From NCBI GenBank assembly GCA_002269645.1, contig NIVC01002367.1, forward strand, positions 62,001 to 126,000: a stretch of DNA of 64,000 bases, in the 5' to 3' direction. The DNA is from Macrostomum lignano. Its lineage: Eukaryota. Shown here one piece after another: positions 1 to 64,000 of the stretch; positions within the stretch are counted from its first letter, which is position 1; the number at the start of each line of letters is the position of its first letter. The translations under genes were made by a program, and so were the position numbers. Below the pieces are notes generated by a model. The model did no database searches. It was not told the origin of the DNA and worked only from the letters and a program-made list of their open reading frames with translations.

Positions 1-2
1 AT

Positions 3-1745
3 GCCTGGAGACATGTCCCAGGCGAGGAGAATCCGGCGGACGTTGCATCTCGAGGAACATCAGCGAGCAAGTTGAAGGCGGACGACAGCTGGTGGCACGG
101 TCCAGACTGGCTGGCACGACCTCCTGACGATTGGCCGACCAATCCTTTCTCAGCTTACCGACAGCGGCAGTTGCCGAGGAGCAAAAGACACAAGTGAACC
201 GTCCAGTTGTTCTGCTAACTGAAGCCGGTCCTGACATCAGTCTACAGAAGTTCTCAATGACACGAACTTCTCATCCTGGATCAAGCTGATTCGGGTGACA
301 GCCTATGTCCTACGCTTCGTCAGAAACCTGCAAGCTAGAACTTCTGCAGCGGGGGAGGAGCGAGTGGGACCACTGGCTGCAGCAGAAGTCCTTGAAGCTG
401 AAGAGCGCTGGCTGCGAGAAGTGCAGAAACGGAGTTTTCAAGCCGAAATTGCTCACATTCAGGAGTCAGCGGCCAGTACAGATCTCAGCAGGCAGTTGAA
501 TCTTTTTCTCGACAACAAGAGTATTCTCCGAAGCCAAGGTCGATTGAAGGAGTCCAACGCCTCTGCCGAGGTTGACTGTCCGATTCTGATCCCGAGCAAG
601 TCACACCTGGAGCTTCTTCTCATCTGGGACGCTCACGCCAAGGTTCTGCACGGGGGAGTGCCCAGCACTCTTTGTAAGCTGCGAGAGAGATTCTGGCTAA
701 TCAGAGGAAGACAGCGAGTCAAGTCGATCCTGAGAAGTTGCTTTGTCTGCAGACGTCTTCAAGGACTACCATATGCAGTGAAGCAAATCCCAGCCTTACC
801 TGAAGCACGCGTGAAGTCTGGGAGAGCCTTTGAGTGGTGCGGACTCGACTACTGCGGACCTGTCAAACTGATGGAGGACACAGAGATCGAGAAAGGCTAT
901 ATCCTGGTTTTCACCTGTGCGGCCACGCGAGCCCTTCACCTGGAACTGGTGAGCGACTTGACGACCGAGACCTTCCTGCGAGCCCTCCGACGGTTCTGTG
1001 CTCGAGAGGAATTCCCAATCTCATCAGTGACAACGCCAAGACATTCACCAAGGCTGCCAAAATACTTCAGGCGTCGGAGAGTCGACAAGTTCAAGACTTC
1101 TGCGCCACCAGGAAAATCACCTGGCAATTCATCGTCGAACGCGCACCGTGGCAAGGAGGCTTCTGGGAGCGACTGATGAGGGACATCAAGCTGGCTTTGC
1201 GCAAGACCATCCTCAACGCAACCCTGACGCTGGACGAACTGCGGACAGTGCTAATGGAGGTGGAAGCGGTGCTCAACAGTCGGCCTCTACTCTACGTGGA
1301 TGCCGAAACCAACGGAGAAGTCCTGACGCCGGCGCACTTTCTGGTCCTGCAACGGCTGACGGCGGAGCCAACTTCTAGCGGTACGCCCGAGCTCCTGCTG
1401 CCGTTGCCAACACTGCTGAGGCGAATGCGCGCCAGACTGCAAGCCTTCTGGGACTGCTGGGAGCGACAGTATCTGACCAGCCTGCGAGAACATAATCTAA
1501 GTCCCAAGCATGGCGTAACTCGAGAAGCGACGGCCGGCGACATCGTCCTGGTGAAAGGTGAGGCCGGGCAGCCGAGGCTTACCTGGTGTACCGGTGTCAT
1601 CGAGTCGGTGCATCCTGGCCGAGACGGGGCGGTGAGATCTGCAACGGTTCGAGTCGCGCCCAGACCTGGCCGCGGTGCCAGGAGATGCTTGATTCGCCGA
1701 CCGGTGGAGAACCTGATTTTGCTGGAAGCTGTGAAAACTGAATGA
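3..1745 (+). pseudogene. BEL pol fragment (integrase) with a 1-nt frameshift near 1005
   Basis: ORFs 295..1176 and 834..1745 join at FCAR/RGIPNLISDN with one missing base. Confidence 0.85.
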
Positions 1746-2099
1746 ACTTAAGTAACTGACTTTCAATGACTGTTCTAATCGTTGTTTCGAGTTTCTGTTT
1801 AGTTTTAGTTCGCAGTAATTTTCACTCCCTTTCAATCTTACCTTTTGAGCTCCTTAGCGCTGATTGGATTTTTTTGAGTTTCGTTTTCCCTTTGTTCCTA
1901 CTTTTTCGTTAACTCAGTACTCTGGTGATGGTGTGTCACATTTTTAGTCATCAAGTCTGTTGTAATGTTGGAGCGTTTTTTGTTGTTCATTTGTTTTTTG
2001 CTATTCGTTTCGTTTAATTTCATTTAAGTTAATAGCGAGTTTCCTTTTTCGAATATCAATGTTAAGTACTGTAATGATGAAGCATCATTAGGGGGAGTG

Positions 2100-2348
2100 T
2101 GTTGGATTTGGAGTGCCTGCGTACCGACCCTCTGCTATGTGTAGCGTCGCCAGTGTACACTTGGCGGTCCCCGTCTCAGAGTGTGTTGGGGTGGGGTTGA
2201 TGTGCGTGAGGCGTTGATGAGTTAGAGAGTTGGAGAGAGAGAACATCGATTTAATATATATGCAATAATTTAGCCACAGGGCTCATTTACCTGTTTTTTG
2301 TTAAAGTCTAACCCTCAGATTTTATTAGACTTAATTATTTCTTTAACA
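2100..2348 (+). repeat. Putative 3' LTR of the BEL element (TGTT...AACA)
   Basis: Starts TGTTGG right after the PPT and ends TTTAACA at 2348. No second LTR in the window to confirm. Confidence 0.55.
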
Positions 2349-2638
2349 ATGGGTGTGCTTATGGTCGTGAGTGGCTTATCTAGGGAATATAAGATCGATG
2401 GTCTTAACTATGCATTGGGGGTATTAATAAGCCGACTGAATTTAATTATTGATGCTTAAAAGAAGGAGGAATTTGTCTTCCTATGGAGTCATTTGTCATA
2501 GGTGAATGAGTTTTCTTTTTATTGCTACAGTATTTTAAGTGATAGACAAATAGGTATTTGTATTTCAATTTATTTATTAATTTCCATTAGTCCATGTTTT
2601 TACTAATACATGTTGAAACTTCTATTTTTTTAAATAGT

Positions 2639-2665
2639 GCCCCCCAAGGGGGCTCAGTATGCTAG
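2639..2665 (+). mobile_element. Helitron 3' terminus (GC hairpin + CTAG)
   Basis: GCCCCCCAAGGGGGC hairpin, then AGTATG-CTAG, followed by TC. Confidence 0.65.
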
Positions 2666-2829
2666 TCTCTCCTCATATCGGATTAAAAGTGCAACTACAA
2701 AAGGTTTTTTAAAAATGAAAGTTACCACAAATAAATATTGCAAAGAAAAACATTATTCAACAAAATGTTACTGATTATAGTGCATTAGATAGAGAATGAC
2801 AATATTTTCGCATGCTCGCGACGCAAAAG

Positions 2830-5800
2830 CAAAATCAAAGCGCACCCAAAGCGACCCGCTTCAGGTCGGTGCAGTGCCGCCTGCAAACTCTGGCGCCCTG
2901 CCGAATGGTCAACGAGTCGCCCTTGACCTTCTCAACCAGCCAGGGTGCCCACTCGAACGAAGTCTCGCCCTTGAGCGGATTTAGTCGGCGCCGCAGCACT
3001 GTGTGGCCGACTTTGAGACCGTGCGGTCTCGCCTGCCGTTGCTTGTGGGTGTAGCGCTTGCCCTTTGCCTTGCTGCTGGCGTCCTGCTGTCAGAGCCTGC
3101 TGTCCGCGATGGCCACCGGTCTCGAAGGCCTGACTGACGGGATGGCGTCGTTTGGGACGCGCTCGGCTGAAGCCCGGTTGGTGGTTCGCTGCGGCGTGCA
3201 ATGGTAGGCCACTTGTCAAGGGCCGCCCTCCAGTCGCGCTTCTGGGCAATGGCAGCTCGTACAATCTTATTGATGAAGCGGTTCAGGCGCTCGGTGATGC
3301 CGTTGGCCTGCGGATGCAGCGGTGTGATGAGACGCTTCCGGATTCCGTAGCTGTCCAGAAAGACTTTGAACTGGGCCGAGGAGAACGGCGGGCCGTTATC
3401 GGTGACCAGTACCTGCGGGATGCCGAATCTGGCGAACGAATTCCTCAGCTTGGGAATCAGCGCTTCGGCCGTTGTGGTCTGGACGATCTCGACTTCAGGA
3501 AAGCGCGAGTAATGGTCGACGCAGACGAGCAGCATGCTGCCTTGAATGGGGCCCAGCAGGTCTGCCCCTAGCGTCAGCCATGCAGCTTTCGGGATTGGCG
3601 TCGGCTTCAGCGGCGCCGCGGTCACGTCGGCCGCGTGCGACGTTGCTGCACAGGCTCGGCACGCACGCACAAAGAGCTCCGCTTCTGTCTGCATCCGCGG
3701 CCACCAGACTTTGGTGTTCAAACGGTCAACCGTCTTGCGCATGCACTGATGACAGCGGTTTGTGCCAGTTCCAACACCAGGCGCCAAAGCGCCGTTGGAA
3801 CTACGATCCGCTGGCCCCGCAGGAGCACGCCGTCCGCTGCCGATAGCTCGTCCCGTAGGGCGTGAAGCGATCGCATCTCCGCCGACTCGAGGCTCAATCG
3901 TCCTGTCTCCAGCGATCGAATAGCTGCTTGAATTGTTGCATCTTGCAGCGAACTCTCTTGCACTGAGGACAGCGACAGCGCATTCGGTATGGCCGCCTGG
4001 ACAATTGCAGCGATGCAGAGGGTGTCGAGCTCCTCGCCGACATTTCTTCCTTGTGTTGGCAGCGGCTGCCGGCTCAGCACGTCCGCTGGGTTTAGTGGTC
4101 CAGGCTGGTCTTCGACTGTGAATTTCATGTGCTGAATGCGCAGCGCCATTCTTTCGATCCTCGGGGGAGGCCTTGAGCCGCTGCTGAACAATGCGATGAG
4201 CGGCTTGTGGTCCGTCACCACCGTAAATGTCGGGGCGCCGTGGAGATAGTACTGAAATTTTAAGCAGCCGTATTTGACGGCCAGCGCCTCCTTCTCAGTC
4301 TCGGAGTAGCGCTGCTCGACACCGGACAGCGTCCGGCTGGCGTACGCGACGGGCCGGTTGGTGCCGTCCGCTTGCGTCTGCGTTAGGATCGCGCCCAGGC
4401 CCGCTGGGCCGGCGTCGACGATGAGTTGCGTCGCTAGGCGGTGGTTGAAGAAGGCGAGGGTGCCGCTGGCCGCAATCCGGGTCTTGACGTCACCGAAAGC
4501 TCGTTTCTCGAGGTCGGTCCATGCCCAGGGCTCGCCTTTCCTAGTCAGATTGCGCAGCGGCCTCGCTACGTCCGCCAGCCCGGGGGTGAATGAGGCCAGA
4601 TAGTTGGCCAGGCCTAGGAACGAGCGCACCTCTGTGGCAGTCTTTGGCTCGGCGAATGCGTGGATGGCCTCCAGCTTGGACTGGGTTGGTCTGAGCCCTT
4701 CACGAGACAGCCGCATCCCCATGAATGTGACCTCGGTACGAGCGAGCTTGCATTTTAACGGATTTAGCGTCAGCCCGTGCTGCGCAAGTCGTCGCAGACA
4801 TGCCTGCAGGTTGCTGTGGTGCTCCGCCACGCTATGCCCATACACGATGATGTCGTCGTGAATCCATTTTACTTTCGGGAGTCCAGCTAGCACGGATGAC
4901 ATTCCTGGGCCGCAGACAGTTCCATACAGAGCCGTGTCAGCCGCCGCAGGCCTCGTGGCGTCGAAAAAGTCAGAAGATGGCGGCATTCGTCGGCGACTGG
5001 GATTTGATAAAATGCTTTCGCAATGTCGAGCTCTCTGACTCTCTCTCTCGTCACCTCCTCGAATGTCGGGATGGGATGCCGCTCTCTAATGACCGACTTG
5101 TTCAGGTCTCTCAAGTCCTGCGTAATCCTGATCTCGCCTGGAGTCTGCTTGGGAACGACGACGATGCGAGCTACCCACTGACAGGGGCCTTTAACCGGCT
5201 CGATGATGCCTTGGTCCTCGAGGCACTGCAGCTCGTCGTCGACTGCCTGTGCGAGATGTATTGGCACCCTTGATGGGGAATGACAGACCGGCCTGGCTCC
5301 CTCTTCTAGGAAGATGCGGGCGGCATAGTTTTGAGCCTGCCGATTCCGCCGAAGACTTGTGCGTTCTCCGTCAGGAGTTCGTCCAGGGCCGGTGCCCCCG
5401 GCGCATGTAGGACTTCTTTTGGGATCCCTGCTAGCATGCTGTCCAGCGAGACCTCGGGAGACGGACGCAGCTGGCATGCCACCTTGTTCTCCGGGCCGAC
5501 TCGCAGAATCTGAAGTCTTTCAGCGCTTCTCCGGCCAATGATGCAAGCGCCCTCACCGTCGAGCACCAAGAACGGTAGTGTCTCATGGATCTCTAACACG
5601 CTGACTTACAGGTCTGCCTTGCCCAGCAGTCTCAGTGGCTCTTGGCTTCCGTACGGGTAGACCTTGTCGCTGGCGGGCTGCAGCGCGGCTTTTTGCGGCA
5701 TCCAGTCGTAGGCTGCCCTGTCGATGATGTTGAAGGCCGCGCCGCTGTCGATGAGCACATTTGTCTTGAGCGCGTTAATGGTCGCAGGCGTCCAAGCTGA

Positions 5801-6610
5801 GCCGCAGTTCCGTAGGGTGAATAGCTCGTGCTCGACGAGGTCGTCCTGCAGATATTCGACTCGTCCTGGCGGAGCGTCTTCCTGCGGTTCGTTAACGGTC
5901 CTCAGAGGGACTTTAGCTGCTCTTCGACACGCCCGAGCGAAATGACCCATCTTTCCGCAGCGTCGACATGCCTTGTTGCGGGCTGCCTCGCACGTCCGAT
6001 GCCCTGGCCGCCCGCAGCGATCGCAGTTAATGCCGCTGTCTTGCCGCGGCAGCCGGCCTGGTTGAATGCGATGGTTGGTTACGAGGTGGGCGCAGCGCCC
6101 CCACATTCGAAGCGGCAGGATGGCCCGTGTCGGCAGCGGTGCCGATCTCCATGGCCTGGGCCTGCTGCTCCGCTGTCTCCCTCGCTCGGATTCGCTTCAT
6201 AACGTCGTCCAAGGAGACATCGTTGAGCTGCAGGAGTTCCCTCCTGATCCTCTCGGAGCGGTAATGAGCCACGATCTTGTCCCTGATGAGCGAGTCTCGG
6301 AGTTCGCCGAATGTGCATTGGTCTGCAGCCTTGCGTAGCCGATGGTACGAGGCCTCAATTGACTCTCCTTCCTCCTGCCGGCAGATTTCAATTTGGTACC
6401 TGAGGAAGACAACGCTGTTCTTTTGGTCGAAGATTCCCTGCAACTCTTTGATGAGCTCCTCGGCGGACTCTCCTTTCTTCACGCCGTTATCGTCCATGAA
6501 GTCTTCCAGCTTCTCGCCTGCTGTGTAAACTAAAAGTTCCAGCTGCTGTGTCGCATCTGTGATGCCGGCTGCGCGTTTCTAGCTGTTGAACCTTTGCTTC
6601 CATGTTTTCA
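2830..6610 (-). mobile_element. Decayed Ty3/Gypsy retrotransposon internal region (gag, zinc knuckle, protease, RT, RNase H, integrase); no LTRs seen
   Basis: gag RDSLIRDKIV; CDRCGRPGH/CRRCGKMGHFARAC; protease LIDSGA; RT LDIAKAFYQ and IHDDIIV; RNase H VDAGPAGLGA, YSETEKEALA, TDHKPL; integrase GADLLGP, VTDNGPPF, HPQANGITER. Several frameshifts and deletions. Confidence 0.92.
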
Positions 6611-9387
6611 GTGACCTCGCGGTGCGTCATGCTTGATCACTAGCACTACGTCATCTTCCTGCAGGTTTCTCTGTTGGTCGGTTCATTTTGACCTCGGTTG
6701 CAGGCCGGGTAGCCACTCTCGCATCCATCGCCGCCACACATGCGTCACGAGCTCCTGTCCCGTCGCCAGCGCTTTCTTGGACTGATCGCTACCTCTTCCG
6801 ATACATCCGGTGCAAACTGCCCTCCGGCTTGTCCGTGCAGAAAATGATTGGGCGTTAACGGTGCCTCGTCCATCGGGTTGGCCGTCTGGTACGTGATTGG
6901 GCGCGAGTTAATGAGCGCCTCTGCACCGGTGATCGCTGAATGCAACTCCTCATCGTTAACATCCGCGTTGCCAAGGATCGCGCTCAGTGCCCGCTTCGCT
7001 GCGCGGATCATTATTTCATGCGCTCCACCAAAATGTGGTGCTGCCGGCGGCTGAAAGCTCCATCTCACTCCGTGCACTGCTGTCTTCTCTTGCCATTTGG
7101 TCTTGTTTACACTTTCCAGTTGCTTGAGCTCTTCTGCTCCTTTTACGAAGTTTCCGCCGTTGTCTGAGTGCATGATCTTTGGCAGACCTCGACGGTTGAC
7201 CATGCGGTAGAACGCATTCAAAAACGAGTCAGTGTCGAGCCCGAAGGTCATCTCTAAATGCACCGCGCGTGTCTCTAGGCACGTGAACAGAGCTATGTAG
7301 CGCTTCTGGCGTCGCTTTCCTCGTCCTTGAATGGTAATGAACGGACCGCCCATGTCGACCGCCACATGCGTGAATGCCTTGAGCGAGAAAGCGAGGCGCG
7401 CTTCTGGCAGCGGTGCCATCTGCTGGGTTGCGGGACGTGCTCGCCGTTTCCTGCAAACCGCACATTCGAGCTCCCACTGACGAATCGCCTCTCTGACTCC
7501 GATGATCCAATACTTCGATGCAATTGCGGCCAAGACATCGTTTGTGCCTCCATGTGCTCGCTCCTCATGAAATTTCTTGATTAGCAGCATAGTGATCCGG
7601 TGCTTTCTCGGCAGAGTGAACGCTTCATCCTGTGCGGATTTCACAAGCCGCTCTTCTACATCTTCCAACTCGTCCGCCTTCAGCTCGCCAATCTCTCGAA
7701 ACTCTGGACTTTTCCGGCAGTTCCTCAAGAAGCGCAGAACATAAGCCATGACTCGCTGCAGTCTTCTAAAGTCAGAAAATCGAGTTGGGTCCAACCGCCA
7801 TCTTTTTCCCATTGTCTCCGCTTCCGCGACGAATGTCCGCCCCTGGCGCTGCTCACTTGGACCCAGGGCGACCATCCCGTCACGCTTCTTGGCCGAGTTG
7901 GAAATCCATTTGCGTGCTCTCATCCCGGCTCGGCTCCACAACTCGGTCAGCTGTTCGTACAATTGGATCGCTTGCGGCACATCTGCATGCATGCGGAATC
8001 TTAGCAGCACCTTGAAGAGATCATTTTGCAGTTTTGGGCCAGCGAAGATGGCATCGTTCAAGCAGATTCCATTGCAGCGTGCTGATGCATCAAAGACAAT
8101 GCGCGTCATTGTGGTGTCTTTGTTCGCTCGCACTACTGCGAAGTGCGGCAGGTACCACTCACCCGCCACTGGCACTGTGCCGTCAACTTCTTCTATGTAA
8201 CCTTTAACCAGATGTCCGTCAAGCACCTCCTGGTACGCCTTTGCCGGATCTAGATCTTTCCGCAAACGCTTTTCAGTGCACTCTAACCGATGCAGGGCTG
8301 CATTCCTGTTGCTAGGCAATGCCGTTGGATTCGCCTTCCACGGAGTCGTCACTTGATATCGTCCAGCTTGAAACTTCAGGTTTGCTTCAACCATCTGCAC
8401 CGCCTTGCGTTCTTCTTCTGACAGCAACGCTCAGGGCGATGTATCCGGCACCTCTTCAACCTCCCAGAATTTCTTTAGCACTTCCGCAACATCTTCCTCA
8501 TGCGCCAAACTGAAGAATGATTGCTGACTTTCATCCAAGTTGTCCGCCGACGCCTGATCCAACTGTCCAACACAGGTCCACCCGATTGGCGTTAGCCTTG
8601 CAATCGGTTCACCGGGCAATCCTCCAACTTCTCGACAGGCGAAATGCAGATCTGCATGATCAACTCCAATCAATATGTCGACAGTCTGTTTGCCTTCAAT
8701 CTTATCGAATGGAATGCTGCGCAAGTGGCTCCACTGTCTGGCCAAATTGCTCCAATCGACTGCTTTCAAATCACCTGTCACTCTTTCCGTTGTGTGCGCT
8801 GACACTCTCGCCCGAAAGGTTCCATCTAAACTCCGGATGCCGACCTCCACTGGTGCTGTTTGAAAAGTGCTTACGTGGCCATTCAACACTTTTACTTACA
8901 TCACCTCCACTTTCCCTTCCAGGTTGAGCTCCGCTGCTATATCCGAGTTCAAGTAGGTACGCGTACTCGCGTCGTCAAGTATGGCGTTGACTCGCAGCTC
9001 CCGATTACCGTTTGACAGGATCACTGGTACCGTTCTCAAGGAGATAGGTGCTGCACCTTGCGCCAACAACGTACAGGACTCCTGCTGTTTGCTGTCTTTA
9101 CCTCCAGCTTGACCGACCGGCTTCTGGGACTTCTTGCTCGCGCTTGATCGCCCCCCTTCGTGCTTAAACGCCATTGGATTATTGCGGGTCTCATGCAGCA
9201 ACCTGTTGTGTCTCGCCTTGCAGTTGTCCACTCCACAGCTCATTCCACGCTTGCAAGCACCGCTCAAGTGATTTTTTCCCAGGCAGCTAAAGCACAGTTG
9301 CTTCTGTTTTACCACTTCCCACCTGGCCTGCGAATCCATTCTTAGAAACTTCAGACACTTCCACACTCCATGCTTCTCATTGCACAA
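6611..9387 (-). pseudogene. BEL zinc knuckle/protease/pol remnant
   Basis: ORFs 8896..9387, 8431..8889 and 6745..8427. The RT core is absent between FRMHA and DVPQAIQL. Confidence 0.85.
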
Positions 9388-10987
9388 GCTGCAGCTTTTC
9401 GTTCCTCATTCTGCTCCCTTCTATTGTCACTCACGTTGACACTGCCGCCAAAGTGCGTGCGCCCCGGCTCTCCACGGCCTTGTCGTGCTTTCGGTTGTGA
9501 CTCTCCAGTAACTCCTTTTACCGCTTCCATGGCTACCGTCTGGTACTCTGCTTCAGCTAACAACCATTGGTGCAGCACACTCAGCGAGTCTTCTCGTCTC
9601 CCTTCTCCGACCCACCGATGGAATCGTGCAAGCATGTCGGCTTGGAGTTTCTTTTGCACTCTCAAATAGAGCAGACCGTTGCTATTAAGCTCCACTTCTC
9701 TGCCTGCCGCCTTCAAATTCACCACGGTGACATCGAGCAAATCGGCCAGCTGCTTCAACCGGGACGGGTTCTCCACTTGGATCGGTGGAAAATTATCCAG
9801 CTCCTCCAGTGCTAACACCAACCTACGCCGCTCTCCACCATACTCCCGCTCAAGCCTTTCCAGAGCCGCTTTGTAGGCGAACTCCGAGTAGCCAAGATTC
9901 GCAACAAGTTTTAATGCCTCTCCTCGCAGCGACTGGCGCAATTGCAACAACTTATAGGCCTCTGAAGATGGCGAGGCATGCACGCAGGCATAGAAAGCCG
10001 CCCGCCATCCTTCAAACTCCCGTTTGTCTCCACTAAACACCGGTATCGCAACTCTCTGCAACTGCCTCCTCATTCATCATTTACCAATGAATCCTGACCG
10101 ATTCTCTCCTCAGCCCAAGCTTTCGCTGTACATTCTGCTGCGGCGGCCGGTGAAGCCCCAATTGGCGAATTAGCTCCACCGTACATAGCTTGGATACCTA
10201 GCTGTCCGCGGGGTTGGTTAGAATCAGCGTGGTTACACTTGCCGCCAGTTGGGGTGGGTGGTATTGATTTTTCTCCGGCCTTTACTCTCTCACCCCCTTG
10301 CTCAGCGCTCCTTAGTTGATCTGACACTCCCCCAATTAAGGGGTTGACTGAAGGGTCGGCTTGAACCATGGGGTTGGCGACTGGTACTGAGTACGCAGCT
10401 TGCGATTGGACGGCCGCTTCTACCCGTAGTTGAGAGGAGTACAATTGATCATTTGCACTCGCTGACGTCTCTGCCAGTCTTAGCGCATCCAATCTGACTT
10501 CTAACTCGCGCTGCCTCTCTGCAAACTCCTGCTGCATTCTGCGTTCCTCCTCCTCCATCTCTATCCGCTGCCGCCTGACTGCCTCCAACTCCTTCTGTCG
10601 CATCTCTTTCTGCTCGATCTCCCTCGACTCTAGTCGTACCTCTCGGTCCCTCTTGCGCAATTCTCTCAGCAAATTTACAATCTCACCGTACTCAGTCTCC
10701 AGCTTTTCCAACTCCTTTACTGTCTGGACTTGCACTGATAGATTCCCGACGACCTCGGGCAGAATCGCTTGTAGCACCGCACTAACTCGCTCGTAGTGGT
10801 CATCCAGAGTGCCGGCCAGCGGTTCCACGTCCGCCAAAGTAGCTCCGTCCGAGCCCAACACCTTCAGTAGACGATTCCGTTGCTTCGTGAACGCGCACTT
10901 GTCGACCGCTTCTCTGGCCTTCAGCGAAATGAGATGGCTGTCTCCCTCCGGCACTTGTTCTTGCATCTCTGCTTCTTCATCAGACAT
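9351..10987 (-). pseudogene. BEL gag (coiled coil + DUF1759-like), split by stop/frameshift
   Basis: ORFs 10070..10987 and 9351..10073; FSGDKREFEGWRAAF and KLLQLRQSLRGEALKLV motifs. Confidence 0.8.
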
Positions 10988-11005
10988 TTTTTACCAATGA
11001 AGTAG

Positions 11006-11023
11006 AACCACGCTCTGCTACCA
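11006..11023 (-). promoter_or_regulatory. Primer-binding site complementary to initiator tRNA-Met
   Basis: Minus strand TGGTAGCAGAGCGTGGTT, 2 nt after an AACA LTR end. Matches the known iMet PBS TGGTAGCAGAGGATGGTT at 16/18. Confidence 0.85.
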
Positions 11024-11025
11024 GA

Positions 11026-11297
11026 TGTTTTGATGGTTCATGCAATAAATTGAGTCTTCGCAGTAAGCGACTATTTTTCGGCTACTAGCCAAACGAACAA
11101 AACAACCAGCCTGCGCACTCTCTCTGGAGAGACTGATAACTATATATTGCAATAATTTTAAATAAATGGGGTGGGTGCTGCTGAACATTATAAATGGCGG
11201 CTGGGGCTGAAACGTACGTATACCAAAATCTCTGATATGAAAGTTACGCGTAGGTGAATGAAAAGTACACTCGTACATGTAAGCCATCTCCTAAACA
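11026..11297 (-). repeat. 5' LTR of the second BEL element (start uncertain, 11269-11297)
   Basis: Ends AACA just before the PBS. Several TGT candidates for the start. Confidence 0.55.
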
Positions 11298-11369
11298 AGT
11301 AGTGCAAAATGATTTTTTTATTAAAACACCTTAACAACACAAAATGCTAAACATAAAAAAGCGCAATGT

Positions 11370-12895
11370 CAAACATAAAAGAGCGACCACGTCAAACATA
11401 AAAGAGCCACCATGTCAGATATAAAAAGCCACCATGTCAAACATAAAAGAGCCACCTTATCAAACATAAAAGAGCTACCATGTCACACTTAAAAGAGCCA
11501 TCATGCCAAACATAAAAGAGCCACCATGTCGAACATAAAAGAGCCACCATGCCAAACATAAAAGAGCCACCATGTCAAACATAAAAGAGCCATCATGTCA
11601 AACATAAAAGAGCCACCATGTCGAACATTAATGAGCCACGTTTTAAAACATTAAAGAGCCACCATGTCAAACATATACGTGACTCCATGTCAAACAATAA
11701 ACATAAAAGAGAAACCATGCCACAAATAAGGGAGCCACCATGTTAAACATTAAAGAGCCCCTTTGTCGAATATATACGTGACTCCATGTCAAACATACAT
11801 GTGATTTTATGTCAAACATAAAAGAGCCAACATGTCAAACATAAAAGAGCCACCATGTCAGATATAAAAAGCCACCATGTCAAACATAAAAGAGCCACCT
11901 TATCAAACATAAAAGAGCTACCATGTCACACTTAAAAGAGCCATCATGCCAAACATAAAAGAGCCACCATGTCGAACATAAAAGAGCCACCATGCCAAAC
12001 ATAAAAGAGCCACCATGTCAAACATAAAAGAGCCATCATGTCAAACATAAAAGAGCCACCATGTCGAACATTAAAGAGCCACGTTTTAAAACATTAAAGA
12101 GCCACCATGTCAAACATATACGTGACTCCATGTCAAACAATAAACATAAAAGAGAAACCATGCCACAAATAAGGGAGCCACCATGTTAAACATTAAAGAG
12201 CCCCTTTGTCGAATATATACGTGACTCCATGTCAAACATACATGTGATTTTATGTCAAACATAAAAGAGCCAACATGTCAAACATAAAAGAGCCACCATG
12301 TCAACCATATACGTGACTCCATATCGAACATATACGTGACACTATTTCAAACATTAAAGAGCCACCATATCAAACATAAAAGAACCACCATGTCAAACAT
12401 AAAAGAATCACCACGTCAAACATATAAGTGACCCCATATCAAACATAAAAGTGCCACAATTTCAAATATTAAAAAGCCACCATGTCGAACATTTAAGAGC
12501 CACCATGTCAAACATTAAAGAGACACCATGTCAAACATAAAATAACCATCATGTCAAACATAAAAGAACCACCATATCAAACATATACGTGACTCCATGT
12601 CAAACATTAAAGAGACACCATGCCAAACATAAAAAAGCGACCATGACGAACATATACGTGACTCCATGTCGAACATATCCGTGACTCCATGTCAAACATA
12701 AAGGAGCCACCATTTCAAACAAAAAAATAACCACCATGTCAAACATTAAAGAGGCACACTTTCAAACATAAAAGAGCCATTATGTCAAACATAAAAGAGC
12801 CACCATGTATAACATTAAAGAGCCACCATGTCAAACATAAAAGAGCCACTATGTCAAACATTAAAGAGCCAACATTTTAAACATAAAAAGAACTG
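11370..12895 (+). repeat. ~21-bp satellite (CCACCATGTCAAACATAAAAGAG-type) with a ~443-bp higher-order duplication
   Basis: Direct reading. The variant TCAGATATAAAAAGCC recurs at 11415 and 11858 with the same run of variants following. Confidence 0.95.
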
Positions 12896-13547
12896 TCATG
12901 CCAAACAAAATGGAGCCACTATAAAGCTAAGGATATTGTTGCACTAGCTGCTTTTTCTCTGGTGGATGCTTGCTATTTAAGGATGGATACTTGTTATCAG
13001 GGGGATGCTTGCTATCTGAGGGATGCTTGCTATTGGGGGGACGCTAGCTACTGGGGTAACCTGCTATTGGGAGATGCTTGCTCTTGGGGGGTGGAGGGTA
13101 CTTGCTATCTGAGAGGGGGTTGCTAGATATCTATAAGGTCTCTTTGTATCCAGGTTATGCTTGCTATCTGAGGTTGCTTGCCGTCTGGGGGATGCTTGCT
13201 ATCTGGGGTTGCTTGCGGTCTGGGGGATGCTTGCTATCTGGGGGATGCTGGGGGATGCCTGCAAGCAACCTCAGATAGCAAGCATAACCTGGATACAAAG
13301 AGACCTTATAGATATCTAGCAACCCCCTCTCAGATAGCAAGTACCCTCCACCCCCCAAGAGCAAGCATCTCCCAATAGCAGGTTACCCCAGTAGCTAGCG
13401 TCCCCCCAATAGCAAGCATCCCTCAGATAGCAAGCATCCCCCTGATAACAAGTATCCATCCTTAAATAGCAAGCATCCACCAGAGAAAAAGCAGCTAGTG
13501 CAACAATATCCTTAGCTTTATAGTGGCTCCATTTTGTTTGGCATGAC
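12895..13547. repeat. Perfect inverted repeat: 287-bp arms (12895-13181 / 13261-13547), 79-bp spacer
   Basis: Arms are exact reverse complements at the positions checked (coordinates sum to 26442). ORFs 13078+ and 13164- share the same N-terminal peptide. Confidence 0.95.
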
Positions 13548-13549
13548 AC

Positions 13550-14580
13550 TTTTTTATGTTTGAAACGGTGTCTCTTTAATGTTTGACATGGCGGCTCTTC
13601 TATGTTAGAAATGGTGTCTCTTCTATATTTGACATGGTGGCTCTTTTGTGTTTGACATAAAAGCTCTTTAATGTTTGACATGGTGGCTCTTTAATGTTGA
13701 CATAGTGGCTCTTTAATGTTTGACATGGTGTCTCTTCTATGTTTGACATGGTGGCCCAGTTTTTTGACATGGTGGCTCTTTAATGTTTGACATGGAGTCA
13801 CGTATATGTTTATCATGGTGGCTCTTGAATGTTCGACATGGAGTCATGTATATGTTTTACATGGTGGCTCTTTAATGTTCGACATGGTGTCTCTTCAATG
13901 TTTGAAATGGAGTCATGTATATGTTTGACATGGTGGCTCTTTTATGTTCGACATGGTGTCAATTCAATGTTTGACATGGAGTCACGTACGTTTGAAATGG
14001 TGTCTCTGTAATGTTTGACATGGTGGCTCTTTTATGTTTGGCATGGTGGCTCTTTAATGTTTGACATGGAGTCACCTATATGTTTGACATGGTGGCTTTT
14101 TATGTTTTGCATGGTGGCTCTTTTATGTTTCACAAGGTGCTCTTTTATGTTTGGCATGGTGGCTCTTTTATGTTTGACATGGTGGCTCTTTAACGTTTGA
14201 CATAGTGGCACTTTAATGTTCGACATGGTGTCTCTTTAATGTTTGACATGGAGTCACGTATATGTGTCACATGATAGATCTTTTATGTTCGACATGGTGC
14301 TCTTTTATGCTTGACATGGTAGCTCTTTTATGTTTGACATGATGGCCCTTTTATGTCTGACATGGTGGTTCTTTTATGTTTGAAATGGTAGCTTTTTATG
14401 TTTGACATGGTGGCTCTTTAAGCTTGACATGGTGGCTCTTTAATGTTTGACATGGATTCACGTATATGTATGACATGGTGGCTCTATAATGTTTGACATG
14501 GTGCCACTTTTATGTTTGACATGGATTCACGTATATGTTTGACATGGTGGCTCCATAATGTTTGACATGGTGCCACTTTT
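13550..14580 (-). repeat. ~21-bp satellite, reverse orientation (ATGTTTGACATGGTGGCTCTTTT)
   Basis: Direct reading; reverse complement of the 11370-12895 monomer. Confidence 0.95.
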
Positions 14581-14660
14581 ATGTGTGACATTGCATTGTG
14601 CTTCTTTTGTGTTTAGTATTTTTTGTTTTTAAGGTGTTTTAATAAAAAAATCACTTTGCA

Positions 14661-14724
14661 CTCCTAAGATTCGAACCCAGGTCGCTACATTAGCAGTTCA
14701 GTCTGTTCGCAACTAGGCTATCTC
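14661..14724 (-). other. tRNA-derived module (Pol III A and B boxes) inside the Helitron unit
   Basis: Minus strand TAGCCTAGTTG ... ACTGCTAAT ... GGGTTCGAATC. No acceptor stem. Confidence 0.6.
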
Positions 14725-15897
14725 TTTTCAATTGGAGAACATGAATTGCTGCCCTTATAACTCAATTCTTACAGCAAGTCGGTTAGACTAAAAAGTTATG
14801 ACATAATCAATTTTTTAGTCAGCCAGTATCAGTCTCAATTTAAGTTAGCAATATTGGTTACGCAATTTAAATCAAGTCGTGTGTGCATTTCTTCGGTACT
14901 GTTTTCAACTTGTTGTGATGCAATCTTTATCAGAATTGAAATTCAGTCAGTCAGGTTTTTCTCTAGCATTCTTACAATGCATTTCAAGTCGAAAATTTTG
15001 CTTGACCTTTGCAAAAAAGCATGTTTTTCGAATATTTAATCCCTTTAACATTGAGCAATTTCTTAGCCAAGATGCATGTACCGTGTCAGGAAAATTTCTG
15101 ATCGAATAATGAAGTTTAAAGAAAATCGGTTGAGCCATTTTTTCTGACTAGCAATCTAGCGCCCCCCTTCGGGGTGGCCAATAAGCAAGGGACGAATCCT
15201 TTAAAATGAAAAGAATTCTTAGGGAGGGGGGCTAGGAATCGAATTCTCATTTTAATTCTGGGCTTATGTACCAATAAAACATGCTTGTGCAGAATTTTAT
15301 AACTGACATTGACAATTCAACCATACTTGCCTTCTTTCAGAGCAATTGCGTACTACTTCTACCAGTACGCTCTGCAATGGCTGGAAAAGCAGCAACAGCA
15401 AAAAATATTGTTACCCAAAGGCAACAACACAGTTGCCTATCATGCAGAGGCGTCATTGGCGTTGCACCAAGTTTAGTTGTGTACGCTTAACTGTTTTAAT
15501 ATTTGCATACAAACATTGGCATCGGCTATTGTGACTGGAGCCAGTGGTTATTTGATATTGGATATTGCCTGGTACAATGACTTACATTAATTGGTTCGAC
15601 TTGCTTAAAGTTATTGTGTCCGTAATTTAGATTTTTTACTTTTGTACTTTTATTTTTGACTCAAATAGCCAATACTTTCGCATAGCCTAATAATTCCTTT
15701 TAGCTACAGTTCTTTCTTGCAGTTCGCATGTGCCCCAACCCTTTTCATCTTTATTCACTCACAGGGTAATTAAAATGCAATTTTAATTTCACTTACTCAA
15801 CTCTAGGAACTTGTAGTTTTCTAGCAGTTTTTCATTTTAGTTATTTTACGACTTTGCTTGACTCATTTTGCAAATCATGCAACTTTGAAATACATGG

Positions 15898-15938
15898 ACC
15901 CTAACCCTAACCATAACCTTAACCCTAACCTAACCCTA
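15898..15938. repeat. Degenerate (TAACCC)n telomere-like tract
   Basis: ccctaaccctaaccataaccttaaccctaacctaaccct; a similar tract lies at 17818-17845. Confidence 0.8.
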
Positions 15939-16689
15939 AAGCATTGAAATTTTAGTAATTCTCTCTAAGAGTCATTATAGCACTACTACAGCATTATAGC
16001 GATTCCCTGCAAGCCTCGACATCGTAGGGATTCCCAAATGAATCTCTTAACTTCGACATGAAGCTTCTTTTATTTTTTACATTACGCTTTTTATCAGCGA
16101 TCCCTCCCCCGAGGAGGCATCAAATGATGTAATAAAAAGTTTTCAATAAACTACATGTAGCTTTTGACTTAAGCCTTGAAATCTCATTTATACCCCCGTG
16201 AGCCTTGAAATCTCAGCTATTCCCCCCGTAAGCCTTAACATGCCAGCGATGGCCCCCATAAACCTTGAAATCTAAAAAATCCCCTGTTATTCTGTTAACC
16301 TTGAAACCCGATAAAATATAACCCTCAACCCACACCCGACCTAAACCTAACTTTAACCCAAGCTAAAGCCTTGAAATCTATAACGATTTCCACCAAGCTT
16401 TGACATCGTAGCAATTCCCAAATGAATCTTTTAACTTCGACATGACTTTTCTTTTATGTATACGTAGCGCTACTTTTATTTTTTACATGACTCTTCTTCT
16501 ATCAGCGCCCCCCGTGGCGAGCCAACAAAGAATGCAATAAAAAATTGAGTAAAGTACATGAACTTTGAAGTAGCTTCTGACTTTTGCTTTGACATCTCAG
16601 AACCCCCCCCCCGTAATCTTAGTTATTCTCTGAGAGCCTTTACGTCTCAGTTTTTCTCCCCAGCACAGCATTATAGCTGCATTAAATTT

Positions 16690-17150
16690 TTACATGACAC
16701 CCTTCATGTCTGACATGACGCTTCTTTTATTCTACCATGATGCTTCTTAATTTTTTAAATGACACTTTCATTAGTTTTTAAATGAGGCTTCTATGATTTT
16801 TTCATGACGCTTCTATGATTTTTACATGACGCTTCTATGATTTTTTACATGACGCTTCTATGATTTTTATATGACGCTTCTATGATTGTTTAAATGACGC
16901 TTCTATGATTGTTTACATGACGCTTCTACGATTGTTTACATGACGCTTCTACGATTGTTTACATGACGCTTCTATGATTGCTTACATGACGCTTCTATGA
17001 TTTTTTAAATGACGCTTCTATGATTTTCATATGACGCTTCTATGATTTTTTAAATGACGCATCTATGATTTCTATATGACGCTTCTATGATTTTTTAAAT
17101 GACGCATCTATGATTTTTATATGACGCTTCTATGATTTTACAAATGAAGC
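16690..17150. repeat. ~23-bp satellite (ACATGACGCTTCTATGATTGTTT)
   Basis: Direct reading. Confidence 0.93.
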
Positions 17151-17214
17151 CTTTTTTTTAAAAGTCTTTTAGTTTTCCTGACGTTGAAAAGCTTTAATAA
17201 AAAAATTATACTCT

Positions 17215-17280
17215 TTGAAAATTCGAACCATCGTCGCTGCATTTAGCAGTTCAGTTTGTTCACCTCTAGGCTAGCTCTCA
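17215..17280 (-). other. Second tRNA-derived module
   Basis: Minus strand TAGCCTAGAGG ... ACTGCTAAA ... TGGTTCGAATT, homologous to 14661-14724. Confidence 0.55.
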
Positions 17281-18908
17281 TCGTTTTGATAACATCAAAT
17301 TTTGCACTTATATAATTCAACACTTTAAAATCCAAGCATAGAGTAAATCACACGAAGCAGTTATGACATAATCAGTTTCTCAGTCAGTCAGTATCAGTTA
17401 ACAATATGGTTACGCAATTTAAATCAAGTCTGATGCTACGCTTCCACACTGCATTTTCAATTCAAGTCGGAGTTACAATTCAGTGATGATGCAATCTATT
17501 TCAGAATCAGAATTCAACCAGTCAGTTTTTTTCTCTAGCATTCTTACCTTGCATTTCAAGTCGAAAAGTTTGCTTGACCTTTGCAAAAAAGCATGTTTTT
17601 CAAATATTTAATGCCTTTAGCATCGAGCAATTTCTTAGCCACGATGCATGTACAGTCGCGGGAAAATTTCTGATCGAACAGTGCAAGTTCGAAGAAAATC
17701 GGTCCAGACTAGCAATCAACGCTCCCCGTTGGGGAGCAAAAGAAATGCAATACACGTTTTTTAATAAGCTATATGTAGCTCAGCCTTGAAATCTGAAAAA
17801 AAATATCCTGTCAAACTTCTAACCCTAACCCTAACCATAACCCTTAATTTAATATTCTGTTCACGAGTTTTTGCATGATTGTTTGCATGATGCTTCTATT
17901 ATTTTTCACGACGCTTCCATTATTTCTATCTAAATCTAAATCTAAACACTAAATCTAAACCCTGGCTAACACCAACCCTAACACTAACCCTACAGCCTGA
18001 CATTTGCATAAGTTTGTGAGCGCTTATGCACCAAATTTTTGTGAACAGAATATTCTTAATTAATGACGTGAGATATTTGAAGCTTTATTTATTTTCGCCA
18101 TAGCACGTCAATACAAAGAACGTGCATATACGCGTACCATTTAATACTTGCATACTTTGAGTGTAGGGTGATACGAAACTGGGTGAATAAATTCGCCGAA
18201 CTAATAAACATTTCTGTTAGTTTCACGATTATTATACACAGTACATGTACAAAATAACAGTTTTATTCAACTGTACTGTTACGAACTACAACAAATAAAG
18301 AAACAGCAAACGGTACGAGCTTTTAATTAGATTTTAAACAACCGAAAATTGACGTTCAAAATTGAAACAATAGTTAAACAAACGCATGTATTTATTCAAA
18401 TGATATAATATGATCTTCTGCTGCTAATAGCAGGTGAAAATTTAAAATAATGTAATAATTAATTAACAAAATGATAGACTGTCGCTTCAGCAGATGGTGC
18501 CATCGACAAGCAGCCAGTATAGCTTTAGCAGTACAAAAATGTACATGTATATGCCATCCTGACTACCTGCCGACTCGCGTCACTGCTCAATTGCATGCAT
18601 TGGGTGTAAGCAAAGGTAGAGACATTCATTCTCAAACCAAACATTAAGTCGCTCCGCTCTGCTTAAGGCTGCTACAGAGCTTGACTGCAAATGCTCCTTT
18701 TAGAGTCTGGAACCACAGGGTATATAGAGCAGCTCCTATACACCATTCACAAACTCTTTTAGCCCAGTTAAGATGCAGTCAACCTACTCTCAATGAGGGC
18801 TGCTTTATAAATTCCAATTATACATACATGTTTCACCTGCTTATATATTCCTGTACTATTATCTGTTTACTGACTGTATTTTATGGTCTGTTCAACGACT
18901 GTATTAGT

Positions 18909-19521
18909 GACTGTATTATTGTCTGTTTAGAGACTGTATTGTCTGTTTAGAGGCTGTATTGTCTGTTTAGAGACTGTATTGTCTGTTTAGAGGCTGTATT
19001 GTCTGTTTAGAGACTGTATTGTCTGTTTAGAGACTGTATTGTCTGTTTAGAGACTGTATTGTCTGTTTAGAGACTGTATTGTCTGTTTAGAGGCTGTATT
19101 GTCTGTTTAGAGACTGTATTGTCTGTTTAGAGACTGTATTGTCTGTTTAGAGACTGTATTGTCTGTTTAGAGGCTGTATTGTCTGTTTAGAGACTGTATT
19201 GTCTGTTTAGAGGCTGTATTGTCTGTTTAGAGACTGTATTGTCTGTTTAGAGGCTGTATTGTCTGTTTAGAGACTGTATTGTCTGTTTAGAGACTGTATT
19301 GTCTGTTTAGAGGCTGTATTGTCTGTTTAGAGACTGTATTGTCTGTTTAGAGACTGTATTGTCTGTTAAGAGGCTGTATTGTCTGTTTAGAGGCTGTATT
19401 GTCTGTTTAGAGGCTGTATTGTCTGTTAAGAGGCTGTATTGTCTGTTTAGAGGCTGTATTGTCTGTTTAGAGGCTGTATTGTCTGTTTAGAGGCTGTATT
19501 ATTGTCTGTTTAGAGACTGTC
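18909..19521. repeat. Homogeneous 20-bp satellite (GACTGTATTGTCTGTTTAGA, A/G variant), ~30 copies, in the Helitron 3' region
   Basis: Direct reading. Confidence 0.97.
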
Positions 19522-21574
19522 TGCATAGTGACTGTATGATCAGTGGCTGTAGTTTTTGTCTGTTAAATGACTGTATATTATGTTCATGTAAAACTGTTAT
19601 AGATGAGTATAAGAAAGAACTTATGAAACATCCCTCGTAAATAGGATTTACTCAATGTACTCTCTCAGGGCTATCAGTTCATTGAGACTCCACGCGACTT
19701 TGATTTCATTCTCTACAGTCAGACGCCAGACACTTCTCAAACACATCCCTTGGACTTGAACTCACGAATAGCGTCCGAAATCGCTTAGTCTCCAGTCAGC
19801 ACCTCTGGGTACACCACGTTCCTCGTCTTAGTTCCAGAAGTACGGACACGGACATTAGCAGCGTTCCTTGCTCGCGACAGAGCCGTATACAGCTGGCCAT
19901 GAGTGAAGCAACCGACAGCGAGGTCCACGCCAACTGTGTCCAGAGACTGTCCCTGTGACTTATGGATCGTCAGGCAGAAACTCGGCTTCACAGGGAACTG
20001 TAATCGTTTAAAACTGACGGGCAGGTCCGCATTGCTAGGAATCAGCGGGATTCGCGGCAGAAGAATCTCATCTCCCGTGAACTGGCCAGCGGCAATCTTG
20101 CACCGAATCACGTTCTCGCCCATCGCGAGTATGATGAGCCGCGTACCATTGCACAACCGTGGCGGGTTGATGTTCCTCAGAAGCACTACTGGCATACCCA
20201 CTTTCAGCCTCAACAAGGGAATCGGAAAGTTCGGGGCATCCAGCTGGTTCAGCAACTCAGGCGGGAAGTGCGTAGCGGCATCCTTATCGGCCTCACTGTC
20301 TATTGAGCGGTACTCTCGCAGGCTTCCGGGGAACATGCCCAGACACGTCTCATTGATGGCATCCACTGAGTCATTGTAAGGCGCCAGGATCGCTCGGTTT
20401 GCAAAGTAGCTGTCTCTTTCCACTGGTTCTTCAAACGATGGGTACACAAAATTGATCAGGTCAGTGAGAGGCCCTTCCGCAGAAATCACGATCTCGGCTG
20501 GCAGAGACACTTTCTCCTCCACATCCTGCTCCCTTGTTCCGGATCCGATCTGTGGAGGGTTAAAATGTCGAATATTTCATAACCTATACACACTTTTAAG
20601 CATAGACATTCCTAAATGACGCAAACTTAAAAAATTGAGCTCAAAAACAAATCCGCGTCTAGTGTATCATTGTCAATCATTTAATAAACTGATGAAATCA
20701 GACTTACCTGCTTGAGTAGCTCGGTGTACATCTGATACGCTACAGAATCGGAACTGCTCAGCATCCGGATGTTTCTCATCAGGCGATGCCGTTGGAAGTA
20801 TTTCCACAGTGAGGATCGGCTCACACACGCCATGACGCTGTTAGCACGAGTCCCATGCACCACAACCGGTAGGAGCTGCCGGAAGTCACCAGCGCACACA
20901 AACACCAGTCCGCCAAATGGCGAGTCCTGCTTCCGCACTGTAGAAAAAATACTAAACTAAAGACTATTTAATTGGAGTTAAATTGAAGGAGCAGGAGGAG
21001 CAGGAAGAGCAGTAAGTGGGCGCAGGGCCCAAACCAATATATTTATAGAACATTTAAAACTTTGGGGGGTTAAGCCCAGAATAATAGAGAGGGGGTAGAG
21101 TGCGCGACTGAGGAAAGAGGCGAGAACGGAGAGCCAATCAGAACGCAGCAAGGGAGAGAGAGATAAGAATAACAAGATTGAGCTAGACAGAGAGAGAAAA
21201 CGGAGTAAACAGAGACAATTGAAGGTGAACTAAGAAATGACTAGGAAAGTCGCGACACTCCCCCCAAAAAATGGAACATTTTTTGAATTTTCGAGTACCA
21301 ATAGAATTATGAATTAGAGTTCAAGAAACAACCTTAAAGCAAATTTAACAATGCTGTACAAATACGACTAAGAATTTCAATACAAAACCTGTGGAGACTA
21401 GAGTGAATGCAAATTTGACCAAGAAATTTCACGTGTGCGATTTTAATGAATAAACTGTTACAACCAAATGAAAACTGACTACATCTACCCTCCCCCCTAA
21501 AAAATTAATTTAATTTTTCACATTGTGACTACATGGTGAAAGAAAAAATTGAATGACGAATTAACGAGGCGATC

Positions 21575-23610
21575 TGGCAGGCGATGAGCGAAGAGACGAT
21601 CCGGCAGGCGAGCCCAGAGGCGCCCCGGCCGAGAATTTGAACCGATAGAGACCGAGGACACCGCAGGACGCACTCCCGACAGACGATGAGCGAAGAGACG
21701 ATCCGGCAGGCGAGCCCAGAGGCGCCCCGGCCGAGAATTTGAACCGATAGAGACCGAGGACACCGCAGGACGCACCCCCGGCAGACGATGAGCGAAGAGA
21801 CGATCCGGCAGGCGAGCCCAGAGGCGCCCCGGCAGAGAATTTGAACCGATAGAGACCGAGGACACCGCAGGACGCACTCCCGACAGACGATGAGCGAAGA
21901 GACGATCCGGCAGGCGAGCCCCGAGGCGCCCCGGCCGAGAATTTGAACCGATAGAGACCGAGGACACCGCAGGACGCACCCCCGGCAGACGATGAGCGAA
22001 GAGACGATCCGGCAGGCGAGCCCAGAGGCGCCCCGGCAGAGAATTTGAACCGATAGAGACCGAGGACACCGCAGGACGCACCCCCGACAGACGATGAGCG
22101 AAGAGACGATCCGCCAGGCGAGCCCCAAGGCGCCCCGGCCGAGAATTTGAACCGATAGAGACCGAGGACACCGCAGGACGCACCCCCGGCAGACGATGAG
22201 CGAAGAGACGATCCGGCAGGCGAGCCCAGAGGCGCCCCGGCAGAGAATTTGAACTGATAGAGACCGAGGACACCGCAGGACGCACCCCCGGCAGGCGATG
22301 AGCGAAGAGACGATCCGGCAGGCGAGCCCCGAGGCGCCCCGGCCGAGAATTTGAAACCGAGAGAGACCGAGGACACCGCAGGACGCACCCCCGGCAGACG
22401 AAGAGCGAAGAGACGATCCGGCAGGCGAGCCCCGAGGCGCCCCGGCCGAGAATTTGAACCGATAGAGACCGAGGACACCGCAGGACGCACCCCCGGCAGA
22501 CGATGAGCGAAGAGAGTCGAGACGATCCGGCAGGCGATGAGCGAAGAGAGTCGAGACGATCCGGCAGGCGAGCCCTGAGGCGCCCCGGCCGAGAATTTGA
22601 AACCGAGAGAGACCGAGGACACCGCAGGACGCACCCCCGGCAGACGATGAGCGAAGAGACGATCCGGCAGGCGAGCCCAGAGGCGCCCCGGCCGAGAATT
22701 TGAACCGATAGAGACCGAGGACACCGCAGGACGCACTCCCGACAGACGATGAGCGAAGAGACGATCCGGCAGGCGAGCCCCGAGGCGCCCCGGCCGAGAA
22801 TTTGAACCGAAAGAGACCGAGGACACCGCAGGACGCACCCCCGGCAGACGATGAGCGAAGAGACGATCCGGCAGGCGAGCCCAGAGGCGCCCCGGCAGAG
22901 AATTTGAACCGATAGAGACCGAGGACACCGCAGGACGCACCCCCGACAGACGATGAGCGAAGAGACGATCCGGCAGGCGAGCCCCGAGGCGCCCCGGCCG
23001 AGAATTTGAACCGATAGAGACCGAGGACACCGCAGGACGCACCCCCGGCAGACGATGAGCGAAGAGACGATCCGGCAGGCGAGCCCAGAGGCGCCCCGGC
23101 AGAGAATTTGAACTGATAGAGACCGAGGACACCGCAGGACGCACCCCCGGCAGGCGATGAGCGAAGAGACGATCCGGCAGGCGAGCCCCGAGGCGCCCCG
23201 GCCGAGAATTTGAAACCGAGAGAGACCAAGGACACCGCAGGACGCACCCCCGGCAGACGAAGAGCGAAGAGACGATCCGGCAGGCGAGCCCCGAGGCGCC
23301 CAGGCCGAGAATTTGAACCGATAGAGACCGAGGACACCGCAGGACGCACCCCCGGCAGACGATGAGCGAAGAGAGTCGAGACGATCCGGCAGGCGATGAG
23401 CGAAGAGAGTCGAGACGATCCGGCAGGCGAGCCCTGAGGCGCCCCGGCCGAGAATTTGAAACCGAGAGAGACCGAGGACACCGCAGGACGCACCCCCGGC
23501 AGACGATGAGCGAAGAAACGATCCGGCAGGCGAGCCCCGAGGCGCCCCGGCCGAGAATTTGAAACCGAGAGAGACCGAGGACACCGCAGGACGCACCCCC
23601 GGCAGACGAA
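21575..23610. repeat. GC-rich 102-bp tandem array (~20 units) with an 859-bp higher-order duplication
   Basis: Period 21583/21685/21787. Identical variant blocks at 22503 and 23362. Confidence 0.96.
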
Positions 23611-23611
23611 T

Positions 23612-23742
23612 CGATGAGGCCGACAGACGAAGCGATGAGGCCGACAGACGAAGCGATGAGGCCGACAGACGAAGCGATGAGGCCGACAGACGAAGCGATG
23701 AGGCCGACAGACGAAGCGATGAGGCCGACAGACGAAGCGATG
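23612..23742. repeat. 21-bp tandem repeat (GATGAGGCCGACAGACGAAGC) x6
   Basis: Direct reading. Confidence 0.95.
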
Positions 23743-26700
23743 AGATGACTGGTGGAGGGCTATGACTTTGACGATGGCATGGCCTTTGCCAGCCTTACTG
23801 AATTGACTTAATTATGACTAAATTATTTCACATTGGGCGCCATGTAGAAAAAATACTAAACTAAACTAAAAACTATTTAATTGGAGTTAAATTGAAGGAG
23901 CAGTAAGTGGGCGCAGGGCCCAAACCGATATATTTATAGAACATTTAACTTTGGGGGGTTGAGCCTAGAATAATAAAGAGAGGGGGTGGAGTGCGCGACT
24001 GAAGAGAGAGGCGAGAATGGAGAGCCAATCAGAAGGCAGCAAGGGAGAGAGAGATAAGAATAACAAGATTGAGCTAGACAGAGAGAGAAAACGGAGTAAA
24101 CAGAGACAATTGAAGGTGAACTAAGAAATGACTAGGAAAGTCGCGACACGCACATCTCGCAAGCACCGGTCGACAGCCTCCAAATCCTTCCGGTTTGTCA
24201 TAGAAATCTCGTCCCACACAATTAGACGCGCTGTGCGAAATACATCAGCTTGTTTGGACTGCACTCCAACAGCGCACACGTCCTTGTTTGAGCGTAATAC
24301 CCGAATTGGTATCTTGAACCTGACATGGAAAAATTTGGGTATCAAACAGCAGAGGAAGTATTCACATATTTACTTGTTTAATTATTCGTAAGTTACCAAT
24401 AATTTACAAATTAAATATAAACAACTCACGTGGAATGCGCAGTTTGTCCACCTGGCAACAGAGTCGCTGCGATTCCAGAAGCCGCAACGGCGAGAGCGAC
24501 TTCACCCCGGCTGGGCACGAAGGCCAGCAAAACCTCCAGCAGGAAGGTTTTGCCAGTGCCAGCGGGCGCGTCCAGGAAGTGCAAGCCGCCGTTGCCGCTC
24601 ACAAGATCCTGAGTCACTGACTCGTACACGGCTTTCTGCTCGTCTGTTAGCATTGGTAAGCGTGCCTCAGTAATCTGCGCTTGCTCAATCGTATCGAACT
24701 GCATCAGTCCATCTTGAGGCATCACGGAGGCCGCAGGCAAGCCGAACTCTGGCAGGCTTCTCCCACCCATGGAGGTCAGCATGCTCTGCAGCTCGCGGAG
24801 CGCTAGGTCAGTAATCTCCTCGGCACTTAGATCTCGATGGTGGAACCGCAGGTCCTCGCACATATCTTCGGCAAAAGAGCACCAGAGGTCGTTGCCATCC
24901 TCAGGCTCGCCCCATATGAGAATGACAGCCAGAAGGTGTCTCAGAGCTCTTGGCACTCTTGACTGAACGGCCTCAGCTAGGCACCGCCGCCAGTGGTCAT
25001 CTCGCTGCAACAGGCCAAGTGCCATGCAAGCAGCCTTGGCGCTGGGATGCACAACGCCGTCCACGGTCTGCAGCGCCTCGAAGCTGGTTGGTCCCTTGAC
25101 TCGCAAAAGGAGCATGCGAACATAAAATAAATCACCAGTTCTTGGGTTCACCGTGTACATGCGTGCAACGTTTGTGTTCCGCACTACACCCGGGTGGCCA
25201 TCGGCTTCGCGCCTCGCTTCGCCCGCCGCCACACTCTTTCACTGGCATGCCACACGAAGTAGGACGGCACCTCCGTGTAGAGCAAGGACCGAGCGAACTC
25301 GTCAGTACGGCACAGCTTGAAAAATGCCGTCAACGTAGAGTCCCTCGGCGTCCTGACTCTAGCACTTGCGGTCTGCTCGTTGAAATACACGAGCTGCTCC
25401 TCCGACTTGTGAACGCAGAGCCGGATGACCGCCGGAAATCTGTCGTGCACCTGATCAGAAGGTGGGAGAGAAATAATCACTTTTAAGTTTTTCCGAATAC
25501 AAAAAGCCATAGCTTTGCAATATTTAAAATTTAAAATATTTATTACTTCAAAGCCCAAAATTGTATTCACAGCTTCCATTGGGCCAATGTAGCGCGCAGA
25601 CAGATACTCCTTGATTTCATCACGCGGCCTCTCTCCATCGTTTGCCGCTACCGTTTGTGCCGGCTGCTGACTACCCGCACTCTGCTCTGTCGCTTCAGCA
25701 GAATTCTGATTGGCATTGACTTTGAACGTTGCCATGTCGCCGCCCTTCAGCAAGTACTTGATCACGTACTTGACCGACTTTACAGTGGCACAAACTTCAA
25801 CGTTCATGTGGCACGCAAACTGGAGCAACAGTTCAGGGCTATAAGGCACAACCCACCTGTGGTTTAAGGATAAAAACATTGTCAAACGTTTCCAACATAA
25901 AATACAAGAGGCATCTAATACTCATGACTCGCCTATTGTCCATGCGAATGCTGCGGCCTTTGAACAGTTTGTCCACTGTAAATCCACCTATCTCAGGCGA
26001 CAGTCTGCGGTACAGTGGGTAGCCAGTATCGCTGGTCAGCGTCACCTGCTGGAACTCCTTCGGAAAGCCCTTGCTGCATTCGCCATTCTCCATGCACGGG
26101 CACGCTGGATTGTCCTTGCCACAAGGACCATGGATCATGTGCGTTTTCACCAGCTCATACAGCACAGGCTGCTGCTGTGGGTCCGGAATCTCGGCAGACA
26201 CGATGTCATCGTATCGGTCCGGAGTCACCCGCTGGCCGCTCGCGAGCCACAGCAGAAAGTGCACATGGGGGAGACCTGGATTATCAAAAAAAGTATCAAG
26301 ACATCTTTCAGTCCAATTATCCGATCTGTATCGAATTTGCATCATACAAACCCACCTATATTTAGTATCTTTATAACGATATAAATTTCATAAAATTTAA
26401 TACTGAGACTTGCACTCACCACGCTTTTGGTACTCTAGCGAGCAGACGTGCGCGGCCTCTTTCCCATAGCGCTTCGTTAGCTGGGCCAGCAGAGCTTTCT
26501 TCTTCATTTCAAAGACTCGGCTAACAATGTCCGGCCGGTGTTCAGCCCGCTGTCCAGGCAGCAGCTGGGCGCTGATCTCAGGCCAATTCGGATTGCATGT
26601 TGCCGTGACAAACAGGTCCGGCTTACCAAACTTGTGAACATAGGTCATAGCGTCCTGCAGCCTCTCCATCAGGTACCTTGGCCTACCAACGAAGCTTGAG

Positions 26701-26989
26701 GACAGAAGCACATGTGCGGGCTTGCCTATGCCTATGTCACTCGGATCTCTGTCGGTAGACCTGCCATCAGCTGCAAACAGAGCGTCCCGCAGACCGCTAT
26801 ACGTCTCGCTGCGCAGGTCCTGCTGATCGGTCCGCAAATACAGCAGACTCTCTGCCTCAATCTTGGCACACATGTCCACCAAGTACTGCTGAAATAATCT
26901 TCGGCCATAGTGTAGCACAGTGAACTGGCCCGCTCGCACCATGATTTCGCTCGCGTATTACTTCATTGGCGTCAATTTCTTGCTTCTAT

Positions 26990-27920
26990 GATTTTTACAT
27001 GACGCTTCTACGATTGTTTACATGACGCTTCTATGATTGTTTACATGACGCTTCTACGATTGTTTACATGACGCTTCTACGATTGTTTACATGACGCTTT
27101 TATGATTGTTTACATGACGCTTCTATGACTTTTACATGACGCTTCTATGATTTTTCATGACGCTTCTATGATTGCTTACATGACGCTTCTATGATTGTTT
27201 CTATGATTGTTCTTCTATGATTGTTACATGACGCTTCTATGATTGTTTACATGACGCTTCTATGATGGTTTACATGATGCTTCTATGATTGTTTACATGA
27301 CGCTTTCATGATTGTTTACATGACGCTTCTATGATTGTTTACATGACGCTTCTATGATTGTTTACATGACGCTTCTATGACTTTTACATGACGCTTCTAT
27401 GATTTTTCATGACGCTTCTATGATTGTTTACATGACGCTTCTATGATTTTTTGTATGACGCTTCTATGATTGTTTACATGACGCTTCTATGATTGTTTAC
27501 ATGACGCTTTCATGATTGTTTACATGACGCTTCTTTGATTGTTGACATGACGCTTCTATGATTGTTTACATGACGCTTCTATGACTTTTACATGACGCTT
27601 CTATGATTGTTTACATGACGCTTCTATGACTTTTACATGACGCTTCTATGAGTTTTGTGTAGTGTGTTGAATTATATAAAAGTGTGTAGCTTTTATATAA
27701 TTCCACACTCACTCACGAAGCAGTTATGACATAATCAATTTCCAAGGCAAGTCAGTATCAGTCTTAATTAAAGTTGACAATATGGTTTTTTGTATGACGC
27801 TTCTATGATTGTTTACATGACGCTTCTACGATTGTTTACATGACGCTTCTAGATTTTTCATGACGCTTCTATGATTTTTACATGACGCTTCTATGATTTT
27901 TTACATGACGCTTCTACGAT
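26990..27920. repeat. ~23-bp satellite (ACATGACGCTTCTATGATTGTTT), same family as 16690-17150
   Basis: Direct reading. Confidence 0.95.
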
Positions 27921-28173
27921 TTTTGTGTAGTGTGTTGAATTATATAAAAGTGTGTAGCTTTTATATAATTCCACACTCACTCACAAAATTGTAGCCGCCA
28001 AAGTCGTCAACCAATAACCAAAGTCGTCAGCCAAAGTCGTCAGTCGACCTTTGGATTTCCGCAGGGAGTATGGATTTCCCTAGTCCATAGACCATAGAAT
28101 ATACGTTCAATAGTCACGCAGCCATGGCATGCTAGATTCCCCTATGCACATAGACAAGCCAATGAGAATTGAT

Positions 28174-28776
28174 TGACGACTTTGGCTGACGACTTTGGCT
28201 GACGACTTTGGCAAATTGACGACTTTGGCTGACGACTTTGGCAAATTGACGACTTTGGCTGACGACTTTGGCTGACGACTTTGGCAAATTGACGACTTTG
28301 GCTGACGACTTTGGCAAATTGACGACTTTGGCTGACGACTTTGGCAAATTGACGACTTTGGCTGACGACTTTGGCTGACGACTTTGGCAAATTGACGACT
28401 TTGGCTGACGACTTTGGCAAATTGACGACTTTGGCTGACGACTTTGGCAGCTTGACGACTTTGGCAGCTTGACGACTTTGGCTGACGACTTTGGCAGCTT
28501 GACGACTTTGGCAGCTTGACGACTTTGGCTGACGACTTTGGCAGCTTGACGACTTTGGCTGACGACTTTGGCAAATTGACGACTTTGGCTGACGACTTTG
28601 GCAAATTGACGACTTTGGCTGACGACTTTGGCTGACGACTTTGGCAAATTGACGACTTTGGCTGACGACTTTGGCTGACGACTTTGGCTGACGACTTTGG
28701 CTGACGACTTTGGCTGACGACTTTGGCTGACGACTTTGGCTGACGACTTTGGCTGACGACTTTGGCTGACGACTTT
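28174..28776. repeat. Mixed 13/17-bp tandem array (GACGACTTTGGCT / GACGACTTTGGCAAATT), with three inverted monomers at 27997-28043
   Basis: Direct reading. Confidence 0.96.
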
Positions 28777-29466
28777 AACAGTGGTGTTTTAACTTCATAT
28801 TCTTTAACACTGGTGTTTTGACTATGGAGGAAATAATAGAATAGAGTGCTAGTCTGAGCCAGTTATTTTTATCTCGATCATAACATCCCTTTCCCCTCGT
28901 TCTCCCCTATTGGCTCTGGATTGCCATAGACAGTATTTTTCGTCTCGTTTTCGCTTTAATGTTTTAACACTTTTGTTTTGACTCCCTATTCTTTAACACT
29001 GTTATTTTGACCTCTATGTTTTAGCCTACTTTGATCTAAACAAAGAAAAGAGCCAACCTGCGAGAGCATGTTTGACATATTAAGCTTATGGGAGCTAATC
29101 TGCGCGAGTAAACTCAACATACGGGGCTTATGGGAGCCGATTTGCATGAACGCTTTTACCATAGACAATTAAACGAAGTAACACAAAGGGCTTTGAAAGT
29201 GCATTAATCGAAATTGAATTAGCTCTAGATGCATCCATACAATTAGATATATCTGTTGACGATCAAACACAGCGGCCTGTACAAAATCGGTCCCAGCTAG
29301 GCCTATTGGCCATAGACACAAAAGTGTATATCGCATTTCGTCGGTTATATTATATTAACAGCCCATCAGGTATAGAATTCTTCCCCTTTCGCATCTGCTC
29401 TGTTCTTAGCATCTGTTATTCTCACTAGAATTATTCAGTAAGTAGTTCAAACTGAATTAGATAAAG

Positions 29467-32400
29467 ATGGCCGATAATCAAAATAATGACAATACGGCAT
29501 GTCCAGTCTGCGCCGAGTTGCTCTGTCGAACGAGCATGGTGCGACATCTAGTGAGACGCCACGCATCATTCATCCGCGAGTTCGACTGGACCGGTGTTGA
29601 AGAACAACGACGTCCAAACGCGGGTGCGCCTATAACGGCAAAGGCGTTGGCTGTGTTGAAAGCGACCAGGTTGCAGCATGGCGGTGCTGTGTACGACATG
29701 ACAATGTGTCCACACTGCCATAAGATTGTTCGTTGTGTCGAAAGACATATAAAACGATCATGCAAGCGAAAGCCTGACGCAACAAACGCACGCCCAACAG
29801 ATGTGATTGCTCAACAGACTGTTGAACAGTCGGTCGTCAGTTTATCCGCTGGTCCGTCTACAAGTGGTTTACTCGACGGTGTAGACGTTGGACCAAGCAG
29901 TGATTCCAATTTTCAAACTGCGACCAAGACAGTCAACAGTGAACGCCGCCGCGCTCAAACGGTGACCCCGGCATCGAACACCGAACGCCAATCAGCAGCT
30001 AAGTTCGCAACCGGGTCGACCAATACCGCACCTGATCATGTTAGACCGTGTGTCGTCGAGTCTGTCGAAGAGTTGTACATCACAGACGATGGCACCCAAG
30101 TTGGACCGGATCGATTCAAACAGAGACCATCTGGCGACGACCGTGTTCATCAATCGTCTAACAGTGATTCAGTCGGCAACAGCATCACCGATGCGGTGAT
30201 ACTAAAGGCGCGCCAATTTCAAGGTAATAATATTTAATCGTTAAATTCTTCTATATTAGTAGATAGTATCGCACAATATTATTGTATACTTATCGACGTG
30301 TACTAATTACATAGTAAATGGATATTGTTTTATGCTTAAACAACCAACAGGCTATTTGACTGATCTGCAAAAAACAGCTAGTCAACTTGACAGGCTTGCA
30401 GAACAGCTTCGTCCAGACATGGAGACTAGCGACGTAGACATTGTCGATGTGACACGTGTACTCCGTGGTCACGTCGAATTGGCGTCTAAACAGCTGGTCC
30501 GTGCACTCGAGACGAGCATCAGTCAGGTCAAGCGTCCTGCTATCGATAGACTGGCCAGCGCGGTACAACGGCACCAAGAAGTAGGAGAAGAGATCGCGGT
30601 TGGTAACGTCGTCGCGACATCAGACGACGAGATTGTTGCCAGCTTATTGGACGCGATCGAACAGTGTGCCAAGGACAATGAAACTGCAGATTCTGAGCAG
30701 CAAGGCAGAGTCATTGTCGTACCAGCGCCGCCTGACAACGACCAAGCCGCCGATGTGTCGTCTGGTTCCGATGCCGACATTCAGGACGAAGCGGATGACA
30801 ATGCGGGTGGTTCCGACAGCAGTGTGAGCGAGACTGATGATCCACTTGCCGTGATCGACTATGGTGAAGCACAGTCTATCGCCGAGGACATGACTAAGCG
30901 ACTTGTCGATATTTGGTGGAAAATTAATAACAAGATCGAAGAAAACAAGTCGCATGTCCATCGTCGGAAACAACTGACCACTGCGGTTCGAGGAACGCTT
31001 GCCAAATTAAAACATAAGCTGGGCGTCAGTCTGGAGACTTGGTTAAATGCTCCGCACCAAGTTGCCACAGACTTGACAGAGATGAAAACCCGCGGTGTCT
31101 GGCAAGCAAGTACCGCCGGAGTAAAAGCATGCCAATTACAGTGCATCCTAGCCGCAGTCAAGACTCTATTGGAAAATGAGTCTGATTTCGGTGCCATCAC
31201 TGTAATTAGGGCACTCCGGTTATCGGAACCACCCAACGGCGTATTCACTGACGCAGCAGATGACGTCACTACCGCGGCCAGACTATTACATGGAATAGCC
31301 AGCGGAGTAAAGAAGTTGCCCAGCAATCTATACCATCGAAAGACAGTGTCTGCGTTTCTAATACCTCGAATCGATGCTGTCTACGTAAGTACCTGTTTGC
31401 TTGTTTGTTTGTTTGTTTGATTATATTTTTGAAATTATAATCTATATTATGTGTAAATTAGAGCTATAAACTATGATTGTGCACATGATGGTGGTGATGA
31501 TGATGATGATGGTGATGATAAGAACGATAATGATGATAATGATGATACATAAAGATGAATTTTTGCTTCTCTTATAATACACACAGGCGCAACTCGGACG
31601 AGTCAGCCGACAACAGGATAATCGGTACCATCTGAATGATGATGCGCGACAACAAAAATACACCGAGTTGTTCCTGTCTGTCGAAGAGTATGACCTCGTA
31701 AGAAACAGGCTACTGGAATTGGTCGATATGATCGAGAAACATTCCTGGTCAGATTTACCAACAGAAGGTGCCTGGTCCGACATTGCGCGCTGGTCAATCA
31801 AACGAATTCTCCGCGAGGAAGATGGCGCGATTTCATAATGCCAATCAGTCGCGAGTTGGCATTCTTGGGCACTGCAATATTCCATAGCAATCGTGTATTG
31901 CCATGGATCTATCTGTGTCGGCATCACCTCGAAGACGCGTTAAAAAACAAAGGCTCCAGTATGGATACCGTCATAACGCGATTACCACCTAGCGAGGTGC
32001 CACACAAGCAAGGTTCGCGAGGCCGTGGTGCAACACTGTTGTCACCGAGACGATTGTGTAAATCGTTCATTCTATGGTGTCAAAAGTTTGTCACGCCCGC
32101 GCTCGAAGACCTAGATGTGCAAGTGCCTGATGAAATGCAATATATCTTCCCTACTTCCAACGGGACGGCTCGAGTCACTGGTGACTATTCGAGGCTCGTG
32201 GTCGATGGTTCGGTTCGAGTGATTGGTCGCAAATACCGGGCCAGCGATGGACGGCGCAATCAATTGTCTGCGTACGCGCGTTTTCATCCGGACCAGATTG
32301 AACAGGTGACGCATTTGTACGATACTTCGAAGCCTGTTGTCACCCGGTACTACGCCGCCGCAGCAATTGACGCAGCCCGACTCGAAGTTGCTACCGACTT

Positions 32401-33492
32401 GAGGGACTGTTTCGAAAAGTTCGCAGTCAACCAAACTGGTGACGAGCGGAGCAAATCGAAATGCGCAAAAGTCCAACAGTCCATCTTGGATGCGTCGACG
32501 CTTGCGACAGCAATCGATCAGCAGACCAGTGAGTCGGCGACGAAGACGACGACGACAACGGGAAGCAGACGACGACGACGAAGCGTTAGCATCGTATTGC
32601 CAGAGCAGCACGACCAAGCCGACGTTGGTACTGCACCGACTAAGACGTCTGGCAAATGTCGCCGCTCTCAGTCGCTGTCGCCGCGTCCGCCATCGTCCGG
32701 CAAATGTCGCCTCTCTAAATCGCCGTCGCCGCGTCCGCCATCGTCCAGCAAATGTCGCTCATTACCGCCGTCGCCGCGCTCGCCGTCGTCTGGTAAGAGT
32801 CGTCTGAAATCAAACTCTCACCAGTTGGCGTCGACATTGTCATCGTCGTTGAGCAGAATGTTGCGATCCAAGTCGCCACATTCGCCACCAAAAAAAAACA
32901 ACGCGGTATTATCAATTTGCCGAACGTCGATCTAGACGCCGACGATGATGACGATGCTGACGAAGACGCCGATGACGACGGGGCAACAACTGGCTGTCAA
33001 AGAAGCGATGACGCGACTCATACGCCAAATGTACAGACTAGCCATCGCCGCCGCTGTGACAACCGATCTGTACCTAAATCGGGGTCGTTGCTCTCCTCTA
33101 TACGTACACGCATTGGATCGAGCGTACCTGCCGATTTAAGTCGATTGGCTGCTGCTAACGATGATGCTGACGATCGGCGATTAGTCCAGACGCGGTCGGA
33201 GCGGCGCACTCGTTTGTCTGGTACATCGACTGACAGTGCTACGTCTTCAGTGGCTGTTGATCAGTCGATTGCTGCGACATCGAATGTGCGATCATCGAGC
33301 AGGCGACGCAGATCACTATCAACATCTAGTATGCGTGCGAACATCACCCGACGACGATCGCAGTCCGTTGATGCAATTGACTGCGTTGCGACTGGATCGC
33401 GTGGGGGTCGACCGGATCAACAGCAACCGCAACAACACAGGAGCTGTATTGTCACCCGATCAGGTCGTGTCGTTCGGCGCACAGATGCTTGA
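29467..33492 (+). CDS. Zinc-finger + tyrosine-recombinase-like protein (Crypton-type), 3 exons: 29467-30223, 30351-31384, 31587-33492 (two apparent 1-nt homopolymer deletions at ~31833 and ~32891)
   Basis: CPVC..HLVRRH and CPHC..RHIKRSC fingers. GT-AG introns 30224-30350 and 31385-31586 join ORFs in frame. YIFPTSNG, ASDGRRNQ and QVTHLYDTSKPVVTRYY resemble the C-terminal YR boxes. Low-complexity Ser/Arg/Asp tail. Confidence 0.6.
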
Positions 33493-34259
33493 TTGAGTAA
33501 AATATCGATTTATATCTATTTTTTTACCGATTACGCCACATCACAATGGTTGTGTCCAAAACAAACAAGGAGGTAATTAGGAATTATTTCTTCGAAAAAC
33601 AAATTAAGCTTCGACCGTGTGAAACGAAATCGAAACTTATCATCAAGCCTCACTCAGTTGTAGACGCAACCATATGTGAATGAACATATGTAGTATAACT
33701 GTACATAAAATTATGCGCGCACACGTATATATATGACTAGATGTACGTGTGTTTGTTTTCCTGTCACAGATTAATACGTACATGAACCGTGTGTGTATAT
33801 AGATTAGTGCGTTTATTATTGTTGATTCATTGCAATGTAAATAGTATAGAGCGATTTAGCTTGATTGTGTGCGTTTCATACACCAAGATAATATCGAGCG
33901 CACTCTAACTAATCTATTAATAACAGTCTATATAATAATGCAATATTCAAACGAGAAGCGAGACCAATCGATTGGCTGTTGGATTGTTAATTACAACGAA
34001 ATATTGCGCTCGATATCTTCTTGTTTTTTCTTTTTAATTACTATTCTATATAATGCGTTTAATTGTTTTATATCGATTTATAATCGTCGCCATATATGCT
34101 ATTTATTGATTAATGTTTACGTACTAGCCATAACATTAAGTTGTTGGTTGAATGTTTTGATAACGGATTGATTGAAAGATTGAATGGCTGATCGATTGGT
34201 CGGTTTATTTATTTTTTTGTTGATTGATTGGTTGATTGATCGATTGATTAATTTATTGA

Positions 34260-34505
34260 TTGCTTGTCAGTTCAGTCGGTCAGTCAGTCGGATAGGGTCA
34301 ATCAGCTCAGCCAGTTCAGTTAGTCAGTTCAGTCAATCAGTTCAGTCAGCTCGGTCATCTCAGTCAATCGGTTCGTCAACCCAATCAGTCGGCCATTTCA
34401 GTCAGCTTAGTTTAGTTTAGTCAGTCAGCTAGCTTATTTCAGCCAGTCAGTCAGTCAGTTCATTCAGCTCAGACAACTCAGTTAGCTAAGTCAGTCAGTC
34501 AGTCA
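34260..34505. repeat. Degenerate (CAGT)n simple repeat, preceded by (GATT)n at 34160-34260
   Basis: Direct reading. Confidence 0.85.
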
Positions 34506-35748
34506 TCAGCCGCTCTACTTACAACTGAGCAAGAGCGAAATAGTCAGGGTTTAAAACATCGAGATGGACAGGTCGGCCTCAATCTATGTCTATGGCTGCA
34601 ACAACGTATCGAGAGTGATAAATCGATAGGGAGACTTCAAATTTTTATTCTATGGCAAAAATGGGGCAGTAGAATGAGTATTCAGCCAGAAGGGAGTTTA
34701 GAGTGTGTACAAACAGCATGCTATATTATAACCCAGACAGTTTAACTTGTACTTTCTTAATCGCAGTCACAAACGAATAGAAGAAACAAATAGGCAGGTG
34801 TGATTTTGAATTGCAGCGGCCCATGGCATGGAGAGGAGAGGAAAGCATCGGGAGAGTGGCTTCCCCCAAGATAAGTTACCCTCAGACAGCAACAGGTGGC
34901 TTCCCCAGGATAAAAGTATTCACATACAGCGTTTCCCAGAAAAAAAACAGCAGCAGCATACGTTTCATTAGACAGATTAGCGGAGGTACAGTTTGCGGTT
35001 TTCCCAGACAGATTTTCCAAGAAAGAAACCAACCTGATATTCACTAGACGGATTAAGCAGGCAGGGAGCAGGCAGATCAGTAAGCATTAGGCTAACCCAA
35101 GATAAGTTACCTCCTATACGGACGGGCCCCTCTAACCATTCCCCCCCCCAATACAAATTACCCACATGCAGCAGCATACGTTTCATTAGACGAAATGAAA
35201 TAAAAAAAATTTTTCGGCGCGAAAATTTTCTAAGTCAAAATAATTTTGACACTTAGAGAAATTTCACATTTCTCGAGCTAGCGCAGCGGTCCCCCAGAAA
35301 AAAATACTAGGCTGTGACAGGTAAGTGGTTGGGTTTGGTGTTGTGAATAATGATAGTGATAGGTAGGTAGATTGGGTGGGTTAGTTAGTTAGTCAATCAG
35401 TATGCTATATGAGGGAGTACTACTAGTGTTTATTGTTTAGTCAGTCAGTCAGCCAGCCAGCCAGCCAGCCGGTTGGTTTGATTAACAGCAGTATTAGAGA
35501 CAGAGACAAACATAAACTATCTAACATAGATAGATAGATAGATTACCATAGACTAAAGTACTAACTAGTGTCGGTTAGCATCCATTTGTCCATCCCTCCA
35601 TCCAAACAAAGTGATGTAGGGGTAAGAGATATCGACATAGCGGTATCATTCATTCAGTTGCGCATAACCAACAACCATAGACAATTAATTCTCTTTTTAA
35701 CATTGATCGCGTGCGCACTGCTCTAATCTGTCTGTTACTAATAAATTA

Positions 35749-36243
35749 CCCTCTGCGTCTCTATTAATATCTATATAATATAATGCGCTAAAAACCTATT
35801 CTATTATTAGCAACTGTTACTATAATTGGTTTGTAGATCATTCTATTATTAGCAGTTGTTACTATAATTAGTACTAGGTAGCATCTATTTATGTAAATAA
35901 TGTGTATAATTAGTAACAAATCATCTATAAATAGATGCGTTTTCACCCCTAAAGATATTAGACAACTATAGTCTATGGCTATCGGTTGTATAAGATTCAA
36001 TCACTAGTAGTTGAGCTACGAAATGAATACTCTATATCTTTAGGGGTGAAATCGCATCTATTTATAGATGATTTGTTACTAATTATACACATTATTTACA
36101 TAAATAGATGCTATCTAGTACTAAATATAGTAACAGTTACTAATAATAGAACGATCTACAAACCAATTATAGTAACAGTTGCTAATAATAGAATCGGTTT
36201 TTTAGCGCATTATATTATATAGATATTAATAGAGACGCAGAGG
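35749..36243. repeat. AT-rich hairpin: ~210-bp near-perfect arms (35749-35958 / 36034-36243), 75-bp spacer
   Basis: Arms are reverse complements (coordinates sum to 71992) with a few mismatches. Confidence 0.93.
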
Positions 36244-36381
36244 GGAGGGAGGCCCCTTGCGCGCACGCTAGTACTAAATCTAGTACTAATTATAGTAACA
36301 GTTGCTAATAATAGAATGAACTACAAACAATACAATACATTTGTCCTATCTCTACCCCCCCCCCCCCCCCACCTTAACTCA

Positions 36382-36440
36382 CTAACCCTAACCCTAACCC
36401 TAACCCTAACCATAACCCTAACCCTAACCGTAACCCTAAC
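36382..36440. repeat. Interstitial (TAACCC)n telomere-like tract preceded by a poly-C run
   Basis: ctaaccctaaccctaaccctaaccctaaccataaccctaaaccctaaccgtaaccctaac. Confidence 0.9.
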
Positions 36441-37801
36441 AACAACCAAATATAATTCTGGGGGATCGCTGCGCTAGCTCGAGAAATGTGAAATTTCTCT
36501 AAGTGTCAAAATTATTTTGACTTAGAAAATTTTCGAGCCGAAAAAATTTTTTTATTTCATTTCGTCTAATGAAACGTATGCTGCTGCATGTGGGTAATTT
36601 TTCACGCAAACTGTACCTCCGCTAATCTGTCGAATGAAACGTATGCTGCTGCTGTTTTTGGATAACTTATCTGGGGAAGCGCCAGCAGGTTAGTTTATTG
36701 GAAAATTTATCCGTGGAAGCCTCTAAGTGTGCCCCCCCTCAGCACCACTCTGACAATGTGCCTGAGCGATAACAGGTTTGTTTCCTGGAAAATCTATCTA
36801 GGAAAGCATGATTTCTATCTTGGAAAAAACTGCCTGGGGAAACCGCAAACTGGGGGGGGGAATGGTTAGAGGGGCCCGTCCGTATAGGAGGTAACTTATC
36901 TTGGGTTAGCCTAATGCTTACTGATCTGCCTGCTCCCTGCCTGCTTAATCCGTCTAGTGAATATCAGGTTGGTTTCTTTCTTGGAAAATCTGTCTGGGAA
37001 AACCGCAAACTGTACCTCCGCTAATCTGTCGAATGAAACGTATGCTGCTGCTGTTTTTGGATAACTTATCTGGGGAAGCGCCAGCAGGTTAGTTTATTGG
37101 AAAATTTATCCGTGGAAGCTTCTAAGTGTGCCCCCCCCCTCAGCACCACTCTGACAATGTGCCTGAGCGATAACAGGTTTGTTTCCTGGAAAATCTATCT
37201 AGGAAAGCATGATTTCTATCTTGGAAAAAACTGCCTGGGGAAACCGCAAACTAGCTTTTGATTCAAACTATGCACTCTTGTAGGCATTAGTAAATCAGTT
37301 AAAGGCATAGACAACATTAATTGATTCAGTATACAAGTGCAGCTATACTGTTTCAGTTGACCTTCAACTTTAAACTGTACTTAGAGACGCTCTGAATTGG
37401 CAATTTTCCATTCAATCCATAGATACAAGTTTCCTATACAGGGCGCATACACTCATGGAATGCTATAATATACAATCTGGAGTGGAAATATCGTAGGTTG
37501 AACCATAGACAATTGTCTGTTAGTCAGTTGTATTCTATATTTGCACATAGTATTGCATTTAGAAGTAAAGCGAGATTCCAATCCATTATACTAGCTATAG
37601 AACTCCTTGTTACATGCGCGCTCGATTTATCAAGTGCACACTGTACAAAATAGACAGTTAATTATCAGACTATGTTAACACATAGACATTTTTATTGACT
37701 TAAAACTCTACTTAAAGCTCGATTAATCAGTCTGAGTCCTCTCTCGCATTTTTTCTCTCCGTCGCTATCTCTCACCTATATAGCAACAAATACAATTCAA
37801 C

Positions 37802-38042
37802 ATGCAACGGCAGCCTACTGACAACAACGTTACCGGTTGCGGAGATGGTGCTACGCGAACTATACCGAATCGACTAGTCACCATCGTAAACAACCTGTGG
37901 TCAACGGTGCTGTCGTTTGTATCAGATACATCGGCCACCGACAATGTACAACAAGATGCTGCTATCGAGTTGTGCAATACGGCTGCCGATTGTAATGTAG
38001 ATGCCGGTGCTGCCAATGCTGTTGCTGCTGATACTGCTGCTG

Positions 38043-38086
<44 letters not shown>

Positions 38087-41027
38087 AATGGTAATGGTTC
38101 TACTGCTGCTGCTGCTGCTGGTGGTGGTTCTACTGCTGCCGATGCTGATACTGATGATGCTGAGGCTGCTGCTGAACCGTCTACAGTGCCAAAGTCGCAT
38201 ACTCCTACGCCTGATGTGTCCGCTCATACACCGGTTGTGTGGCGTGACAGCACCATCGACGAGGACGATCATGCGAATAGAATTGTTGCCACCTTTTCTC
38301 CGGCTGCATCATTCTCGACTGGCGATCTCATTGGCGAGTTTTGTCGAGCATCGACTCCAAAACAATCGTCAGCCGCGGCGAATGACTTACTCAACGCGTC
38401 TATCTCGTCAGTCAACAGTCAGCTGTTATTCTGCAATGACGACGAGTTTATGCGCGATGTAGAACCGGCAGCCAATAATGGCAACAAAAGTGAGTAGAAA
38501 ACGATTATATTTTATCAATATATCTAAGCTTAACTAGTTCAAATGATTGATAGACACAGGTCTGTTATACATGAGCGTTTGAATTGACTGATTGATTGAT
38601 TGATTGATTGTTTGTTTGCTTGGTTTGTTGAATGAAAGGATTAAATTGTATAAATTAGCGTCTTTTTTTTTAACAAATAATTATCACAGGGCCGAGTGTT
38701 CAAGATGGCGCGTCGTTTGCTTCGCCGACGAGCAAACCAAGTTGTAAAAGGCGACGTCAACAGCTAATGCGCTCCGACTGCGAACTTGTATCAGATGCAT
38801 CTTCGTCATCACAGTTGTCGAGCGCAAAGCCGTCGCCCTATCAACGACACACTGGAAAATCGCCAGACGATACGCGGCGATCTGATGCGTCCAGTAAAAT
38901 AGACGCGCCCAATCATCGGATGACCATAGCATCAGCCCGTAGACCGAATCGGACGATATTGTCCAGCAGCAGTGCCTCTGGCGGTTCTGTTAGCTCGCAT
39001 ACGATCGATCGTATCCGGTCACACGCATTGTCACGCCATGCGTCTGCCTCGAATACGGCGACAATGAGAGACAATGCATTGGCTGCGATAAGAGCGAGAT
39101 GTGAGAAGAGGGCAATGTGTGTACAGTCGCCATCAACAACGGGTGCAGCGGCGGCGGCGGCGGCGGAGACGATTGATTCGGCAGCGACTATGACACCGGC
39201 GATGGCGGCGTCGGCGGCGGCGGCGGCGGCGGCGGCGGCGAATGACTCATCGTCAATCCGTAGTCAATCGCTGACACAGTTGTCTGTCGATGACATCGGT
39301 TTGACTGATGCAGCCGGTCTAGCCGCAAACACCACCGCGTATGCCAATAGAAACGCGCGTCCGACTGTCCCAAGGAGTGTACAACCCGGATACGCACTAG
39401 CCTCCGGGCCAATACGTTTCTATCGAAATCGGGACGTCGAGCCGCTTAACGCATTTTCGAGCGAAGACCGTTACGCACTCAACTCAACGCGGATACACCA
39501 CGTCGTGGAACTGTCCGGTGTGCTTGATGCTGACCAGCTTAAAGTGCGATTATACACGGCATTGCGCGGTCGAAGTAATGCGCTTGTTGTCGCCAATCTA
39601 ACTGGAAATTCGCCCAACATGCTGGATGACGATGAACAAATCCATAGGGCGCTTAATCGTCACCGACAATCTAGGCGTGTGGTTGAAGACGATCTGGATC
39701 ATAACTGGTGCGGAGTTACGTTGTACATGCAAACACCACGCAGCATGTCTGGCTACCAGTTATATACCATCATTCACCAGATACTGTCTACAGACCCGAA
39801 TATCCAGTATTTAGTAAGCGACAACGATTGCAGAATCCTTATCGCCGGCGTCCGAAATGTCAAGGCTGCGTTAGGCTCAGTTACAAGACACGATGGTTGC
39901 GCCGTGCTACGTAATGTAAATATGTCCGACTGTAGCATGCTCGTGTCAGCGTATCATTGGATCGAAACTCATAGCGAATTAGTAGTCACACCAGATCCAG
40001 ATGACGATTTTCTGATGCGCCACGTTTCGTGTAAGCACGAGATGATTCGTCTTTTTCAACGCGTACAGAAGATTCGTCGAATTAATCTAGAGCGTCTCAT
40101 TGGTTGCGCGTGCTGTGCTCATTTTATAAATCGGCATACTCGCGATCGTACCATCACCGACGTCTCTGATGACAACCATTCGACGACGACTGGTGTTGAC
40201 AATCGGACCAATGAACGCGAGGCTGATGCCATTAATCAGACTAATGTTGCTGCCGACGCCACCGCCGCCGTCGCTACCGACAACGCCTGCACCGCCGACA
40301 ACAATGCCGCCATTGCCGCCGCCTGCGCCGACGCTGATGTACAAATTGTCGACAGACCGCTATTTGAACGACGACGCGGATGTCCAACGATGCGAGCCGT
40401 GTGCGAAGCTCTCCGCCAACGCAAAGGTGTGGTGTACCTATGGGGGCCGCCTGGTGTTGGCAAGACTCACAGCGTAGCTGCGCACTGCGGTGACAATCGT
40501 GTTGTCAATATAGTCCCGTCACGAACTACAGCCAACACGTTTTTATTCGATCCGTTGGACATCGCTGTACATCGCGTCCTGTTCATAGACGAGGTTCGAC
40601 CAGAGCTGTTCGATTCAAAGTCTGACGCTATGGTGAGTAAATTAGTACATAATTGTTGATTGTTGATAATAAATTATGCAAATTTATGTAATTTATCAAT
40701 ATTGTTGATATTGATTTATGTTAATGTTTATTGTCCATCGTGCAGGTTCCGCTCCTACGGTTGATCAATGGAGACACCTTCAATGTCAACCAGAAGTATC
40801 AATCGATAGTGAGTCACCATTGGCGAGACAGACTACTCGTCCTGGCTGGTCACGACCCTGTGAATGCGTACAGCCCCGATGTACAAAGACGTCTTCGGCA
40901 TGGGCACACATTGCAAGGTCGACTCGTCTCGGTGCTGCACGTTGGGCATCCGCTATATGGGACGTACGACTGTGACGGGACGTGCGAGCCTGTACGAGAT
41001 CTAACAGGTGATCCCATACGCGATTGA
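37802..41027 (+). CDS. Spliced ~970-aa protein with low-complexity N-terminus and C-terminal Rep-like/SF3 helicase (CRESS/parvovirus NS1-like); exons 37802-38489, 38690-40632, 40746-41027
   Basis: GTGAGT...CAG introns 38490-38689 and 40633-40745 join three ORFs in frame (2913 nt, no stops). Walker A GPPGVGKT, Walker B VLFIDE, B'-like LINGDTFNVNQKY, motif C-like LVLAGH, Arg finger VQRRL. Confidence 0.85.
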
Positions 41028-42087
41028 TTGCGGTGCCCGACTGTTTGTTTTAAATTTCGCGGCATTAATAGCAGCAGTAGCAGCAGCAGCATCAGCATTA
41101 TATCAGCATTTATTATAGCAGCATTTCTAGCAGCAGCAGCAGCAGCAGCAGCAACATATTAACAGATTATGTATTTTATAGATTAGATGTATATATTATT
41201 TTTCCAATTAATTTAACTATCCCAGTCAATATGAGACTGATTATGAAATAGCTAGGGCAACAAAATAAGCTAGCAGATATTTTTATCTCAATCAATTCTT
41301 CTTTTAATATCTCCTTCCTTGTGTCCATTCTAATACTCGTAGTTGACAGAAAGTACATTTTCTTGTGAGAGTTTGTGTAATCTGGTTTGACACATAGACT
41401 AAATTGTATGAGAATGAAATGTGTGAACCTGCTAGTTGTCTATGGTAATCAGTCGACATTCTAATAATCTGAATATCGACATCTCAATAGCTGAACATGT
41501 CTGTTTGTAGTGGCTAGCATGGTCGGTGCATGCGGGTGAACATAAATGTTTGCATTTGTGAGTATGGTCGGTGCACACTGGTGAACAGGACTGTTTGCAT
41601 GCAGTGGCGATTTTAATCGGTGCACATGGCTGGTTGCAGTGGCGAGCATGGTCGATGCACACGACTGACTGTTAAAACTGGAAAATTATTGAGATAAACC
41701 AACTGACATCTGTATATTAATTAGTAAGTAGGGAAAAAATCACAATGTTTTATATGTTGCTTCTGCCATTTTTTAATCGTTTGTACATATATATATACAT
41801 ATATTATTTATTTATGTGATTATATTTTTGCTCGTGGCTTGTACATACTATTGTATCCATAGTTGATTGGTTGACTTTGTTTCAAAGTGGTCAATTTGTT
41901 GTTTTGTTAAATACTTGTATGTGTACAGTGCGTGCCGTTACCGTTATGCATACGTTATAAAATTTGTTTGTATAATATTTAAGTGGTTTATTGACCAATA
42001 TTCCGTTGCTGGTTGTTGGTGCCAAAACTTTGTCCAAGACATGCACACACACACAAATTCATATGGGTCAATGTTTTAGTCATGGCC

Positions 42088-43578
42088 GGTCACATCACCA
42101 TTCAATTTGGTCGCATCACCATTCAACTTGGTCACATCACCAATCAGCCTGGGTCTCATCACCAGTCAGCCTGGGTCACATCACCAGTCAGTCAGTGTCA
42201 CATCACCAGTCAGTCTGAGTCATATCACCAGTCAGTCTGGGTCACATCACCATTCAGTCTGTTTCACATCACCAGTCAGTCTGGGTCACATCACCATTCA
42301 ACTGGGTCACATCACCATTCAACTTGGTCACATCACCATTCAACTTGGTCACATCACCAGTCAACTTGGTCACATCCCAAGTCAACTCGGTCACATCCCA
42401 ATTCAACTTGGTCACATCACCATTCAACTGGGTCACATCACCGTTCAACTTGGTCACATCACCATTCAACTCGGTCACATCACCAGTCAGTCAGGTCACA
42501 TCACAAGTCAACTCGGTCACATCACCAGTCAACTCGGTCACATCACCAGTCAACTCGGTCACATCACCAGTCAACTCGGTCACATCACCAGTCAGTCAGG
42601 TCACATCACAAGTCAACTCGGTCACATCACCAGTCAACTCGGTCACATCACCAGTCAACTCGGTCACATCACCAGTCAGTCGGGTCACATCACCAGTCAG
42701 TCGGGTTACATCACCAGTCAGTCTGGTTACATCACCAGTCAGTCAGGTCACATCACCAGTCATGTCACATCACCAGTCAGGTCACATCACCAGTCAGTCA
42801 GGTCACATCACCAGTCAGTTGGGTCACATCATCAGTCATTAAGGTCACATCACCAGTCAGTCGGGTCACATCACCAGTCAACTCGGTCACATCACCAGTC
42901 AGTCGGGTCACATCACCAGTCAACTCGGTCACATCACAAGTCAACTCGGTCACATCACCAGTCAGTCGGGTCACATCACCAGTCAGTCAGGTCACATCAC
43001 CAGTCATGTCACACCACCAGTCAGGTCACATCACCATTCATTAAGGTCACATAACTAGTCAGTCGGGTCACATCACCAGTCAACTCGGTCACATCACCAG
43101 TCAGTAGGGTCACATCACCAGTCAACATGGTCACATCACCAGTCAGTCAGGTCACATCACCAGTCAACTCGGTCACATCACCAGTCAGTCGGGTCACATC
43201 ACCAGTCAACTCGGTCACTTCACAAGTCAGTCGGGTCACATCACCAGTCAGTCGGGTCACATCACCAGTCAACTCTGTCACATCACCAGTCAGTCGGGTC
43301 ACATCACCAGTCAACTCGGTCACATCACAAGTCAACTCGGTCACATCACCAGTCAGTCGGGTCACATCACCAGTCAACTCGGTCACATCACAAGTCAACT
43401 CGGTCACATCACCAGTCAGTCGGGTCACATCACCAGTCAGTCGGGTCACATCACCAGTCAGTCAGGTCACATCACAAGTCAACTCGGTCACATCACCAGT
43501 CAACTCGGTCACATCACCTGTCAGTCGGGTCACATCACCAATCAGTCGGGTCACATCACCAGTCAGTCGGGTCACATC
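42088..43578. repeat. 21-bp satellite (GGTCACATCACCAGTCAGTCG / ...CAACTC)
   Basis: Direct reading. Confidence 0.97.
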
Positions 43579-44231
43579 GATAGATCAACAAATTAGTAAT
43601 CTTAATTAACTGTCAAACTTGTCCTCATAGATGCCAACGGTGTGTGATTATAATTGTCAATGTTGCTTTGCTAGTGAATGTAATCAAAACTGCTAACATT
43701 GTGTAAGTATATATGTATGTATATATGCGTGTGTGCGTGTATGCGTCTCTTTGTCAAAGCTTTGCTCAATTGAGTCAAATCTGAGTACACTATTTATATT
43801 CGATATAACAGAAAAAAAAGAAAAAATCCAAACCAGCATACGAACAACGGATAATAACTGTCAATAAGCTGATTAAAATTTTCGTTGAAATATAATATAG
43901 TTTAAAAAAAAATTATATTTACAAATGTGAGCCATTCTTTTTTATTGTTTTACATTTTTTCCGTATTGTCAGATGTAGACTATTTTGAATCATAATAAAG
44001 TCAGTCAAATAGTCTGAGAAGGCACCGCGTCTGGACGAGGCAGCGTCTGATGAACTGGTTGACCGATTGTTGGTCGTTGACTGTGAATACACTCCATTAT
44101 GTTGGATCCACTTGCACACCAATGTGATGGTCACACGCGCTGTCGGAAATTGATTGGGTAGCGATATGCTGCTGTAAGACATTCATTTAGAATGGACTGC
44201 TAACCTAACATACACAATTGTACATGTGATG

Positions 44232-44339
<108 letters not shown>

Positions 44340-44645
44340 AATAAACAGCGATATAGAATATAGAATATAGAATATGACATGCTCAACAATGACTAACCTG
44401 ATTCCAGTCGGCTGTGTGTAATTCGTTCAACCCAGCTATAATCCATTTGGTTGTTTGTTCTATGCTCTGTCTGCTGTACACTGCGTGCGCAGCAGCATTT
44501 TATTGTTGAATCAAACGTAAAAGCGAATCTTAGATATATTGATAAAATATAATCGTTTCTACTCACTTTTGTTGCCATTATTGGCTGTCGATTCTACATC
44601 GCGCATGAACTCATCGTCATTGGCGAATAACAGGATAAGTGGTCC

Positions 44646-44649
<4 letters not shown>

Positions 44650-44727
<78 letters not shown>
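44650..44727. repeat. (CT)n microsatellite
   Basis: Direct reading. Confidence 0.98.
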
Positions 44728-44731
<4 letters not shown>

Positions 44732-45359
44732 CGGTTTAGGCGGGTTAGCTATTTTGGCTTTCTTTTCTCTGTGGTCCAAACTAGACAGACTGTTGCAAAT
44801 ATCACACCCGTTCAGCCAGTTTATCGATCTTATCAGAGCCTGAAATGCGCAGTCAATGTAATGTTTTTCACTGACTGTTTGGTTGAGTGTACATAAGCTT
44901 ATGGGGTGCAAAGTGTGTGGCAGGCAATGAATAGCTTTGTGTTTAGCCATTAGGAGCTTCTGTGTAATATAATATAAAATAGACTGTCTGTCCCGTTCTT
45001 TTCACAGAAAATAAAAAAATCGATAAAACGGTTAACCATAGACTATGCAAATCAGTATCAGACTTACTCTAAAACCTGTTTTGTTTTTACAGTTTGTATT
45101 GAAGACCGAAGGATGTTTTTTATTTGTCTTCTCTTTGATTTCAACACCGTACAGTTCTTCGCATATACCCTCTTACGGCGCTGTTATAAAAGAGACCCCT
45201 TCTGTCTGGCGAGAGCTAACTAGTCCAATCAAGACGAAGAAACGCGTATTGAATCAAATTCGACTATGCTGTTTTGACAAACACGTTGTTAGTTCGAACT
45301 TCGGGCACCTCGCATCAATTCTACATAATTCGACTTCTGTAGGAGGCTTCGACCAGACT

Positions 45360-45490
45360 ACCATTGCTGTTGCTAATACTACTGCTGCTACCACCACTAC
45401 TACTACTACTACTACTGCTGCTACTAGTACTACTACTACTACTACTACTACTACTATTACTACTGCTACTGCTGCTGCTACTATTGATGC
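45360..45490. repeat. (ACT/GCT)n trinucleotide repeat
   Basis: Direct reading. Confidence 0.9.
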
Positions 45491-45619
45491 TATGCGCGGT
45501 GATTTCGTATGCTTTTGTACAATCTGTACAATCAACCGGCTGTGGCGTCTGCATCGTTTGTTGCTACTGTCACTTTGGCCTGTACTACGTCTAGACATTC
45601 GACTGACTGACTGACTGTA

Positions 45620-46015
45620 TTGACTACAATCTATTGATATATGGCTCAACTGCGCCAATAGTTCGGCGTATATGTCCAATTTCTATGCGTCGCATCGGTC
45701 GCTCGGCGCGAATCAGGCTAACAATATGAGCAGTCCCGTGTGTGACAACCCATTGACAGACTAGTGCTCGACTAATCGTATATTTCTGCGTATTGATAGA
45801 CCCGACTGCGTCGGCAATAGCAAACTTGCCAGAAATATCGTTGACTTGCTTGTTGAGCAATAATTTTGCTGGCGCATATTCTATATATTCAAATGTGTGT
45901 AGACCTTCAAATCGGCTCTCCTCCGGCTGGTTGTCCGCTGTCGTTTTGATCTGCTGCGCACTGCGTCGTTTCCATGTATCATACAGACCCGTCCATTGTA
46001 TATTCGTCCGTATAT
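45620..46015 (-). pseudogene. Decayed paralog fragment of the unknown gene at 56904-57740
   Basis: KQVNDISGKFAIADAVGS vs QQVNDVAGRFAIADADGS (13/18 identical). Confidence 0.55.
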
Positions 46016-46029
46016 CTTCAAATCTTCAA

Positions 46030-46800
46030 ACAATTCGCGACCGCCAGTCCATATATGCCAGCCGGTGATCGTAGTGACAGGGCGCTGGCACGCGAATCGC
46101 GCCTACCGAACTGCGCCGTGTTGTGCGCGACTGCTCCGAATGTCAGGTGACCCGACGGTGCTGCGGTTTGGCTCCGGTCCAGCGCGTCGTCGTGTGTACT
46201 GTTGACGACGACACATCGCGACTGACCGGCTGTCCAACCCGCGGACGGTTTCGACACCTGACAATTTGCGACCGCCAGTCCGTGTATGCCAGTCTGTGGT
46301 CGTAGTGGCAGGGCGCTGGAACACGTATAGTGCCTGCTGAACGGCGCCGTGTTGTGCGCGACCGCTCCAAGTGTCAGGTGACCCGACGGTGCTGCGGTTT
46401 GGCTCCGGTCCAGCGCGTCGTCGTGTGTACTGTTGACGACGACACATCGCGACCGACCGGCTGTCCAACCCGCGGACGGTTTCGACACCTGACAATTTGC
46501 GACCGCCAGTCCGTGTATGCCAGTCTGTGGTCGTAGTGGCAGGGCGCTGGCACACGTATCGTGCCTGCTGAACGGCGCCGTGTTGTGTGCGACCGCTCCA
46601 ATTGTCAGGTGACCCGACGGTGCTGCGGTTTGGCTCCGGTCCAGCGCGTCGTCGTGTGTACTGTTGACGACGACACATCGCGACCGACCGGCTGTCCAAC
46701 CCGCGGACGGTTTCGACACCTGACAGTTGCGACCGCCAATCCGTATATGCCAGTCCGTGGTCATAGTGGCATGGCGCTGGCACACGTATCGTGCCTGCTG
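46030..46800. repeat. 231-bp GC-rich tandem repeat, ~3.3 copies
   Basis: GTCAGGTGACCCGACGG at 46142, 46373 and 46604. Confidence 0.96.
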
Positions 46801-46869
46801 ATCTAGGTAGACCAGTCTGTGATCGTACCGACACGTCGCTGTTGTCGGCCGTCTACTCATTCAAACGCA

Positions 46870-47150
46870 TAGGCCTTCAAATCGGCCCGTATACAATTGA
46901 CTGTCCAAATTCCTGCATGTCGCATTGATCGCTCGGTACGAAATCTGCCTAACAATATGAGCAATCCTGTGAGTGACAACCCCATTGACAGACTGCATCT
47001 CGTATATGGTTCTGCTATAAAAAAAATATTCATCCGCTCTGGTATGCCTAGTAACCCCAAATATTCGTCGTATATTTCTATATATCGATAAACCCGGCTG
47101 TGTTGGCAATAGCAAACTTAATATTGATATTTGTGGATGAGTTTTTTGGT
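46870..47150 (-). pseudogene. Second decayed copy related to 45620-45900
   Basis: Shared GCAATAGCAAACTT, GACAACCC(C)ATTGACAGACT, CTAACAATATGAGCA and CCTTCAAATCGGC blocks. Confidence 0.5.
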
Positions 47151-47965
47151 AGAATCGTTTTTTTATAGTTATTATTTTATTCAAGTTTGATATAACAAAC
47201 CCGTAAGCTTGTCGTTCCATCCGGATTTGTTTCTTTTGTCTGCCTATTGTGGGACAATATTATATACTCTAACCAATATATTAATCAGTGTAATTAATAA
47301 TGTTATCCTCTTGTTGTATATTCGAAGCGAGGTGCATGCTTTCTTTATATTATAACAATATTTTGAATAAGTTTTCATAGTTTCACTTTGGTCTCACGCG
47401 CTCTGTCTTGTATTCTCGTATCGGCCAGCCAGCCAGTCTGCCAGCCAACCAGATCTCGCAAATAAACATGCAAAGCTACAAACAAACAAACAAACAAACA
47501 AACAAACAAACGATGTTAGACTCGTTTTTCCGCGAATGTTAATGAATTAATCAAATATATATATATATGGATTGGAATTGTTTATTAGAATTTATTGAAT
47601 TCATAAACTTCGTACGTGTATTTAATAATCAACGGGATATAGTGTATAGATAGTGTATAGTGGTTAGTGAGGGAGATGGAGATAGAGAGAGTGGATATAT
47701 GTGCAGAAAAGAAGCTCGATTGATTGGAGATGTGATAGTACGAGGCACTCGTTATAGACGCGGACAGGAATATACAATATATAGACTCGCATATCCAGAC
47801 TCACTACTCAGATAGTTGTATTGATCGGTAGCTACCATTAAGATAATGGATGACTAGAACTGTAGATGGATAACGAAATGCATGCATGCACACATGTATA
47901 CACGCACGCAGTCAACGATGAGGGGAAAGACACGATATGCATGCTATGTATGTAGAAACGGGACA

Positions 47966-48378
47966 GTGAATGAGCGAACGAGTGAGTGAATGAGTGAGTG
48001 AGTGAATGGACGAGTGAGTCAGTGAGTGAGAGAGAAGTGAGCGAGTGAGTGAGTGAGTGATTGAGCGAGTAAGTGAGTGAATGGATGAGTGAGTGAGTGA
48101 GCGAGTGATTGAATGAGTGAGTGGGTGAGTGGTGAGTAGGTGTGTGAGTGGTGAGTAAGTGAGTGAGTGAGTGAGTGAGTGAGTGATGAGTGAGTGATTG
48201 AGTGAGTGAGTGAATGAGTGAGTAAATGAACGAGTGGTTGAGTGAATGAGTGAGTGTGTGAGTAATTGAGTGAGTGAGTGCGTGAGTGAGTGAGTGAGTG
48301 AGTGATTGAGTGGGTGAGTGAGTGAGTGATTGAGTGAGTGAGTGGGTGAGTGAGTGATTGAGTGAGTGGGTGAATGAT
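47966..48378. repeat. (GAGT)n microsatellite
   Basis: Direct reading. Confidence 0.95.
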
Positions 48379-48700
48379 TGATAGATACGGGCAGAAATAT
48401 TGAGATCGAGCGACATTCGATGCAAAATAGAACAGCTCTTCGGATAGAAATTATAAACTATAAAAAGTACTGATCGGTTAAAAAGTAGTCGATAGAGATT
48501 TGTACATTTCTATCGCAGACAATTCTGCGTAGAAAGAAACGAGATTTGCCATAAACAATTGTATTATGGAACCGGTTGCGACTAGACAAGGCAGATGATT
48601 TATAGCAATAGTCTGTTTCAATCAAGATAAATAATCGCATTAGACAACTATCTGTTAAAAATCGACATCATCAAGCAATCAATCAGTCAATCAACCAACC

Positions 48701-48720
48701 ATGTCCGAGTCCAACAAAGA

Positions 48721-48773
<53 letters not shown>

Positions 48774-49591
48774 GGCAGCAGCAACAGCAGCAACATCTGC
48801 AAGAGTCGCGCACTGCTGACCATCATCTAGTCTGGGCAGACGACATCACAGACGCTGATTTGGTGGCTGCGTGTGTATCTGTTGAAGAACAACAGCATAC
48901 AACGCAGCAAACACAGATGATGGCGTCTGTATCGTATGCCGGGACCAGACGCGCCGTGTCAGCGATGCATTCGGCAGGCATCGACTGGGCTGAACAGCTC
49001 GACGAAGCAATGCGCTGGTTAGACGGCGATTTGTATGCAGCAAACGCGATTGTGACCGACGTTGCTGCGACATCGATGCCGTCTAACTCGCGTAAGCGGC
49101 GTCATTCGTGCATCGGCCAAGCTATGGACGTCGATGCTGATGCCGATGTCGACACCCTGTTCGACTCAGATACGCTGGCAGAGTGCGACGCACTAGAAAC
49201 AGCTTATTATGCTTCTATGTGCAATGCCGCCAGTGACAACGTCGAACAGTCGCCGACTGATGCGACTACAGATCACGCAAATGCGGCCGCCGCTGATGAT
49301 ATGTACATATCAGACGCGGAACTTGTTGCCGTATGCGAAGAGGTCGAGGCGACTGTCCATCTGAGCGCCATCGATCAATGTGCACCACCGGACGAAGCGT
49401 TGGCTAGCCCAATTAGTCAAGTCGACCCGTCCGCGTCGCTGTACGACTCCGATGGCAATATGCTAGAGGAGTCCAGCTTTGCCGTTGATCGGCGGTCAGT
49501 CGCCTGCCAGGTAAACATGTGTCGACCTCGATGCAATCGCACCTGGACTCGACTGTACCGTAGATGGCGTTCTCGTCGATCCACCAACTAG
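48701..49591 (+). CDS. Acidic, polyQ-headed protein of unknown function with two D-rich helical motifs
   Basis: 296-codon ATG ORF with the same codon style as the YR and Rep genes; possible 1-nt indel near 49514. Confidence 0.6.
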
Positions 49592-49854
49592 ATAATTGGA
49601 TAGTTGGTTGGATTGATGGTCTCTCGATCCAGTACAGTCACACGCGCCTACTGTAGTCTGCTGCTGATCCTGACCGGGCCGTGAATCTGGTTGAATGATT
49701 GATTGATTGATTGATTGCTTGACTGTTTAATTATTAACTAACTATTTCATAATGTATGAACTTAAATATTAGATAAGTTTAACTTATTGAAGTTATATAA
49801 GTCAATATTAAGTCAATAAGTTATATAATTTTAACGACTATTATTGAGTTTAGT

Positions 49855-50084
49855 CCATGGAGGAAAGAATAGTATACTTTGATTGATGCGAGCTTCTACT
49901 ATGCTGAGGCATACCTTTTAGAGTGGAACGAAATGGGAAACGAGATGAAAAATACTTTGTCGATGGCAGTCACGAGCCAAACAGAAAAAACGTGAGGGGA
50001 CTGGATATTACGTAAAAGTGAAGATCGAGCGAGATAAAAATAACTGGCTTAGATTAGCAATCCACTCTATTATTTCCTCCATGG
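49855..50084. mobile_element. 230-bp MITE-like element with 18-bp TIRs (CCATGGAGGAAA[G/T]AATAG)
   Basis: TIRs 49855-49872 and 50067-50084 match at 17/18. A related partial copy lies inverted at 28822-28953. Confidence 0.6.
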
Positions 50085-50320
50085 TTCAGTCTATCAGTGT
50101 TAGTGATTTCATAACATTAGATATTGATTGTTGACGTTGTTTATGCATTACATATGTAAATATGAATATCGTTTTCTGTTTTACATTAGATGGTTGGAAT
50201 GATTCGTCTCTATGAGGAAAATGAAGATTAAAAGAATGAATGAGAATGAGATTGACAATTATAATGCGACTGAGACTGCTTGAGAGTGCAACATATTGAA
50301 AGTGATTATGGGAGACTATA

Positions 50321-50900
50321 CCAGTCTGGTCACATCACCATTCAACTGGGTCACATCACCAGTCAGTCGGGTCACATCACCAGTCAACTCGGTCACATCA
50401 CCAGTCAGTCGGGTCACATCACCAGTCAACTCGGTCACATCACCAGTCAGTCGGGTCACATCACCAGTCAACTCGGTCACATCACCAGTCAGTCGGGTCA
50501 CATCACCGGTCAACTCGGTCACATCACTAATCAGTCGGGTCACATCACCAATCAACTCGGTCACATCACCAGTCAACTCGGTCACATCACAAGTCAACTC
50601 GGTCACATCACCAGTCAGTCGGGTCACATCACCAGTCAACTCGGTCACATCACCAGTCAGTCGGGTCACATCACCAGTCAACATGGTCACATCACCAGTC
50701 AGTCAGGTCACATCACCAGTCAACTCGGTCACATCACCAGTCAGTCGGGTCACATCACCAGTCAGTCGGGTCACATCACCAGTCAACTCGGTCACATCAC
50801 CAGTCAGTCGGGTCACATCACCAATTAACTCGGTCACATCACTAGTCAATGCAGTCACATCACCAGTCACCACAGTCACATCACCAGTCACCAATCATCA
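50321..50900. repeat. 21-bp satellite, same family and orientation as 42088-43578
   Basis: Direct reading. Confidence 0.96.
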
Positions 50901-52476
50901 CCAGTGGTATGGATTCTTTACAACTGTTATTATAAACAGGCATATATTTATATACTCACTTGTTCAATTGGTCAAGTTGTTGCCAATTATCCATGATTAT
51001 TAGATGTTGGATTAGTTGTAACTCTTATAATAAATAGTCGATCTGTTGGCTGTGGCTGGAATTCAAATTTAACTAAAGGTTAATTAATAATACAATCACT
51101 TCTTTTGTGTCTGTCTGTCTGTCTGACACATTTAATTCATTGAGGGTCAGAGAGATAGATAGTGAGAAGGTTGGCCAATAGAACGTTGTGGTAGCCTAGC
51201 CCGTCTATATAGTATGGAATTGGATGGGAGAGCAACGTGTTTGTACACGGACGGACGGACGGACAGACAGACAGACAGACAGACAGCGAATAACCGACCG
51301 CACATCGTTGTCTTGTGCGTACAACGGACCGTTGTGCGTTCATCGTTTGATATCAAATTGGTTTGCTAGCTAATTAGACAGGCTAAAAGATCGCGTGCGT
51401 GGAAGTTTAGTGGTTTCGATCGATCAATGAAAGTACAGTGTTGGGTGGTGGGGCCAAGCGAAGCGAGCGAGAGGATTGGGGGGGGTGGGGAGGTTGGGGC
51501 TTTTGGGGGCAGAGTGGCGAGCGATGGAAGAGGGGGTAAGCGACCGCGGAGTCGAGGTTTGGTGTGTGTTTTGAAAGTACAGGGAATTCATTGTGACTGG
51601 AAAAAAAGACGAAGTAATTTAATTAGACGTTGGATTTGAAAGTTGAAATAGACATAGAATGAAGAATAAAATGTGAAAGCGCCAATTTTAAATATTTCAA
51701 TAAACAGATGAATGAATCCAATACGCGTCAATGTACCAACCAAGTATAAATCACTTGGCGCACTATACTCATTCCAGTTCATTCACAAGTTCAATCACAG
51801 TTTATCATAATCCAAGATTCCAGAAACAATCAAACGAATCGGACAGACTGGGCGAATGCGCAAAATGATCAAAACTCACAAGCAAGAGAATATAGCTAGT
51901 TATAACTAACTTTGCTTAACCATAGATTGAATGAATGAATGAATGAATGCAGAATTGGCTTCGATTGATGCTCGCGAGCGCGCATTTTATCAGTTAGCAG
52001 GCTACCCCCACGCTTTCTATTTCGATACTAAACGAGCTAAATATAAACGGGGGATGACCCTAGACAGTATACAATTGACCTTGTCATCGGCCAATACAGA
52101 GCAGCGAAAACCAACCCCCATAATAGAAGCCAATAGAGGCGTAAAATTGATGCTAAAATTGGCGAGTATGGTATATCCTAGGGTCTTTGCTTTTTAGGAA
52201 CAAAAAAGTTATGACAATCAATTTCCTAGGCAAGTCAGTATCAGTCTCAATTAAAGTTGACAATATGGTTACGCAATCTAAATCAAGTTTGGTGCTACGC
52301 TTCCACACTGCATTTACAATACTGTGACGCAATTCAAGTTGGAGTTACAATTCAGTTATGAAGGAAATCTATCGCATAGCTACAGACAACTCATTTTTAG
52401 TATAGTTGGTTGGATTGAGCCATTTTTTCCTAAATCTATCGCATAGCTACAGAGAACTCATTTTTAGTATATAGGA

Positions 52477-54047
52477 CTAGCAATCTTCGCCCCCCGATGG
52501 GGGACAGCAAGCATCCCTAGACAGCACTCAGGCATCAATCCCCAAATAGCAAGCATCCCCCAGACTACAAGCATCCTCCAGATAGCAAGCATCCCCCCGA
52601 TAGCAAGCAACCCCAGATAGCAAGCATCCCCCGATAGAAAGCAACCCCAGATAGCAAGCATCCCCCAGATAGCAAGCACCCCCCAGATAGAAAGCATCCC
52701 CCTGATAGCAAGCATCCCCAAATAGCAAGCATTCACCAGACAATAAGTAGCTAGTGCAACAATTTCCTTAGCTTTATAGTGGCTCTTTAAAATTGGCATG
52801 ACGCTTACTTTTACGTTTGTAATTGTGCATCTTTTATGTTTGACATGGTGGCTCTTTAATGTTTGACATAGTGGCTCTTCTATGTTTGACATTGTGGCTC
52901 TTTATTGTTCGACAAAGTCACCGGCTCTTTTATGTTTAAAATTGTAGCTCTTTTATGTTCGAAATGGTGGCTCTTTGATGTTCGAAATGGTGGCTCTTTT
53001 ATGATTGACATGGTGGCTCTTTAATGTTTGACATGGTGGCTCTTTTATGTTTGATACAGTGGCTTCTTAATGTCTGACATGGTGGCTCTTTTTATGTTTG
53101 ACATGGTGGCTCTTTAAAGTTCGACAAAGTGGCTTTAATGTTAGACATGGTGGCTCTTTAATGTTTGACTTGTGGCTCTTTAATGTTCAAAATGGTGGCT
53201 CTTTAATGTTCGAAATGGTGGCTCTTTTATGTTTGATACGGTGGCTGTTTAATGTCTGACATGGTAGCTTTTTTATGTTTGACATGGTGGCTCTTTAATG
53301 TTTGACATGGTGGCTCTTTTATGTTTGATACAGTGGCTTCTTAATGTCTGACATGGTGGCTCTTTTTATGTTTGACATGGTGGCTCTTTAAAGTTCGACA
53401 AAGTGGCTTTAATGTTAGACATGGTGGCTCTTTAATGTTTGACTTGTGGCTCTTTAATGTTCAAAATGGTGGCTCTTTAATGTTCGAAATGGTGGCTCTT
53501 TTATGTTTGATACGGTGGCTGTTTAATGTCTGACATGGTAGCTTTTTTATGTTTGACATGGTGGCTCTTTAATGTTTGACATGGTGGCTCTTTTATGTTT
53601 GATACAGAGGCTTCTTAATGTCTGACATGGTGGCTCTTTTTATGTTTGACATGGTGGCTCTTTAAAGTTCGACAAAGTGGCTTTAATGTTAGACATGGTG
53701 GCTCTTTAATGTTTGACTTGTGGCTCTTTAATGTTCAAAATGGTGGCTCTTTAATGTTCGAAATGGTGGCTCTTTTATGTTTGATACGGTGGCTGTTTAA
53801 TGTCTGACATGGTAGCTTTTTTATGTTTGACATGGTGGCTCTTTTATGTTAGACATGGTGGCTCTTTTATGTTAGACATGGTGGCTCTTTTAGGTTTGAC
53901 ATGGTTGCTCTTTACTGTTTGACATGGTGGCTCTTTACTGTTTGACATGGTGGCTCTTTACTGTTTGGCATGTTAGCTCTTTAATGTTCGACATTTGGTT
54001 TTTTTATGTTTGACATGGTGGCTCTTTTATGTTTGACATGGTGGCTC
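52477..54047 (-). mobile_element. Non-autonomous Helitron unit (3' hairpin + CTAG at 52477) with ~17-bp GCAAGCATCCCC repeats and 21-bp satellite (274-bp higher-order repeat x3)
   Basis: CTAG 52477-52480 and hairpin CCCCCC-GAT-GGGGG; homologous to 13261-14580. GATACAG variant at 53053, 53327 and 53601. Confidence 0.8.
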
Positions 54048-54057
54048 AAGTTAGCAA

Positions 54058-55864
54058 TGTCGCGACTTTCCTAGTCATTTCTTTAGTTCACCTTCAGTTG
54101 TCTCTGTTTACTCTGTTTTCTCTCTTCTCTGTCCAGCTCAATCTTGTTATTCTTATCTCTCTCTCTCCCTTGCTGCCTTCTGATTGGTTCTCCATTCTCG
54201 CCTCTCTATTTAGTCGCGCACTCCACCCCTCTCTTTATTATTTGCAATTCAAACCCCCTAAGTTAATGTCTGGTATAAATATACTTGTTTGGGCCCTGCG
54301 CCCACTTACTGGCTTATCTTAGATTCAATTTAACTCCAAAATAACTACATGGCGCCCAATGTAAAATAATTTAGTCATTATAAGTCAATTCAGTTAGGCT
54401 GGCAAAGGCCATGCCATCGTCGTAGCCCTCCACCAGTCTCCTCGTCTCATCGTTCGTCGACTGCGCCCTCCCATCTCGTCAACTGTCGGCCGGAGCAGTC
54501 TCATCCCATCTCATCTCGTCTCGACTGTCTGCCGGTGCTCCTTCATCTACATGTAGTCGTCGCTCAGCGTCTGCCGGGGGTGCGTCCTGCGGTGTCCTCG
54601 GTCTCTCTCGGTTTCAAATTCTCGGCCGGGGCGCCTCAGGGCTCGCCTGCCGGATCGTCTCGACTCTCTTCGCTCATCGTCTGCCGGGGGTGCGTCCTGC
54701 GGTGTCCTCGGTCTCTCTCGGTTTCAAATTCTCGGCCGGGGCGCCTCAGGGCTCGCCTGCCGGATCGTCTCGACTCTCTTCGCTCATCGTCTGCCGGGGG
54801 TGCGTCCTGCGGTGTCCTCGGTCTCTCTCGGTTTCAAATTCTCGGCCGTGGCGCTTCAGGGCTCGCCTGCCGGATCGTCTCTTCGCTCATCGCCTGCCGG
54901 ATCGCCTCGTTAATTCGTCATTTAATTTTTTCTTTCACAATGTAAAAAAATTATATTAATTTTTTAGGGGGGAGGGTAAATGTAGTCAGTTTTCTTTTGG
55001 TTGTAATAATTTATTCATTAAAATCGCACACGTGAAATTTCTTGTTCAAATTTGCATTCACTCTAGTCTCCACAGGTTTTGTATTGAAATTCTTAGTCGT
55101 ATTTGTGCACCATTGTTAAATTTGCTTTTAAAGTTGTTTTTTGAACTCTAATTCATAATTCTATTGGTACTCGAAAATTCAAAAAATTCAAAAAATGTTC
55201 CATTTTTTGGGGGGAGTGTCGCGACTTTCCTAGTCATTTCTTAGTTCACCTTCAATTGTCTCTGTTTACTCCGTTTTCTCTCTCTCTGTCTAGCTCAATC
55301 TTGTTATTCTTATCTCTCTCTCCCTTGCTGCGTTCTGATTGGCTCTCCGTTCTCGCCTCTTTCCTCAGTCGCGCACTCCACCCCCTCTCTTTATTATTCT
55401 GGGCTCAACCCCCCAAAGTTAAATGTTCTATAAATATATCGGTTTGGGCCCTGCGCCCACTTACTGCTCTTCCTGCTCTTCCTGCTCTTCCTGCTCCTCC
55501 TGCTCCTTCAATTTAACTCCAATTAAATAGTCTTTAGTTTAGTATTTTTTCTACATGTTCTACAGTCGTAAATGTCGCGACTTTCCTAGTCATTTCTTTA
55601 GTTCACCTTCAGTTGTCTCTGTTTACTCTGTTTTCTCTCTTCTCTGTCCAGCTCAATCTTGTTATTCTTATCTCTCTCTCTCCCTTGCTGCGTTCTGATT
55701 GGCTCTCCATTCTCGCCTCTCTATTTAGTCGCGCACTCCACCCCTCTCTTTATTATCTGCAATTCAAACCCCCTAAGTTAATGTCTGGTATAAATATACT
55801 TGTTTGGTCCCTGCGCCCACTTACTGGCTTATCTTAGATTCAATTTAACTCCAAAATAACTACA
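54058..55864 (+). mobile_element. Second copy of the non-coding LTR element with three LTRs (54058-54349, 55217-55555, 55573-55864), Lys PBS 54350-54362, PPT ~55209-55216, TSD AGCAA
   Basis: All three LTRs are TGTCGCGAC...CTACA. AGCAA at 54053-54057 and 55865-55869. Three 110-bp units of the internal repeat at 54569, 54679 and 54789. Confidence 0.9.
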
Positions 55865-56903
55865 AGCAAAAGCTCAAGAAGTTAAAGCTTAGTCTATGGC
55901 CATAGACATATTATTATTTCTCGAGTGCTCACGGTGAGAAATATTTATTTATTTTTAGCTCATAGCATCCAAGCTACAATAAGTTGAAGTTTAGTCTATG
56001 GCCATAGACATATTGAGCTCTCACTGCAAGAAAAATACACTAATTAGATAGGGAGAATACAGTTTTTGAATATTTAATCACCTTAGCAATGAGCTAGAGC
56101 TCATTAAAATAGCCTAAAGCCATCCTCGGAAAATTTGCACTTTTCCCATATAACTCTAGGCATACTATATAAATTGTTTCTTGATAGCCCGTCCTTAAAT
56201 TTAATTATGAATGTAGATTATAGAATATTTACTAACAAAACAAATGTCAAAATGGGTATATACCTTGTATATACATACAGAAACAAATGCTGGCCAAACT
56301 AGCTAATTTAGCCATTGTAAATTGTAGTACACCATGGATAAATTTCAGAATGAAGTTTAGCAAAAAACGAAAAAGCCAAAAGCAAGAAAGGTAAGAGCAA
56401 AATAAAAGATAAAAGTGGCATTAAGAAATTAACATGATAAAGTACAACAAAGTGAGAAGCAAAAATAGAAAATACATTATAAAAGAAGCAAACTAAGCAG
56501 CATACGAGATTTTGTAAGTTGCAAAAAGCAAACAAAGTCATAAAATGAAGCTGCATTTTTATTAAAACTAAGTAAGATAGCCTGTGAATTGTTAGAGATT
56601 GCACATGTATGCTTGTATAGGTTTATGCTTAGGCCTATATATGCTTACTAATATGCCTCATTTGATAAAATGATGCCATACTAAACAACACTACACTACA
56701 CTACGCCAGTATAGCGTATGTCCAAACCGTTTTTGTGCAAGCATTTTCTATAAAGAAAGCCATCTTTTTGACTATGGAGTGGGATTATTGAATTATATGT
56801 ACTTGATAAACAAATGATTATTGCACTTGATATGCAAAGAGTTTATAGCCTCCATTCAGCTCGGAGCTAATCAAACATGAGTAAACTGCTACTATTGCTG
56901 ATG

Positions 56904-57740
56904 TTAGCATTCCCTTCTCGGTCGGTCGGTGAGGTCAGAATTGACGGACTGGTCCATCGCGTGTGTTTCCTCAGTCTCCTCAGCCTGCTGGCTGCAGCTG
57001 CTCAGCCTATCCAGGCAGTCAGTCAGTCGGGCAAATTCGGCTAAATCCGCATAGTATCGTCGGATAGTTTCGTCGTGCGCAGATCTCAGTTTGCGCACAA
57101 CAACGTGCGCCTGCCTGCCCGACCCGTCAGCGTCGGCAATAGCAAATCTGCCAGCAACGTCATTGACTTGTTGGGCAAAATTTTTAGCCTCAGTTTTTGC
57201 GCCAAACTGAACTTCGTAGGGCTCAGATTCCCCACTGCGCAGGTAGGCTACAACATTCTTCAGGCAGGGTTTATTGTCCGGCGGCTCGGCGATCCACGGC
57301 TGATTCCAGCGGAATTCCGGCTCGCCAACGCGGCAGGAATTGGCTGCCTCGAGCTGGCGCCAGCGCAGCTCTAAGAGTCTGCGGCAGGCCCGACTGTCGG
57401 TCTGAAAGCCGTTGAGCAGCACCCGCTCAGCTAGGTCACGAAGCAGATTAGAATAGGCCAGCTGAAGATGCTGGCGCTCCTCAGTAGTAGTAGTAGTAGT
57501 AGTAGTAGTGTCGCGGCTGGCTGTGTCCGGCCGCGACACCTGCTGGCCTAGGGAATCGATTAGGCGATGAAATCGCTGCCAAAGCTCGTCGGATTGGACG
57601 GCGTGAAGGAAATCCACGAGTTCGATCAGATTCTCATTAGCGAATGAGCGCTGGCTAAGGTAGGGCCATTTGTCCTGGGACATTGTCAGGCGGAACTCGC
57701 CTCGGCGGTAACGGTTCTCCGCTGACTGCAGCAGATAATG
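56904..57740 (-). CDS. Large coding exon of an unidentified (probably host) gene
   Basis: 259-codon ORF whose frame stays open upstream (DGHYLLQSAENRYRRGEFRLT) to a possible acceptor near 57750. No recognisable domain. Confidence 0.5.
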   Translation of the reverse strand, partial: HYLLQSAENRYRRGEFRLTMSQDKWPYLSQRSFANENLIELVDFLHAVQSDELWQRFHRLIDSLGQQVSRPDTASRDTTTTTTTTTEERQHLQLAYSNLLRDLAERVLLNGFQTDSRACRRLLELRWRQLEAANSCRVGEPEFRWNQPWIAEPPDNKPCLKNVVAYLRSGESEPYEVQFGAKTEAKNFAQQVNDVAGRFAIADADGSGRQAHVVVRKLRSAHDETIRRYYADLAEFARLTDCLDRLSSCSQQAEETEETHAMDQSVNSDLTDRPRREC

Positions 57741-57789
57741 ACCATCCTTTCCTTATATGCCAAGTTGTTTTGTTTAATGTAGCAATTTT

Positions 57790-57983
57790 ACTGTGGTAAA
57801 GTAGCGCGTCTGAGAAAAAGTAGAATTAAGAAGGTGAGCGCTATCATTTTTATGCGACATGTTTCGCCTCGCGTCAGGCATCGTCAGGCTCTTCAAATTA
57901 GTAACGATTTATTTGTTCATTAATATTTAACAATATTGTTAAATATGATAGCGCTCAAAAAAAATGATAGCGCTCACCTTAAT
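57790..57983 (-). mobile_element. Short Penelope-like remnant with a 12-bp TSD and an inverted terminal segment
   Basis: TGTAGCAATTTT at 57778-57789 and 57984-57995; 21-bp inverted repeat 57831-57851 / 57960-57980; contains a hammerhead core. Confidence 0.6.
57852..57892 (-). ncRNA. Minimal type I hammerhead ribozyme motif
   Basis: Minus strand CTGACGA-T-GCCT-gacgcg-AGGC-GAAA-CATGTC: conserved core, 4-bp stem II, palindromic ACATGT stem III and GUC site. Stem I is weak. Confidence 0.7.
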
Positions 57984-58431
57984 TGTAGCAATTTTGTTTC
58001 CATAAGACACAAATGCAAAGACTGCATTTGTACAAATTCCGTATATCACCAGAACCCTTATGTTTGAGATCTTGATAGGAGCTAACATAAGTCAGGTGCA
58101 AATCTCATTTACTCTGAGTGTAATAACACTATGATAGCCTCTTGATTGATAAGCCAATGATTACTGTATTTGATAAGCTTAAGTTGATAAGTATTTGATA
58201 AGTTCGAATAAAGAATAAAGCATTTATAAAAATGCAATAGTTAAGTTTCAAAACAGAAAAGCAAATGAGTTGTTCAGATTCAAACCTCATTTACTCTTGA
58301 TGTAGTAACACCAGGATAGCCCATCAGTTGATAAGCAAATTTAGGTTTTTACATTCAAGAAGAAAAATGTTAGTTAATAAAAATGAATTAGTAATTTTTA
58401 ACTTTAACACTCTCAACAATTATTAAGGAGT

Positions 58432-61400
58432 ATGCCGCCGAAAGGACCTGGAAGGAAGGCTAAGCGCGCTACCTACGGGCGTCCATTCGAGTCTAAAAAG
58501 AAGCCGCCAGCCGCCGCTATTGATTGCAAGACAGGCGAAACTGCTGCTGCTGCTGCTCTTGAGCCTGAATCAAGCACTCCTGCTGTCGCTTCTGTTGTAT
58601 CGGAAGTTACGAATTTCGCAGTTGCTGCTGCTGCTTCTGGTGGTTCTGACAATGTAGTTACTGTTGAAGATGCGACTGTAGACTATGATTTGCGCAATGC
58701 TGCTGCTGCCTTGCAGGAGAGTGGATTGTGTGACGAAACTCGTGGTAAGCTTGTGTTGCTTCTTGCCATTGCCAACTTTCACAGACGAATAGGTTGTAAC
58801 GGAACCTGAATAGTTGGATTCAGATGTCATGAAACTTGGATGATAAAGTTTAGAATGCTATTGCAATCTATATGCTTGAATTATAAGCCAATAACTTAGT
58901 ATATTCACCCTAATGTGCTTCAGACTGCCCAATTCCTGTTGTCGTGTCTACTACGGATGAATTAACAGGACAACAAGCTGAATTGGACGAAGCTGCTGCT
59001 GCACTCAGAGAAGCAGGTTTTGGCCACACTGACGGTAAGTCCTGCCTTAGTTTAGTGTCTTTTTTTGGGTGGCATAGTTTTTTAAATCAAGACTTTGAAA
59101 TTTAATGAATGCTGATATTGAATCTACAAGTGACACTACTGTTATTTAAGATTGGAATGTTTGGCCATATCTCGAATTTCTCAATAGAGACATTCCACAA
59201 CTGTTAATTTGTATTTTGTCAATGTAGCATTGTATTTGATTTGACTGACGTTGTTTTTTCAGTCTAACTTCAAGACTTTTTAGAGAAAAGCGATTTTGAA
59301 AAGTCATGGTTCGAAGGAATATTCTTTCATCAATATTTAAAGCGCCATTTTCGAACCAGTCTCGTTAGAGGATTTTTTTGCTGGTTGGGTGGGTTTTCAT
59401 GGAAAATTAAGATTAATAGTTTCAGTTTTGGAAGTGGGGTTTTCAGTATTCAGTTAAGTCACTGCAGATATAAGTTGCTGAGGGTTGTAAAGCACTAGAA
59501 CTATAGTGCTGTAAAGTCAGACCAAGGTAATCTGATCCAATTCTTGATTACAAAAAGTACGTCTTTTAACTTCAAAGGTGTCGCGACTCTGGAAGATGAC
59601 ACGGAGGACCGAGGGAGTCTGGCGACGCTACAAGTTGGCCGTGCCCCACAATGGATGCCTTTGTCTGCCTGCTGGTTGAAGCGAATCCCAGGTGATGGAA
59701 ACTGCTTCTTTTCGGCTCTGTCGGATCAATTGCAAGGCACAGCTTTGGAAATGAACGCAGATAATCTTCGACAAGCGCTGGCAATTCAGCTAGAGAATTG
59801 GATCGACAGCGCGGAGAACGACACTGGCATTTCCGAAGCAGAGTGGCGCGATTTGTTGGAAAAGACCAAACGAAAAGGCGAATATGTTTCTGACCACGTG
59901 GCTTCAGCAGCAGCTAGACTGCTTGGCATCGAGATCTATGTGTACCAGGACATGGACGCTGGTTCGAATCTCGACGGCATTTATCTAGGCCCAGTTGGTG
60001 TGGAACCGCGAGCGACAGTTCGATTGCATTTCAATCGGCAAGCTGAGCATTACCAGTCGGTACATGTGCGTCAATCGTCTCGTCTAGCCGCTGTGGATGA
60101 TGGCGCAGCCAAGATGATGCCGCCGCCGCCGCCGCCGCCTCCTGCGATTCCGATGCAGTGTTGCGCAGAAAGTGCAAGAATGGAAAGAAGTGAAATGTAA
60201 CCGACGAGCATGCAAGAGGGTTCCAGGTGCGACTGATGTAGACAACAAGTTTAGCATTAGAGTCGACGAGAATCGGTTCAATGTACTATGGAATGTCGAC
60301 CTAGATGCGGAAGAGGAGGAGCCAAATCTCTCTGTGTGTAGCGGCGATGATTCAACGAGCAAGGTTTCGTCGAGTGTTTCGCGGCGGAGTCGTCGAAATC
60401 GAAGTGTTCCCAGCTGTCCTACGCGACGTAGCAGTCGTTTAAGCGCGAAAGCGTGCAGCAGCAGCAATGCGTCTGTATTGTCGTCAGCAGAAACACCTGA
60501 CAGTTTCGCTTCAAGTGTAGTTCGTCGCCGAAAGCGATTTGTCAAGCCTGGCAGTCCAACGCGTCGAAGCGAGCGATTACTAGCCAAGAAAAGGCGTATG
60601 GAAGAAGGTGACGACGCTTCTTCAGTTGGTGCATTGAATTTAAGCAGCATTGGAGCGGCTACTGAGTCGGACAAAGTGAGCTGCATTGCACGGGAGGAAG
60701 AATTCAAGTTGGCAAGTGTAGTTCTGGAAGAGAGCAATGATTATCAACGACCGGCAAAGACTAAGTCTCAACAAAGAGGAGAACAAAATGGTCAAAGCAA
60801 GAGTCGAAGTTCACCAAGAAAAAAGGCCAGAAATCGGAGACAGGCCTAGCCAGGCGACTATTTCTGGCTATTGGAGCACGTGTGATGTTGACTCGGAATC
60901 TATCTGTGCAAAATGGCCTGGTGAATGGCTCGGTTGGTACGGTTCGTGGCATCTGCTATGCGAATAGAAAGAAGCCGCCAAAGGATTTGCCCGACTGCGT
61001 TTGGGTTGAATTCGAGCGCTACAATGGTCCGGCAATGCAAGCCATGCGGCTGACCAGAGGAGATGGTAGTAGCAGCAGCAGCAGGGAGTGTGCGTCATCA
61101 ATTTCTGTTGTGCCAATTCTGCCAGTGTCGAGCCAGTGGCTTCAGCGAGGCGCCAGCTTGTCGAGACAGCAGTTTCCGCTGAGGCTAGCCTGGGCAATCA
61201 CTATTCACAAGTCGCAAGGCCTAACGATTGACAAGGCGTTTGTACAGCTGGGTAAGGGCCGCAAGTCGCCGCCAGCAGGTCTGTACTACACTGCCGTGAG
61301 TAGAGTTCGTGCCTTGTCTGATCTGTTTGTTACCTGTTGCGATTTCGTTAGATTTCAGCGCCTATTTTCTACAGGTGGTATTCTGGCACAGGTAAATGAG

Positions 61401-61433
61401 CAGAAGCGTCTATTAGCTTTGTGCGAGAAATGA
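58432..61433 (+). pseudogene. Helitron2/Helentron-like deletion derivative: spliced N-terminal exons, OTU protease, low-complexity linker, Pif1-type helicase C-terminus
   Basis: Exons 58432-58744, 58924-59034 and 59578 onward join in phase 1. OTU IPGDGNCFFSALSDQL...HYQSV; frameshift ~60170; helicase MLTRNL..GLVNGSVG, QFPLRLAWAITIHKSQGLT, LYYTAVSRV begins abruptly at ~60842. Confidence 0.8.
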
Positions 61434-61729
61434 GCCAGCAGCAATTGGCGTTGTTGATATTATAGTAATGTAGTTATTAGTCACTCGGTATTGAGTGGGT
61501 GTTACGCGCAGCGAAAATCTAGCGTTGACGTTCTACACAGCAGACATGGCAATATAGCGTTTATTTATATTACTACTAGAAAGTAGTCGCCTACCATGGA
61601 AGGTTAGATTTTTCTGCGCATAATCTTATGCCTATTGTCAACGCTAGTGCATGGTGGGCCAGGATTTTAGAAATTTATATAAGTCGTTGATAATGGAATT
61701 CCATTCCATTGCCTAGCCTCATTAAATTA

Positions 61730-62600
61730 TGAGTGTCAAGGCGGTCTACTGTGCATGTGGTTGCTCTTGTTTAGCACAAATTCTCTTGCATTCTGCAGGC
61801 TGTGATAATTTCAGCATTATTCAGCAGACAGAATAGTGTGCTAAGCATTCGCGCCTTAGAAGGTGGGCAATCGTGAGGTGAAAAGCTTTCCTAGCTGTGA
61901 TAATATACTGTTCGGATAGATAGGTTTATGCACAGTAGACAATGCAGTACTGCGGTATATAGCTTAGGAAAGTTGAAATGTGTGCCAAATGATTAAATAA
62001 TTGCCTCTGCTCATTAAGTATGGGCAGTATGGCGGTCTACTGTGCACTTTGTTCGCCCTTGTGTGACACACCACTATTGCGTTTTGCCCACTGATAATGT
62101 GACACTATTCAAACGTTGTCCAGTTAACAAGATGCGTGTCACTCATGCGCCTTAGAAGGTGGGCGTTCGAATTTCATAAAGTTTATATTAGAATTGCCGA
62201 CGATAGTGCGCAGTAGGCAATGCAGTACTGCGGTGATACGACTCTCGACTCTTTGCCTAGACTCATTATGTATGAGTACTATAGCGGCTTGCTATGCACG
62301 TGGTTGCCTTCAGGTAGCACCTTATTGTGTGCTACTCGTTCGCCTTAGAAGGTGGGCAATCGATTAATGGTTTAATACCAGAACTTTAATGTCGGCCTTA
62401 GTTTGTGCATAGCAGGCACTGCAATATTGCGACGGCCTATGGCCTAGGTAGGAAACACATTGCCGTGGCTCATTAGAATGAGTTCATTGGCGGTCTGCTG
62501 TGTAGGTGGTTGCACTTGGGCAGCAGCACAGTATACTGTTTTATTCAGCATGCAGAAAAGTGTGCTGCCCATTCGCCTTAAGCGTGCAATCGTTATTAAT
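61730..62600. repeat. Degenerate ~200-290 bp tandem repeats downstream of the helicase
   Basis: CGCCTTAGAAGGTGGGC-like block at ~61852, 62148, 62340 and 62574; GGCGGTCTACTGTG-like block at ~61740, 62031 and 62491. Confidence 0.7.
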
Positions 62601-62794
62601 CTATTGGCGAATTGGCTGCGTGTAACATCGCCCGCAAAATGTGCAGTAAAGGTCCGTCAAAGTGTGAGCGGCATCGTTTGGCATTGCTTTGATATTGCTT
62701 AAAGAAATAATAGTTTGCCTACCAAACAAAAAGGCTATTTTACTTTTGAAATATTTAAGATTGATAAAATATCCTCTTCTACCGACTAGCTATT

Positions 62795-63855
62795 TTAGCA
62801 TGATTTCGGCTCCATTATATCAGCTTCTGCGAAAGAAATCACAGCCAAAGAAATTCACTTGGACAGAAAAGTGTCAAGAGGCTTTTGATCGTCTGAAGAA
62901 ATGTTTACAAGAAGACGTCGTGTTAGCTTTTCCGGACGTAAGAAAAGAATATAAACTAGTAACAGATGCATCAGATGTCGCATTGGGAGCAGTTTTGACG
63001 CAAAAGGATGATGAAGGAAGAGAGAGAGTTGTATCCTATTATTCCAAGACATTACAATCGGCAGAAACTCGGTATTCAGTCACCGAGAGGGAACTACTGG
63101 CAGTTGTTTCAGCAGTAAAATTCTTTCACAGGCTACTCTTTGGAGCTCGATTTACGGTGCAAGTCGATCACAAGCCGTTGCTGACGATAATAAAAGATAG
63201 AGGTATTATGGAAACAAACTCACGAGTAACGAGATCAGTTCTGTTTCTTTCTGAATACCAGATGAAGATAACCTACTGTCCTGGAAACTCGACGAAGCAT
63301 GCAATTGCTGATTATTTAAGCCGACTTACACCAGCAGACGTAGACGAAATCAATTTAATACATCCTGTCCCATCGACACAGAAGATACAGCAAGAACAGA
63401 GGAAAGACTCCTCTCTGAGCAAATTGATCAAGGTGATGGAGGGTGGAGACTTACCGAATGGGAAATCGAAAGAGGATAGATTTATCAGGAAGAATATTCA
63501 TCAGTACAGGATGGAAGGAGACATCGTATATTTGAAAAAACCTGTGAAGGACGAAAAATTCGACACAAATTATGAAGGCCCCTTTACCGTCAGAAAAGTA
63601 ATAGGCGATTCCACAGTCGCAATTCAAAGACCGGAAAATGAACAGAACGAGGAAGCTAGAACAGTAAACGCCAATAGGTTGAAGAGACTATTGTCAGGCC
63701 CACCAATAGCAGTTCCACCATTCTCTGAAGAAACCAATGGCAACACAACACATGATGCGCATAAAATCAGATTGCACAAATCCAACGCCACGCAGACAGA
63801 AGTAACAGAGGAATCAGCTTGTAAGAGATTCACTTTGCGTCCACGCAAGAACTAG
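62795..63855 (+). pseudogene. Gypsy pol fragment (RT thumb, RNase H, integrase C-terminal GPF region), integrase core missing
   Basis: FTWTEKCQEAF, VTDASDVALGAVL, YSVTERELLAV, VDHKPL, ADYLSR, then directly KFDTNYEGPFTV. Confidence 0.85.
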
Positions 63856-64000
63856 AACCATGAATATCCTGAACGACTTTGAGCGCCGAGCATGGATCTA
63901 CCATAGGATCCACTTCTTTCAATGGTTCTCCCCCCTACTGCCGGGTTATAAGGAAAGAGTAATACCCATCTTGGAAGATATCCGAACGGAAGCACGTAGA

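Follow-up and report, generated by a model that had tools for sequence, protein, structure and literature searches.

A candidate virus-derived two-gene unit recurring in the genome of the flatworm Macrostomum lignano

Two neighboring genes in a 64,000-nucleotide stretch of the Macrostomum lignano genome (contig NIVC01002367.1, positions 62,001 to 126,000; here called the window) belong together as a recurrent pair: one encodes a protein with two zinc fingers (gene 1), the other a Rep-like protein with a superfamily 3 (SF3) helicase ATPase (gene 2). The reading that we favor, at a probability of roughly one half, is that this interval is a recurrent, long-resident, virus-derived two-gene unit of M. 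lignano and not a transposon delimited by the short sequence word found around it. As described in the initial annotation, the genes are co-oriented and contain introns; these are of the GT-AG type, and database proteins were found that cross the same splice junctions (P0001 and P0017 for gene 1; P0003 for gene 2, in agreement at the second junction). The gene features of the window are as follows.

29467-33492, plus strand: gene 1, first to last base, with GT-AG introns at 30224-30350 and 31385-31586
29500-29763, plus strand: two zinc-finger motifs of gene 1 (C-x2-C-x12-H-x4-H and C-x2-C...H-x4-C)
31587-32440, plus strand: conserved C-terminal domain of gene 1, the part initially called "YR-like," about 30% identical to the paralogue at a second locus
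37802-41027, plus strand: gene 2, intact, 970 amino acids, two GT-AG introns (exons 37802-38489, 38690-40632, and 40746-41027)
39388-40140, plus strand: N-domain within the conserved region of gene 2, aligning collinearly with its counterparts in P0008, P0009, P0012, and P0013
40348-41024, plus strand: superfamily-3-type helicase ATPase of gene 2, interrupted by the intron at 40633-40745

The N-terminal 460 or so amino acids of gene 2 are of low complexity (poly-Ala and Ser-rich). Its ATPase has the Walker A motif GPPGVGKT and the Walker B motif FIDE, and both (as GK[T] and D[E/D]) were conserved in every aligned member of the family. The Asn of motif C was present in four of eight members; Gly was found instead in the window protein, in its M. 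lignano paralogue P0004, and in P0005, which comes from a metagenome. An exhaustive HMMER search returned 11 relatives. The window protein matched P0012 and P0013 at E = 2e-4 to 4e-4, and these two exceed the Pfam cut-offs for PPV_E1_C (39.0 bits against a cut-off of 26.5), DUF5906, and RNA_helicase; the longest PDB match of the family profile was to the papillomavirus E1 helicase (1tue_A, E = 2.3e-5 over 107 positions). Searched directly, the window protein yielded sub-threshold matches to generic AAA and P-loop Pfam families, passed no SF3 Pfam cut-off, and found nothing specific in Pfam, NCBIfam, PHROGs, or PDB and nothing in a word-indexed protein search. Homology to SF3 helicases is thus reached through P0012, P0013, and the family profile, and on this comparison gene 2 is related to the SF3 helicases of virus-type replication proteins. 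Structure prediction with AlphaFold2 from nine sequences gave a mean pLDDT of 49, with the N-domain part below 50; a Foldseek search of this model against PDB was uninformative, and against the viral folds of BFVD it placed Rep and SF3-helicase proteins on top, none of them significant.

The other half of the original Rep/SF3 assignment, a HUH nuclease, did not hold for the window copy. Its N-domain aligned collinearly from end to end with those of P0012 and P0013, and of five N-domain sequences one had the His cluster and one had Tyr at the YxxK column, in both cases P0013, so that the HUH reading consists of motif patterns in this single relative. In the window protein the His pair is missing and Ser stands where the Tyr would be expected; it does not bear the HUH nuclease signature. 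The N-domains of all members had no match in Pfam (Viral_Rep-type families included), PDB, or PHROGs. Like the Rep proteins of CRESS-DNA viruses, parvoviruses, and plasmids, the window protein places an N-domain ahead of an SF3 ATPase with Walker A and B, and its relative P0013 has HUH-like and YxxK-like motifs; unlike them, it lacks both nuclease motifs and the motif-C Asn. Since the Walker motifs and the whole gene 2 domain were kept across paralogues only 43 to 58% identical while the nuclease signature is gone, it has probably retained the ability to bind DNA and ATP without being able to nick. Circularity was considered for four small contigs on which relatives lie (L001, L003, L004, and L012), but none overlaps at its ends. 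Look-ups for exact matches to P0001, P0002, P0003, P0017, and the longest open reading frame of gene 2 led to no contig.

Gene 1 encodes two N-terminal zinc fingers, acidic and low-complexity linkers, the conserved C-terminal domain, and a Ser/Pro/Arg-rich tail. Its reading frame in the window is not continuous, contrary to the first description, and carries one frameshift relative to the near-identical proteins P0001 and P0017; should the final low-complexity part, which runs to 33492, also be coding, there may be a second frame change. Both zinc fingers are retained in P0017 (named "C2H2-type domain-containing protein" in UniRef) and in the paralogue at the second locus, and their only Pfam match was a weak one to zf-Di19 (E = 0.012). 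Protein searches with single sequences and profiles recovered only M. lignano near-copies: UniRef proteins of 98% identity, with seven distinct protein models at 90% identity or more. By these searches, the C-terminal domain is known only from Macrostomum. P0017 is a full-length, uninterrupted model that matches the window copy as a mosaic of regions with 74%, 97%, and 92% identity. The near-identical copies could be homeologues or assembly redundancy in M. lignano, a neopolyploid. Ras-GEF, the UniRef name of some gene 1 fragments, was rejected, as no Pfam match backs it.

The expectation that the two genes would co-occur elsewhere was borne out on M. lignano contig NIVC01001938.1 (L002), retrieved through gene 2 alone, where diverged paralogues of both lie about 5 kb apart; pairing was examined at these two loci, the window and L002.

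L002 8454-10759, plus strand: gene 2 paralogue, 46% amino acid identity
L002 17651-14941, minus strand: gene 1 paralogue, 30% amino acid identity

Within the gene 1 C-terminal domain, the blocks PWIYLxRxHL and LPPxEVPHKxG are invariant between the two copies. The pair is arranged in tandem in the window and convergently at L002, and a fixed element architecture is therefore absent. Intron positions also differ between the paralogues, which points to long residence.

The foremost alternative is that an ancient Rep-like insertion was exapted with a zinc-finger partner into a domesticated host gene pair, copied by segmental or whole-genome duplication, with nothing mobile about it and with the recurring word as a common promoter element. 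Spliceosomal introns and host-like homopolymer expansions in both genes, the intactness of gene 2, and the ordinary host genes (COG7 and EME1) that L002 adjoins are all consistent with this; moreover, the replacements of the nuclease residues and of the motif-C Asn are conserved in three sequences, suggesting selection for a new function. We nonetheless consider a host pair possible rather than probable: the two loci have no flanking synteny in common and differ in pair orientation, one genome contains at least three deep gene 2 lineages along with mosaic gene 1 copies, frame changes occur in window gene 1 and in L002 gene 2, and transposons and satellites surround the locus in the window.

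The word in question has an 8-nt core, CCATAGAC, extended in some copies to the 13-mer ACCATAGACAATT, and its sites relative to the genes were located by a motif scan.

28085, 28924, 29159, and 29310, all plus strand: four CCATAGAC copies in noncoding DNA 5' of gene 1 (region 28085-29317, no strand assigned)
29158, plus strand: ACCATAGACAATT 13-mer within the DNA upstream of gene 1
34588-34595, minus strand: a single copy of the word as GTCTATGG, 1.1 kb 3' of gene 1
35546, 35675, and 35971: three CCATAGAC copies inside the intergenic foldback-like structure (the 13-mer at 35674, plus strand, among these positions)
37502-37514, plus strand: ACCATAGACAATT 13-mer, 300 nt 5' of the gene 2 start codon
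41434-41446, minus strand: inverse copy of the 13-mer (12 of 13 matching), 410 nt 3' of the gene 2 stop codon

Of these, the three 13-mers, the near-perfect inverse, and the copy at 34588 are where the initial annotation placed them. Counting the inverse, ACCATAGACAATT was matched four times in the window against 0.09 expected by chance, and the core 15 times against 1.19 expected (largest value among shuffles, 5). The 15 core sites, of either orientation, are confined to the interval from 28085 to 56009 and have no sequence in common in their flanks, and the inverted 13-mer pair does not extend beyond the 13-mer itself. L002 contains 10 CCATAGAC sites, at 7961 or from 17686 onward and thus upstream of both paralogues, in mixed orientation and only 5' of each gene; the 7.9 kb of that contig with COG7 and EME1 contain none. 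Despite the high divergence of the proteins, a 16-nt identity, CCATAGACAATTAAAC, is shared between window position 29159 and L002 positions 20670 and 20705. At both loci the word is thus most abundant in noncoding DNA 5' of the two genes, in either orientation. Against a background of about 85 kb of M. lignano genome, we infer that the word (13 to 16 nt in some copies) is a putative binding site of the family, promoter-like or iteron-like, perhaps bound by the gene 1 or the gene 2 protein, rather than an element end; it could alternatively be an ordinary M. lignano transcription-factor site. More doubtful is an iteron-based reading in which flatworms would harbor a mobile or episome-derived class of elements, hitherto undescribed, with this pair at its core. 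Gene 1 would then encode a zinc-finger protein with a highly diverged recombinase-type domain that acts, together with the nuclease-dead Rep/SF3 helicase, on CCATAGAC-type iterons, and active copies would exist elsewhere in the Macrostomum genome.

The initial annotation instead proposed one 12.3-kb element, or two cassettes, with inverted ACCATAGACAATT ends, moved by a Crypton-like gene 1 and replicated by gene 2. Bracketing by an inverted motif is literally present, in that the pair lies between the 13-mer and its 12/13 inverse, with a plus-strand copy to the left and a minus-strand copy to the right of each gene, and both families do co-occur at L002. The bracket is unspecific, however: with 15 dense copies in both orientations, reaching far past the proposed ends to 56 kb and set in unrelated flanks, inverted pairs are expected around any gene and are not evidence of element ends. 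Neither L002 gene is bracketed by an inverted pair, and no transposon bounded by terminal inverted repeats with ACCATAGACAATT as its ends was found at the two loci. Gene 2, in addition, is without the nicking residues needed for rolling-circle initiation. A literature search on the motif string, and on Crypton in Macrostomum, gave nothing relevant.

The same proposal makes gene 1 a tyrosine recombinase, an assignment that none of the library and profile tests run supported. The catalytic residues of these enzymes follow the order R-K-H-x-x-R-H/W-Y. The window copy shows F-33-[D]xxR-32-Y, the same spacing as measured for F...HxxR...Y in seven E. coli tyrosine recombinases, and a conserved R (YLxRxHL) stands 29 residues ahead of a conserved K (PHK). 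Other features diverge: His II is Asp in both paralogues, the R-to-H distance is 19 residues versus 23 in E. coli and the H-to-Y distance 13 versus 9 to 10, L002 has Gln in place of the first candidate catalytic Arg, and in a gap-free alignment the candidate His and Tyr of one paralogue do not line up with those of the other. At E of 10 or less, no integrase or recombinase family was matched in Pfam by the gene 1 domain, the L002 paralogue, or full-length P0017, or in NCBIfam and PHROGs by gene 1; recombinases were likewise absent among PDB matches by sequence and by profile. Against a profile of the seven E. coli recombinases, hmmsearch --max gave no match and hhalign a probability of 0.3%, which is weak negative evidence because the gene 1 profile holds about 1.5 effective sequences. 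An AlphaFold2 model of the domain from three near-identical sequences had a mean pLDDT of 36, too low for a fold search. Both "YR-like" and "Rep" were pattern calls: gene 1 matches no library model and gene 2 directly matches only generic P-loop families. The likeness to Cryptons is confined to motif-level resemblance and the above spacing in the window copy, in contrast to the lack of any model, profile, or fold match and of catalytic residues conserved between paralogues. Cryptons are not known to encode a helicase. Movement as a motif-ended element is, on balance, improbable.

Between genes 1 and 2, repeat analysis revealed an inverted-repeat structure, and a shorter inverted copy of gene 2 sequence lies beyond the pair.

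34943-37252, strand not assigned: foldback-like structure, with outer inverted arms (34943-35299 and 36456-37058, 98 to 100% complementary), an inner palindrome of 500 nt (35749-36244), a direct duplication of 250 nt (36605-36851 and 37004-37252), and about 10 telomere-like CTAACC units (36382-36440)
44556-44633, minus strand: 78-nt inverted copy, 92% identical, of the gene 2 exon 1/intron 1 junction

The 78-nt copy is itself flanked by inverted (AG)n and (CT)n arrays at 44233-44337 and 44650-44728. Rfam identified no RNA family across the window.

The large foldback is what might be expected had the locus been the remnant of a larger integrated DNA virus that lost its structural genes, either a Polinton-like or virophage end module or an element of the PEVE/PIVE kind. 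Polinton-like viruses and virophages have end modules in which a tyrosine recombinase and a primase/SF3 helicase lie next to inverted repeats (PMC11296320), so the initial remark that this combination had not been described in any eukaryotic element needed correcting: recombinase and SF3-helicase pairings were already known in eukaryotes. The window resembles these modules in that a gene first taken to be of integration type adjoins an SF3 helicase gene near inverted repeats; it differs in that its genes are spliced and come without primase domain, virion genes, or terminal inverted repeats, and in that gene 1 is not demonstrably a tyrosine recombinase. The planarian elements PEVE (extrachromosomal in Girardia tigrina) and PIVE (integrated in Schmidtea mediterranea) carry PPV_E1_C-type helicases and inverted repeats (PMC3198968). 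They share with the window a flatworm host, a virus-type SF3 helicase of the papillomavirus-E1, parvovirus-NS1, or circovirus-Rep kind, multiple copies in the genome, and proximity to inverted repeats (PMC3198968). PEVE, suggested at the outset as a comparator, is a reasonable one in kind. They are unlike window gene 2 in that the latter lacks nuclease motifs, has introns and the long low-complexity N terminus, and is linked to a zinc-finger partner of a kind not reported for PEVE or PIVE. None of the matches from PDB, BFVD, and the protein search was named as a protein of PEVE or PIVE. Scans for either gene family in JGI metagenome contigs and in IMG/VR gave nothing. Neighboring open reading frames showed retrotransposon or Helitron matches or nothing in Pfam, with no capsid, protease, or packaging ATPase, in a test that is weak for diverged capsid proteins. 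With no primase domain found, the recombinase unproven, and the foldback absent from L002 and without a further copy in the window, there is only a slim chance that the locus is such a viral remnant. That two unrelated orphan genes merely sit side by side in a stretch rich in a common 8-mer is highly improbable: neither gene has a direct library match and the region is repeat-rich, but both families recur within 5 kb at L002, a locus reached by gene 2 alone, which contradicts chance, and the word is common to both loci over up to 16 nt.

For the virus-derived unit that we favor, the course of events would be as follows. Gene 2 would have descended from a virus- or plasmid-type replication initiator, with a Rep-like N-domain ahead of its SF3 ATPase, and its lineage would then have lost the nuclease His pair and Tyr and had the helicase motif-C Asn replaced; gene 1 would be its partner, contributing two zinc fingers and the conserved C-terminal domain. 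The history that we consider most likely begins with the arrival in the lineage of a replicon-type module from a virus-like or mobile element; this module would have given rise to several diverged copies and stayed long enough to acquire lineage-specific introns and homopolymer expansions. The unit relates to known kinds, being allied both to the endogenous Rep-like elements of flatworms and to the integrase and SF3-helicase modules of Polinton-like viruses.

Genes resembling the Rep of small DNA viruses are scattered across animal genomes, usually as lone decayed fragments. Gene 2, by comparison, is an intact and spliced Rep/SF3 descendant that has lost its nicking residues, has kept its ATPase, and recurs with a zinc-finger partner and a shared word. 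M. lignano is a model organism for regeneration whose transposon content is little characterized. If the link between the two genes holds genome-wide, it would represent either a compact case in which a replication protein of viral origin was given a new role along with a partner that binds DNA or, alternatively, a new type of integrative element in M. lignano.

The zinc-finger gene (gene 1) and the Rep/SF3-helicase gene downstream of it (gene 2) were found together again at a second M. lignano locus, L002 (contig NIVC01001938.1), which was fetched through gene 2 alone as the contig of the database protein P0004 and which also bears a paralog of gene 1. The initial annotation, which had described two genes with introns and had named their co-occurrence as a check, was borne out on both counts, the pair being seen at two loci in total.

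Genes of the pair in the window and at L002
Window, start 29467, plus strand: gene 1, with introns 30224-30350 and 31385-31586 (splice model; the second junction is spanned by the related M. lignano proteins P0001 and P0017)
Window, exons 37802-38489, 38690-40632, and 40746-41027, plus strand: gene 2, with clean GT-AG splicing and an open 970-aa frame
L002, 8454-10759, plus strand: gene 2 paralog, 46% amino acid identity
L002, 17651-14941, minus strand: gene 1 paralog, 30% amino acid identity, carrying both the zinc fingers and the conserved domain

The pair is tandem in the window and convergent at L002, and the intron positions of the paralogs are unlike. Comparison of the two loci revealed no similarity at the DNA level and no common synteny in the flanks, L002 adjoining COG7 and EME1. 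The L002 copy of gene 2 has one frame change, and a second frame gap can be modeled as an intron.

The 13-mer ACCATAGACAATT, which had been proposed to form the ends of a mobile element, occurs on the plus strand at 29158, 35674, and 37502, with an inverse copy (12/13) at 41434-41446, all as initially reported; these 4 matches, inverse included, compare with 0.09 expected by chance in the window. Its 8-nt core, CCATAGAC, is real and strongly enriched in the window, with 15 copies versus 1.19 expected (largest shuffle, 5); the background for the motif comprised ~85 kb of sequence. These copies all fall within 28085-56009, lie in both orientations, and had nothing in common in their flanks. Because of this density, inverted pairs of the word are expected around any gene, and the “bracketing” of the genes is therefore without weight as evidence for element ends. 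At L002, no inverted pair of the word flanks either gene, and the window's large inverted-repeat structure is missing. All 10 copies of the word there are upstream of the two paralogs, at 7961 or at positions from 17686 on, and the 7.9 kb containing the host genes has none; 16 nt (CCATAGACAATTAAAC) are common to one L002 tandem unit and the window site at 29159. Since the word is common to two unrelated sites at which the genes are co-located, and since the paralogs are deeply divergent, the evidence from these two loci argues that the two genes form a functional unit that has multiplied within the M. lignano genome.

The word was also encountered in other settings. Two perfect 16-bp palindromes, GTCTATGGCCATAGAC, each consisting of two head-to-head copies of the word, lie 102 nt apart (55892-55907 and 55994-56009) within a duplicated unit of ~100 nt, and no gene of either family was found near them. 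One further copy (45036-45043) directly precedes the start codon of a plus-strand open reading frame (ORF) at 45045-45614, which encodes 189 aa, is Thr-rich, and has a weak, mucin-like match as its sole Pfam match.

The frame of gene 2 is unbroken in the window copy, and its second splice junction agrees with the database protein P0003. Direct library scans with gene 2 gave P-loop matches only, all subthreshold, and a word-indexed protein search gave no match; an exhaustive HMMER search of 1.84 billion representatives recovered 11 relatives, two of them from M. lignano (P0003, 58% identity; P0004, 43%) and the remainder from short metagenomic contigs. Two of the latter, P0012 and P0013, passed the Pfam cutoffs for the SF3 helicase families PPV_E1_C, DUF5906, and RNA_helicase. 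Against the PDB, the longest match of the gene 2 family profile was to the papillomavirus E1 helicase (1tue_A; E = 2.3e-5; 107 positions), the other matches covering the P-loop only. A low-confidence AlphaFold2 model of gene 2 (pLDDT 49) matched nothing in the PDB; in a viral structure library, Rep and SF3-helicase proteins topped its list, none significantly. The family alignment is collinear across the entire conserved 500 aa, including an N-domain ahead of the ATPase. Every aligned member has Walker A and B. Four of 8 members have Asn in motif C; the residue is Gly in the window protein, in its M. lignano paralog P0004, and in the metagenomic P0005. The N-domain of P0013 carries a His cluster and a Y-x-x-K motif, which, judged by motif patterns, would be in the order and spacing of an HUH Rep nuclease. 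Among the five sequences covering the N-domain, the His cluster and the Tyr are each found in one, and the window protein has neither at the aligned positions. The Pfam relatives, profile match, and alignment thus support gene 2 as an SF3 helicase of a virus-type replication protein, as first suggested, and do not support, for this copy, the accompanying proposal of an HUH Rep driving rolling-circle replication.

The 1,115-aa metagenomic relative P0006 (ENA contig L005, 6491-9838) consists of ten tandem 106-aa units, each matching ~75 aa of the gene 2 N-domain (LNSTxIHxxVE region). The exon 1/intron 1 junction of gene 2 recurs in inverted form as a 78-nt stretch of 92% identity at 44556-44633, flanked by inverted arrays of (AG)n and (CT)n (44233-44337 and 44650-44728). 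A 296-aa plus-strand ORF (48701-49591) with poly-Gln and acidic repeats has an N-terminal WxDxxxDxD-type motif that recurs near the N termini of gene 2 and its L002 paralog; by BLAST, this resemblance was not significant (E of ~0.2 to 5), and no helicase part was found downstream of it.

The M. lignano proteome contains at least 7 distinct protein models of gene 1, at identities of 90% or higher. The C-terminal part of gene 1 is 98% identical to UniRef M. lignano proteins, which places the window in this free-living flatworm or a very close relative. P0017, which UniRef names a C2H2-type domain-containing protein, is a mosaic relative to the window copy, identity being highest in the middle (97%), lower in the C-terminal part (92%), and lowest in the zinc-finger exon (74%). 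Relative to the near-identical P0001 and P0017, the window copy has one frameshift, and, provided that the last low-complexity segment is coding at all, a second frame change may lie ahead of it. Two zinc-finger motifs at the N terminus are kept in the L002 paralog and P0017. Some M. lignano fragments of the family (among P0001, P0002, and P0014 to P0018) bear the UniRef name Ras-GEF domain-containing protein, which no Pfam RasGEF match backs.

That gene 1 is a tyrosine recombinase, as initially called, now appears doubtful, and the term is unfit as a label. The window motif F-33-[D]xxR-32-Y does have the spacing measured on Escherichia coli tyrosine recombinases. The His II position is Asp, the R-to-H and H-to-Y distances are unlike those in E. 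coli, the first candidate catalytic Arg is Gln in the L002 paralog, and the paralogs have their candidate His and Tyr in different alignment columns. Searches with the window copy, the L002 paralog, full-length P0017, and a profile assigned the conserved C-terminal domain to no integrase or other family in Pfam, NCBIfam, PHROGs, or the PDB. In comparisons with a reference profile built from seven E. coli recombinases (annotated K-12 record), unfiltered hmmsearch returned no match and the hhalign probability was 0.3%; the structure model of the domain (pLDDT 36) was unusable.

The neighborhood of the pair is rich in transposons and satellites, with many tandem arrays of 18- to 102-nt units in the window.

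Repeats and transposon remains in the window
295-10987: BEL/Pao-type LTR retrotransposon in fragmented frames (DUF1759 gag-like, zinc knuckle, RT/RNase H, integrase)
19785-26942, minus strand: left Helitron remains (Helitron_like_N, PIF1, Pif1_2B, and UvrD_C pieces), divided by a 102-nt tandem array at 21.5-23.7 kb
59544-61433, plus strand: right Helitron remains (OTU protease and Pif1 C-terminal pieces)
62689-63855: second RT/RNase H ORF, at the right end
11349-14591, 21576-23744, 42088-43578, 50322-50890, and 52540-54881: recurring satellite arrays

The same satellite families (units of 18, 21, 23, and 102 nt) recur to the left and right of the pair, and some are oppositely oriented; we would guess that they are Helitron-associated arrays. 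A foldback-like structure lies between the two genes (34943-37252). Its outer inverted arms are 98 to 100% complementary, and it also has an inner palindrome of 500 nt at 35749-36244, a direct duplication of 250 nt, and, at 36382-36440, ~10 interstitial CTAACC units resembling telomere repeats. This structure, which L002 lacks, may represent an insertion of its own, of the foldback or MITE type. Between the paralogs at L002 (11201-11922) lies the remnant of a mariner/Tc1-like element, which has a perfect 48-nt inverted repeat and an ORF with a helix-turn-helix.

Known comparators include endogenous Rep-like genes and the planarian PEVE/PIVE elements (PMC3198968). The initial annotation knew of no described eukaryotic element pairing a recombinase with an SF3 helicase; such a pairing is already described, since Polinton-like viruses and virophages have end modules of tyrosine recombinase plus primase/SF3-helicase (PMC11296320). 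No virion genes, primase, or relatives in viral collections were found for the region of the gene pair. The two-gene unit is best read as an endogenized virus-like or mobile replicon module, or as the domesticated descendant of one, in which the word CCATAGAC would be a putative binding site, promoter-like or iteron-like. The unit's introns and expanded homopolymers, together with a loss of catalytic residues that is conserved, argue that it has long been resident in the M. lignano genome and that its function has changed.

What the first reader, a model, noticed from the sequence alone, without database searches (positions are those of the whole stretch)
37802..41027. Intact three-exon ~970-aa gene ending in a CRESS/parvovirus-like Rep-SF3 helicase with an apparently degenerate nuclease domain
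Seen: the ORF track's three separate ORFs splice in frame through canonical GTGAGT...CAG introns (38490-38689, 40633-40745) with no stop or frameshift, unlike every other element in the window. SF3 motifs are present: GPPGVGKT, VLFIDE, LINGDTFNVNQKY, and LVLAGHDPVNAYSPDVQRRL, where motif C Asn appears replaced by His. Upstream, GVTLYMQTPR and VKAALGSVTRHDG sit where HUH motifs II and III (YxxK) would be but lack the His pair and catalytic Tyr. Inference: a viral-type Rep that gained introns and a ~450-aa disordered N-terminus, either domesticated or serving as the helicase of a non-HUH element.
Basis: partly seen in the sequence, partly recalled or inferred. Interest (0 to 1): 0.8.

Follow-up and report, generated by a model that had tools for sequence, protein, structure and literature searches.

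The report
Flatworm gene from a viral Rep
This is an intact, intron-bearing gene, probably in a Macrostomum-type flatworm genome, that descends from the replication protein of a small circular ssDNA virus. It keeps the helicase-type ATPase but has lost the DNA-cutting residues, a pattern already seen in Rep genes captured by other viruses.

Summary
Exons 37802-38489, 38690-40632 and 40746-41027 join in frame into 970 codons with no stop, through two AT-rich GTGAGT...CAG introns. Paralogue alignments run ungapped across the intron 2 junction.

- **Relatives.** The closest are Macrostomum lignano proteins (43-58% identity). More distant ones are about 300-aa CRESS-type Reps on 1.4-6.5 kb contigs, with intact HUH, Tyr and SF3 motifs.
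- **Nuclease domain.** GVTLYMQT falls in the motif II column and GSVTR in the motif III column. The His pair and the catalytic Tyr/Lys are absent.
- **ATPase.** Walker A, Walker B, the B' lysine and the arginine finger are kept. The motif C Asn is Gly followed by His in all four flatworm-type members.
- **Structure.** The AlphaFold model best matches AAV Rep68, papillomavirus E1, SV40 T antigen and CRESS/parvovirus Reps, ahead of RuvB and p97.
- **Selection.** Synonymous sites between family members are saturated (pS 0.70-0.88) while pN is 0.21-0.55, so the nuclease-dead protein has been under purifying selection.

It is most likely an endogenised and retained Rep-derived gene family. A mobile two-gene unit is the main rival, because an unknown neighbouring gene is linked to the Rep-like gene in two loci. 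Splicing of intron 1, expression and function remain untested.

The parts
37802..38489 (+). Exon 1 (codons 1-229 plus 1 nt). Ala/Ser/Thr/Asp-rich low-complexity N-terminus. The start ATG is 18 nt downstream of a TATATA.
   Evidence: No homologue covers this exon, so its membership in the gene is inferred from splice sites and frame only.
38490..38689 (+). Intron 1 (200 nt, GTGAGT...polypyrimidine...CAG, GC 0.28), phase 1
   Evidence: Predicted, not verified by transcripts.
38690..40632 (+). Exon 2 (codons 230-877). It holds the rest of the low-complexity region, the nuclease-like domain, a linker and the first half of the ATPase.
39454..40143 (+). Residues 485-714: HUH-fold-like N-domain without catalytic residues, plus a helical region conserved with CRESS-type Reps.
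   Evidence: AlphaFold pLDDT is about 85-96 with a beta-alpha-beta-beta-alpha-beta core. hhalign against HUH-intact cores gives E 8e-6. The best TM match is the circovirus Rep nuclease 7kij.
39712..39735 (+). GVTLYMQT, in the motif II (HUH) column. The His-x-His pair is replaced by G-V-T.
   Evidence: Column counts: His 7/7, 6/7 and 7/7 in intact relatives.
39868..39894 (+). ALGSVTRHD, in the motif III (Y-x-x-K) column. Tyr is replaced by Ser and Lys by Arg.
   Evidence: Tyr 8/8 and Lys 8/8 in intact relatives.
40144..40368 (+). Residues 715-789: Ala/Asp/Thr/Asn-rich linker, absent from the paralogous loci.
   Evidence: pLDDT below 50. Absent in L002 and L004.
40369..41027 (+). Residues 790-970 plus the stop: SF3-type ATPase domain, interrupted by intron 2, with a Cys/His-bearing C-terminal tail.
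40444..40467 (+). Walker A, GPPGVGKT
   Evidence: G, G, K and T/S conserved in all members.
40576..40593 (+). Walker B, VLFIDE
40633..40745 (+). Intron 2 (113 nt, GTGAGT...CAG, GC 0.23), phase 0. Absent from L002 and L004.
40746..41027 (+). Exon 3 (codons 878-970 plus the stop)
40779..40802 (+). B' motif FNVNQKYQ, with an invariant Lys894
   Evidence: Lys in 19/19 sequences.
40833..40859 (+). Motif C region LLVLAGHDP. The sensor-1 Asn column holds Gly912, followed by His913.
   Evidence: Asn in 14 of 15 other members; Gly 4/4 and His 4/4 in the flatworm-type clade.
40890..40892 (+). Arg926, in the candidate arginine-finger column
   Evidence: Arg in 18/18 sequences that cover the column.
44526..44633 (-). 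109-bp inverted copy of the exon 1/intron 1 boundary (38423-38531), 92.7% identical, flanked by (GA)n
29467..33492 (+). Neighbouring unknown multi-ORF gene ('gene X'). A homologue is also linked to the Rep-like paralogue in M. lignano locus L002.
   Evidence: No family assignment.

Best explanation
**What it is.** The gene is a host-resident descendant of the Rep gene of a CRESS-type (circular Rep-encoding ssDNA) virus. It is fixed as a small, divergent gene family in Macrostomum-type flatworms.

**What has changed since capture (shown).**
- It has acquired spliceosomal introns.
- It has gained a roughly 480-aa low-complexity N-terminal extension carrying a KRRR basic cluster.
- It has gained a low-complexity interdomain linker.

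**What the protein keeps and lacks (shown).**
- It keeps the two-domain Rep architecture.
- The N-domain keeps the HUH fold but lacks the metal-binding His pair and the nucleophilic Tyr.
- The C-domain keeps Walker A, Walker B, the B' lysine and the arginine finger of SF3 helicases.
- The sensor-1 Asn is replaced by a clade-conserved Gly-His.

**How it probably works (inferred).**
- The N-domain cannot nick or join DNA. It most likely acts only as a DNA-binding or protein-binding module.
- The C-domain probably still oligomerises and binds nucleotide, with altered or slowed hydrolysis.
- The protein would then work like the nuclease-dead initiators or captured Reps. These are papillomavirus E1, polyomavirus large T, avipoxvirus apvRep and HHV-6 U94. 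That means an origin- or DNA-binding ATPase, or a dominant-negative partner of incoming viral Reps, rather than a rolling-circle initiator.
For: **Gene model.**

**Host.** The nearest relatives P0001 and P0002 are annotated Macrostomum lignano proteins. P0002 sits on a 220-kb contig, about 5 kb from an EME1-like gene and about 9 kb from a COG7 gene.

**Viral ancestry.**
- An exhaustive phmmer search finds only 11 relatives.
- Profile searches add Reps with intact motifs I-III and SF3 motifs on 1.4-6.5 kb contigs.
- One of these is a 2.5-kb ambisense contig.

**SF3 assignment.**

**Dead nuclease.**

**The loss is old and tolerated.** All flatworm-type members that cover the motif columns (query, L004, L005) lack them, and so does the L002 copy at motif III. 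These members are only 28-67% identical in protein. Their pS is 0.70-0.88 (saturated) against pN 0.21-0.55. L004 has 466 open codons.

**Clade-specific gains.** Conserved Cys/His positions at C702, C705, C794, C801, H945, C953 and C957.

**Precedent.** PMC6668415 and PMC10193959.
Against: - There is no transcript evidence. Splicing, and especially exon 1 and intron 1, is a prediction.
- The low pN/pS is averaged over the whole divergence.
- Some family members look damaged. The L002 copy has one frame change in the N-domain, and a stop separates it from the same-frame ORF upstream. The L005 copy has one frame change and no detectable ATPase. Long-read indel errors cannot be excluded.
- P0001 has Tyr in place of the Walker B Glu.
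- Loss of the sensor-1 Asn may mean the ATPase is also inactive.
- The Rep-like gene is linked to the same unknown neighbour gene in two diverged loci. A 109-bp fragment of the gene lies elsewhere in the window. Both are features expected of a repeated element.
- The species of the window was not established directly.
Confidence: 0.62

Rival explanations
1. The Rep-like gene is one of two genes of a so far undescribed mobile or episome-derived element. The other is the unknown multi-exon gene at 29467-33492. In this reading the nuclease-dead Rep serves as an E1/large-T-like initiator-helicase for the element, and the divergent copies are element subfamilies.
For: - Homologues of gene X are linked within 5-8 kb of the Rep-like gene in both the window and M. 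lignano locus L002. The Rep genes there are only about 46% identical, gene X about 32%, and the relative orientation differs.
- A 109-bp fragment of the gene is duplicated 3.5 kb downstream of the gene's stop codon.
- Some family members are damaged.
- The window is otherwise packed with transposons and satellites.
Against: - No terminal repeats bracket the pair. The 2.1-kb palindrome between the two genes in the window has no counterpart in L002.
- Gene X matches no transposase, integrase, capsid or polymerase family.
- Only one full copy lies in 64 kb.
- L002 has ordinary host genes about 5 kb and 9 kb upstream of the Rep-like gene.
- Introns differ between copies, as in diverging host paralogues.
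Confidence: 0.2
2. The copies are independent germline integrations of an exogenous virus lineage whose initiator had already lost the nuclease before integration, as in papilloma-, polyoma- or adoma-like viruses. The purifying selection seen would then mostly reflect viral, not host, evolution.
For: - HUH-less, Tyr-less relatives with an intact SF3 Asn (P0010, P0021) occur on metagenome contigs of 3.1 kb and 1.4 kb.
- All members of the flatworm-type clade share the loss.
- Foldseek also hits E1, large T and adomavirus EO1.
Against: - The L002 locus has, like the window, a long low-complexity ORF upstream of the N-domain; the L004 reading frame also extends upstream of the N-domain but has no start codon on its contig.
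- They show no accompanying capsid or other viral genes.
- One has a spliceosomal intron inside the ATPase.
- L003, the P0010 contig, shows no recognisable capsid and carries tandem repeats, so it may itself be cellular DNA.
Confidence: 0.1
3. It is a recent, selectively neutral endogenous viral fragment that simply has not yet decayed. On this view the 'introns' are chance GT...AG pairs or AT-rich insertions.
For: No expression data exist. Exon 1 is low-complexity sequence in which several frames are open.
Against: - Removing intron 2 restores an ungapped alignment to paralogues.
- There are sharp GC steps at all four boundaries.
- The 647-codon exon 2 is open.
- Family members are saturated at synonymous sites yet keep pN at 0.21-0.55 and the ATPase motifs.
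- The catalytic losses are shared across the clade.
Confidence: 0.05
4. It is a cellular AAA+ ATPase unrelated to viral Reps. The motif resemblance would be limited to the P-loop.
For: The query alone gives only Walker-A-level hits to AAA, FtsH and dynein. The highest-scoring profile hits in PDB are dynein and p97 P-loops.
Against: - Those hits cover only Walker A, or Walker A to Walker B.
- E1 is the only full-domain hit among the 60 listed rows.
- Structural ranking puts SF3 proteins first and aligns both domains to AAV Rep68 and to CRESS or parvovirus Reps.
- The N-domain is homologous to HUH cores.
Confidence: 0.03

Closest known systems
Rep proteins of CRESS-DNA viruses (Cressdnaviricota), unclassified lineage represented by P0011, P0013, P0015 and P0017-P0020
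   Same: - Same domain order: HUH-fold domain, helical region with the conserved W and DPF-like motifs, then the SF3 ATPase.
- Alignable over both domains.
- Walker A, Walker B, the B' Lys and the Arg finger are shared.
   Different: - The query lacks the HUH His pair, the catalytic Tyr/Lys and the motif C Asn.
- It is three times longer, through an N-terminal extension and a linker.
- It has introns and lies in a eukaryotic chromosome.
- It carries extra conserved Cys/His positions.
Avipoxvirus apvRep genes and HHV-6 U94 (Rep genes captured by large DNA viruses; PMC10193959)
   Same: A captured Rep with inactivated HUH and (mostly) missing Tyr, helicase motifs partly conserved, and evidence of purifying selection. 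Function is unknown; regulatory or dominant-negative roles have been proposed. U94 is among the Foldseek hits.
   Different: Those genes sit in viral genomes and have no introns. Here the recipient is an animal genome, and the gene has expanded into divergent paralogues with a long disordered extension.
Papillomavirus E1 and polyomavirus large T antigen (SF3 helicase plus inactivated HUH-derived origin-binding domain; PMC6668415)
   Same: - Same logic: a nuclease-dead HUH-fold DNA-binding domain followed by an SF3 ATPase.
- E1 is the only full-domain PDB sequence hit among the 60 listed rows.
- E1 and large T are among the top structural hits.
- The E1 DNA-binding domain 1f08 appears among the N-domain matches.
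   Different: - There is no evidence of a cognate origin, of viral partner genes or of an episome.
- Sequence relationship is closer to CRESS-type Reps.
- The sensor-1 Asn is lost here but kept in the query's SF3 relatives examined here, where 14 of 15 other members have it. I recall E1 and large T keeping it too, but that was not checked.
Co-opted endogenous parvovirus or circovirus Rep genes of animals (for example guinea-pig enRep-Myo9, bioRxiv 10.1101/572735; circovirus EVEs, PMC6069186)
   Same: Rep-derived open reading frames retained in animal germlines, sometimes fused to host sequence.
   Different: - Different viral source lineage and a different host phylum.
- Both domains are retained with a specific pattern of catalytic loss.
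- It is a multi-member divergent family.
- I read only the abstracts and titles of these two papers.

Membership tests
SF3 helicase (AAA+ clade of viral initiators) | Walker A GxxxxGK[ST] | tested here: met
   GPPGVGKT at residues 815-822. G, G, K and T/S are conserved in every aligned member.
SF3 helicase (AAA+ clade of viral initiators) | Walker B: hydrophobic strand ending in acidic residues, about 40 aa after Walker A | tested here: met
   VLFIDE at residues 859-864. D-E in 3 of 4 flatworm-type members; P0001 has D-Y.
SF3 helicase (AAA+ clade of viral initiators) | B' motif with a DNA-contacting basic residue between Walker B and motif C | tested here: met
   FNVNQKYQ. Lys894 is present in 19/19 sequences. 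Its role in DNA contact is inferred, not tested.
SF3 helicase (AAA+ clade of viral initiators) | Motif C ending in Asn (sensor 1) | tested here: not met
   The column holds Gly912 followed by His913. Gly is 4/4 and His 4/4 in the flatworm-type clade, against Asn in 14 of 15 other members.
SF3 helicase (AAA+ clade of viral initiators) | Arginine finger after motif C | tested here: met
   Arg926 is in a column with Arg in 18/18 sequences. Assigning this column as the finger is by position only.
SF3 helicase (AAA+ clade of viral initiators) | Fold closer to SF3 proteins than to cellular AAA+ | tested here: met
   Foldseek against PDB ranks AAV2 Rep68, papillomavirus E1, SV40 large T and B19 NS1 (E 5e-8 to 6e-5) ahead of RuvB and p97. 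BFVD top hits are Reps, NS1 and E1. The PDB profile search finds only E1 across the whole domain among the 60 listed rows.
SF3 helicase (AAA+ clade of viral initiators) | ATP-driven 3'-5' unwinding as a hexamer | not testable with these tools
   No biochemical data.
HUH endonuclease superfamily (Rep class) | Motif II, His-hydrophobic-His metal site | tested here: not met
   G-V-T in the columns where intact relatives have His 7/7, 6/7 and 7/7.
HUH endonuclease superfamily (Rep class) | Motif III, catalytic Tyr (YxxK) | tested here: not met
   Ser626 and Arg629 where intact relatives have Tyr 8/8 and Lys 8/8.
HUH endonuclease superfamily (Rep class) | Motif I (FTxN-like first strand) | tested here: inconclusive
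   RIHHVVEL aligns with the FxITh strand of relatives, but the columns are gappy.
HUH endonuclease superfamily (Rep class) | Beta-alpha-beta-beta-alpha-beta fold homologous to Rep nuclease domains | tested here: inconclusive
   - The model has the expected topology at pLDDT about 90.
- hhalign of the cores gives 83.5% probability and E 8e-6.
- Foldseek with the domain alone has no hit below E 1e-3.
- The best TM match is circovirus Rep 7kij (TMt 0.68), among generic ferredoxin-like folds.
Parvoviridae NS1/Rep | Significant match to the Parvo_NS1 family or closest relatives being parvoviral | tested here: not met
   The query has no Parvo_NS1 hit. Only some distant relatives hit it, at E 2e-6 to 1e-2 and on the helicase part. 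The nearest intact relatives are small CRESS-like Reps.
Cellular AAA+ (FtsH, p97, dynein) | Homology beyond the P-loop, second-region-of-homology or lid domain | tested here: not met
   Matches are limited to Walker A, or Walker A to Walker B.
Co-opted endogenous viral element | Intact reading frame maintained under purifying selection | tested here: met
   970 open codons. pN is 0.21-0.55 against saturated pS of 0.70-0.88 between family members. Caveat: the branches are not partitioned into host and pre-integration time.
Co-opted endogenous viral element | Orthologous copies at syntenic sites in related species | not tested
   No other Macrostomum assemblies were available through the tools.
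Co-opted endogenous viral element | Expression and correct splicing | not testable with these tools
   There is no transcript resource.

The most novel reading that the evidence does not exclude
The nuclease-dead Rep-SF3 gene and the linked unknown gene X together mark a previously undescribed kind of eukaryotic mobile or episome-derived element in flatworms. Its initiator would work like papillomavirus E1 or polyomavirus large T rather than by HUH nicking. That would be an independent, chromosomally recorded instance of the ssDNA-Rep to dsDNA-initiator transition.
Probability: 0.12. Interest if true: 0.8.

Novelty: new member of a known kind. Interest (0 to 1): 0.45.

Why it matters
Captured Rep genes that lose the nuclease but keep the SF3 ATPase have arisen repeatedly. 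Examples are papillomavirus E1, polyomavirus large T, avipoxvirus apvRep and HHV-6 U94.

This gene family would add an animal-genome example:
- It has spliceosomal introns.
- It has a large disordered extension.
- It has a clade-fixed change of the sensor-1 residue.
- It has new Cys/His clusters.

It offers a natural case of what a Rep scaffold is kept for once rolling-circle chemistry is gone. It also gives a host link (flatworms) for an otherwise host-less lineage of CRESS-like Reps known only from short metagenome contigs. No paper in the held library connects Macrostomum with such viruses.

Tried and rejected
- **Word-index protein search with residues 463-970.** It found nothing. The likely cause, not tested, is that low-complexity words filled the candidate list. 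The exhaustive search then found relatives.
- **Exact-product look-ups.** The 630-aa exon 2 ORF and P0001 are not on record. The joined 970-aa product was not accepted.
- **Collection scans.** Scans of metagenome and viral contig collections with clade profiles gave no confirmed loci.
- **P0004.** This 1115-aa tandem-repeat protein has E 8e-15 summed over 19 repeats. I treated it as a repeat-inflated match and left it out of all alignments. P0008 (adenylate-kinase repeats) matches the P-loop only.
- **Gene X as a tyrosine recombinase.** This was suggested by eye from its sequence. It found no support in Pfam, PHROGs, or PDB single-sequence and two-sequence profile searches, so I dropped it.
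- **The 2.1-kb palindrome as a conserved cis element or origin.** It lies between gene X and the Rep-like gene. There is no counterpart in L002, where the only inverted repeat nearby brackets a Tc1-like remnant.
- **Conservation of the N-terminal 480 aa.** None was detectable against the L002 upstream ORF or other window ORFs.
- **The two introns as copies of one inserted element.** Their similarity is no better than shuffles.
- **dN/dS as a ratio.** dS is saturated in every available pair, so only pN and pS are reported.
Full report
**1. Observation**

The three plus-strand ORFs at 37802-38497, 38767-40659 and 40731-41027 join through 38490-38689 and 40633-40745 into a 2913-nt coding sequence. 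That is 970 codons plus a stop, with no internal stop.
- Both introns begin GTGAGT and end CAG after a pyrimidine-rich stretch.
- Their GC is 0.28 and 0.23 against 0.52-0.54 for the exons. A 150-nt composition profile shows steps at all four boundaries and at both gene ends.
- Read-through of either intron meets a stop within ten codons.

Intron 2 has independent support. Every homologue's tblastn match stops near 40644-40656 and resumes near 40734-40752. The spliced peptide aligns to P0001 and P0002 across the junction without a gap.

Intron 1 and exon 1 rest only on splice signals, frame and composition. Exon 1 is trinucleotide-repeat-rich, and several of its frames are open.

**2. What the protein is related to**

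Alone, the protein gives only P-loop-level matches in Pfam and in PDB sequences, and nothing in the word-indexed search. An exhaustive phmmer search of 1.84 billion representatives with residues 463-970 found 11 proteins.

The two best are annotated Macrostomum lignano proteins.
- P0001 is 58% identical. It is a gene model fused to a GPCR.
- P0002 is 43% identical. It is PAA62424.1 on the 220-kb contig NIVC01001938.1, about 5 kb from an EME1-like gene and about 9 kb from a COG7 gene.

I therefore take the window to be from a Macrostomum-type flatworm. This is an inference, not a direct identification.

Other members come from metagenomes: P0003, P0005 and P0007 from JGI, and P0006 from ENA. 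Weaker hits are 300-350-aa proteins on contigs of 1.4-6.5 kb. They came from that search and from two profile searches. They are P0011, P0013, P0015 and P0017-P0020.
- They have a first-strand FxITh motif, an HHH or HLH motif, a KYITK motif and a complete SF3 set.
- Pfam assigns their C-halves to DUF5906, Parvo_NS1, PPV_E1_C and RNA_helicase. Two N-halves match Gemini_AL1 weakly.
- One sits on a 2.5-kb ambisense contig whose opposite-strand ORF runs off both ends, as in a circular CRESS genome.

**3. The two domains**

In multiple alignments, GVTLYMQT falls in the motif II columns and ALGSVTRHD in the motif III columns.

| Column | HUH-intact relatives | Query | L004 |
|---|---|---|---|
| Motif II, first His | His 7/7 | Gly | Thr |
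| Motif II, middle | His 6/7 | Val | Val |
| Motif II, last His | His 7/7 | Thr | Ala |
| Motif III Tyr | Tyr 8/8 | Ser | Arg |
| Motif III Lys | Lys 8/8 | Arg | Gln |

A profile-profile comparison was restricted to the nuclease cores, upstream of the strongly conserved W/DPF region. It compared four HUH-less sequences with seven HUH-intact ones. It gave 83.5% probability and E 8e-6, with motifs II and III in register.

In the ATPase:
- Walker A (G, G, K, T/S) is kept in all members.
- Walker B D-E is kept, except that P0001 has D-Y.
- The B' lysine is present in 19/19 sequences.
- An Arg after motif C is present in 18/18 sequences.
- The motif C Asn is present in 14 of 15 other members. It is Gly in all four flatworm-type members, and each Gly is followed by His.

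**4. Structure**

AlphaFold2 on residues 485-970 with a 19-sequence alignment gave mean pLDDT 74.5. Both domains scored about 85-96, and the 715-789 linker scored below 50.
- Foldseek against PDB ranked AAV2 Rep68 first, aligned over both domains. Papillomavirus E1, SV40 large T and B19 NS1 followed, and only then RuvB and p97.
- Against BFVD the top hits were CRESS Reps, parvovirus NS1, E1, adomavirus EO1 and HHV-6 U94.
- A PDB profile search found many P-loop matches. Papillomavirus E1 was the only one of the 60 listed rows spanning the whole domain (E 1.4e-4).

The N-domain modelled alone has the beta-alpha-beta-beta-alpha-beta core. Foldseek gives no hit below E 1e-3 for it. The best TM match is a circovirus Rep nuclease domain (7kij, TMt 0.68). 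The E1 DNA-binding domain and PCV2 Rep' also appear, among generic ferredoxin-like folds. The fold evidence for that domain is therefore supportive but not decisive by itself.

**5. History of the family**

The paralogous M. lignano locus L002 and the metagenome contig L004 carry the same two domains.
- In L004 the two domains lie in one frame. In L002 the helical part of the N-domain continues in frame into the ATPase. Neither locus has intron 2 or the 75-aa linker.
- L004 has 466 open codons with no start codon, which suggests an upstream exon.
- The L002 copy has one frame change within the N-domain. A stop also separates it from the same-frame ORF further upstream, which might be an intron.
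- The L005 copy has one frame change and no detectable ATPase.
- Both assemblies could carry indel errors, so I do not call these copies dead.

Every family member that covers the columns lacks the catalytic residues. The loss therefore predates their divergence.

That divergence is deep. Protein identity is 28-67%. Synonymous differences are saturated (pS 0.70-0.88), while non-synonymous differences are 0.21-0.55. This includes the degenerate N-domain itself: L004 against L005 gives pN 0.21 and pS 0.88. The nuclease-dead protein has therefore been under purifying selection for most of that time.

The clade has also gained conserved Cys/His positions that are gaps in the intact relatives. They are C702 and C705, C794 and C801, and H945, C953 and C957.

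The N-terminal roughly 480 residues are 79% small or polar residues and contain a KRRR cluster. They show no detectable similarity to the equally low-complexity upstream ORF of L002.

**6. Surroundings**

The window is dominated by repeats and mobile elements:
- LTR-retroelement ORFs at 295-10987.
- Helitron-like pieces at 19785-26942.
- An OTU ORF at 59544-60200 and a Pif1-like ORF at 60882-61433.
- Several satellites.

Upstream of the gene lies a 2.1-kb near-perfect palindrome at 34943-37058, with a tandem copy reaching 37252. Nothing comparable exists in L002.

A 109-bp inverted copy of the exon 1/intron 1 boundary, 92.7% identical, lies at 44526-44633 between (GA)n runs.

The most interesting neighbour is the unknown multi-ORF gene at 29467-33492.
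- A collinear homologue lies 5-7 kb from the Rep-like gene in L002, in the opposite relative orientation. For one ORF the match has E 1e-18 at 32% identity.
- It matches no known family.
- A tyrosine-recombinase look that I noticed by eye found no support, and I do not claim it.

**7. Mechanism**

Shown:
- The ancestry, the architecture, the pattern of retained and lost residues, and purifying selection.

Inferred:
- Without the metal site and the Tyr, the N-domain cannot perform HUH nicking and joining. By analogy with the HUH-derived origin-binding domains of E1 and large T (PMC6668415), it probably binds DNA or partner proteins.
- The ATPase retains what is needed to bind nucleotide and to form inter-subunit contacts. 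Loss of the sensor-1 Asn suggests changed or reduced hydrolysis, with the conserved neighbouring His as a possible substitute.
- Possible roles follow those proposed for avipoxvirus apvRep and HHV-6 U94 (PMC10193959). One is a regulatory DNA-binding ATPase. Another is dominant-negative interference with Reps of infecting relatives.

I give 0.62 to the retained host-gene reading. The other weights are 0.20 for a two-gene mobile unit and 0.10 for repeated integration of an already nuclease-dead virus. Neutral decay-in-waiting and a cellular AAA+ origin get 0.05 and 0.03.

**8. Novelty**

The kind is known: a captured or endogenised Rep with a dead nuclease and a kept helicase. This is a new member in a new host phylum, with some unusual features. 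These are the introns, the long disordered extension, the Gly-His at sensor 1, the Cys/His clusters and the divergent paralogues.

The held literature has no paper linking Macrostomum with CRESS viruses or circoviruses. That library is incomplete, so this is not proof of absence.

Noticed in passing
window 34943-37252: A 2.1-kb near-perfect palindrome. Arms 34943-35150 and 36851-37058 are 100% complementary. Nested arms lie at 35155-35299 and 36456-36600, with a central hairpin at 35790-36202. A tandem copy of 36605-36851 sits at 37004-37252. The structure ends about 550 bp upstream of the gene's ATG. It is either a foldback-type element or an assembly artefact.
   Followed up: partly
window 44526-44633 (-): A 109-bp inverted copy of the exon 1/intron 1 boundary of the Rep-like gene, 92.7% identical, embedded between long (GA)n/(CT)n microsatellites. 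Because it includes intron sequence, it was copied at the DNA level.
   Followed up: partly
window 29467-33492 (+) and L002 15364-17654 (-): An unknown multi-ORF gene with an N-terminal CPVC...H...H zinc-finger-like segment is linked to the Rep-like gene in both the window and the M. lignano paralogous locus, in different orientation. It matches no Pfam, PHROGs or PDB family.
   Followed up: partly
L003 (P0010) and P0021, ENA metagenome contigs: Rep-like proteins of about 330 aa that also lack the HUH His pair and the Tyr but keep the SF3 motif C Asn. They sit on short contigs (3.1 and 1.4 kb) without a recognisable capsid gene. Either this is a second nuclease-dead branch, or the loss is older than the flatworm clade.
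   Followed up: partly
Residues C702, C705, C794, C801, H945, C953 and C957 of the model (window about 40105-40116, 40381-40404, 40947-40985): Cys/His positions conserved in the flatworm-type clade and gapped in HUH-intact relatives. They may be metal-binding modules gained after capture.
   Followed up: no
L004 and L005 (JGI metagenome 3300040801): Two contigs from one environmental sample carry diverged members of the same nuclease-dead clade (54-67% identical to each other). This implies that a related animal, or its DNA, was present in that sample.
   Followed up: no
window 19785-26942 (-), 59544-60200 (+) and 60882-61433 (+): On the minus strand, Helitron_like_N and Pif1-type helicase ORF pieces are split over several adjacent ORFs. 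On the plus strand lie an OTU protease ORF (59544-60200) and a Pif1-like helicase ORF (60882-61433). These are SF1-helicase, HUH-type elements unrelated to the Rep-like gene.
   Followed up: partly
window 42013-43609 and 50280-51003; 21518-23596; 46018-46860: Satellite arrays. The 42-43.6 kb and 50.3-50.9 kb arrays share the same unit (83-89% identity). A GC-rich array lies at 21.5-23.6 kb, open in several frames. A 231-bp tandem repeat lies at 46.0-46.8 kb.
   Followed up: no
window 295-10987: Retroelement ORFs (integrase, RT/RNase H, protease-like and gag-like) from at least two LTR-type elements, split into many adjacent ORFs.
   Followed up: no
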